From a bacterium (GTDB lineage: Bacteria > SZUA-182 > DTGQ01): DNA of 26,355 nt. Within the stretch, counting starts at the first letter, position 1; every line of letters begins with the position of its first letter. This document shows, in pieces, positions 1 through 26,355 of the stretch. Position numbers and translations under genes: made by a program. The notes beneath the pieces are model-generated. The model did not search any database. It was not told the DNA's origin and saw only the letters and a list, made by a program, of their open reading frames with translations. The DNA lies in the NCBI GenBank assembly GCA_040752695.1, contig JBFMGO010000087.1, positions 1 to 26,355 of the forward strand. The letters are read 5' to 3'.

Positions 1-162
1 TGGCCCTGGACATAGACCATGCTCTGGTCGTAGAGTTCTCATTCCTCTCTGCTCATATTTGATCTACTGGCTATATCAAAGGCCTTTTTGAAGATATCAA
101 CCTGAAGGCTTAAAGATCCTCTTGAACCCGTAATCAGAGCAAGGGTCAGTAAACTCTATGGC
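1..162 (-). pseudogene. Remnant of an Rpn-family / PD-(D/E)XK nuclease (putative transposase) gene with a large internal deletion, a frameshift and an internal stop; runs off the window edge
   Basis: Manual minus-strand translation after an AGGAGGG RBS (~168-174) gives AIEFTDPCSDYGFKRIF, which matches the family N-terminal 'F.DP..D(F/Y)GFKRIF' motif. It is joined out of frame at ~110 to LQVDIFKKAFDIASRSNMSREE*ELYDQSMVYVQG, which resembles the family C-terminal helical region. There is a TGA at 41-39 and no intact ATG. Confidence 0.65.
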
Positions 163-265
163 TTATATCCCTCCTTTCCTACCGATTAATCGTCTCATCT
201 ACCCCTTACTCCTTTATATTCAAGCTACTATTAACTGTACTTTGAGTCCAATCATACGGGTAATT

Positions 266-1423
266 TTACGCTTTTAAAAATGCATCATCTAAAACTTCAG
301 CGCGATAATCAAGATTAACTACCGCCTCATAGACTACTGATTTATGCTTTTTCTTGAAACCCGATACCTTTGCACGATTTAACTCATATAGTGTCGCGTC
401 CTTCCACGCTCCCTTTAGCCTGTTCGACGAATCATTTAGAAAAATTGAATCAGGTCCTCCTACAAACCACACTTCAAAAGGAGTTTCTTCAGGTTTCTCA
501 CCTCTAAAAGGCTTAAACCGCCAAGTACTTGCCGCTTTGGCTAAGAACTCAGGAAGTTGAGAAAATTGCGCCCCAACGATAAAACATGTACGCGGTTTTT
601 CCTGCTCAAATGATGCTGCGAGCACATATCGTTGATTTATCGTAATTGGTAACACTTTGTATTGAGGAATTGACATTACGAGCCGAGGATCATCACTGGC
701 CAATCCAGTAAATTCTATGAGTTCTTTCGCTAGGTCAAAATAGTTGCTTATCCATTTTGAATCGGAAGCAAGTTGAACATATTTTACAAGTTTTCTATGA
801 TCATCTTCGTTAGCTTTTTTGATCATCGAGACATGTCTATGTCCATGATACGCTAATGCTAATTTTGAGTTAATAGTTGGACCAAAAGAGGTTATCTTTT
901 TTTGGTTTTTATCCCTATTATCTAATTGCTCTAACAATATGGACTGGATATACTCTTCCAATTCTCGCTCGTCGACCGAACGATTCTCATTCCATAGACT
1001 GTCAAACCAAAGAGATAATTCCTCCACCTGTGGCTCCTGATCGAGCAGAACGGCAACTTCAGCTCGTTGTCTAATTCCCTTATTTGTAAAATTAGCTGAT
1101 CCAATTATTGCTTTATCTTTAGCAATTATGACTTTTGCGTGAAGAGCTTTATAGTGATGGATATAATTATTATACCTATCAATAAATTCCTTGATTCTTA
1201 TCTGATTATTTTTATCCTTCTGAGAAGAAATCCACTCCTCCAAATCAGTTAGGATTTGCCACGAGCTACTTAATTCAATTAACCTTTGGATATAAGTAAG
1301 GCCAAGGTAAGGACAAGCTATCCGAACATGCTCACCTCTTACAATTTTGATAATTTCCTCATCAAATGGTGAAACGCCGCCAGATGCACTTTCCGCATTA
1401 TGGTATATTAATTTAATTGCCAT
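266..1423 (-). CDS. Phospholipase D (HKD)-superfamily nuclease-domain protein with an uncharacterised C-terminal domain; possible restriction/defence nuclease
   Basis: 385-aa ORF with a single HKD-like motif LHAKVIIAKDKAIIGSANFT followed by the typical Glu (RAEVAV) and an N-terminal 'IACPY' motif. The DNA is AT-rich. Confidence 0.75.
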   Translation of the reverse strand: MAIKLIYHNAESASGGVSPFDEEIIKIVRGEHVRIACPYLGLTYIQRLIELSSSWQILTDLEEWISSQKDKNNQIRIKEFIDRYNNYIHHYKALHAKVIIAKDKAIIGSANFTNKGIRQRAEVAVLLDQEPQVEELSLWFDSLWNENRSVDERELEEYIQSILLEQLDNRDKNQKKITSFGPTINSKLALAYHGHRHVSMIKKANEDDHRKLVKYVQLASDSKWISNYFDLAKELIEFTGLASDDPRLVMSIPQYKVLPITINQRYVLAASFEQEKPRTCFIVGAQFSQLPEFLAKAASTWRFKPFRGEKPEETPFEVWFVGGPDSIFLNDSSNRLKGAWKDATLYELNRAKVSGFKKKHKSVVYEAVVNLDYRAEVLDDAFLKA

Positions 1424-1541
1424 AGTAGCACTGCAAGGGTTCTGAATTTTTCATAAGTTACTATACTTATTTCCTTATTTCCAGAGAACATCCTTATTTA
1501 AAATCAATATCCAAAGACCCCACAACCACCTACTTGAGTGG

Positions 1542-1814
1542 TTAACCTTGCGGAAAATAGCGGTAAATTTCTCTTCTATGCAAGAGCCTGACAAAGATAA
1601 CTGTCTCGCCATCTATAATCAGACCGAGCCTGTAATCTCCAAGCCTTAGGCGATAATAGTATCCCCCTGTCCTTAACCTTTTAAGCCCGCTAAGCTCCAT
1701 GATATTTGCACTCGCTTCAATTGCCTGGATTTTCTCCTTGATTTGATTAAGCAACTGCTTATCCTGGATATTCTTTAGGTCTTTGGCAAAGCTCGCTCTG
1801 AATTCCAATTTCAT
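1542..1814 (-). CDS. relE: Type II toxin, RelE/ParE family
   Basis: 90-aa basic protein with FAKDLK...YYRLRLGDYRLG...FVRLLHRREIYR, typical RelE/StbE motifs. It has an ATGA overlap with the upstream small acidic ORF. Confidence 0.9.
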   Translation of the reverse strand: MKLEFRASFAKDLKNIQDKQLLNQIKEKIQAIEASANIMELSGLKRLRTGGYYYRLRLGDYRLGLIIDGETVIFVRLLHRREIYRYFPQG

Positions 1815-2020
1815 GCTTTGCCTTCCAGCAGATTAAGAATATCCTGTTTGCTTACCGGCTCTGTGCTTTCGCCTTCTTGAATGGCGTGAGCCAAGGCAAT
1901 ATCCTCTAAAGTCTCAGCTAGCAATTCAGAAAAGAGGTCTTTTCGCTCTTCGAGAACTTCGACAAGAGCCTCCTTGAACAGTTCCTTAAGCCTGTCTTCA
2001 TCGATAAGCGTATCTATCAC
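1811..2020 (-). CDS. Putative antitoxin of the RelE-type TA pair
   Basis: Small acidic ORF (…LKELFKEALVEVLEE…EDIALAHAIQEGESTEPVS) translationally coupled to the toxin. The start is probably the GTG at 2020 after GAGGG; the ORF track extends it to 2044. Confidence 0.8.
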   Translation of the reverse strand: MIDTLIDEDRLKELFKEALVEVLEERKDLFSELLAETLEDIALAHAIQEGESTEPVSKQDILNLLEGKA

Positions 2021-2231
2021 CTGCCCTCTAATTTTAATCCACATCTTTGCATTGACTTATGGTTCCTTAAATCAGCGGATCTTTCGCCTTTCAGTCCGCT
2101 TTTTACTCATCTTCCCCAATTCCTCGCCAGTCCTCCCTTACCAGAGGGGGCCTCCCGCCCCCTCCTCTCTTTGCGTACAGCCCCTTCCTTGCTCGCCGCT
2201 TCTCCTCAGTCCGCCCCTCACTCCCACTTCC

Positions 2232-3179
2232 TCACTCCGCCGCAACTTCCGGCCTTGGCCACAGTCCGGCGTCCTTGACAATGGTGGGCACGATTTCTTC
2301 CCATTCCACAGCCATGATGTGCACGCCTTTGATGCCAGGGATCTCGCGCATCTTATGGATCATTTCGACGCAGATTTTCGCGCCCTCGGCCTTGGCGTCT
2401 TGAGCCCCCTCCATTCTGCGGATAAGGTCATCCGGGATGCTCATTCCGGCCACATTGTTCTTCATGTACTGGAGCACTTTCGATGATTTGACGGGCATTA
2501 CTCCGGCCAGGATAGAGACCTTTTCGTGCAGGCCCTGGTCGGTCACCATCTGCATGAAGGTCTTGAACTTGGGCAGGTCGAAGATGCACTGGGTCTGGAC
2601 GAAATCGGCTCCTGCCTTGATTTTTTTGGCCAGCCGCACCACCCGGAATTCGAACGGATCGCCAAAAGGGTTGGAGGCGACTCCCAGAAACATTCTCGGC
2701 TCTATGATATCCGATTTTTTCGTATTGCGGATCTCCTCGCCGCACTGAAAGACCTTTTCATCCCGCATGTTCTTGCACATCTGAACCAGTTGGATGGAAT
2801 CGAGATCATAGACGTTCTTGGACTGGGGATGATTGCCGAAGCTCTGATGATCCCCGCTTAAGCATAAAAGATTCCGCAAGCCCAAAACGTAGGCACCGAG
2901 AACATCGGCCTGCATGGCCAGGCGGTTTCTGTCCCGGCAGGTCATCTGGATAATTGGCTCAAGGCCCTCATCGAGGGCGATTTTCCCGGCTGCAATGCTC
3001 GATACCCTGACGATGGCGGTCTGGTTGTCCGTGATATTCACAGCATCGGCAAATCCGCGAAGGATCGAGGCCTTTTTCTTTATTAACTGGATATCCGCAC
3101 TCTTTGGTGGCCCCAGTTCAGCGGTAGCCACGAATTCCCCCTGATTCAATAATTTTTCAAGACGGCTACCTGCTTTCAT
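2232..3179 (-). CDS. metF: Methylenetetrahydrofolate reductase MetF (MetV-associated type), copy 1
   Basis: Motifs ELGPPK, NITDNQ, QMTCRDRNR, LSGD, GADFVQTQ and GVHIM. The ATG at 3179 overlaps the metV stop (ATGA); an alternative GTG start is at 3185. Confidence 0.92.
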   Translation of the reverse strand: MKAGSRLEKLLNQGEFVATAELGPPKSADIQLIKKKASILRGFADAVNITDNQTAIVRVSSIAAGKIALDEGLEPIIQMTCRDRNRLAMQADVLGAYVLGLRNLLCLSGDHQSFGNHPQSKNVYDLDSIQLVQMCKNMRDEKVFQCGEEIRNTKKSDIIEPRMFLGVASNPFGDPFEFRVVRLAKKIKAGADFVQTQCIFDLPKFKTFMQMVTDQGLHEKVSILAGVMPVKSSKVLQYMKNNVAGMSIPDDLIRRMEGAQDAKAEGAKICVEMIHKMREIPGIKGVHIMAVEWEEIVPTIVKDAGLWPRPEVAAE

Positions 3180-3844
3180 AGACACATATCCTCCCTGATT
3201 ACCTTTCGCGGTCCTCCGTCCCTGCTCGTAGACCAGTTTTTGACAGGCATAATCTCGGCGAGGCTCTCAAGTCTGTTCAGGGCTTTCAGGCGCTCGTAAA
3301 TCAAATGCCAGCCGCAGTCGATGTCTTTATTGATTTCACACTTGCCGTTTTGCGATCCTCCGCAGGGACCGTTCAAAAGGCTCTTCGAGCAGCGTGAGAT
3401 CGGGCAGACTCCGCCGGTTTTATCCAGAATGCATTGGCCGCAGGCCTGGCAGCGCTCGACCCAGACGCCTTGCTTTTCCGGCAGGCCCAGGAGTTTGGTA
3501 TTCAGGGCAGGTATGACCGGCAGTGAGGGGAATTGCTCGGCTATGGTCTGGACACCGATTCCGCAGCCTGTCGAGATGAGAAGGTCATGTCCTTTGACTG
3601 CACTTTTCAAAGCGTCCACAAACTCCTTCTCACACTGACGCTCGATACTGGTTTCGTGCACCTCGGCCTCTTTCCCCTGCACCTTTAAAGCCAGACGCAG
3701 ACCAGAGGCTAAAATGGCCACCTCCTTGGCTCCACCGGCAAGACAAACCGTAACGCAGGTATCGCAGCCGATCACCAGGATATTCTGGCAGCCTTCGATC
3801 ATTTTGACAATTTCCGTTATATCTTTCTGTTCAGCAACAATCAT
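3176..3844 (-). CDS. metV: MetV, Cys-rich (Zn/FeS) MTHFR partner subunit, copy 1
   Basis: Motifs GCDTCVTVCLAGG, RQCE, CGIGVQ and ERCQACGQC...CPISRCSKSLLNGPCGG...KCE...DCGW. It lies directly upstream of metF. Confidence 0.9.
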   Translation of the reverse strand: MIVAEQKDITEIVKMIEGCQNILVIGCDTCVTVCLAGGAKEVAILASGLRLALKVQGKEAEVHETSIERQCEKEFVDALKSAVKGHDLLISTGCGIGVQTIAEQFPSLPVIPALNTKLLGLPEKQGVWVERCQACGQCILDKTGGVCPISRCSKSLLNGPCGGSQNGKCEINKDIDCGWHLIYERLKALNRLESLAEIMPVKNWSTSRDGGPRKVIREDMCL

Positions 3845-3913
3845 CGTTTCACCTTATTTACTTCTCCACTCCCCCTTTTTTCGAGGGGAAGCGCGAGATT
3901 TTTGCCATCTAGT

Positions 3914-4327
3914 CTAAGGTTCCTTTTTTACTGGACTTGGCCCCAGGTTCCTGATACTTTCATTGCCCAGTCGAACCATCTCCACAAATGCAGTCCATTC
4001 CAGTTCGGACAGAAAAAAGAACCGCAGCCGCTCTTTCTCGATCCCGATCTTCTCCAAAAGGGTACTCGTATGATCGATTCTTTTTCCTGCCCGTACGTTC
4101 CCCAACAGAAACTTGCAGCTATCCGGGTGACAGGCAAAGACAAACACCCCGTCAGCACCCTCTTCAAAGGCCTTCAGAATATGGATTATCTCCAGCTTTC
4201 CCGAGCAGGGAAGCCGGCAGATCCTGATGTTGGAAGGGTATCCTTCCTGCTGTGCCCCCGCTATGTCCGCAGCCCGGTAAGCGGAATTTTCGCAACAAAA
4301 TGCCACAATGGCCGGCGTAAAGTCCAT
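3914..4327 (-). CDS. mvhD: MvhD/FlpD-type [2Fe-2S] subunit (methyl-viologen-reducing hydrogenase delta family)
   Basis: Motifs AFCCENSAYRAAD, RLPCSGK, AFEEGADGV, ACHPDSCKF..GN and IGIEKERL. It follows the hdrA-like genes. Confidence 0.92.
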   Translation of the reverse strand: MDFTPAIVAFCCENSAYRAADIAGAQQEGYPSNIRICRLPCSGKLEIIHILKAFEEGADGVFVFACHPDSCKFLLGNVRAGKRIDHTSTLLEKIGIEKERLRFFFLSELEWTAFVEMVRLGNESIRNLGPSPVKKEP

Positions 4328-4332
4328 TAATT

Positions 4333-6144
4333 TTACCTCTCAAGGGTTAGTTCGGAAAAAATCTGATTATCTGAATAATGCACCATTTCAATAGCCTTGG
4401 CCGGACATTCACCGGCACAGATCCCGCACCCCTGACATGCTTCAGGGATAACCTTCGCTCCCCACTTCTGCCCCAGTTCGACCTCTCCGATTTCTATGGC
4501 CTGATGCGGGCAGGAGCGGAAACAGGTCAGGCACAGGGCGCATTTATCGGTGTCGATGACTACCTTTTGCTCGGTCTCCAGGTATCCGCGGGACAAGGTG
4601 GAGTAAACAGCCATGGCTACCGAACGTACATCACCGAGAGCCTCGCAGGTTTCTTCCTTCCCGTGACAGGAGCCGGCCAGGAAGATTCCCTTCTTGTTCG
4701 AAAGATTTGGCTTTAAGTGGATGTTCGCTTCCTGATAGAAGCCGCCCTTGTTCAGATTGACTCTGAGGGCATTTTTCAGACACTCGGTATCTTCGCCGGG
4801 AAGGATTTCATCCTCGAAGACCAGAAGGTCCGCATGGATGATGACAGGACGGGCTGCCCCCTCACTTTCCTGGCTGCCACATACCCCGGCATTTCCCGAT
4901 GCCGCCTTGGCTGAAGGCCGATCCAGGGCAGGATCATGAATCCGGACCGTGATAACGCCCTTTTCGATGCTGACCGTGGGCCCGGAATCTTCCGTAGAGC
5001 GGAAAAACAAAATTCCCGCCTGCCTGGCCTTTTGGTAAAGCGTTTCAATCTGTGTTCCTGAGACGATGATGTCTCTGGCCGCGATCACGACTTCCGCCTT
5101 AAACTGCTTTTTCAGGGCAATCGCTTCATTCAGCGCCATAACGGTGGACCTTTTGGCAAAGCCCTCTGCTTCACCGAGGATAAAGCAGACATATTTGGTC
5201 CTTTTGTCCGCAGTAACGAGGATCTGCTCAAGCGCCCTTCGCTCCCGCGTGACCAGGTCACTCAGGCCTGAAAGGCTGACGATTCTGTGGGAAGGACGCA
5301 AAGCGGTCATCTTTTGGACCGCCCTTTTTTCAGGCTCCGTACTGACCACAATGCTGCCTATATCCAGAATCTTTTCCTGGCCCGCAGTCTCCAAGGTTAC
5401 CCGGAAGGCACCGGGGCCGCCTTTTACCTGCGTAACCTGGCTCGAGGTCAAAATCTCGATCTTTTTATCATCGAGCTCTTTGAGCTTTTGCGTAATCCAG
5501 CCAGAGGAAAACACCTCATCACTCCCTTGTGCACCCTGGGTACAGGGATTCATGAAAGATGCATCCTTCGGGCACACCTTTTCCTGCTTCTCGACGAGAA
5601 TGGGCCTTAAGCCCAGGCCGTGCAGCTCAATGGCCATCTGGATACCCGAAATCCCAGCTCCGATCACCAGAGCCGAAGATTCCACCTTTCTTCTCACCTT
5701 CTCCAGGGGCTTGGCCAAAGCCACCCGCTTTATGGCAGATGAGAGTATCTGCCTGGCCTTTGGCATGCAGCCCTCTTTGTCAGCACATGCCCAGGCGCAC
5801 CCTTCCCGGATATTGGCTATGGTCAAAAAGGAGCGGTTCAACCCCGCTTCTTCAAGCACGTTCATGAAACGCACTTCGTACTGATGGGGAGAGCATCCGG
5901 CAATAACGAACCGGTTGCAGCCGGAGCGGACGATTTTGCTCCTCAGCCATTCAAGGCCGCTCCTGGTGCATAAAAAGCGGTTTTCGTCTACAAAGGCCAC
6001 ACCCGGTACTTGAGCTGCATAATCCATCAGGGCCTTGACATCGAAATAATCATTCATCATATGCCCGCAGGTGCAGAAGAATACCCCGATCTTTACCGGA
6101 ATCCCGTTATTCCCGCCAGTGCAGGAATCCAGATGATTATCCAT
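4333..6144 (-). CDS. hdrA: HdrA-like flavoprotein/FeS protein with a degenerate central cluster region
   Basis: HdrA N-terminal motifs (GVFFCTCG, FLC, IAGCSP, ANIREGCAW), Rossmann ALVIGAGISG, GIFLAGSC and C-terminal 2x[4Fe-4S] (CALCLTCFRSCP, CQGCGICAGECP). The QCVGSR..CS..CC motif is absent. Confidence 0.8.
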   Translation of the reverse strand: MDNHLDSCTGGNNGIPVKIGVFFCTCGHMMNDYFDVKALMDYAAQVPGVAFVDENRFLCTRSGLEWLRSKIVRSGCNRFVIAGCSPHQYEVRFMNVLEEAGLNRSFLTIANIREGCAWACADKEGCMPKARQILSSAIKRVALAKPLEKVRRKVESSALVIGAGISGIQMAIELHGLGLRPILVEKQEKVCPKDASFMNPCTQGAQGSDEVFSSGWITQKLKELDDKKIEILTSSQVTQVKGGPGAFRVTLETAGQEKILDIGSIVVSTEPEKRAVQKMTALRPSHRIVSLSGLSDLVTRERRALEQILVTADKRTKYVCFILGEAEGFAKRSTVMALNEAIALKKQFKAEVVIAARDIIVSGTQIETLYQKARQAGILFFRSTEDSGPTVSIEKGVITVRIHDPALDRPSAKAASGNAGVCGSQESEGAARPVIIHADLLVFEDEILPGEDTECLKNALRVNLNKGGFYQEANIHLKPNLSNKKGIFLAGSCHGKEETCEALGDVRSVAMAVYSTLSRGYLETEQKVVIDTDKCALCLTCFRSCPHQAIEIGEVELGQKWGAKVIPEACQGCGICAGECPAKAIEMVHYSDNQIFSELTLER

Positions 6145-7462
6145 GACATACCTCCTCCAAGCCCTTTTTCTTCAGCCCCCTCAAGAAGGCAACTGCCCGG
6201 AGAGCCGCCTCCTGGCCATGCGAAACGGATTCGACCAGGCTCTTTGGCCCCTGGCACGTGCCTGCAAGAAAGATCCCCGGCCGAGAGCTGACCGTCGAAT
6301 CCAGTAGATTCAAAGGAGCAAAGAATCCATCCCTGCCGGTCCTGAGACATAGGGTTTCGGCTAAAATCTGATTTTGCACAGCAGGGCTGATTCCCACCGA
6401 CAGAACCACCAGGTCAAAATCAGCACTCTCCATGCACCCCTTATCGATATTCTCATACCGCATTGAAACACCGGCTCCATTTCCCGCCTTTTCGATTTCT
6501 ACGGGGAGCCCCTTGATTAAGCTGATTTTCCCCCTCACCTGCTCGACGAGTGATAAAAACTCGCTTTCCGTTTTCTGCAGGTCGATGTAAAAAATAGTCA
6601 CTTCAGCATCACTGATCTGAGATTTGAGTTTGGCGGCCATGCGCACCGCGTATTTACAGCAAACTCTCGAGCAGTAATCCTGACTTATGTGCGGATCGCG
6701 GGAGCCAACACACTGAATGAAAGCTATCCTGGGGGGCATGTGCTCTTTCCCCTCCCTGGTAAGCGGACCGAAAAAGGCGCTGGCCCTTCCTGCAAGCAGC
6801 CTTTGCTCCAGGTCAAGCCCTGTAATCACCTCAGGGAGTCGGCCATAGCCAAGATGCCCTTTCTTTCGTGCATCATAGGCTGTAAAGCCGGTAGCCACAA
6901 CAAGAGCCGAGGCATGCAGGATTGTCGTTTCCTCTTTCTGGTTCAGGAAGATGGCCCCTGCCGGGCAATTGTCCTCACACAGGGCACAGCCGGTCTCCTG
7001 CTGAAAGGCCAGACAGTGGTTCCGGTCAATGGAAAACACATTCGGGATGGAAGACAGATAGGGCCGGCTGATGGCGATTCCAGGCTTCGGGCAGCTCTGA
7101 TAGCACAGAGAGCAGGCAATGCATTTATCTTCATCGATGAACCGCGGCTGCTTTCGAACATCAACTTCGAAAGAGACGCCGCCGTCTTTCAGCCTCACCT
7201 CGCGCACTCCCACCACTTCGGAGTGGGTCAAAAGGTGAATGTTGGGCGAGGATGCGGCCCTGGTGACCTTATCTTTAGCCAGGCAGACGCCGCAACTGTT
7301 GCATTGCTCGGTAGCCTTGCAGCAGAAGCTCAAAGCGTGGCCGCCAATACTTGATTTCTTTTCGACAACATACACTTCGTAGCCATTATCAGCCAGGGAG
7401 AGGGCAGAACTTACCCCGGCAATCCCGCCGCCGATAACAATGGCTTTGTCCTGATCGTTCAA
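6137..7462 (-). CDS. hdrA: HdrA-like FAD core protein lacking the N- and C-terminal HdrA FeS domains
   Basis: Rossmann VIGGGIAG, inserted ferredoxin (CIACSLCYQSCP; C...GCALCEDNCP), VATGF, IQCVGSRD...YCSRVCC, DLVVLSVG and GIFLAGTCQGPK. TTG start after an AAGGAGG RBS. Confidence 0.85.
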   Translation of the reverse strand: MNDQDKAIVIGGGIAGVSSALSLADNGYEVYVVEKKSSIGGHALSFCCKATEQCNSCGVCLAKDKVTRAASSPNIHLLTHSEVVGVREVRLKDGGVSFEVDVRKQPRFIDEDKCIACSLCYQSCPKPGIAISRPYLSSIPNVFSIDRNHCLAFQQETGCALCEDNCPAGAIFLNQKEETTILHASALVVATGFTAYDARKKGHLGYGRLPEVITGLDLEQRLLAGRASAFFGPLTREGKEHMPPRIAFIQCVGSRDPHISQDYCSRVCCKYAVRMAAKLKSQISDAEVTIFYIDLQKTESEFLSLVEQVRGKISLIKGLPVEIEKAGNGAGVSMRYENIDKGCMESADFDLVVLSVGISPAVQNQILAETLCLRTGRDGFFAPLNLLDSTVSSRPGIFLAGTCQGPKSLVESVSHGQEAALRAVAFLRGLKKKGLEEVCHG

Positions 7463-7517
7463 GGTCTGAAACCTCCTTTACGAGAAGCTGTCGGCATGTA
7501 ACATTTTCGTGAAAAGA

Positions 7518-7651
7518 AGAATTCAAAGAGTCAAGAGCAAAACTATCTTACATCCCCCCCTGCCCCCTTCAAAAAGGAGTGCTTTCCTTACTGCCGGCTT
7601 TTATCCTGACCTCTGTCTATACTCATTCAGACTCCTGACTCTTTGAATTCT
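7518..7651. repeat. Intergenic inverted repeat with a perfect 16-bp arm, plus degenerate heptamer repeats
   Basis: AGAATTCAAAGAGTCA (7518-7533) is the exact reverse complement of TGACTCTTTGAATTCT (7636-7651). CTGACTC-like units continue to 7680. Confidence 0.75.
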
Positions 7652-7680
7652 GACTCCTGTTCTTTGATTCTGACTTCTGA

Positions 7681-8604
7681 TCAATGAATTTCTGTCTCCT
7701 GGTTCGTCAGTCCCGCTCCATCCAGGATAGCCGGGATTTTCCCCTCAAGACCTATGGCCATGATGTGCACACCCGCGCACATACCCTGCACCTTTTGTAT
7801 CTGACGGCTGGCTATCCGGATTCCAGCTTCCAGGGGATCGGCCGAAGATTCCAATTCTTTGATCAAATGATCCGGCACCGTTACACCGGGGACATTCTGA
7901 TTGAGATACCGGGCCATGCCCGCAGACCGCAAAAGAAGAATCCCTGCCAGGATTGTGGCGCTAAGGTCATTGGCATATTTCATAAATCGTTCAAATTTCG
8001 TAAGGTCATAGATAGCCTGGGTCTGAAAAAATCTGGCTCCAGCGGCAACCTTTTTAGAAAACCGTACAAGGTGCGGCTCTAATGGGGAGGCTTCCGGATT
8101 CACCATGGCTCCGGGAAAAAGGTCGGTACTTCCCTCCAGGGCCGTGCCATTGGGCAGGGGCTTGTTCGCCATGGACCTGGTAGAAAAGTCACGCCCCTCG
8201 TTCAGGCGTCCGATGACCTGCAAAAGCTGTGTGGAATCAAGATCGAATACGGGCTTAGCCTGCGGATGGTCGCCCACTTTCGTGTGATCGCCGGTCAGAA
8301 CCAGGACATTTCTGATACCCAGCACGCTGGCACTGAGCAAGTCGGATTGCAGAGCGAGGCGGTTTCGGTCACGGCAGGTTATCTGATAGATAGGATCAAA
8401 GCCCTCCTCTTTGAGCAGATGGCAGGCAGCCAGGGAGCCGAGTCTCATAACCGAGCTCTGATTATCGGTCACATTGATTCCATGCACTCTCCCTTTCAGC
8501 TTATCTGCATGGGCCAGCATTTTTGAGACGTCGGTACCCTTCGGAGGGGCGATTTCGGCTGTAATGGTAAACTGTTTTTTTTCCAAGGCTTGCTGAAAGC
8601 CCAT
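7681..8604 (-). CDS. metF: Methylenetetrahydrofolate reductase MetF, copy 2
   Basis: Motifs EIAPPKG, NVTDNQ, QITCRDRNR, LTGD, FDLDS, FFQTQ and GVHIM. Confidence 0.92.
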   Translation of the reverse strand: MGFQQALEKKQFTITAEIAPPKGTDVSKMLAHADKLKGRVHGINVTDNQSSVMRLGSLAACHLLKEEGFDPIYQITCRDRNRLALQSDLLSASVLGIRNVLVLTGDHTKVGDHPQAKPVFDLDSTQLLQVIGRLNEGRDFSTRSMANKPLPNGTALEGSTDLFPGAMVNPEASPLEPHLVRFSKKVAAGARFFQTQAIYDLTKFERFMKYANDLSATILAGILLLRSAGMARYLNQNVPGVTVPDHLIKELESSADPLEAGIRIASRQIQKVQGMCAGVHIMAIGLEGKIPAILDGAGLTNQETEIH

Positions 8605-8636
8605 CCCAACCTCACTTACTTCTTATTCACTCTCTC

Positions 8637-9290
8637 TCACTTCTTCTTATTCACTGTCAAAACCCGAGGTTTGATGTTTTTGGAATAATCCTTGGGAGCA
8701 AAGACTTCCTTTATCGCCTCTACCTTTCCTAACTCTTTCAAACGCTCATAAATCTTGACCCAGGCACAGTCCCTGTCAGGATCAACCTCGCATTTGCCGT
8801 CACTCATGCCGCCACAGGGGCCATTCAAAAGCCCCTTGGAGCAGGTTGTCACCGGGCAGATCCCAGCCGTTTTGTCCAGGATGCACTCTCCACATAAAGA
8901 ACAGCGCTCCTCGAATTGCCCGAATCGCTTCACCGTGCCCAGAAAAAGGCTGTCCAGTGCAGGTACAGCCGGTACCTCCTGAAGTTCTGAAATCGTCTGG
9001 ACACCGGCACCACAGGCCATGACCACTACAGCTTCGGCTTCGGCCAGTTCGGCCTTTTTAAGCCGCAGCTCTTTTTTGCTGCTCAGAACATGGCAGGCAG
9101 ATTCAAGTACGCAATAACCCACAACCTCCCTGCCCTCTCCCGCAAGGAGTTGCTTCATCTCCAGAACCTGCTCTTCTCCCCCGCTCTGACAGGTGGCAGC
9201 GCACAGGCTGCAACCGATCAAGAAAACCTTTCTCTTCCCCTGAAGACTGCTCAGAATTTCATCGAAGGGTTTTTGCCGGGTGATGATCAT
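8637..9290 (-). CDS. metV: MetV, Cys-rich MTHFR partner subunit, copy 2
   Basis: Motifs GCSLCAATCQSGG, CGAGVQ and ERCSLCGEC...CPVTTCSKGLLNGPCGG...KCE...DCAW. Confidence 0.9.
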   Translation of the reverse strand: MIITRQKPFDEILSSLQGKRKVFLIGCSLCAATCQSGGEEQVLEMKQLLAGEGREVVGYCVLESACHVLSSKKELRLKKAELAEAEAVVVMACGAGVQTISELQEVPAVPALDSLFLGTVKRFGQFEERCSLCGECILDKTAGICPVTTCSKGLLNGPCGGMSDGKCEVDPDRDCAWVKIYERLKELGKVEAIKEVFAPKDYSKNIKPRVLTVNKKK

Positions 9291-9291
9291 A

Positions 9292-9669
9292 TCAGTTGTA
9301 CTCTTCTTGCAGGTACTGCTGGTATTCCTCCTCGTCGAGCAGGTTATTCAGTTCCCCGGGATTTTCCAGGAGCACCTTGATAATCCATCCTCTTTCGTAA
9401 GGATCCTCATTGACCAACTCCGGCTCGTCATCGAGGGCTTCGTTTACCTCGGTAACGGTGCCGCTTACCGGAGAGATCAGGTCAGTTACCGCTTTGGAGG
9501 ATTCAATCTGGCCAAAAGAGCTTGACTGCCGCACCTTTTTACCAGTAGTTTCAACCAGTAAAACGTCACCCAACTCCTCCTGAGCATGATCGGTGATTCC
9601 AACTATTCCCTTATTCCCCTCCACTCTGACCCACAAGTGCTCTTTATTGAAGTATAATTTTCCAGCCAT
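9292..9669 (-). CDS. gcvH: Glycine cleavage system H protein (lipoyl carrier)
   Basis: Motifs EHLWV, VGITDHAQEELGD, IESSKAV (lipoyl Lys), PVSG and PELVNEDPY..GWI. The ATG at 9669 follows an AAGGAG RBS (the ORF track starts at 9687). Confidence 0.93.
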   Translation of the reverse strand: MAGKLYFNKEHLWVRVEGNKGIVGITDHAQEELGDVLLVETTGKKVRQSSSFGQIESSKAVTDLISPVSGTVTEVNEALDDEPELVNEDPYERGWIIKVLLENPGELNNLLDEEEYQQYLQEEYN

Positions 9670-9723
9670 GATCAATCTCTCCTTCATTTTCCCTCATGAG
9701 AAGACGGCAAAAAGCATTCAAAA

Positions 9724-9797
9724 AGCCTGCCCGAAAAAATCCTTAGAAAGACACTTCATCACCATGAGTGCCTTAAAACCCGCTTTTCGGACAGGTT
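9724..9797. repeat. 74-bp element with 14-bp imperfect terminal inverted repeats (MITE-like or an mRNA stem)
   Basis: AGCCTGCCCGAAAA (9724-9737) and TTTTCGGACAGGTT (9784-9797) are 12/14 complementary. Confidence 0.55.
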
Positions 9798-10645
9798 CAG
9801 GAGAAAATCTCCGCAGATTTAACGGTATTCGCCATAAGCATGGTAATGGTCATGGGACCTACGCCGCCAGGCACGGGAGTGATCGCTGCAACTTTGTCTT
9901 TCATCCCTTCAAAGTCCACATCCCCGACAAGCTTTCCATCTGCAAGGCGGTTTACTCCGACATCAATTACCACAGCCCCTTCCTTGACCATATCGGCCGT
10001 GATCATCTTCGGTTTGCCAATGGCGGCGATAAGGATATCGGCCCTCTTAGTCTCATCAGCCAGGGATTTTGTTCTTGAGTGGCAAATGGTTACCGTGGCA
10101 TGCTCATGCAACAGCAGGCTGGCCACTGGTTTTCCGACAATATTGCTTCGGCCTACCACCACGACATTTTTCCCTTTGATGTCGATCTTACTGGCGTGCA
10201 GAAGTTCGACCACTCCGGCCGGTGTGCAGGGGGGAAAAAGGGCTTTTCCCAGGACGAGATTGCCAATATTCACCGGATGAAAGCCATCTACATCCTTGGT
10301 GGGGACAATCGCCTCAATGACCATTTCCTCGTTGAAATGGCCGGGCAGAGGGAGCTGAACTAAAATTCCGTTGATTTTCTCATCCTGATTCAGCCGGTTG
10401 ATAAGGGCCAATACCTCGTCCTGACTGGTATTGGCAGGCAGGGCGTATTTCTCGGAATGAATGCCAAGGCTCTCGCAGGCCTTCTCCTTCATGCGGACAT
10501 AGACCTTTGAGGCAGGATTTTCCCCTACCAGAATAACTGCCAGTCCGGGAGTTTTCCCTTTTTCCTTGAGAGTTTCAATCCTGCTTTTCAGCTTTTCCCG
10601 CAACTCATTGCCGATTTTCGTCCCGTCGATAATCATGCCACTCAT
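9797..10645 (-). CDS. folD: Bifunctional methylene-THF dehydrogenase / methenyl-THF cyclohydrolase
   Basis: Motifs PGLAVILVG, YVRMK, GILVQLPLP, KDVDGFHP, PCTPAG, GRSNIVGKP and TPVPGGVGPMT. Confidence 0.97.
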   Translation of the reverse strand: MSGMIIDGTKIGNELREKLKSRIETLKEKGKTPGLAVILVGENPASKVYVRMKEKACESLGIHSEKYALPANTSQDEVLALINRLNQDEKINGILVQLPLPGHFNEEMVIEAIVPTKDVDGFHPVNIGNLVLGKALFPPCTPAGVVELLHASKIDIKGKNVVVVGRSNIVGKPVASLLLHEHATVTICHSRTKSLADETKRADILIAAIGKPKMITADMVKEGAVVIDVGVNRLADGKLVGDVDFEGMKDKVAAITPVPGGVGPMTITMLMANTVKSAEIFS

Positions 10646-10777
10646 TCACGACCCTCCTTAATTTCCTTTTATCTTCCTCAATCCTTGAGGCATCAAGGTC
10701 TGTTCTTCCTGTATTGAAAACCTTCCTCCCTTGTTTCTCATGTTCTCTTCATTCAAGAAAACCTTACCGCAGAACCC

Positions 10778-11335
10778 TCAGCGGTTCTGAATGAGTTCCA
10801 GCATCTCCGCCCTTGTTTTCGGATTGGTTCGAAAGGCACCCCGTACAGCCGAAGTAATCACTTTGGCATGAGGTTTTTTCACCCCCCGCATGGACATGCA
10901 CAGGTGTTCGGCCTGGATCACCACCATGGCGCCTATCGGTTTCAATCCATCCATAACGATATTCACCAGTTCCTTGGTCAGCCGTTCCTGAAGCTGGGGC
11001 CTCTTGGCCAGTACATCGAGAATCTGGGCCAGTTTGCTGATTCCTATGATCTCCCCGCGGTTGGGCAGATAGGCGATGTGGGCATCTCCAAAGAAGGGAA
11101 GCAGATGGTGCTCACAGATTGAATAAAAGGGGAGATCTTTCACCAGCACCATCTCGTCATATTCCTCTCCCTTAATGGGAGTCATGATCTTTCGCGGGTC
11201 CCGCTCCAATCCGGCAAAAATTTCCTGGTACATCTCGGCTATGCGGACCGGCGTTCTCTCCACTCCCGGCCAGTCGGCTATGCCGATGCCTTCAAGGACC
11301 AGCCTGACCCCTGCCTCTATTTTTTGTGTATCCAT
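10778..11335 (-). CDS. folE: GTP cyclohydrolase I (type IA)
   Basis: Motifs [31 protein letters not shown] and HLCMSMRGV. Confidence 0.96.
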
Positions 11336-11509
11336 TTTTCCTTATTTTCTTGACTGCTGTTGCCTTGCATACACCACGCATGAAATACGCGGCCAGTTAG
11401 GTGTTCCGCTCAGGTGCCATGGAGTCCTTGTTTGCACCCTCCCTAATCTGCTGTTTCCTTCCCCGAAATCCTCATATGAGCCGCTTGTTAGAGGCTTTTG
11501 AGAGGCCGG

Positions 11510-12295
11510 TTACTGCCGGGCAGCCAGCCTGGCATCCAGGAATTTTTTGATTTTCTCGATCCCGGCAACTGTTTCCCGGCAGGAGGAAAAGGGGGATTCC
11601 CCCTTTGAATCAGCCTCGACCAGTTCCCAGGAGAATGGCAAAAAGCCGATGATTTCAAAATCGGGCAACTGGCTCTGAATAAACTCTTTATCCTCAGGAT
11701 TTCGCACCTTGTTGGCGACGAGAAAACTTTCCGAAATCCCCAGATCCAGAGCCAACTGACGGATATCCCGGGCGGTCTGAAGGCTCCTTTTACCCGGCTC
11801 TACGACAATCAAAAAGGCATTGACCGCTCTGGCCGTTCCTCTGCCCAGATGCTCGATTCCGGCCTCCATGTCCAGAATCAGCATTTCCCCCTTCTTCAAT
11901 AGAAGATGAGTCACCAGGGTCTTGAGAAAGACGCCTTCAGGGCAATAACATCCGCTGCCGCCGGGCTTGGGTTTGCCAAGTGACAGAAGGCGGATGTTTT
12001 CAAACTGGATCCCGAACCGGTCAGCCACATCATCCACAGAAGGGTTCATCCTGAAAAATCCTCCTGCTCCTCCCGGCCTGGCACCCGTACGCTCTTCAAT
12101 CAGGGAGGATAAGGAACAAAGAGGCTGAATCTTCAGGATTTCCGATTCCGGAAAGCCAATAGCCGATGCCAGATTTGCATCCGGATCAGCATCGACGGCC
12201 AGGACCTTTTGTCCCGTTTGAGAATAGAGTCTTGCCAGGACGGCAGATACCGTAGTTTTTCCCACTCCTCCTTTACCAGTAACAGCAATTTTCAC
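11510..12295 (-). CDS. cooC: CooC/AcsF-family nickel-insertion ATPase (CODH/ACS maturation)
   Basis: Deviant Walker A GKGGVGKTT, DADPDANL, GCYCPE (CxC Ni site) and DMEAGIEHLGRG. GTG start after AGGAG. Confidence 0.92.
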   Translation of the reverse strand: MKIAVTGKGGVGKTTVSAVLARLYSQTGQKVLAVDADPDANLASAIGFPESEILKIQPLCSLSSLIEERTGARPGGAGGFFRMNPSVDDVADRFGIQFENIRLLSLGKPKPGGSGCYCPEGVFLKTLVTHLLLKKGEMLILDMEAGIEHLGRGTARAVNAFLIVVEPGKRSLQTARDIRQLALDLGISESFLVANKVRNPEDKEFIQSQLPDFEIIGFLPFSWELVEADSKGESPFSSCRETVAGIEKIKKFLDARLAARQ

Positions 12296-12378
12296 TATCC
12301 GATATACTCCTTATGAATGATCTCTTATGAACGATCCATGTACACAATCTGCACAACAAAACCTGACATGCCAAAGCC

Positions 12379-13176
12379 TTAAATAAACTCCGAACCATAG
12401 CCTATCCGGCGGGAAATCTCCAGAGCGGCCTTTTTGACCAAAGGAACCAGTTCTTTCTCCACCCTCTCGTCAGACATTCGATGAATGGGACCGGAAATAC
12501 ACACACCGGCCACCACGTTCTCCGTATAATCCCGTATGGGAGCGCCGACGCACTTGACGTCTTCTTCGTATTCTTCATTATCGACAGCGTAACCCTGGCT
12601 GCGAACCAGATCCAAATGCTTCAACATCTCCGTTTCCGAAATGATGGTGTTTTTCGTAAAACCCTTAAGCCCTGTTTCCTTGAGCAGTTTCCGGATCTCC
12701 TCCGGTGATTTGTAGGCTATCTGCACTTTGCCGGCTGAAGTGCAAAATATCGGGGACCTGCGGCCCAGCATGGGGATAATTCGAACCGGACGGCTGGTTT
12801 CCATCATATCGACATAGATAACCTCTCCACGGTCGCAAACGGACAGATAAACGGTTTCCATGGTCTTGGTTGCCAGTGCGTCGAGAATATCATGGGCCTG
12901 GCTGACCAGTCCCATCCTTCGCAAGCAGGATTGCCCCAATTCGAAACACCTCAACCCGAGACGGTAATTGCCGGTAGCGGGATTCTGCTCGATGTATCCC
13001 TGATAGGAGAGAGTGGAAAGCAATCGAAAAATATTGTTTTTGGGAAGTCTCAATCGATTGCTTAAAGTGGTGACTCCGAGCTCTTTCTCATTACTCATGA
13101 TAAAGACATTCAAAACGTCCAGAGCATGAAGTACAGACTGAATCAAGTACTCAGAAGCTTCTTTCTTATGCATCAC
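12379..13176 (-). CDS. IclR-family transcriptional regulator
   Basis: N-terminal HTH (IQSVLHALDVL...LGVTTLS..L.LPKNNIFRLL.TL...GY...YRLG) and C-terminal effector domain (CTSAGK, GYAVDNEE, CVGAPI, ISGP). The start is GTG 13176 or ATG 13173. Confidence 0.95.
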   Translation of the reverse strand: MMHKKEASEYLIQSVLHALDVLNVFIMSNEKELGVTTLSNRLRLPKNNIFRLLSTLSYQGYIEQNPATGNYRLGLRCFELGQSCLRRMGLVSQAHDILDALATKTMETVYLSVCDRGEVIYVDMMETSRPVRIIPMLGRRSPIFCTSAGKVQIAYKSPEEIRKLLKETGLKGFTKNTIISETEMLKHLDLVRSQGYAVDNEEYEEDVKCVGAPIRDYTENVVAGVCISGPIHRMSDERVEKELVPLVKKAALEISRRIGYGSEFI

Positions 13177-13326
13177 TCTCTAACCTTAAAATATAATAGA
13201 AAAGCATTTTGATTGGAGGAACGATACGTGCATTTGCAGAAATCCTGCACAAAATCGGTGCTTTTCTGAATGAAACAGAATCCCCTTTCGCTCTCTTTCG
13301 TTAAAAAGGAAGAGGCAGCAAAAAAA

Positions 13327-13355
13327 AGTTTAACACACTGTTCTATTCTTGTCAA
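13327..13355 (-). promoter_or_regulatory. Sigma70-type promoter for iclR and the C1 operon
   Basis: Minus strand TTGACA-17 nt-TAAACT with an extended -10 TGn. Confidence 0.7.
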
Positions 13356-13498
13356 CAAAAATACCTGCGTTGTTCAGGCGATCGGAGAATAATTCAAAGA
13401 CTCGTTATAGACAAGGAGAACAGATACGAATCTATGATAAAAATAACCATAAATTCAATCTGTTATATAGGGTTTGTCTTTTTCTGGAGGGACACGCC

Positions 13499-13519
13499 GC
13501 TTTCTATACAATAGAAAGC
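13499..13519. promoter_or_regulatory. Perfect palindrome, candidate IclR operator
   Basis: GCTTTCTAT-ACA-ATAGAAAGC. Related sites lie at 13186-13202 and 13339-13357. Confidence 0.6.
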
Positions 13520-13742
13520 TGTTTTAAATTTCTGCCAACCTGACGAATAAGCCAAATCAGGGGAATTTCTCTGGCAAAGGTATGGACAAAGCATTCTTGA
13601 GCTTCCGCACCCCCACATGGAGAGGCGTCTGGATTTTCTCTTTGCAAACAGGCAGAAAGAGGCTGAAAATCCCCTGACAAATTCGAAAGGCAGATACCTG
13701 GACACTCAAGACACACAAAGAAAAACAAAAAAGGGGGGGATA

Positions 13743-14276
13743 CTATCTGGTTTCTCGAAAGGTACGCTGGTTGTGGCATTCTGTGCAGTCGGTGCCGTTT
13801 TCGCCCTCATGAACATCCCGATGGCAATGAATGCATTGATTTTTATCGAGCAGATAGCTGCCCTTCTTATGGCAGGCTTCGCATTTTAAAAGATCATGGC
13901 TGCCCTCTATCGGCCATCCGGTTAAGGCGTGATCAAAGGTTTTCGGATCTATATGCGCGATACGATATGACCTTCCATGATGTTCTGAATGGCAGTGTTC
14001 GCATTCCCAGGAAACCCTGGAATGGAAACCGGTTTTGGCTTGAATCATCGTTTTGATTTCCTGGTGGCAATCCAGACATTTCCTGGTATCCAGCCGTTTG
14101 CCTCTCGTATGGCAGGCCGCACAATCACCGTTTGCATCAAGTTCTTCATGCGCCGAGGAGAGCGGGCCGGGGGAAAACAGTTGAGACCATTTGAGGTGAC
14201 ATCCCGCATACAGGAACACCGAAACGCACGCTATTACGAAAATAAGGAAAAGAGTCCTTCTCGTCAGAAGATCCAT
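13743..14276 (-). CDS. Exported or membrane-anchored hexaheme c-type cytochrome
   Basis: Six CxxCH motifs (CAACH, CLDCH, CEHCH, CEACH, CIHCH, CTECH), an N-terminal basic plus hydrophobic segment, an SPGPLSSAH motif and many spare His for bis-His ligation. Confidence 0.92.
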   Translation of the reverse strand: MDLLTRRTLFLIFVIACVSVFLYAGCHLKWSQLFSPGPLSSAHEELDANGDCAACHTRGKRLDTRKCLDCHQEIKTMIQAKTGFHSRVSWECEHCHSEHHGRSYRIAHIDPKTFDHALTGWPIEGSHDLLKCEACHKKGSYLLDKNQCIHCHRDVHEGENGTDCTECHNQRTFRETR

Positions 14277-15142
14277 CGATACCCCCAGTATGAGGTAACC
14301 AGAACATGGGCCAGGGTAATGAAAAAAAGCAGGTAACTGGAAACCTTATGAATAATCTCCCATTTGTTCAATACGCAAAGACATACATCCAGAACGGCGA
14401 TGGAGCGGATATCTCTCAGCCTCTTGATAAGCTGGTCTGCCCACTTGTGCAACTCACCCTGTTGATCATCGTCATATTTTTCGTTTATGAGATCGAGCAA
14501 AGACCCGGTTTCTTTTTTGATCGACCGCCACTGGCGGATTGTTTCGACGAGTCCTGAACTGCACGGGAATCCAGGCGGTTTCAGGTCCATTATTCTTTCG
14601 ATGACCGGGGAAATCCGGCTGGCGTTTCTTAAATCCCTCTCTATGAGAAGGTCGATTTCATGCAGGGGCTCATAGATAGAGGAAATGCCCCAAAAGCAGT
14701 ACCCGGCGAGAAACCTTCCGAACACTCCTGAAATCACCACGACAATCATGAGCCAGAACGCCACCCCGACTATCCCCTTAAGGGCAAAAGCGGAATGGAA
14801 CACAATAAGGACGGGGCCCAGAATACCAAAGAAAACATGGATCTCCAGCCAGAGGGAAAGAGGGCCTAAAAACTCAAAACACTCGACCCTTTTCCTCAAG
14901 ACATAGAGAGTGTAGGAAAGAAGCATGAAAATGGTTCCCACAACGCCCAGTGCATGACCTACGGTTCCCGAAGGTTTAAATCGAAGGTGCAGCGCAGTGT
15001 TAAGATACCTGACCTGCTCAGGGATGAAAATATACGGCTTGTAGAGGAAGGAGAGATACCCTGCCGTAAGGATAACGAGAATAAGCCACAAAAGACGAAA
15101 AATCCACTGCCTGTCCCGATAACGAACTCTATTCTCTGCCAT
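14264..15142 (-). CDS. Polytopic membrane protein, probable di-heme b (ferric-reductase-like) transmembrane electron conduit
   Basis: About 5-6 hydrophobic helices and two H-x13-H helices (HVFFGILGPVLIVFH; HKVSSYLLFFITLAH). The ATG at 15142 lies just after the upstream stop; the 15343 extension in the ORF track overlaps the upstream gene. Confidence 0.75.
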   Translation of the reverse strand: MAENRVRYRDRQWIFRLLWLILVILTAGYLSFLYKPYIFIPEQVRYLNTALHLRFKPSGTVGHALGVVGTIFMLLSYTLYVLRKRVECFEFLGPLSLWLEIHVFFGILGPVLIVFHSAFALKGIVGVAFWLMIVVVISGVFGRFLAGYCFWGISSIYEPLHEIDLLIERDLRNASRISPVIERIMDLKPPGFPCSSGLVETIRQWRSIKKETGSLLDLINEKYDDDQQGELHKWADQLIKRLRDIRSIAVLDVCLCVLNKWEIIHKVSSYLLFFITLAHVLVTSYWGYRWIF

Positions 15143-15150
15143 TGTTTCCC

Positions 15151-16419
15151 TTACCTTCGGTCCCTGGGAGCTTTTCCTTCGTCCCCATGGTGAGCACCGT
15201 GAGCATGATGGGCATGGTGATCCCCGCTTTCGGCCCCTTCGAGTGAGTACTTTAAGAGCTCCCTCAACTCGACATTGATCGACCCCTTGTTCTTCGAGAT
15301 AAAGTCTTCGATAGTCATGATCTTGAGAGCCCCTGTGGGACAATTATGAACGCAGGCCCTGTTTGAATAGCCTGCACAGCCATCACATTTTACCGCTACC
15401 TTGAACTGGCGTTTTTTCCTGATATTCCGGTCTATGTAATCGAGGGTGATAGCGCCTGTCGGACATATCTTGGCGCATTCGCCGCATCCCGTACATGCCT
15501 GGGTAAGCTCAAGGAACGGAGTGCCGATCCGTCTGTTGATGCCGCGCTGTACAAATCCTATGGCGCTTGCCCCGATATTCTGCTCGCAGACACGAACGCA
15601 GAGCCCGCACAGAATGCAGGCATCCGGGTCATTCCTGAGCATAAAGCGGCTCTTGGCCACTCCCGCATCCTTGGCCATGTTCTCGATTACGTCAGAACCC
15701 GGACATCTGGCCATGAGCAGTTCAAAAATCATCCTGCGGGTTTTTATCACCCTTTCCGTATCAGTCGTTACGATGATGCCTTCCTGCACGGGATACATGC
15801 AAGAAGGGTAGAGGCGGGTTATCTTCCCTGCGCTCACCTCAACCAGGCAGATACGGCAGGCGCCCAGAGAACTCACCGCCGGATGATAGCAAAGGGTGGG
15901 GATATGGATGCCATATCTATTGGCAACGTCCAACACCGTCTCCTCCCGCATACCCATTACCGCCTGCTCATTGATGGTGAATTGGACCAGGTCCTCCCTC
16001 GGCCTGTATTCCAGGATAACCCGCGAAAGAAAGACCGATTCCTGTCTGAGCCGGTCCAGAACCACCAGAGGAAGCCGGTCGATGTAGTCCTCCGTTTTGA
16101 TTATGCAGTGCGTAGCGCCCAGCCTCAGCGCGTCAGCAGCCATCATCTCATTTCTGTGACCGATCAGAACTATCACGGGCTTTTTGTAGTGCCCCCGTAT
16201 CTTCTGTAAAACCTCAAGGCCATTTTTCCGGGTAAGCTCGAGGTCAAGGATGATGAGGTCATACTGTATCGCCTTCTCAAGATATGAAAAGCACTCCTCA
16301 GCACTCGCAGCAGGCTCTATGATCATGGACCCGGGTAGACCATGCAGCTTTTCCTTGATCAATCTGGCATGAGTAGGATCATCTTCAAGCAGAAGGATAG
16401 TATTTATGGCGTTTTCCAT
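15151..16419 (-). CDS. Fusion of a response-regulator receiver domain, a NuoG/HydA-type N-terminal FeS module ([2Fe-2S] + 2x[4Fe-4S]), an orphan [4Fe-4S] Cys group and a His-rich tail
   Basis: Receiver: LLLEDD...LIILD59...GA..IIK108. FeS: IPTLCYH...GACRIC...SC, CILCGLCVRVC and CTGCGECAKICP. Extra group KCDGCAGYSNRACVHNCP. Tail HHAHHAHGAHH. There is no H-cluster or molybdopterin domain. Confidence 0.85.
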   Translation of the reverse strand: MENAINTILLLEDDPTHARLIKEKLHGLPGSMIIEPAASAEECFSYLEKAIQYDLIILDLELTRKNGLEVLQKIRGHYKKPVIVLIGHRNEMMAADALRLGATHCIIKTEDYIDRLPLVVLDRLRQESVFLSRVILEYRPREDLVQFTINEQAVMGMREETVLDVANRYGIHIPTLCYHPAVSSLGACRICLVEVSAGKITRLYPSCMYPVQEGIIVTTDTERVIKTRRMIFELLMARCPGSDVIENMAKDAGVAKSRFMLRNDPDACILCGLCVRVCEQNIGASAIGFVQRGINRRIGTPFLELTQACTGCGECAKICPTGAITLDYIDRNIRKKRQFKVAVKCDGCAGYSNRACVHNCPTGALKIMTIEDFISKNKGSINVELRELLKYSLEGAESGDHHAHHAHGAHHGDEGKAPRDRR

Positions 16420-16526
16420 CTTTTACCTCTTTCATGAACCCGTTTTCATTCACCTTTTGCCTCTCTCACTCACCCTTTTTGCCCCTTTCATTCCGCTGCC
16501 ACTCTTTCTGTCCCGCCTCTTCCAGG

Positions 16527-18374
16527 CTACTGCACCCAGACGGCCTGTACAGGGCATGCCTTAAAGCAGATCCCGCACTTTATGCATTTTGTCTGATCAA
16601 TGCTGTGGGGTCTTTTTTTCTCACCGCTGACTGCGGACTGCGGGCACTGCCGGGCACATTTCGTACACCCGATGCATTTTGTCTCGTCGATCCCGTACCT
16701 GATCAAAGCCCTGCATACCCTGGCAGGACAGCGCTTGTCCTGGATATGGGCCAGATATTCATCCTCGAAATGTCTTATCGTGGATAAGACGGGATTGGGG
16801 GCCGTCTGCCCCAGGGCACACAACGAAGCATCTTTTATAACCGCCGACATCTCCTTCAGAAGATCGAGGTCACTCAACGCTCCCGTGCCCTTGGTGATTC
16901 CCGTTACGATGTTGAGCATCTGGCTGATTCCTTCCCTGCAGGGGACGCATTTGCCGCACGACTCGCCCTGTAAAAAGTTCAGGAAATAGCGGGCAACCTC
17001 GACCATGCAGGTATCCTCGTCCATAACGATCATCCCGCCTGACCCCATCATGGAGCCAGCCTTGGTGAGTTGGTCAAAATCAATGGGTAAGTCAAGCATA
17101 TGGTCCGGCATGCAGCCCCCGGATGGCCCGCCGGTCTGCACGGCTTTAAATTTTTTCTTATTGGGAACCCCTCCGCCGATGGTAAATACGATTTCCCGCA
17201 AAGAGGTGCCCATGGGGACCTCCACCAGACCCGTATTATTAATCTTGCCCACTAGGGAAAAAACCTTGGTGCCCTTGCTTCCCTCGGTGCCAAAAGAGGC
17301 AAACCAGTCGGCTCCCCGGTCGAGAATAATCGGGATATTGGCAAAGGTTTCCACGTTATTGATCAGGGTCGGTTTCCCCCATAACCCCTTTTGGGCTGGA
17401 AAGGGTGGTTTGGGTTTCGGTGTGCCTTCACGGCCCTCAAGGGACATGATCAGGGCGGTCTCTTCACCGCATACAAAGGCGCCGCTCCCCTTGCTGATAT
17501 GAATATCAAAGCGAAATCCTGAGCCAAGAATATTCTCGCCGAGCAGATTATACTGCCGGCAGCTTTGAATAGCTGTATCGAGGTTCTTGACAGCCAGAGG
17601 GTATTCTGCCCTTACATATACATAGCCTTCCGAGCTCCCTATGGCTCTGGCCGCGACCGCCATCCCCTCGACTACTGCGAAAGGATTTCCTTCAATGATG
17701 CTTCTATCCATATAGGCACCAGGATCACCCTCATCAGCGTTGCATACTACATATTTTTGGTCCGCCTGACTCTCTGCCGTGAGTTTCCACTTGAGCCCCG
17801 TGGGAAATCCTCCGCCTCCTCTGCCCCGAAGGCCGGATTTCATGATCTCGCCGATGATGTCCTCGGGTTTCAGGTGAAACAATGCCCTGGACAGGGCTGA
17901 AAAGCCGCTGAAGGCAATATAGTCATCGATCGAAACAGGATCAATAAAGCCGTTGTTTTTTAATACGATTCTCTTCTGACCTTTGTAAAAGGGAATATCC
18001 CTTTCAAAAACAATTTTGTTTCCGCTGAGAGGATCCGTATACAAGAGCTTTTCAATTACCTTGTTCCTTTGAATGGTCTGCTCGATGATATCTTTGGCAT
18101 CTTCGGGAGAAATCCTGTGATAAAATATCCCCTGTGGCCGAATTACGGCCAGAGGCCCCATTTCACAAAAGCCGTGGCACCCCGATATGAGCAGCCTGAC
18201 AGACTCGGTCATCCCTCTTTGGGCCAGTTCATCCTTGAAGGCGGTAATGACCTTTTCACAACTGTATGCGCGACAGCCCGTTCCCCCGCAGATAATAATA
18301 CAGGGCTTGTTAAAATCTGCCTTCTGGTTAACCGACTTTCTGTACTCTTCCAAATCGATCGCTGACTTCAGCAC
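16527..18374 (-). CDS. NuoF/HydB-type NAD(H)/FMN-binding subunit, long (bifurcating-type) form
   Basis: N-terminal CGGTGC...GCHGFC [2Fe-2S], GLRGRGGGGFPTG, NADEGDPGAYMDR, GAFVCGEETAL, GGPSGGC, ESCGKCVPCREG...SLCALG, H...CPARVC and two C-terminal [4Fe-4S]. The start is probably GTG 18374 after GAGG (the ORF track gives TTG 18422). Confidence 0.93.
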   Translation of the reverse strand: MLKSAIDLEEYRKSVNQKADFNKPCIIICGGTGCRAYSCEKVITAFKDELAQRGMTESVRLLISGCHGFCEMGPLAVIRPQGIFYHRISPEDAKDIIEQTIQRNKVIEKLLYTDPLSGNKIVFERDIPFYKGQKRIVLKNNGFIDPVSIDDYIAFSGFSALSRALFHLKPEDIIGEIMKSGLRGRGGGGFPTGLKWKLTAESQADQKYVVCNADEGDPGAYMDRSIIEGNPFAVVEGMAVAARAIGSSEGYVYVRAEYPLAVKNLDTAIQSCRQYNLLGENILGSGFRFDIHISKGSGAFVCGEETALIMSLEGREGTPKPKPPFPAQKGLWGKPTLINNVETFANIPIILDRGADWFASFGTEGSKGTKVFSLVGKINNTGLVEVPMGTSLREIVFTIGGGVPNKKKFKAVQTGGPSGGCMPDHMLDLPIDFDQLTKAGSMMGSGGMIVMDEDTCMVEVARYFLNFLQGESCGKCVPCREGISQMLNIVTGITKGTGALSDLDLLKEMSAVIKDASLCALGQTAPNPVLSTIRHFEDEYLAHIQDKRCPARVCRALIRYGIDETKCIGCTKCARQCPQSAVSGEKKRPHSIDQTKCIKCGICFKACPVQAVWVQ

Positions 18375-18453
18375 TGACGAAACCTCGCTTTCGATGTATC
18401 TTCCTTCAAACCAGCCCCCCAACTACATGTAGCATCTTCATCGAACATCCTCA

Positions 18454-19326
18454 TCAAGTGTTCTCATCAAACATCTTGAGTATTGAGCTGATCTTCTCAG
18501 GTGTTACCTTACCGAAATACTCTCCGTCAATAACCATGACCGGCCCGAGAGCACACGCGCCCAGACAGTTAACACTCTCCAGGGTAAATTTCATATCCTC
18601 TGTCGTTTCACCTGCCTTGATCCCCAAGATCCGCTCAAGTTCATCGAGAATCTTGGCCGCGCCTCTCACATGGCAGGCTGTACCCATGCATACGTGAATA
18701 ATGTGACGCCCCCTGGGAATAAGGCTGAAGGCGTTATAAAAGGTCGCCACATTGTAAACCCGGCTGAGCGGAACACCCATTTTACCGGCAACAGCTATCA
18801 GGGCCTCCCTGGGAAGGTACTTATATTCGATCTGGATCTCCTGCAAAACGGTCATTAAAGAGCTCGGAACCCTGGGAAACCGATCGATTATTTCGTCTAT
18901 CTTCCTGACATCCAAAAGCCCGTCGTTTGTATTTTCCACTTCGGCCTTCTGCGGCATTACGAACGAGATTATTTTATCCAGAAGTGTTGTTTCCTGCTCC
19001 TGCTTTGAAAACAGAAGAATAGCGCTGTATGGGCAGGCTCTCATACATAAGCCGCATCCTACACAATTTTCCGTGACAACAATATGCCCTTCCTCATCTT
19101 TTTCAACCCCATGGCGGTTGCAGGTCTCAATACATTTAGGGTTTCTACATATCTTACAGAGGTTAGGGATGAGGCTGATGCCAATAATGGCCGAGCGATC
19201 TCTGACGTGCCTGGAAACATCCTTATGCCTTCTCTTACAGGCTGCGATGCAATTACCGCAGTTAAGGCACTGTTTAATGTCACTTACTACTATCGTTTGA
19301 GAATCTGCCATATAAGAGTCTGCCAT
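18454..19326 (-). CDS. Fusion of three DmsB/HydN-type [4Fe-4S] Cys groups with a NuoE/HydC [2Fe-2S] subunit
   Basis: N-terminus: CLNCGNCIAAC, CKICRNPKCIETC and CVGCGLCMRACP. C-terminus: NuoE motifs VATFYNAF, VCMGTACHVRGA and VNCLGACALGP. Confidence 0.88.
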   Translation of the reverse strand: MADSYMADSQTIVVSDIKQCLNCGNCIAACKRRHKDVSRHVRDRSAIIGISLIPNLCKICRNPKCIETCNRHGVEKDEEGHIVVTENCVGCGLCMRACPYSAILLFSKQEQETTLLDKIISFVMPQKAEVENTNDGLLDVRKIDEIIDRFPRVPSSLMTVLQEIQIEYKYLPREALIAVAGKMGVPLSRVYNVATFYNAFSLIPRGRHIIHVCMGTACHVRGAAKILDELERILGIKAGETTEDMKFTLESVNCLGACALGPVMVIDGEYFGKVTPEKISSILKMFDENT

Positions 19327-19709
19327 AGACTGATATCAGGTGAGGCTGATATCATGTTCAGAATATTCATCCAAATGCTTCTTTACCTAAATCGCTCTGT
19401 ACCTGAATTCAATCTTTGATAAAAATTTAAATATAGATCGGCTATTCTTGAGATAAATCTGCCTTCTCTTTAAGCCTGCTTTCTTTTTATTTTGGATACA
19501 AGTAAACGACAAGGATCAACTTACCGAAACGGTATCGATCTGGGGAGTACACTATCACACTGGGGAATTGTCTTATCCTGGGGAGTTTTTTTGGGGGGGG
19601 GAGTATCATGTGCCAAAAACACAACAAATGCAGGCTCCCTTTTCCTCTTTTGGAACACTACCTTTTAGCTGTGTTAATCAACGAATAGTAAGTTTTTATT
19701 TATCACTTT

Positions 19710-19739
19710 AGTATACTCATTTCTCTCACAGCGTGTCAA
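19710..19739 (-). promoter_or_regulatory. Sigma70-type promoter for the NuoEFG-like/cytochrome operon
   Basis: Minus strand TTGACA-18 nt-TATACT, implying a leader of about 380 nt. Confidence 0.55.
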
Positions 19740-19931
19740 GCTTTTTCTGATGGCTATTTTTATTATTATAGGAGAAGATATAAGAGAAGAAAGTATACAG
19801 GAGGGAGTTTTTTCCACCCAATCGGTGAGGAACTGCTGTGCTCAGGAATGGACTGAAAAGACCTGCCTGCCCCAAGACCTGTAGCTTGTATGTAGCAAAG
19901 AAGCTCAGACTCTTTTACCGGCAACTCAGAC

Positions 19932-19960
19932 TTGACAAATCATTTAACCATAGCTAAAAT
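19932..19960 (+). promoter_or_regulatory. Sigma70-type promoter for lepB
   Basis: TTGACA-17 nt-TAAAAT. Confidence 0.7.
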
Positions 19961-20036
19961 TAAGTTTCTGTCGTAGAATTTCATCTGAAGAATATCATCT
20001 TAGGTGCAAACTTTTTGAGGAATCTTAAAAACTGCC

Positions 20037-20627
20037 ATGAACAACGATAAAGAGAGCAATAAAAAGTCAATTTACCGCGAGTACGGCGAAGCGATTGTCA
20101 TTGCCGTAGTTCTCGCCCTTGTCATACGCACGTTTGTAGTACAGGCCTTTAAAATCCCCTCCGGGTCCATGATTCCGACGCTGCAAATCGGAGATCATAT
20201 CCTGGTCAATAAATTTATTTACCGGTTCGAAAAACCGGAGAGGGGGGATATCATGGTGTTTAAATATCCCAAAGACCCGTCAAGGGACTTTATCAAGCGG
20301 TTGATCGGGCTCCCCGGCGACACCCTGGAGATTCGTGATAAACATGTCTATGTTAATGGCATGTCCCTGAATGAGCCGTATACCATTCACGAAAACGACG
20401 ATGCCTCTTTTTACATTCCCCCCAATCGAGATAATTTCGGCCCCGTTACTATTCCTGAAGGGTATTTTTTCGTTATGGGCGATAATCGGGATTGCAGTCT
20501 TGACAGCCGGTTCTGGGGCTTTTTAAAAGAGGACCTGATCAAAGGGAAAGCATTCATTATCTATTGGTCATGGGATTCGGAACGCAAATGGGTTCGCTGG
20601 AATCGTTTTGCCAAAATGCTCCATTAG
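20037..20627 (+). CDS. lepB: Signal peptidase I
   Basis: Single TM segment, IPSGSMIPTL (catalytic Ser), FIKRLIGLPGD (catalytic Lys) and GDNRDCSLDSRFWG. Confidence 0.97.
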   Translation: MNNDKESNKKSIYREYGEAIVIAVVLALVIRTFVVQAFKIPSGSMIPTLQIGDHILVNKFIYRFEKPERGDIMVFKYPKDPSRDFIKRLIGLPGDTLEIRDKHVYVNGMSLNEPYTIHENDDASFYIPPNRDNFGPVTIPEGYFFVMGDNRDCSLDSRFWGFLKEDLIKGKAFIIYWSWDSERKWVRWNRFAKMLH

Positions 20628-20841
20628 CCTTTTATCAAGGCATTTTAGATCGGAGGAAACCAGGGTATCATTCCTTTCGACAAAAGCTCGGACTATCATT
20701 ATGCTCTCCAGCTTTGATAGATTTCTCTCTCTTTTCATTGCTGCTGCATACTGCTGTACACTACTCATGGAAATGGTCCTGATGCGGCATTCGTAATCGG
20801 GTATTCGTAAAGTCGGATATAGTTCCCCAAAATATTGTATC

Positions 20842-20870
20842 TTGACTTTTCATTGCCTTCTCTATAAGAT
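20842..20870 (+). promoter_or_regulatory. Sigma70-type promoter for galU
   Basis: TTGACT-17 nt-TAAGAT. Confidence 0.55.
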
Positions 20871-20941
20871 AGCATAAATCGTGTCATGGTATCTTGCAAT
20901 CTATGATATATTTTCGAAATTCTGTAAAAGGAGCGTCCCTG

Positions 20942-21883
20942 ATGAATGAGTGCTCAAATATCAGAAAAGCAATTTTCCCTGCTGCGGGGTTGGGAACCCG
21001 GTTCCTTCCTGCCACAAAATCCTCTCCGAAAGAAATGTTACCCCTGGTTGACAAACCGATGATTCAATACGTAGTTGAGGAGGCAGTTTCTTCCGGTATC
21101 GAGGATATCACCATTGTTACCGGCCGGGGGAAGCGGGCCATTGAGGATTTTTTCGACATTTCCTTCGAGCTCGAATACGAACTGAGAAAGAGGGGAAAGG
21201 CTGAAATTCTCGAACAGATGCAGCAAATATCTCATATGGCCAAAATTTCCTATATTCGGCAAAAGGAACCGCTCGGTCTGGGGCACGCTATTCTGGTACC
21301 CAGAAACCTGGTAGGAAACCAGGCATTTGCCGTCCTGCTCGGAGACGATATCATTGATGCCGATATCCCCTGCCTGAAGCAACTGATTGAGGTCTATGAC
21401 CGGTACAAATGCTCGGTCATTGCCGTGCAAAGGGTGAGTGACGATATTTCTCAGTATGGTGTCATCAAGCCGAGGCATCTGGAGAACAATGTTTATCAGG
21501 TTCTGGACCTTGTCGAAAAACCTGCGCCAAGTGAGGCTCCTTCTGACCTGGCCATCATTGGCCGGTATATTTTAACACCCGAGATATTCGATGTTCTGGA
21601 AAGGATCGGGATGGATCATTCCGGTGAGATTCAACTCACCAACGGATTACGGGAATTGAGCAAACGCCAGGCTATTTATGCCTGTGAGTTCAAAGGCAAG
21701 CGGTATGATGCCGGCAATAAACTTGGCTTTCTCCAGGCTACGGTTGAATTTGCCTTGAAATGCCCTGACGTGGCCGAAGAATTCTCCCGGTATCTGTCAA
21801 ATTTAAACATCATGATGAAATCAGCTCACGAAAAGCTGGTTGCAGCACATCCATCGTCAAAGAAAGAAAACCGGTCTTCCTGA
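20942..21883 (+). CDS. galU: UTP--glucose-1-phosphate uridylyltransferase
   Basis: Motifs KAIFPAAGLGTRFLPATK..PKEMLP, RQKEPLGLGHA, LGDD, VEKP and GEIQLT. The ATG at 20942 follows AAGGAG. Confidence 0.96.
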   Translation: MNECSNIRKAIFPAAGLGTRFLPATKSSPKEMLPLVDKPMIQYVVEEAVSSGIEDITIVTGRGKRAIEDFFDISFELEYELRKRGKAEILEQMQQISHMAKISYIRQKEPLGLGHAILVPRNLVGNQAFAVLLGDDIIDADIPCLKQLIEVYDRYKCSVIAVQRVSDDISQYGVIKPRHLENNVYQVLDLVEKPAPSEAPSDLAIIGRYILTPEIFDVLERIGMDHSGEIQLTNGLRELSKRQAIYACEFKGKRYDAGNKLGFLQATVEFALKCPDVAEEFSRYLSNLNIMMKSAHEKLVAAHPSSKKENRSS

Positions 21884-22071
21884 AAAAGCGCCCGGTAATG
21901 AAAGACATTGCTGGCGAGATGAGGGTTGGTTCCGGTCATTGATCGGCCATAAAAGCTGTGGATTATCGATCCAGATAAGGGTAATGTGCATCTGATCAGG
22001 GTATGTTGTCCGCTTTTATAAGCCCCTTGTCATGCGAAGCGGCCCCGAAGGATGAGAAGGATCCCGGTTGT

Positions 22072-22164
22072 ATGCCGGTGATTCAAGGTCTTGTCGCATC
22101 ATTATTACTTCTCATAATGATGGTACTTTATTACGAAGATGCCTCAAAGTCTTCACATCCTTAA
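22072..22164 (+). CDS. Candidate 30-aa single-pass membrane microprotein (not in the ORF track)
   Basis: Manual translation MPVIQGLVASLLLLIMMVLYYEDASKSSHP*, with an AAGGA about 10 nt upstream. Confidence 0.3.
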   Translation: MPVIQGLVASLLLLIMMVLYYEDASKSSHP

Positions 22165-22474
22165 AAAGGCTCTCTTATTTGAATTATGGGGTATGAATCG
22201 CGGCCTTGAGCTTTTGGGATCTTAAAAGCCCGAGGGATTCTCCTTTCGTTTTTTTGGAGAATAAACCGGCGAAGCAGTACCCAAAATTCTGGCATGAGGA
22301 GAAGGAATAGTTGTGCCGATAACAATTATGAGCTATGACAAGCTCACCCAAAGAACGCTATTTCACCGAAATCATCCAAATCAGATGTCTTTCATATAAC
22401 CGTGAATTCAGCAGGCATGGCATCAGGGTGACTCGTTAATCGAAGGGATTGAAATCTACTAGGGAGGATATGCT

Positions 22475-24847
22475 GTGGCCGAGGGTGATACCAAAAAGAA
22501 CATGCTTTTGGATAGCATACCATGCTGTTTGCCACTTTTACCGGTTAGAGATATTGTCGTCTATCCTTATATGATTCTTCCCCTCTTCGTAGGGAGAGAG
22601 AAATCTATTAAAGCGGTAGAGCAATCTGTAGCTGAGTACGATCGGAAAATTTTTCTCGTCGCGCAGAAAGATTCAAAAACAGAAGATCCTACACCTGAGG
22701 AAATATTCCGGTTCGGTACGGTCGGCAACATCATGAAGCTTCTGAAATTACCGGACGGGAGGCTGAAAATTCTCGTCCATGGGCTGATAAGGGCGGAATT
22801 AAAAAAGTACAAAGATGACAAAACCTGCTTCATGGCTAAAATAAAGAAGATCGTCGAGCAGGAGGCTGCCGAACATACGCTCGAGGTCGAGGCACTGATG
22901 CGAAACGTCAAGTCGCAGATGGAAAAAAGCCTCTCGCTCGGCAAGGCCCTTTTGCCGGACGTGGTCGTCATAGCCAGCAATATCGAAGACCCCGGGAAAC
23001 TGGCGGACCTGATCGTATCCAATCTGGTCCTCAAAACGGATGAAACCCAGAGCGTTCTTGAAATCATCGATCCTGTACAGCGGCTGAAAAGGGTCAATGA
23101 ACTTTTGTCCAAAGAATTGGAAGTCTTGGCCATGCAGAAAAAAATCCAGTCACAGGCCAAAGAGGAGATGGACAAGGACCACCGGGAATATTACCTGCGC
23201 CAGCAGTTGAAAGCCATTCAACACGAATTGGGGCAGGTAGATGAGCGCACTGAGGAAATCAACGATCTGAAAGCCAAAATCGAAAAGGCCAACCTCCCTG
23301 ACGAAGCCAGGAGTGAGGCGGAAAAACAGCTGTCCCGCCTGGCCAAAATGCACCCCGAAGCTGCCGAATCCGGCATGGTCCGCACCTATCTGGAATGGCT
23401 GGTTGACCTGCCGTGGAGCGTTTCGACCGACGACAACCTGGATATTGCCCAGGCATCCAGGGTGCTCAATGAAGATCACTACGATCTGGAAAAAGTCAAG
23501 GAAAGGATCCTGGAATACTTGAGTGTTAGAAAGCTCAAGAAAAATAAAATGAAAGGACCAATCCTGTGCTTTGTCGGCCCCCCCGGAGTCGGGAAGACCT
23601 CTTTGGGAAAATCGATTGCCCGCGCCCTGGGAAGGAAATTCGCCCGCATCTCATTGGGAGGGGTCCGTGATGAAGCGGAAATCCGCGGACACCGCAGAAC
23701 CTATATCGGTTCCATGCCCGGCCGCATTATTCAGGGGATCAGACAGGCGGGCTCGAATAACCCGATTTTCATGATGGATGAAGTGGATAAAATCGGAGCG
23801 GATTTCCGTGGAGACCCTTCCGCCGCACTCCTGGAAGTCCTGGACCCTGAACAAAACTCTGCCTTTGCCGATCACTACCTTGGCTTACCCTTTGATCTGA
23901 GCAATGTCATGTTTATTGCCACCGCCAACCTCCTGGACCCGATCCTGCCTGCATTCCGGGACAGGATGGAAATCATCCATCTGTCGGGCTACACGGAAAT
24001 GGAAAAAGTCAAAATTGCCAGACGGTACCTCATCCCGAAGCAATTGGAGGAGAACGGAATTACCGATAAGGATCTGCATATCTCAGATCAGGCAGTATTG
24101 AAAATAATTAACGAACATACGCGAGAAGCAGGGTTGCGAAACCTGGAGCGCGAAATTGCCACTATCTGCCGCAAATGCGCCAAGCGCAAGGCCGAAGGAG
24201 GGTCGGGAAAGGTGAATGTGCTGCCGAGAAATCTCCATCATTACCTTGGAATCCCTCTCTACCAGCGGGAATTGGAATACAAATCGGACGAAGTGGGAGT
24301 AGCCACCGGCCTGGCCTGGACCGAATGCGGCGGTGATATCATTCATATCGAAGCAACTACCATGCGGGGCAAAGGCGCCTTGATTCTGACCGGCCACCTG
24401 GGAGATATCATGAAAGAATCCGCTCAGGCAGCCCTGAGCTTCGCTCGATCCAAGGCCGAGCACCTGGGCATTGAAGGCGCCCTGTACACGGAAAAAGACA
24501 TCCATATCCATATCCCCTCAGGCGCTATTCCCAAAGACGGGCCCTCGGCTGGCGTGACCATGGCTACCTCTCTGGTTTCGCTCTTTACCAATAATCCGGT
24601 CCGTAAAGATGTGGCCATGACCGGAGAAGTCACCTTACGGGGCCATGTACTGCCGGTAGGAGGATTGAAACAAAAGGTTCTCGCTGCCAAGCGGATGGGC
24701 ATTAACAATATTATCGTGCCTGCCCGGAATAAGAAAGATATTCAGGATATCCCAAAGCAGGTACGCCAGAATATCCACTTCATTTATGCAGAAAGCATGG
24801 AAGATATTCTGAACGTTGCTTTGAAAAATACGAATGGGAATGCATAG
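22475..24847 (+). CDS. lon: ATP-dependent protease La (LonA)
   Basis: Lon N-domain (LPVRD..VYP..LPLFVGR), Walker A GPPGVGKT, Walker B MMDEVDK, catalytic PKDGPSAG (Ser) and GGLKQK (Lys). GTG start after GGAGG. Confidence 0.98.
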   Translation: MAEGDTKKNMLLDSIPCCLPLLPVRDIVVYPYMILPLFVGREKSIKAVEQSVAEYDRKIFLVAQKDSKTEDPTPEEIFRFGTVGNIMKLLKLPDGRLKILVHGLIRAELKKYKDDKTCFMAKIKKIVEQEAAEHTLEVEALMRNVKSQMEKSLSLGKALLPDVVVIASNIEDPGKLADLIVSNLVLKTDETQSVLEIIDPVQRLKRVNELLSKELEVLAMQKKIQSQAKEEMDKDHREYYLRQQLKAIQHELGQVDERTEEINDLKAKIEKANLPDEARSEAEKQLSRLAKMHPEAAESGMVRTYLEWLVDLPWSVSTDDNLDIAQASRVLNEDHYDLEKVKERILEYLSVRKLKKNKMKGPILCFVGPPGVGKTSLGKSIARALGRKFARISLGGVRDEAEIRGHRRTYIGSMPGRIIQGIRQAGSNNPIFMMDEVDKIGADFRGDPSAALLEVLDPEQNSAFADHYLGLPFDLSNVMFIATANLLDPILPAFRDRMEIIHLSGYTEMEKVKIARRYLIPKQLEENGITDKDLHISDQAVLKIINEHTREAGLRNLEREIATICRKCAKRKAEGGSGKVNVLPRNLHHYLGIPLYQRELEYKSDEVGVATGLAWTECGGDIIHIEATTMRGKGALILTGHLGDIMKESAQAALSFARSKAEHLGIEGALYTEKDIHIHIPSGAIPKDGPSAGVTMATSLVSLFTNNPVRKDVAMTGEVTLRGHVLPVGGLKQKVLAAKRMGINNIIVPARNKKDIQDIPKQVRQNIHFIYAESMEDILNVALKNTNGNA

Positions 24848-26223
24848 TGTTTCATATTGCCACTGAGGATGAAATTAAAGCGGGTGCGGTTACTGATGTC
24901 TATTTTCAGCGCACCGAACAGATCTTAAGGCAAAAGGGAATCGATCAGCAGGTTGTGGCCGAAGTTACCATGAAAGATGCGCCCTCGGGTTGGAATTGGG
25001 GCGTTCTGGCCGGTATAGAAGAGGCCGCCCGCTTACTTGAGGGACTGCCCATCGATGTCTGCGCCATGGCTGAAGGAACACTGTTCGGTGTGGAACAGCC
25101 GGTCCTCACTATTGAAGGCAAATATCTGGATTTCCTGAAATATGAAACATCCCTGCTGGGCCTTCTGTGCCAGGCCTCCGGCATTGCGACCAAAGCCTCC
25201 CGGTGCCGTAAGGCCGCCGGGGAGCGAATCTTAGCCAGCTTTGGAGCACGGCGCATGCACCCTGCTATCGCTCCCATGATCGAGCGAAGCGCTTTCATCG
25301 GAGGCTGCAATGGCGTGGCTGTAACCAAGAGTGCTGAACTCATCCACGAAGAACCCGTCGGCACCATGCCCCATTCACTTATTTTGCTGATAGGAGATAC
25401 GGTTGCAGCCAGCAGCGCCTTTCATGAAATCATCGACCCTAAGGTGAACCGTGTGGCCCTCATCGACACCTTCTGCGATGAAAAAGAAGAGGCTATCCGT
25501 GTGGCTCGGCAGCTTGGCCAGAACCTGTTTGCCGTCCGCCTCGATACGCCTTCCTCAAGGCGTGGAAACATGCGCCACATCCTCGAAGAGGTCCGGTGGG
25601 AACTCAACCTGCGGGGCTTTCAGCAGGTAAAATTATTCGTGAGCGGAGGAATCGACGAGTATAAAATTCTGGAACTGAATCCGGTCGCTGATGCCTACGG
25701 AGTGGGAACGTATATCAGCAATGCACCGGTTTCCGATTTTGCTCTCGATATCGTCGAAGTGGCGGGGCAGCCTCTGGCCAAAAGAGGCAAAAAATCAGGG
25801 CGGAAGACCCTTTTGCGATGCCCGCAGTGCTTCCAAACCTACATCAGGGCCGCATCATCATCCGCGCAGGTGACAGCAACAGCACAGGCCACAGCGACAA
25901 CGCAGACGACAGCAACAGCACAAACTACAGCAACAAAAAAAGAGGCAGAAACAACACAGGCAACAGCACAAGCCACTACAACAAAAAAAGCGACAGCAAC
26001 AAAAAAAACAGCAGAAGCAAACACAGCAGCAGAAGCAGCGAATACTCCTCATGCTGCTCCTGCCAGCTCTAGCCGAAACGGCAATTGTTCTTCCTGTGGT
26101 ACGCCGCTTGAGCCCCTCCTGACGCCACTTATCCAGCAGGGAAAAGTGGTCCGGTCACTTCCCTCGCCTCAGGAAATCCGCGCGGTTGTTCTCCAGCAAC
26201 TGTGGAGGGTATCATTAAGCTAA
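24847..26223 (+). CDS. pncB: Nicotinate phosphoribosyltransferase (archaeal-like subgroup) with a Thr/Ala-rich insertion
   Basis: Motifs TDVYF, SFGARR.HP, GTMPHS (phospho-His), LIDTF, VRLDTP, VSGG, YGVGT and KRGK.SG. It overlaps the lon stop by 1 nt. Confidence 0.9.
   Translation: MFHIATEDEIKAGAVTDVYFQRTEQILRQKGIDQQVVAEVTMKDAPSGWNWGVLAGIEEAARLLEGLPIDVCAMAEGTLFGVEQPVLTIEGKYLDFLKYETSLLGLLCQASGIATKASRCRKAAGERILASFGARRMHPAIAPMIERSAFIGGCNGVAVTKSAELIHEEPVGTMPHSLILLIGDTVAASSAFHEIIDPKVNRVALIDTFCDEKEEAIRVARQLGQNLFAVRLDTPSSRRGNMRHILEEVRWELNLRGFQQVKLFVSGGIDEYKILELNPVADAYGVGTYISNAPVSDFALDIVEVAGQPLAKRGKKSGRKTLLRCPQCFQTYIRAASSSAQVTATAQATATTQTTATAQTTATKKEAETTQATAQATTTKKATATKKTAEANTAAEAANTPHAAPASSSRNGNCSSCGTPLEPLLTPLIQQGKVVRSLPSPQEIRAVVLQQLWRVSLS
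25873..26043 (+). repeat. Degenerate in-frame tandem repeat (ACAGCA-based, about 18-nt units) inside pncB
   Basis: acagcaacagcacaggcc / acagcgacaacgcagacg / acagcaacagcacaaact / acagcaacaaaaaaagag ..., encoding TATAQA-TATTQT-TATAQT-TATKKE. Confidence 0.85.
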
Positions 26224-26314
26224 TCGGCTCTCACTTACCCTCAGGTGCTGTCAGCAGAATGTTCCTAAGATGTCCGCAGGATATACCGCCTTCCTCTTCC
26301 TCATCATCCTTCAA

Positions 26315-26346
26315 TCCTTATCCTCATCATTATCATTATCATTATC
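26315..26346. repeat. Hexamer microsatellite TC(A/C)TTA
   Basis: tcctta-tcctca-tcatta-tcatta-tcatta-tc. Confidence 0.7.
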
Positions 26347-26355
26347 CAATCATCT

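Follow-up and report, generated by a model that had tools for sequence, protein, structure and literature searches.

A predicted route for electrons across the cell membrane of an uncultured bacterial lineage: a Type 2 Bfu module with a split ferredoxin beside a putative diheme-b membrane protein and a multiheme cytochrome c

What does a HydABC/NuoEFG-type module do when it carries no catalytic subunit and its genes lie beside those of a membrane protein and a multiheme cytochrome? The question is raised by a 26,355-nucleotide stretch of bacterial DNA (contig JBFMGO010000087.1; the window). An earlier sequence-only reading had placed five co-oriented, closely spaced genes at 13743..19326, and five ORFs, all on the minus strand, were indeed found there. 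The genes, their domains and two candidate promoters are as follows.

19710..19739 (-): candidate sigma-70-like promoter, TTGACA-18-TATACT (consensus match, 11/12), about 385 nt in front of the first gene
18454-19326 (-): Fd-NuoE gene, 290 aa
18952..19326 (-): FdN, Cys motifs I-III (12 Cys, residues 20-98), the N-terminal three quarters of a HycB/WorS-type 4x[4Fe-4S] ferredoxin, fused to NuoE
18454..18951 (-): NuoE/BfuC domain (PF01257, E 7e-53), C1 [2Fe-2S] ligands C213, C218, C254, C258
16527-18374 (-): long NuoF/BfuB gene, 615 aa from a likely GTG (the longest ORF starts at 18422); FMN/NAD site, N-terminal [2Fe-2S], N3-type [4Fe-4S], Cys3His site, two C-terminal [4Fe-4S]
15151-16419 (-): REC-NuoG' gene, 422 aa
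16015..16419 (-): receiver-like (REC) domain on NuoG'; acidic pocket, Lys and phospho-Asp kept
15430..16014 (-): NuoG'/Type 2 BfuA core; A1 [2Fe-2S], A2 and A4 [4Fe-4S], no A3 (N5), no A5
15151..15429 (-): FdC, Cys motif IV (C345, C348, C356, C360) and a C-terminal helix, fused to the end of NuoG'
14264-15142 (-): gene of a five-helix inner-membrane protein of the PCC3/PCC4-IMP type, putative diheme b, 292 aa from a likely ATG (a 359-aa ORF overlaps NuoG'); W98-H102-H116, S138-G139-G142, W261-H265-H279
13743-14276 (-): gene of a membrane-anchored hexaheme cytochrome c, 177 aa, 6 CxxCH, a single N-terminal hydrophobic helix, c7-like repeats, conserved extra His enough for bis-His ligation
13327..13355 (-): candidate promoter of the downstream IclR/one-carbon cluster (consensus match, 10/12), the likely end of the five-gene unit

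With intergenic gaps of 79, 107, 8 and -13 nt, and 566 nt before the next gene, the five genes look like one operon. They are bracketed by the candidate promoters at 19739 and 13355 (the scan gave 7 sites in total, versus 7.9 in shuffles), while an Rfam search of the window returned 0 matches. A methyl-branch (one-carbon) cluster lies directly downstream. The proposal that a catalytic-subunit-less HydABC/Bfu module belongs with the membrane protein and cytochrome withstood the synteny check by which it could have been refuted: within a class of 20 genomes, all five genes share a contig at 10 loci, which belong to 9 of the genomes; the genomes compared are kin, all of one small class. Four gene orders are represented, and across them the NuoG' gene lies directly upstream of the membrane gene in 13/13 loci that have NuoG'.

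Judged by its sequence, the soluble NuoEFG' part is a Type 2 BfuABC module. The C1 ligands of NuoE are invariant (23/23), and NuoF matches PF01512, PF10589 and Fer4 over the cut-off and PF10531 below it (E 1e-4), families which we take to correspond to the InterPro domains of the BfuB criterion (FMN-binding, SLBB, NADH 4Fe-4S and C-terminal 2x[4Fe-4S]), all of which NuoF thus holds. Its best solved match is HydB of the NiFe-Bfu complex (7T2R, E 6e-253). In the window, none of the five BfuB sites (B1-B5) lacks a ligand, nor does BfuC C1; the NuoF ligands are C29/34/66/70, C456/H543/C549/C554, C473/476/479/519 and eight C-terminal Cys; the first N-terminal [2Fe-2S] Cys is replaced by Ser in 3 of 14 NuoF relatives. 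According to Losey et al. 2020 (PMC7311640), bifurcating HydB/BfuB proteins are marked by A or E at 232, M at 234, F at 367 and GGPSG at 427-431. The signature A-Y-M, F, GGPSG was found in all 11 NuoF examined, the middle residue being Y here and F in the four solved relatives shown, so the earlier suggestion that the module may be bifurcating is consistent with its residues.

NuoG' has its closest solved BfuA in WorA (9MQX_A, E 1e-43). Neither an H-cluster nor a Mo/W domain is present, as had been noted; neither A3 nor A5 was found, and the A3 motif occurs in 0 of 28 close homologs. The REC domain, with residues numbered in what we take to be the CheY register, is by its sequence not a canonical phospho-receiver: the phospho-Asp, present in the window copy, is kept in 9/28 homologs, the switch Thr/Ser is absent in 28/28 and residue 86 is hydrophobic in 28/28.

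The statement that NuoG' ends after its own FeS clusters had to be corrected. Directly after the A2/A4 domain comes one further Cys motif, and it supplies the quarter that the NuoE-fused ferredoxin lacks. At the sequence level, a four-cluster ferredoxin of the HycB/WorS type is thus divided, with motifs I-III heading NuoE (FdN, then a variable linker that forms the split site before the NuoE domain) and motif IV ending NuoG'. No single chain of the window carries all four motifs and 16 Cys; the two chains together do, as do intact relatives, and the 12 + 4 Cys of the halves match the 16 Cys of one of these (P0191), whose best solved relatives are HycB3 of HDCR (E 2e-17), HycB of FHL and WorS (E 1e-10). 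The FdN+NuoE arrangement recurs in 24 of 37 N-half homologs, 0/24 of which contain motif IV; this motif stands at the NuoG' C-terminus in 28/28 close homologs, versus 0/87 of the other matches examined. A His-rich tail of FdC is confined to the window copy among 13 aligned. Since the split is conserved in the homologs of both halves, the two subunits must, it appears, build the wire together: FdN and FdC would assemble in trans into four [4Fe-4S] clusters, two of them ligated from both chains. This ferredoxin, which the sequence-only reading overlooked, is the best evidence for a physical wire.

The relatives also suggest how the division arose. FdN, FdC and the membrane protein form a single chain in P0013, P0018 and L026, and FdN, half of NuoE, A2/A4 and FdC do so in 5/37 homologs and in L035. 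Intact forms lacking Bfu turn up at three or more positions in the FdN tree, and individual genes are lacking at two loci (L034 has no cytochrome gene, L035 no NuoF within 19 kb), which together indicate that the membrane arm can do without the Bfu part. A bfu cassette may have been inserted into the variable loop of the ferredoxin in an older module of ferredoxin, membrane protein and cytochrome.

The membrane protein is, by its motifs, length and helix count, of a known kind, the putative diheme-b IMP of PCC3/PCC4 clusters. He et al. 2017, who described this type in silico (PMC5566968), report about 300 aa, five helices, SGXXG in helix 4 and WX3HX13H in helices 3 and 5. The window protein fits all of these (motifs at positions 138, 98 and 261), and they are near-invariant in the family. 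It has five hydrophobic segments, in agreement with the helices of the predicted model, and its helices 4 and 5 are separated by a soluble insertion of 114 residues. The two H-x13-H helices pointed out earlier are the pairs H102/H116 and H265/H279, kept (in the order H102, H116, H265, H279) in 150/150, 150/150, 132/137 and 132/135 aligned homologs. As for the ferric-reductase/NOX pattern seen in them, the His spacing and helix count match it, but no PF01794 match over the cut-off and no clear fold match bear it out. No Pfam family matched over the cut-off and no clear structural match was found; weak PF01794 matches occur in 24/112 relatives and in none for the window protein, and profile comparisons with two proteins of the ferric reductase/NOX/MsrQ/b561 type were not significant. 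The fold-match lists were dominated by generic helical bundles, with cytochrome b561 and CybB among the weak matches (Z 7.9, rmsd 3.3, 130 aligned; Z 7.3, rmsd 3.6, 134 aligned), and neither the ferric reductase/NOX/MsrQ domain nor cytochrome b561 was matched over the cut-off, the window protein being set apart also by its insertion.

These genes, ligands, their split and their conservation lead us to propose a single membrane-bound complex of five proteins, in which assembly, heme binding, electron path, direction and bifurcation are all predicted: a Type 2 BfuABC core wired to the diheme-b membrane protein and to a multiheme cytochrome c that faces outward. We give this reading a probability of about one half. 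Electrons from NADH and reduced ferredoxin would pass through FMN and the BfuBC clusters to A1, A2 and A4 of NuoG', from A4 to the four [4Fe-4S] clusters of the ferredoxin assembled from NuoE and NuoG', and then through the inner and outer heme b and the six c hemes to periplasmic carriers. Outward flow, from cytoplasm to periplasm, is likelier, since the membrane potential favours electrons leaving the cytoplasm and works against their entry. The complex would act in confurcation, exporting reductant from fermentation or the acetyl-CoA pathway to the cytochrome network of the cell or to a periplasmic hydrogenase or formate dehydrogenase. If the acceptors lie well above -280 mV, NADH would be sufficient by itself, and confurcation offers no obvious gain.

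Complex prediction of FdN, NuoG' 258-398 and two hemes with the membrane protein gave a score of 0.56, in the weak band, versus 0.01 for the best control, and the score fell to 0.00 once the NuoG' piece was replaced. The mark for this score is reached by 116/157 solved and 2/215 mismatched pairs, 18 of the solved and both of the mismatched lying at or below 0.60. The runs agree in at least 45% of contacts, with a partner pLDDT of at least 74. The prediction, which specified no interface, thus weakly supports docking of the ferredoxin/NuoG' piece on the membrane protein.

The nearest solved counterpart is WorABCSL of Acetomicrobium mobile (Type 2 Bfu, PDB 9MQX; PMC12318220), which likewise has a short BfuA with only A1, A2 and A4, a BfuB, a BfuC and a 4x[4Fe-4S] WorS-type wire; in WorABCSL this wire is attached at A4, where WorS hands electrons to WorA. 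The split wire would take the position of WorS, and motif IV of NuoG' occupies the place of the WorA zinc finger and adaptor helix. Unlike WorABCSL, in which WorS is a separate subunit, the window divides its wire between BfuC and BfuA, lacks the tungsten subunit WorL and has at the far end the putative membrane heme protein and the cytochrome. HycB3/HycB4 of HDCR and HycB of formate hydrogenlyase (PDB 7QV7, 7Z0S) belong to the same ferredoxin family and match the full length of the intact relative, C-terminal helix included; they are single chains, whereas the window ferredoxin is divided at the loop between motifs III and IV. The predicted Mbh-Bfu and Nuo-Bfu (PMC9304861) are similar in that a Bfu core is proposed to feed a membrane complex from NADH and ferredoxin, but their arms are antiporter-like and pump protons, and they use a NiFe or quinone site; the window has just one diheme-type membrane protein and a cytochrome, and pumping subunits are absent.

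The other arm resembles PCC3/PCC4 and the porin-less clusters of multiheme cytochrome, IMP and redox protein, in which an IMP lies beside a repeat-rich multiheme cytochrome; PCC4 subgroup II even has an upstream FeS gene of pfam13247, the family matched by FdN (PMC5566968). The cytochrome is a 9-heme form in 6/14 aligned copies. Unlike PCC3/PCC4, the cytoplasmic partner is a three-subunit Bfu module, and no porin or extracellular multiheme cytochrome was found in the window operon or beside close loci. Supplementary Table 6 of He et al., which gives IDs and lengths only, names no redox partner NuoEFG (PMC5566968). The architecture had been called unrecognised. This stands insofar as no such Bfu type was found in the literature searched, the defining Bfu survey listing no cytochrome-linked membrane-crossing branch; it does not stand for the parts, as a NuoG-like subunit without catalytic domain is the defined Type 2 BfuA (PMC9304861) and the membrane/cytochrome arm had been described in silico (PMC5566968).

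The main rival of the outward wire is a quinone-linked role. In the same complex, the membrane protein might be a quinone-active cytochrome b, so that menaquinone is reduced at the hemes by NADH, whether or not ferredoxin takes part, and the cytochrome exchanges electrons with the quinone pool instead of through a direct wire. This is the role proposed for PCC3/PCC4 IMPs (PMC5566968); the genome has two MqnA/D-family (menaquinone) genes, its complex I cluster without nuoEFG leaves room for another NADH:quinone entry, and the weak matches to cytochrome b561 and CybB point the same way. The genes, however, provide redox partners on either side of the membrane protein, an arrangement in keeping with a through-wire, and no quinone-site motif was noticed; we regard the quinone role as unlikely, although the two can coexist. 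Against the five-protein wire as the best explanation stand the weak band of the complex score, the want of a clear Pfam or structural match for the membrane protein, the NuoF copies without the first N-terminal [2Fe-2S] ligand, the loci lacking the cytochrome gene or NuoF, the recurring Bfu-less forms, the quinone-active reading of He et al., the menaquinone genes, the small gain from confurcation with high-potential acceptors, the distant loci without a cytoplasmic partner and the close kinship of the genomes.

Alternatively, low-potential periplasmic electrons (from H2, formate, minerals or partner cells) might be taken up and split by bifurcation between NAD+ and ferredoxin, to supply the Wood-Ljungdahl pathway. 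The adjoining methyl-branch cluster and an acetyl-CoA synthase in the genome would fit such uptake, and so would the 50 ORFs with at least three CxxCH and the export-type N-termini seen on two NiFe hydrogenases and one formate dehydrogenase. The membrane potential is roughly 150 mV, and c7-type hemes have potentials far above about -540 mV. PCC3 is known from iron oxidisers (PMC5566968), and the mean acceptor potential is about -390 mV, from -280 and -500 mV (PMC9304861). Against that membrane potential, the outside donor would therefore need about -540 mV, far below c7-type hemes. Moreover, the one-carbon cluster has its own candidate promoter and was not seen beside the module at relatives' loci, and inward uptake is improbable.

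It is very improbable that NuoEFG' is the partner of a catalytic enzyme whose gene lies elsewhere, be it a formate dehydrogenase, a hydrogenase or the complex I without EFG, with the membrane genes as mere neighbours. The genome has only two NuoF genes, its complex I cluster has no nuoEFG, NuoF is of two lineages across loci, and a second FDH-like set (C230/C16) has NuoE with no NuoF seen, all of which might favour it. A3/N5, however, is the cluster leading to NuoI, and NuoG' lacks it; the C9 FDH is supplied with its own E/F, and the five NiFe large subunits likewise with partners of their own. Through the split ferredoxin, NuoE and NuoG' are linked to a domain which, in relatives, forms one chain with the membrane protein. 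A redox sensor reporting periplasmic or NADH redox state through REC is scarcely credible, for despite the fusion in 27/28 close NuoG' homologs (by length and Pfam), a related REC-PAS gene after the operon at several family f2 loci and a cNMP-binding fusion in the distant version L040, the phospho-Asp is poorly kept, the switch residue is absent from all 28, no output domain is present and REC is missing in L034 and P0225.

The five-protein wire admits a stricter form, which is tentative and rather doubtful: a quinone-free, non-pumping, membrane-spanning bifurcating complex with a periplasmic cytochrome as third substrate, a mid-potential branch tuned by the membrane potential and two wire clusters each ligated by two polypeptides. 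If true, NADH and ferredoxin could drive the reduction of periplasmic H+ or CO2 or supply extracellular partners, and BfuC-BfuA assembly would be a checkpoint for membrane conduction.

To conclude, the locus encodes a predicted route for electrons across the cell membrane in an uncultured bacterial lineage, by which the Bfu family would gain a cytochrome-linked, membrane-crossing branch. The split ferredoxin may be the record of a bifurcating module grafted onto a membrane wire, and it predicts inter-subunit [4Fe-4S] clusters. The membrane family is widespread (4376 representatives at 50% identity) and its function has been hypothesised only; the present complex would offer a direct test case. 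Distant homologs occur in PCC3-like clusters of an IMP, two large cytochromes and a porin-like gene; another cytoplasmic FeS or NAD(P)-flavin partner adjoins the membrane gene at 7 of 10 distant loci, with none in the stretch examined at the other 3. The occurrence of the family beside four different partners of this kind suggests a plug-in route of general use, joining cytoplasmic carriers with periplasmic cytochromes, and this may include the PCC3 clusters of iron oxidisers.

The five genes share the minus strand, with successive intergenic gaps of 79, 107, 8 and -13 nt:

19326-13743, minus strand: five-gene unit (Fd-NuoE, long NuoF, REC-NuoG', 292-aa membrane protein, 177-aa hexaheme cytochrome)

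In this the sequence-only reading was right, but its NuoG' ending after its own FeS clusters had to be corrected, since the protein carries an extra Cys motif beyond them. Strong promoter-like sites were located at 19739, upstream of the unit, and at 13355, past its last gene, by a scan whose total number of sites was not above that of shuffled sequences; the window gave no Rfam matches. The minus-strand genes at 2232-13176 (IclR, a CooC-like ATPase, folE, folD, gcvH, two metV/metF pairs, two hdrA-like genes and mvhD) have their own candidate promoter, and represent a Wood-Ljungdahl methyl branch, possibly with an Hdr-linked methylene-THF reductase. The low-GC (39%) end (266-1814, minus strand) encodes a ParE-type toxin and a PLD-family nuclease-like protein; it is probably a small patch of defence or mobile DNA with no relation to the five-gene unit.

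We showed that the extra motif belongs to a ferredoxin divided between two subunits. P0013 and P0018, both homologous to the membrane protein, start with a 200-residue ferredoxin, the first part of which resembles the N-terminus of the window NuoE (FdN; 77%) and the last part the C-terminus of NuoG' (FdC; 77%). NuoE carries 12 Cys residues (motifs I-III) and NuoG' the last four (motif IV), while all 16 are present in the intact ferredoxin P0191, which is 90% and 84% identical to the two window halves and matches HycB3, HycB and WorS. In folds of the HycB/WorS type, two clusters are common to motif I and motif IV, so that neither half would be complete alone. WorS consists of two intertwined domains, according to the accessible part of PMC12318220.

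Of 37 homologs of the N-terminal half, 24 are FdN-NuoE fusions devoid of motif IV, six are intact ferredoxins, five are single-chain proteins combining both halves, and two are joined to the membrane protein. A search with the NuoG' C-terminus yielded 115 new proteins, and motif IV was found in 28/28 close and 0/87 other ones. An assembly chimera or one-off fusion was ruled out, because the split recurs in many genomes. The single-chain forms are as follows:

L035, 6748-7890; also P0197, P0206, P0207, P0215 and P0217: single-chain mini proteins of 374-407 aa

These consist of FdN, the helical half of NuoE, the A2/A4 region of NuoG and FdC; judged by sequence, they would form a wire of six clusters, the two [2Fe-2S] domains being absent. 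The L035 gene adjoins a full REC-NuoG', a membrane protein and a cytochrome, in a locus devoid of NuoF. An AlphaFold model of the mini protein reached a pLDDT of 56 and a pTM of 0.33.

As the genes are ordered in the window, the ferredoxin gene is interrupted by the nuoEFG cassette; both junctions are in frame, and the interruption falls at a loop that varies among solved relatives. Intact ferredoxins occupy at least three places in the FdN tree (one beside the closest relatives of the window), which suggests that some of them are secondary losses, the root of this tree being unreliable owing to a long outgroup. The order of insertion followed by loss is drawn from the wider family, in which the ferredoxin is intact, rather than from a rooted test.

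The soluble module has the features of a bifurcating enzyme. The structures nearest to NuoF are those of bifurcating HydB/BfuB (7T2R, E 6e-253), each of the five BfuB sites has its ligands, and the residues typical of bifurcating enzymes, as listed in the accessible text of PMC7311640, were found in all 11 NuoF copies examined. NuoG', whose best solved relative is WorA (9MQX_A), has only clusters A1, A2 and A4, and thus matches what the available sections of PMC9304861 define as a Type 2 BfuA. Evidence against a uniform bifurcating role comes from three of 14 NuoF copies (L029, L030 and L033; the change is confined to the E-G-m-c-F gene order), in which Ser replaces the first N-terminal [2Fe-2S] ligand and the second is displaced by one residue; these sequences possibly form a non-bifurcating subgroup. 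The NuoF proteins derive from two lineages, indicating that the fused subunits stayed linked during an exchange of NuoF. One lineage is sister to the NuoF of plain BfuABC loci adjoining a glutamate-synthase-like gene:

L099, 1314-7120; L100, 6157-11986; L101, 7370-12334: plain BfuABC, with short Type 2 BfuA and NuoF with the same A-Y-M signature

From the lineage of these loci one of the NuoF groups probably derives. Their next gene encodes a 525-aa FMN glutamate-synthase-like protein (PF01645, E 1e-9); in two of the three, an NrpR regulator is encoded as well. They encode a candidate glutamate-synthase-linked Bfu, of which none was seen in the accessible part of the Bfu survey (PMC9304861). 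The REC domain departs for the most part from the canonical pattern, and a role as structural or allosteric appendage is more likely. In the family f2 loci L021-L024 and L036, a REC-PAS gene (6412-7365 in L021), whose product is about 41% identical to the fused REC, lies 3' of the operon.

Hydropathy analysis of the membrane protein revealed five segments, and its four His residues are nearly invariant. The N-terminal ferredoxin fusion in homologs argues for a cytoplasmic location of that end, which would place H102/H265, together with the 114-residue insertion, on the cytoplasmic side and H116/H279 on the outer side. A profile search (E 0.001) defined a family of 4376 representatives. All motifs of the inner-membrane protein (IMP) of PCC3/PCC4 porin-cytochrome clusters given in the accessible parts of PMC5566968, Supplementary Table 6 included, are present. 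Foldseek found no match at E 0.001 for the membrane model (pLDDT 81), the VIA lists were headed by chemoreceptor and coiled-coil bundles, and the 50 matches listed in the fold search included no ferric-reductase or NOX chain. A profile search of solved structures returned only coiled coils; in the Atlas, the nearest clusters were unnamed, with no structural match above TM 0.5. HHalign gave a probability of 0.1% against an MsrQ and of 3.4% against a protein with a ferric-reductase domain. The cytochrome has one N-terminal anchor, c7-like repeats with six or nine hemes, and seven invariant non-motif His residues; a lipoprotein anchor was ruled out, as a Cys follows the hydrophobic stretch in only 2/14 proteins.

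For FdN and NuoG' 258-398, with two hemes, the predicted docking on the membrane protein had a score of 0.56, against 0.01 for the best control; replacing the NuoG' piece lowered it to 0.00. The docking mark was reached by 116/157 solved and 2/215 mismatched pairs, and scores of 0.60 or under comprised 18 solved pairs and both mismatches. At least 45% of contacts were common to the runs, the partner pLDDT was at least 74, and the modelled docking is graded as weak.

The membrane protein was present in 17/41 genomes searched and in 12/13 within the order (the class comprises 20 genomes). Loci were fetched for 20 of 21 matched places, the exception being the window's own. All five genes occur on a single contig in nine of the 16 close loci, from eight genomes, with NuoF cut at the contig end in one. 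Three loci are interrupted by contig ends (two having F-E-G starts on other contigs), one lacks cytochrome and REC, one contains the mini protein with no NuoF within 19 kb, and two carry intact ferredoxin without Bfu genes. Four gene orders were seen, and NuoG' precedes the membrane gene in 13/13 loci, window included. A species-genome scan by close alignment, which reaches near relatives, detected 13 close and four distant loci, and outside this set no copy was linked to Bfu genes; the genomes with the module are kin of one another.

The host genome (G000; 6.05 Mb, 96.6% complete), whose contig C87 corresponds in full to the window, contains 50 ORFs with at least three CxxCH motifs and encodes acetyl-CoA synthase, MqnA/D-family genes, an Rnf-like cluster (by inspection), a separate Fdh-Bfu and five NiFe large subunits, each with its own partners; dsrA gave no match over the cut-off. 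It also carries:

G000, contig C83, 4982-17723: complex I-like cluster (A, B, C, D, H, I, J, K, M and N, by inspection)

This cluster is without nuoEFG, no nuoL was seen, and a gene for a 23-heme cytochrome directly precedes it.

Each half of the architecture has precedents; neither their union nor the split wire was found by a word-matched full-text search of open-licence papers and bioRxiv. The word "cytochrome" is absent from the main text of PMC9304861 and from one of its supplement files. In the five-subunit complex that we propose, electrons would pass from FMN/BfuBC through A1, A2 and A4 to the re-assembled ferredoxin with its four clusters, and on to two b hemes and six c hemes. The accessible text of PMC9304861 gives potentials of about -280 mV for NADH and -500 mV for ferredoxin. 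These would place the mid-potential branch at roughly -390 mV. Outward transfer would be helped by a membrane potential of about 150 mV (effective potential, -540 mV), which would block inward transfer from ordinary cytochromes; export is therefore the likelier direction, with each electron costing one charge.

A quinone-linked role is a plausible alternative and could coexist with the five-subunit wire: the IMP was hypothesised to be a quinone-active diheme b protein in the accessible part of PMC5566968, which also describes, for PCC4, a pfam13247 gene located upstream, as well as clusters that lack a porin and include another redox protein. The later PCC3 literature, as far as accessible, added only distribution and expression. 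A bifurcating wire that crosses the membrane without quinone and contains clusters shared between subunits is put forward tentatively, with a probability of roughly 0.3.

At ten distant loci, the partners comprised five thioredoxin-reductase-like NAD(P)/4Fe-4S proteins, one FNR/2Fe-2S and one cNMP-ferredoxin protein, with no such partner in the stretch fetched for three. One distant homolog is followed 3' by a gene for a 1722-aa cytochrome with 67 CxxCH motifs (L056, 930-6098). Four loci (L037, L039, L054 and L067) are PCC3-like clusters of IMP, two 14-40-heme cytochromes and a porin-like protein, and include a thioredoxin-reductase-like NAD(P)/4Fe-4S gene. The presence of this gene hints that PCC3 may join NAD(P)H directly, and not quinones alone.

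Follow-up and report, generated by a model that had tools for sequence, protein, structure and literature searches.

A degenerate receiver domain fused to the A subunit of a Bfu-type electron-transfer module: a candidate docking module on a predicted transmembrane electron conduit

Introduction

Why should a response-regulator receiver domain share one polypeptide with an iron-sulfur electron-transfer subunit? The question is raised by a gene in a 26,355-nt contig of an uncultured bacterium (hereafter, the window means this whole stretch of DNA). A sequence-only reading of the window had proposed that phosphorylation of the receiver gates electron flow or assembly of the complex or, alternatively, that an atypical receiver is used as a docking module. 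Two open questions meet in this one protein, the post-translational control of bifurcating enzymes and the roles of bacterial pseudo-receivers, the latter posed in the cited part of PMC12632262.

Results

The fusion is real and restricted to one bacterial order

The fusion gene and its parts lie on the minus strand as follows.

15151-16419 (-): receiver/BfuA fusion gene, a single open frame of 422 aa
16425..16430 (-): AGAGGT, a Shine-Dalgarno-like site 5 nt upstream of M1 (sequence)
16036..16419 (-): pseudo-receiver domain, aa 1-128 (Pfam, alignment counts, model)
15991..16035 (-): linker, aa 129-143, predicted flexible (pLDDT <50 at 128-140; variable in the alignment)
15700..15990 (-): BfuA A1 [2Fe-2S] domain with C177, C188, C191 and C207 (Fer2_4; invariant Cys)
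15430..15636 (-): BfuA A2/A4 2x[4Fe-4S] domain with C268/271/274/278 and C309/312/315/319 (sequence, alignment, PDB match)
15235..15402 (-): fourth Cys motif, C345, C348, C356 and C360, and C-terminal helix (invariant in 30/30 rows)
15151..15234 (-): His-rich tail and stop codon (alignment)

The CheY-like receiver runs without interruption into the [2Fe-2S] domain, as the sequence-only reading had described. Within the 422-aa frame, Pfam places Response_reg at aa 8-111 (E 6e-16, 59 bits against a cut-off of 30.2), followed by Fer2_4 at aa 144-221 and then by the 4Fe-4S motifs. The receiver part of the AlphaFold model has the (beta-alpha)5 fold, with pLDDT mostly 76-90, and Foldseek matches it to the PmrA receiver (TM 0.90 by target); the single-chain model as a whole has a pTM of 0.39, with an undefined domain arrangement and a poorly modelled 4Fe-4S half. 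Compared with the four closest homologues, the His-rich tail has some 15 additional aa, which may bind metal or may have been inserted neutrally.

Two trivial explanations of the fusion were rejected. Translation from an internal codon was discarded because the ribosome site ahead of M1 has no comparable counterpart at other ATG, GTG or TTG codons within the first 170 codons, and because the 12 fused homologous loci compared also have purine-rich sites ahead of their starts. A sequencing artefact was discarded because the fusion recurs full length in 28 proteins and in 10/12 genomes of the same order, and because the residue substitutions of its receiver are family-wide. The sequence-only reading had suggested a search for REC + Fer2_4 + Fer4 architectures as a check. 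The 28 proteins come from a protein search with residues 1-330: of the best 120 of 1164 matches, 28 (query included, 49-78% identity) combine PF00072 with the Fe-S domains and cover 96% or more of this stretch, and PF00072 is absent from ranks 31-120. Two proteins without the receiver, P0020 and P0030, were excluded from every receiver count; the former, of 275 aa and 83% identical, begins in the linker, possibly as an effect of gene calling, a split or a frameshift. When the receiver alone was used as query, just 5 fused proteins were recovered among 30 matches, so this word-indexed search undercounts.

In a phylum sample of 20 genomes, a contig end cuts the copy of an eleventh genome of the order, and the remaining one (G001, 96% complete) lacks the fusion, as do seven other genomes of the class in whole-genome searches. 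Among the listed matches of the best 120 of 7842 NuoE homologues, none is a REC fusion. At least 80 loci of receiver-less relatives exist; in none of the 80 listed is there a membrane or cytochrome gene like those described below, and none of their 67 NuoE-like ORFs carries a receiver. The receiver/BfuA fusion is thus a real protein form, restricted to one uncultured bacterial order.

The host is a Bfu-type module next to a membrane protein and a cytochrome

The fusion gene is flanked by four further genes of a putative cassette.

18454..19326 (-): BfuC/NuoE-type subunit with an N-terminal three-motif ferredoxin piece (Pfam, alignment)
16527..18374 (-): BfuB/HydB (FMN/NADH subunit), 615 aa, likely GTG start inferred from homologue lengths
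14264..15142 (-): inner-membrane protein of PCC3-IMP type, predicted to bind two b haems, its start 8 nt beyond the end of the fusion gene
13743..14276 (-): hexahaem cytochrome c, 6 CxxCH, with an N-terminal hydrophobic segment, overlapping the membrane gene

The best PDB match of BfuB is 7t2r_B, the HydB of a bifurcating NiFe hydrogenase (E 6e-253). BfuB keeps the Cys of B1, B3, B4 and B5, and its B2 site (C456/T494/H543/C549/C554) aligns with C438, C476, H525, C531 and C536 of 7t2r_B; according to the part of PMC9304861 cited, around two-thirds of BfuB proteins have Thr at the position of T494, as here. In BfuC, PF01257 is matched at E 7e-53, the C1 ligands C213, C218, C254 and C258 are all invariant, and the N-terminal piece holds 12 invariant Cys in three motifs (aa 20-98). 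The Fe-S part of the fusion protein finds WorA (9mqx_A) as its best PDB match (E 5e-44); it has A1, A2 and A4, and lacks the His-ligated A3 motif and A5. A BfuA with A1, A2 and A4 but neither A3 nor A5, together with extra subunits, is given as the mark of Type 2 Bfu enzymes in the classification section of PMC9304861. By sequence, the fusion protein is assigned as BfuA of a HydABC-like BfuABC module of Type 2 that has no catalytic subunit. HoxU of bidirectional NiFe hydrogenases was rejected as its identity (NF005745, 133.9 bits against a cut-off of 333), and no hydrogenase family was found among the window proteins scanned.

Ferredoxins of the HycB/CooF/DmsB type hold four Cys motifs in one chain, whereas here three are on BfuC and the fourth is on BfuA. 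As natural proteins of three other loci (L121, L140 and L141) join all four motifs, and the joined form of L121 aligns to residues 5-175 of HycB3 (7qv7_A, E 7.8e-21), we infer that the N-terminus of BfuC and the C-terminus of BfuA likely make up a HycB-type 4x[4Fe-4S] ferredoxin split over two genes. WorS sits after cluster A4, the same position proposed here for the split ferredoxin (PMC12318220, in the part cited). In these joined-form loci (L140:8541-10552, L141:7854-9417 and L121:3263-4582) the intact HycB-type ferredoxin is fused to, or lies beside, the membrane protein, with no Bfu module nearby. A further variant, L030:7343-11971, lacks bfuB: it combines the receiver fusion, the membrane protein and the cytochrome with a three-motif Fe-S protein that stands alone and with a 380-aa hybrid of Fe-S, partial NuoE, dicluster and fourth-motif parts.

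The membrane protein has five hydrophobic segments and the motifs W98x3H102x13H116, S138GxxG142 and W261x3H265x13H279, in which H102 and H116 are kept in 111/111 homologues, H265 in 100/111 and H279 in 101/111. It has no Pfam or NCBIfam match and belongs to a large family of 2548 representatives. Its model (pLDDT 91) gave no Foldseek match at E 0.001, and a VIA fold comparison with cytochrome b561 gave Z 7.6, a value within helical-bundle noise. For PCC3/PCC4 inner-membrane proteins, motifs of this kind are described with a proposed role in binding two b haems (PMC5566968, He et al. 2017, part cited).

In each of the 11 relatives' loci where the two occur, the fusion gene directly precedes the membrane gene, with bfuB and bfuC shifting position around this pair. 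In G013, a genome of the same class (85% complete), bfuC, bfuB, bfuA and the membrane gene are present with a BfuA that has no receiver, so the receiver is not needed to build the complex. Further downstream, the window holds a Wood-Ljungdahl methyl-branch cluster (2232-12295, minus strand: cooC, folE, folD, gcvH, metV-metF, two hdrA-like genes, mvhD and a second metV-metF), possibly including an Hdr-Mvh-coupled methylene-THF reductase. These genes keep the same order in L119 and adjoin the cassette only there and in the window; as they are absent from the 11 relatives' loci (0/11), they were rejected as part of the cassette. The window also encodes a phospholipase D-like protein (266-1423, minus strand), possibly a defence nuclease, whose DISARM DrmC/DpdK matches are far below cut-off. 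A near-consensus sigma-70 site (11/12) lies about 380 nt upstream of bfuC (19710-19739, minus strand); promoter and terminator counts in the window are at chance level. The source genome encodes acetyl-CoA synthase, NiFe hydrogenases and 49 ORFs with at least three CxxCH; no DsrA match over cut-off was found in it.

The signal path is degenerate while the pocket rim is conserved

The usual signal path of a receiver runs from the phospho-Asp through Thr and Tyr/Phe to alpha4-beta5-alpha5. The residues reported for this domain by the sequence-only reading, E12-D13-D14, D59, I86, C105 and K108, were all confirmed, and alignment with LuxO places I86 opposite Thr and C105 opposite Phe. Over the 28 homologues, the acidic pocket is kept (E12 28/28, D13 26/28, D14 28/28), and so is K108 (28/28). 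Conservation of D59 and K108 had been suggested as a check of phosphorylation; it held for K108 but failed for position 59, which is Asn in 13, Asp in 9, Ser in 4, Thr in 1 and Glu in 1. Position 86 holds a hydrophobic residue (Ile, Leu, Val, Phe or Met) and in no case Thr or Ser (0/28), and position 105 is Cys in 21, Tyr in 5, Phe in 1 and Ser in 1, so that Tyr/Phe is kept in 6/28. Codons 86 and 105 of the fusion gene are each one base away from Thr and Tyr, respectively, and the residue at T+1, G87, is small. By comparison, 63 of the 74 fully aligned other receivers of the source genome keep Asp, Thr/Ser and Lys together.

Measured against the five active-site residues of canonical receivers (PMC12632262), the domain has the DD pair, the Asp and the Lys but has I86 in place of Thr/Ser. 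Pseudo-receivers, in the part of that review cited, lack at least one of the five and are regulated via protein or ligand contacts. With a receiver fold supported by Pfam, the model and Foldseek, and Thr/Ser missing, the fused domain is a pseudo-receiver by that definition. It is not an aspartate-less receiver, as D59 is present; 19/28 orthologues are. Asp59 is retained in the fusion protein and its four closest relatives, but in a tree of the Fe-S part only it appears at four places among Asn, Ser, Thr and Glu rows; on that tree its distribution requires at least four changes, and a single Asp clade is rejected (p-AU 0.002). Because of this scatter, and as Asn is one base away, the Asp of the fusion protein is most simply read as regained.

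The fused receiver is under purifying selection. In the six unsaturated pairs of 120, dN relative to the dS of the whole gene is 0.11-0.24 for the receiver and 0.03-0.20 for the Fe-S part, and the receiver evolves at 1 to 9 times the rate of the Fe-S part. By region, pairwise identity averages 0.95 (beta1-alpha1 loop), 0.74 (beta5-alpha5 loop) and 0.31 (beta4-alpha4 loop and alpha4, the usual output face of receivers). Fused receivers diverge down to 37% REC identity among the 28 proteins; P15, H17, S31, Y53 and K108 are invariant in them, and D/E61, T109 and E110 are near-invariant. H17 is found in 28/28, T109 and E110 in 27/28 each and D61 in 25/28 (D/E61 in 28/28), as compared with 3/77, 1/75, 1/75 and 2/78, respectively, in the other receivers of the genome. 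Many of the conserved positions are nevertheless core residues common to all receivers, and C43 is common to canonical paralogues. Moreover, HxxL and KTEDY motifs occur in canonical REC-PAS paralogues too, so part of the conserved patch was inherited and may serve the fold.

The receiver probably descends from a REC-PAS-type receiver, with no constant kinase at the locus

The closest receiver in the source genome (E 2e-28) belongs to a REC-PAS protein (C41:3704-4603) that keeps DD, D, T and K; two genes upstream of it lies a kinase gene. The fused receivers group in a single clade (support 99), and six REC-PAS proteins of relatives form its sister group (support 83), while the REC-PAS of the source genome itself falls outside this pair, in an unresolved fork. 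The REC-PAS gene lies directly behind the cytochrome gene of the cassette in 5/5 genomes of genus g5, but away from the cassette in the source genome and in G008. A canonical REC-PAS-type receiver would have given rise to the domain in the ancestor of the order, or the domain would be older, with a loss in one sister lineage; the tree with outgroups is compatible with a receiver-less form that is ancestral as well as with one that arose by loss. Membrane protein, rnfC-like and rnfD-like genes, followed by a kinase, a receiver and REC-PAS, are found in the source genome (C41:3704-9652) and in L033:79-5822, with no other rnf genes seen in between.

The window was described as free of histidine kinases, and scanning 22 of its proteins likewise gave none, but HisKA is matched 87 times over cut-off in the genome. 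A kinase lies within about 5 kb in 3/11 relatives' loci holding the fusion and membrane genes, in three architectures. As no single kind is conserved across the 11 loci, a cognate kinase of the cassette was rejected.

Discussion

What, then, could the receiver do? We put at roughly one in two the probability that it is a phosphorylation-independent docking module on a predicted transmembrane electron conduit. On its predicted flexible linker, the pseudo-receiver would bind a partner through the face around the former active site, clamping onto another subunit either as an assembly aid or to tune motions of the Bfu core. In that conduit, BfuBC would couple NADH and ferredoxin (predicted bifurcation), and electrons would pass through A1-A2-A4 to the split HycB-type 4x[4Fe-4S] unit, the two b haems and the hexahaem cytochrome; both the NADH/ferredoxin coupling and the binding of two b haems are inferred from sequence. 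Outward flow, to the large multihaem network of the cell, seems likelier than inward flow. A decayed signal path combined with a fixed pocket rim would suit a binding surface, and the decay of the phosphorylation machinery makes docking likelier than a phosphorylation switch. Docking is further favoured because the fusion gene constantly precedes the membrane gene and no one kind of kinase accompanies the cassette. Of the two proposals of the sequence-only reading, the atypical receiver as docking module thus fits the loss of Thr in 28/28, the conserved rim and the purifying selection, while phosphorylation gating is poorly supported, with Thr/Ser in 0/28 and Asp59 in 9/28 at four places of the tree. 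Docking is weakened by the receiver-less BfuA of G013 and perhaps that of P0020, by the HxxL/KTEDY motifs of REC-PAS proteins, by the faster evolution of the receiver relative to the Fe-S part and by the Asp59 kept in this protein and its four closest relatives.

A direct phospho-switch, operated by an orphan kinase or acetyl-phosphate at least in the Asp59 lineages, would make use of D59, the DD pair, K108 and the small G87, and the 87 kinase matches offer potential partners; loss or substitution of Thr does not always abolish phosphorylation, as stated in PMC12632262 (part cited). We nevertheless consider it improbable, with the Asp missing in 19/28 orthologues, Thr/Ser in all 28 and Tyr/Phe kept in only 6, and with the Asp arising at four separate places, one base from Asn. 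Also improbable is a ligand, metal or redox sensor, in which the preserved acidic pocket with H17, D61 and K108 would modulate electron flow by binding a small molecule or a cation: the presence of E12, D14, H17, D/E61 and K108 in 28/28 each, and of D13 in 26/28, would agree with it, and the CikA and KaiA pseudo-receivers bind quinones (PMC12632262, part cited), but C105 is found in 21/28 only and C43 is shared with canonical paralogues.

The face formed by alpha1 and beta5-alpha5 is the usual kinase-docking face of receivers, and the conserved surface of the fused domain coincides with it. This would be expected if control were indirect, the pseudo-receiver pairing with the REC-PAS-coiled coil paralogue or a histidine kinase so that the phosphorylation of the partner gates the conduit, or the state of the conduit is reported to the kinase. 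The intact REC-PAS with its nearby kinase, the sister grouping and the gene adjacency in genus g5 all point in this direction, and pseudo-receiver/receiver heterodimers such as WhiI-BldM are known (PMC12632262, part cited). The adjacency is, however, found in a single genus, the genomes of which do not count as independent cases, the sister support is weak and the REC-PAS of the source genome stays outside the pair, and we regard indirect control as rather unlikely. Slightly less likely still is its more specific form, in which the tethered pseudo-receiver would capture a phosphorylated paralogue or kinase and thereby decide on the export of NADH/ferredoxin electrons to the multihaem network. 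The receiver might finally be a passenger, a former true switch kept only since a misfolded N-terminal domain would harm the subunit, as the receiver-less G013 cassette, the faster evolution of the receiver and its many general core positions would allow. This we find doubtful, given that the receiver is kept in all 28 proteins despite its divergence, though its deletion is evidently viable, and that pocket-rim residues rare in other receivers are invariant. The G013 cassette also argues against a structural role. The family offers natural controls in its Asp, Asn, Ser, Thr and Glu orthologues, the receiver-less cassette, and the intact and split forms of the ferredoxin.

Comparison with known systems

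Fusions of receivers to redox subunits recur, but BfuA as host and this cassette appear undescribed in the literature searched, although two reviews of response-regulator output domains or the rest of the Bfu supplements could list the architecture. In Table S6 of PMC4395418, on aspartate-less receivers, Fer4 occurs in three architectures, each of the HdrA type, and Fer2 or 2Fe-2S in none; a missing active-site residue is the likeness, and the host the difference. Of the same type as these three rows is a 1166-aa HdrA-like polyferredoxin flavoprotein in a Desulfobacterales record (L106:13656-17156); the canonical receiver inside it (aa 212-322) has retained DD, D, T and K, unlike the receiver on BfuA. 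REC-NuoE clusters in the Atlas (51, 102 and 60 members, commonest in Nitrospirota; rows score 0.84 and are leads only) likewise place a receiver on an Fe-S electron-transfer subunit, on a different host. For accessory hydrogenases, the cited part of PMC11406978 only mentions PAS and kinase domains.

The enzymatic part most resembles WorABCSL of Acetomicrobium mobile (9mqx), which shares the BfuBC core, a BfuA with A1, A2 and A4 and no A3, and a 4x[4Fe-4S] HycB/CooF/WorS-type unit after A4 (PMC9304861 and PMC12318220, parts cited). It differs in that the present cassette has no catalytic subunit, splits the ferredoxin between BfuC and BfuA, carries a receiver on BfuA, and has a predicted membrane haem protein and a cytochrome c as outlet. 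The membrane protein resembles those of PCC3 and PCC4 in its size (about 300 aa), five helices, two WX3HX13H, SGXXG and position beside a multihaem cytochrome c, the named PCC3 proteins being compared by description only; PCC3 expression is covered in bioRxiv 2025.02.27.639646 (part cited). In contrast to these systems, neither a porin nor an extracellular multihaem cytochrome was found in the cassette of the window or in those of the relatives, and a Bfu module is the partner on the cytoplasmic side. In more distant loci, a 4Fe-4S/FAD-NAD(P) oxidoreductase takes this place rather than Bfu; four loci with distant relatives of the membrane protein (L125, L132, L144 and L145) show this neighbour, three of the four with 20-25-haem cytochromes, and P0233 joins oxidoreductase and membrane domain in one protein. 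The membrane-bound types in the cited part of the Bfu classification (PMC9304861) are Mbh-Bfu and Nuo-Bfu only; the cassette would add a type with a membrane haem wire as the third partner, and would give a PCC3-type membrane protein a defined cytoplasmic donor.

For the receiver itself, the one solved precedent that we found for docking on a redox complex would be MSMEG_2064 (Rv3143), an orphan response regulator built into mycobacterial complex I as a subunit, its Asp63 buried against NuoB (PMC10068793 and PMC9274095, parts cited). The analogy is that a receiver fold sits on a membrane redox complex linked to NADH, that neither receiver has a known cognate kinase, and that the Asp face serves in docking there, as it would here. 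MSMEG_2064, however, is a separate protein that keeps its Asp and sits on NuoB of complex I, whereas the receiver described here is fused, degenerate and carried by a Bfu module without the Nuo membrane arm.

Follow-up and report, generated by a model that had tools for sequence, protein, structure and literature searches.

The window analyzed here is a stretch of 26,355 nucleotides of bacterial DNA. Its minus strand carries five genes (Table 1), which encode a protein joining ferredoxin Cys groups I-III to NuoE/BfuC (gene E), NuoF/BfuB, a protein joining a receiver (REC) domain to NuoG'/BfuA and a lone ferredoxin Cys group IV (gene G), a membrane protein (M), and a c-type cytochrome. The true start of gene E may be the ATG at 19311, where its homologs begin. 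Scanning the region for promoters gave a total sigma-70-like count that was not above that of shuffled sequences. A tie to the neighboring folate/C1 genes is not supported: MetF, MetV, FolD, FolE, GcvH, MvhD, CooC, and IclR match no ORFs in loci L021-L037.

Table 1. Features of the five-gene operon in the window
Feature	Position	Strand	Details or basis
Hexahaem c-type cytochrome; N-terminal membrane anchor, six CxxCH	13743..14276	-	translation
Membrane protein M, 292 aa from ATG 15142	14264..15142	-	overlapping hydrophobic stretches, ~4-5 helices
Gene G: atypical receiver, BfuA/NuoG' (A1, A2, A4; no A3, A5), group IV, C-terminal helices	15151..16419	-	422 aa
Cys group IV: K344-C345-D-x-C348-x7-C356-x3-C360-P361	15337..15387 (C345-P361)	-	gene G translation
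REC domain	16087..16398	-	residues 8-111
NuoF/BfuB, 631 aa from TTG	16527..18422	-	homologs begin at GTG 18374
Gene E: ferredoxin groups I-III and NuoE/BfuC	18454..19326	-	290 aa, translation
NuoE/BfuC domain, C1 [2Fe-2S] ligands C213, C218, C254, C258	18472..18900	-	PF01257, residues 143-285
Helix and variable linker 3' of group III (split site)	18903..19029	-	alignments, intact relatives
Cys group III: C88-x2-C91-x2-C94-x3-C98-P99	19030..19065	-	gene E translation
Cys group II: C57-x2-C60-x4-C65-x3-C69	19120..19158	-	gene E translation
Cys group I: C20-x2-C23-x2-C26-x3-C30	19237..19269	-	gene E translation
Sigma-70-like match, 11/12, upstream of gene E	19710..19739	-	consensus match only

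BfuABC enzymes couple NAD(H), ferredoxin, and a third substrate; in Type 2 members BfuA has A1, A2, and A4 but not A3 or A5, and extra subunits feed A4 (PMC9304861). The window proteins have the sequence features of this family. Every one of the 25 aligned E fusions keeps the four C1 ligands of BfuC. NuoF has the FMN/NADH site, the B5 [2Fe-2S] site, B1, a B2/Zn site (C472, H559, C565, C570), and B3/B4; the ligands for B1, B2/Zn, B3, and B4 are found in 16/16 rows of its alignment, as are C82/C86 of B5, and the B5 ligands C45/C50 in 14/16 as aligned (the window NuoF has all four). Bifurcating beta subunits carry A/E232, M234, F367, and GGPSG in Thermotoga maritima numbering (PMC7311640). The window NuoF has A236, M238, F341, and GGPSG (431-435), these positions being assigned from the motifs themselves instead of from a T. 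maritima HydB alignment, and 11/16 relatives have His at the position equivalent to F341. Gene G has a [2Fe-2S] domain (residues 144-221), with C177, C188, C191, and C207 present, and a 2x[4Fe-4S] pair (C268-C319); its A3 site is reduced to C239 and there is no C-terminal catalytic domain, as in Type 2. The best solved match to its NuoG' part (E 1e-43) is the Type 2 Bfu WorABCSL of Acetomicrobium mobile (PDB 9MQX), whose WorA, like the window BfuA, lacks A3. The REC domain departs from canonical response-regulator receivers: its phospho-site, Asp59 in the window, is Asp in only 9/30 family members and Asn in 14/30, position 86 is Thr/Ser in 0/28 rows with a residue there, and Lys108 is conserved (28/28 rows). 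Membrane protein M has no match in Pfam or NCBIfam but has two H-x13-H pairs, His102/His116 (20/20 rows) and His265/His279 (19/20, one row being truncated), and these four His would bind two b haems. Judged by sequence, the operon combines a Type 2 Bfu core with a hexahaem cytochrome and a putative dihaem-b-like membrane protein that has four His.

Ferredoxins of the HycB/HydN/DmsB type, such as HycB3 (7QV7_A) and E. coli HycB (7Z0S_B), have four Cys groups and the KCD signature and, judging from models, share their fold with the window halves, but they hold all four groups in one polypeptide, whereas in the window groups I-III and group IV are in different genes 3.64 kb apart. The first-pass annotation had described this division, i.e. 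an E fusion with groups I-III but not IV and a lone KCD-type group IV at the C-terminus of the REC-NuoG' protein about 3.6 kb away, and the translations bear it out. Conservation in homologs, which had been named beforehand as a test, agrees: all 12 Cys of groups I-III are kept in 25/25 aligned E fusions, where group IV is found in 0/25, and all four group IV Cys are kept in 30/30 G fusions, where group I is found in 0/30. A pattern search of the genome found four group-IV-type motifs, of which the gene G copy is the only one with no group II upstream in its ORF. The AVK quoted in the first-pass annotation starts 9 nt before the 15387..15337 motif.

All ligand Cys are also present in 24 further protein clusters for the groups I-III half and 29 for the group IV half. 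The two halves occur together at 16 loci in four gene orders, the window order E-F-G being one, and the operon was seen in 13/20 genomes of one phylum; the hosts form a small group of bacteria that are anaerobic and uncultured. In 11 of the 13 positive genomes the N-halves match the group IV halves in number, and the two exceptions are at contig ends. At rearranged loci NuoF is from a different clade, while E and G remain together. Could the split be an assembly chimera or a frameshift artifact, as the first-pass annotation had allowed? The same fusions recur in over 20 protein clusters drawn from several sources, and independent assemblies refute this reading, whose probability is negligible. 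Alternatively, groups I and IV could be inert relics of an insertion, with only II/III in use or the ferredoxin non-functional; a Type 2 Bfu can recruit a separate ferredoxin subunit by a helix alone, according to the available part of PMC12318220. Across proteins 50-86% identical, however, the eight Cys of groups I and IV stay invariant, in contrast to the variable REC phospho-site nearby, and we regard relics as highly improbable.

Do the two halves make one fold? An HMM of 163 positions, built from 123 distant intact domains only, was tiled by the halves, E covering positions 2-117 and G positions 121-162; the latter had no match in the other window proteins tested. A two-chain model of E and G scored 0.80 and the best control 0.00. 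The score mark is reached by 116/157 solved complexes and 2/215 mismatches, a calibration that is only rough for the E/G job. Contacts agreed by at least 81% among the runs, with partner pLDDT of at least 64, although a single run of the three reached just 0.51; familiarity with solved HycB/WorS folds may have raised the score. The pairs C30-C356 and C26-C360 are among the best placed, which is the expected I/IV cysteine swap. Groups I and IV exchange ligands in NarH and FdnH. Ligation was read from Cys-Cys proximity together with this DmsB/NarH pattern, the model giving no Cys-cluster assignment, and on this basis group I is predicted to have two clusters in common with group IV.

A single-chain relative, P0146, was also modeled with AF2 (pLDDT 87-97 over groups I-III, 93-97 over IV, and 37-59 over its 2x[4Fe-4S] insert). 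Because Foldseek aligned mainly the I-III part, with WorS as top match, comparison with the whole of HycB (7Z0S_B) was made by VIA alignment, which gave Z 13.6 and rmsd 5.7 over 151 residues (model 8-351), spanning the 220-residue insert. The AF2 model of another relative, P0149, made from an 8-row alignment, had pLDDT 45 and was unusable. The HycB/DmsB fold with intertwined I/IV and II/III pairs is seen in models only, those of a single-chain relative and of the window pair. The rejoined-halves profile search and two-chain modeling had both been suggested in the first-pass annotation as checks on its claim that two clusters form only when E and G assemble; their outcome, the complementary halves, and the intact relatives described below all argue for that claim.

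Each half could instead be self-sufficient, with group IV binding a mononuclear Zn or a single cluster in place of the WorA finger and group I acting alone or through an E-E homodimer. Group IV does lie at the site of the WorA-type zinc finger of many ordinary BfuA relatives (pattern in 39/90 BfuA matches), and WorA has such a finger in the available text of PMC12318220; a natural one-motif peptide is a monomer/dimer mixture that binds its cluster partly as monomer, according to the available part of PMC12648291; and stand-alone I-III proteins of 124-132 aa exist. Yet group IV retains the full ferredoxin signature and flanking strands, the stand-alone I-III gene at L031 is accompanied by two N-halves and two group IV halves, natural deletions yield ordinary intact proteins from both halves, and the modeled heterodimer passes with swap geometry. 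Self-sufficient halves are therefore improbable.

Intact ferredoxins that immediately precede the same membrane and cytochrome genes, which the first-pass annotation had proposed looking for, are found at L021, L023, L051, and L052, and at the distant L036. In intact relatives, too, the loop after group III is long and variable. The helix that follows group III has an amphipathic look that might suggest a membrane anchor, yet with a moment of 1.86 it ranks under the ten highest 11-mers of the same protein and it is missing in P0389; no anchor role is claimed for it. Natural single-chain forms rejoin the halves at three or more different junctions (P0149, P0389, a ~380-aa type, P0153/P0186, P0241). 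P0149, a singleton on a 1.5-kb contig, is 95% identical to split E over 63% of length and aligns end to end with HycB3 7QV7_A (E 2e-17). Such in-frame joined genes, and P0149 in particular, could mean that the halves are rejoined before function by programmed DNA excision, RNA splicing, or protein splicing, so that the working ferredoxin is one chain. But one of the gene orders has group IV upstream, and in L028, where the group IV gene precedes the I-III gene, excision cannot join the halves; a repeat search gave no convincing repeat pairing both junctions; the annotated operon genes include no recombinase or intein; and the joined genes are diverged and differ in their junctions. Rejoining before function is accordingly very unlikely.

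P0149, P0389, and the ~380-aa type branch from within the split forms and are therefore re-fusions by deletion; on the sequence evidence, not every intact form near the window is ancestral. The intact proteins most closely related to the ferredoxin are fused to cNMP domains, and some also to FAD/NAD(P)H and FHA domains. The first-pass annotation had the Bfu genes inserted in frame into an ancestral ferredoxin gene. Insertion into an intact ancestor is likely, but the direction of evolution is left undecided by an unstable root: its place, on which the status of L021/L023 depends, shifts with the outgroup and moved when outgroups were dropped. The membrane-protein tree was left unrooted, a single long outgroup being insufficient.

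Given the observed sequence anatomy, conservation, co-occurrence, and re-fusion, and a two-chain fold and swap that are modeled, it is very probable that the five genes specify one membrane-attached redox complex, in which a Bfu cassette was inserted in a HycB/DmsB-type ferredoxin that now reassembles in trans. The inserted NADH/ferredoxin module, a Type 2 Bfu (HydABC/NuoEFG-like), would have entered, in frame, the variable loop between groups III and IV of a host ferredoxin that belonged to a ferredoxin/dihaem-b membrane protein/multihaem cytochrome conduit. We infer cluster occupancy as follows: clusters II/III would be wholly within the NuoE chain, one shared cluster would be held by E C20/C23/C26 and G C360, and the other by G C345/C348/C356 and E C30. 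Together with a shared beta-sheet these shared clusters would staple BfuC to BfuA. The presumed wire would run FMN-B1-A1-A2-A4 to the shared I/IV pair, then to II/III, the two putative b haems, and the periplasmic hexahaem cytochrome. The first-pass annotation had seen the shared clusters both as a staple, which the two-chain model favors, and as the electron exit to the membrane. In the usual NarH/FdnH arrangement the I/IV clusters lie toward the catalytic side, and because of this electrons from BfuA probably enter through the shared clusters instead, with the II/III pair as the exit to haem b. The complex would be bifurcating; as to electron direction, export from NADH/ferredoxin is slightly favored, import is less likely, and other directions are less likely still. 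A more speculative reading, less probable than not, is that BfuC-BfuB-BfuA is a portable insert, since the BfuC N-terminus and BfuA C-terminus would be close together, that lands in frame in ferredoxin loops (HycB-type wire, HdrA) and is wired by inter-subunit ligands. The shared clusters would then be an assembly gate that lets no electrons through to the membrane until BfuA has docked with BfuC, a step that the receiver-like domain on BfuA may control.

How does this compare with known systems? As described in the available part of PMC12318220, the C-terminus of WorA (a BfuA without A3) recruits the 4x[4Fe-4S] ferredoxin WorS, with 10.7 A from A4 to S4; WorS remains a complete, independent chain attached through a helix, and the end of WorA is a zinc finger. 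The window BfuA, unlike WorA, gives a quarter of the ferredoxin, the remainder being on BfuC, and a membrane haem conduit takes the place of the tungsten enzyme as partner. The inter-subunit exchange known in WorS/AorA/HycB3-4 nanowires, according to the same text, is of a C-terminal helix and not of cluster ligands. In the accessible portion of the ptdABCDEFG preprint (bioRxiv 10.1101/2023.11.21.568154), PtdE is an Fe-S protein with a cNMP domain, PtdF a membrane protein resembling ferric reductases, and PtdG a multihaem cytochrome. Any likeness to PtdEFG is by description only: L036 has the same gene order, distant intact relatives carry cNMP domains, and M with its two His pairs and the six-CxxCH cytochrome would be candidate counterparts of PtdF and PtdG. 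Unlike Ptd as described there, the window has a Bfu module and REC instead of a cNMP domain, porin, and PtdA, its cytochrome has six haems, and PF00027 (cNMP) has no match in window E or G. Semidoxins are half-ferredoxins, both designed and natural, with two [4Fe-4S] clusters formed between two chains of one motif each, and the designed ones dimerize around these clusters (PMC12648291, available part); these are small homodimers, while the window case involves different domains on two large complex subunits. Split HdrA, fusions of which are among the sequence matches here, has the same cassette between two ferredoxin-domain motifs, NuoE carrying the N-half and NuoG' the C-half, but there a flavoprotein that has a 2x[4Fe-4S] insert serves as host, its FAD domain is also split, and there is no membrane haem conduit. 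Literature searches on split ferredoxin, inter-subunit ferredoxin clusters, the operon, split HdrA, and DmsB ligation, with thin coverage of subscription journals, found no description of the system. The word "cytochrome" is absent from the main text of the 2022 Bfu survey, whose supplementary list of 1558 BfuB loci could include a member (PMC9304861).

If correct, this would be a natural case in which two different subunits complete a ferredoxin fold in trans, with a bearing on the loading of clusters whose ligands are divided between two chains and on the evolution of modular redox complexes. The split, rejoined, partly deleted, and stand-alone half forms are natural controls of close sequence, which makes the claim testable with a few small constructs. 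The operon would also add to the Bfu family a type coupled to a transmembrane haem b/periplasmic cytochrome c conduit.

The first-pass annotation proposed that a ferredoxin of the DmsB/HydN type (4x[4Fe-4S], Cys groups I to IV) is divided between two genes of the window, and translation showed its coordinates and Cys motifs for both halves to be correct. The window is an entire contig of a 6.0-Mb genome (completeness 96.6%) in which each half is single-copy; the group IV in G is the only one of four genome pattern matches without an upstream group II.

Features of the split-ferredoxin operon, its surroundings and related loci
Feature	Position	Strand	Content or basis
E (BfuC)	19326-18454	-	groups I, II, III at start, then NuoE
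F (BfuB)	18422-16527	-	NuoF
G (BfuA)	16419-15151	-	REC + [2Fe-2S] + 2x[4Fe-4S] + lone group IV
group IV in G	15387-15337	-	translation, motif
His-rich tail of G (~residues 397-422)	15154-15230	-	window copy only, among 30 aligned
M	15142-14264	-	membrane protein
cytochrome	14276-13743	-	six haem motifs, membrane anchor
IclR regulator	12379-13176		heads folate/C1 cluster
folate/C1 cluster	2232-12295	-	two metF-metV pairs, mvhD, two hdrA-like genes, gcvH, folD, folE, CooC-like ATPase
low-GC contig end (~39%)	266-1814	-	presumably one PLD-like nuclease ORF and one small RelE/ParE-like ORF (labels by motif)
second nuoE-nuoF-nuoG-like set	G000:C9 53605-56043
further NuoE-like gene	C16 71807-72367
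L031 locus	L031:7343-11971 (G009:C61)		stand-alone I-III ferredoxin, 380-aa partly deleted fusion, REC-NuoG'-IV gene
HdrA split, NuoE side			P0217, P0159, P0165, P0167, P0190, P0235, P0221, P0160, P0174, P0220
HdrA split, NuoG' side			P0031, P0033, P0036, P0043 and others

An HMM was trained solely on 123 of 140 distant relatives, those carrying groups I to IV on one chain. E covers its positions 2-117 and G positions 121-162, and the latter stretch found no match in NuoF, the two HdrA-like window proteins or two ordinary BfuA proteins. In none of 90 ordinary BfuA matches is the 2x[4Fe-4S] pair followed by group IV; 39 have a zinc-finger pattern at that site. On these sequence matches, the E and G halves are assigned to one domain. 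The second nuoE-nuoF-nuoG-like set and the other NuoE-like gene, which belong to the window's own genome, match neither half. The folate/C1 cluster resembles HdrA/MvhD-linked methylene-THF reductase, and was not found alongside the split operon in other loci.

Among the best 120 matches listed for each protein, the E architecture recurs in 24 further clusters (58-86% identity) and that of G in 29 (50-83%; REC missing in two). Lack of Cys conservation in homologues had been named as grounds for rejecting the split; all 16 ferredoxin Cys are invariant in the aligned E and G fusions among these matches. With the intact ferredoxin P0149 as query, matches occurred in 13 of the 20 genomes examined from the phylum; a larger set of 41 genomes had 1 match among the 21 from outside it, an intact cNMP-domain form. 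Counts of the two halves are equal in 11 of the 13 positive genomes. Both occur together in 16 loci (the window, L022, L024-L030, L032-L034, L053, L055, L056 and L058), some of them near copies of each other, in the orders F-E-G (7), E-F-G-M-cytochrome (5), E-G-M-cytochrome-F (3) and G-M-cytochrome-F-E (1); contig ends cut off M and the cytochrome in some. Single-half loci (L035, L037, L054, L057, L059, L061, L063, L065, L066) all stop at a contig edge. Rearranged loci keep E and G together and have a NuoF from a different clade (support 100/100).

This NuoF clade (L024, L025, L026, L028, L029, L030, L032, L035, L037, L055, L058) has His at the position of the window's Phe341, a residue outside the rule that assigns Phe to bifurcating and Tyr to non-bifurcating forms. 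Additional receiver-domain genes adjoin the operon in L022, L025, L026, L027, L028 and L032, some beside long unannotated genes that may be sensor kinases. Judging from N-terminal sequence and motifs only, neighbours in L024, L058 and L061 resemble NfnAB transhydrogenase and soluble [NiFe] hydrogenase.

Close relatives in undivided form also occur. Plain ferredoxins are P0149 (207 aa), whose alignment with HycB3 and E. coli HycB runs from end to end, P0241/P0387/P0388 (217-226 aa) and P0389 (179 aa); in P0153/P0186/L021 the intact ferredoxin is fused to M. In a type of about 380 aa (P0146-P0148, P0242, L031), groups III and IV are still separated by the N-terminal helices of NuoE and the 2x[4Fe-4S] pair of NuoG. 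Six clusters are stand-alone I-III proteins (124-132 aa). One such gene precedes the 380-aa and G genes in L031, so that the locus has N-halves and group IV halves, two of each; L060, L062 and L064 begin likewise. Neither NuoF nor the NuoE C-domain was found in the 19 kb covered at L031, and loci of this type may assemble a longer cluster chain without flavin.

An AF2 model of P0146 (99-row alignment) had pLDDT 87-97 for groups I-III, 93-97 for group IV and 37-59 for the NuoG insert. Its residues 8-351 matched whole HycB (7Z0S_B; Z 13.6, rmsd 5.7, 151 residues), and it also matched HycB3 (7QV7_A; Z 13.2, rmsd 3.2, 130 residues). Since groups I-III by themselves make up only about 100 residues, group IV is docked into the core of the model. 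A four-cluster domain with exchange of the fourth Cys between groups I and IV had been anticipated for E and G. A two-chain model of E(1-125), G(327-398) and four clusters scored 0.80 (runs 0.51, 0.80, 0.82) against 0.00 for three controls. Of 157 solved complexes 116 attain that mark, as do 2 of 215 mismatches, numbers that apply only roughly here. Contact agreement between runs was at least 81% and partner pLDDT at least 64. Among the best-placed pairs are E C30-G C356, E C26-G C360 and E C26-G C356, modelled proximities that are the exchange expected for the fold, and G 342-344 and 364-365 pair as strands with E. Because like folds were already solved, this result shows likeness, not binding.

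How the split arose was also considered. The wider family is intact, mostly with cNMP-binding domains and sometimes FAD/NAD(P)H and FHA domains, and its III-IV loop spans about 20 to 100 residues. The expected relative with an intact ferredoxin directly upstream of the same genes is seen in L036, where an intact cNMP-type gene precedes an M homologue and cytochrome. The proposed in-frame insertion of nuoE-nuoF-REC-nuoG' is thus likely: an intact ancestor and a single insertion are the simplest reading, but the tree root shifts with outgroup size. When the outgroup has 17 or 10 rows, the first lineages to branch off are the intact L023/P0241 and L021/L051/L052, and all split forms group in a single clade (99/96 with LG+G4, 82/94 with a mixture model). 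With 8, the root moves among split forms and those intact lineages become sister to the window's group, so that they may be either ancestral or re-fused. Re-fusion is firmer for P0149 (sister to split L053, 100/96), P0389 (sister to split L058, 100/98) and the 380-aa type (nested within split forms). As P0149 is known from a single copy, on a short contig, it may be a product of assembly, while three contigs of two sources carry P0389. Grouping P0149 with the intact ferredoxin-M fusions was rejected (AU p 4e-6).

F has the ligands of Fe-S clusters B1-B5 and, by motif, the bifurcating-beta-subunit residues; G has A1, A2 and A4 and lacks A3 and A5. By the sequence criteria E-F-G is classed as a Bfu with G of Type 2, which is defined by A1, A2 and A4 without A3 or A5 (PMC9304861). 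The closest solved match of G is WorA, whose C-terminus recruits four-cluster WorS to a place beside A4 (PMC12318220). In the window BfuA itself provides group IV. M has two H-x13-H pairs and, with the six haem motifs and anchor of the cytochrome, suggests that a dihaem-b bridge leads to a periplasmic haem chain, which by description resembles the PtdEFG core. In NarH the I/IV clusters lie toward the catalytic side and the II/III clusters toward the membrane haem. The shared clusters had been read as the electron exit to the membrane subunit; the NarH arrangement favours placing them on the entry side, next to A4, with the II/III clusters facing the membrane haem. Phosphorylation control is doubtful, because the atypical REC domain has the Asp in only 9 of 30 copies and is absent in L033. 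Genes for acetyl-CoA synthase and for several [NiFe] hydrogenase large subunits are present in the genome, and nothing above cut-off was obtained for DsrA, consistent with an anaerobe.

Inter-subunit clusters are known from photosystem I FX and NifH. Semidoxins also hold clusters between subunits (PMC12648291). The literature searched gave no account of the split ferredoxin or its operon. A parallel split is apparent in HdrA: its N-half, with one ferredoxin motif, is fused to NuoE (10 examples inspected) and its C-half to NuoG' (25 of 90 G-side matches >560 aa, 8 inspected). The same cassette would have split both, and so the trick recurs. The window ferredoxin departs from the HycB/DmsB family in not lying on one chain and, in the models, keeps the fold. 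The split is real and conserved, is restricted to one lineage and has good computational support; two of the ferredoxin's clusters are very probably held between the E and G subunits, and the complex would operate as a Type 2 Bfu coupled to a wire of the HycB kind.
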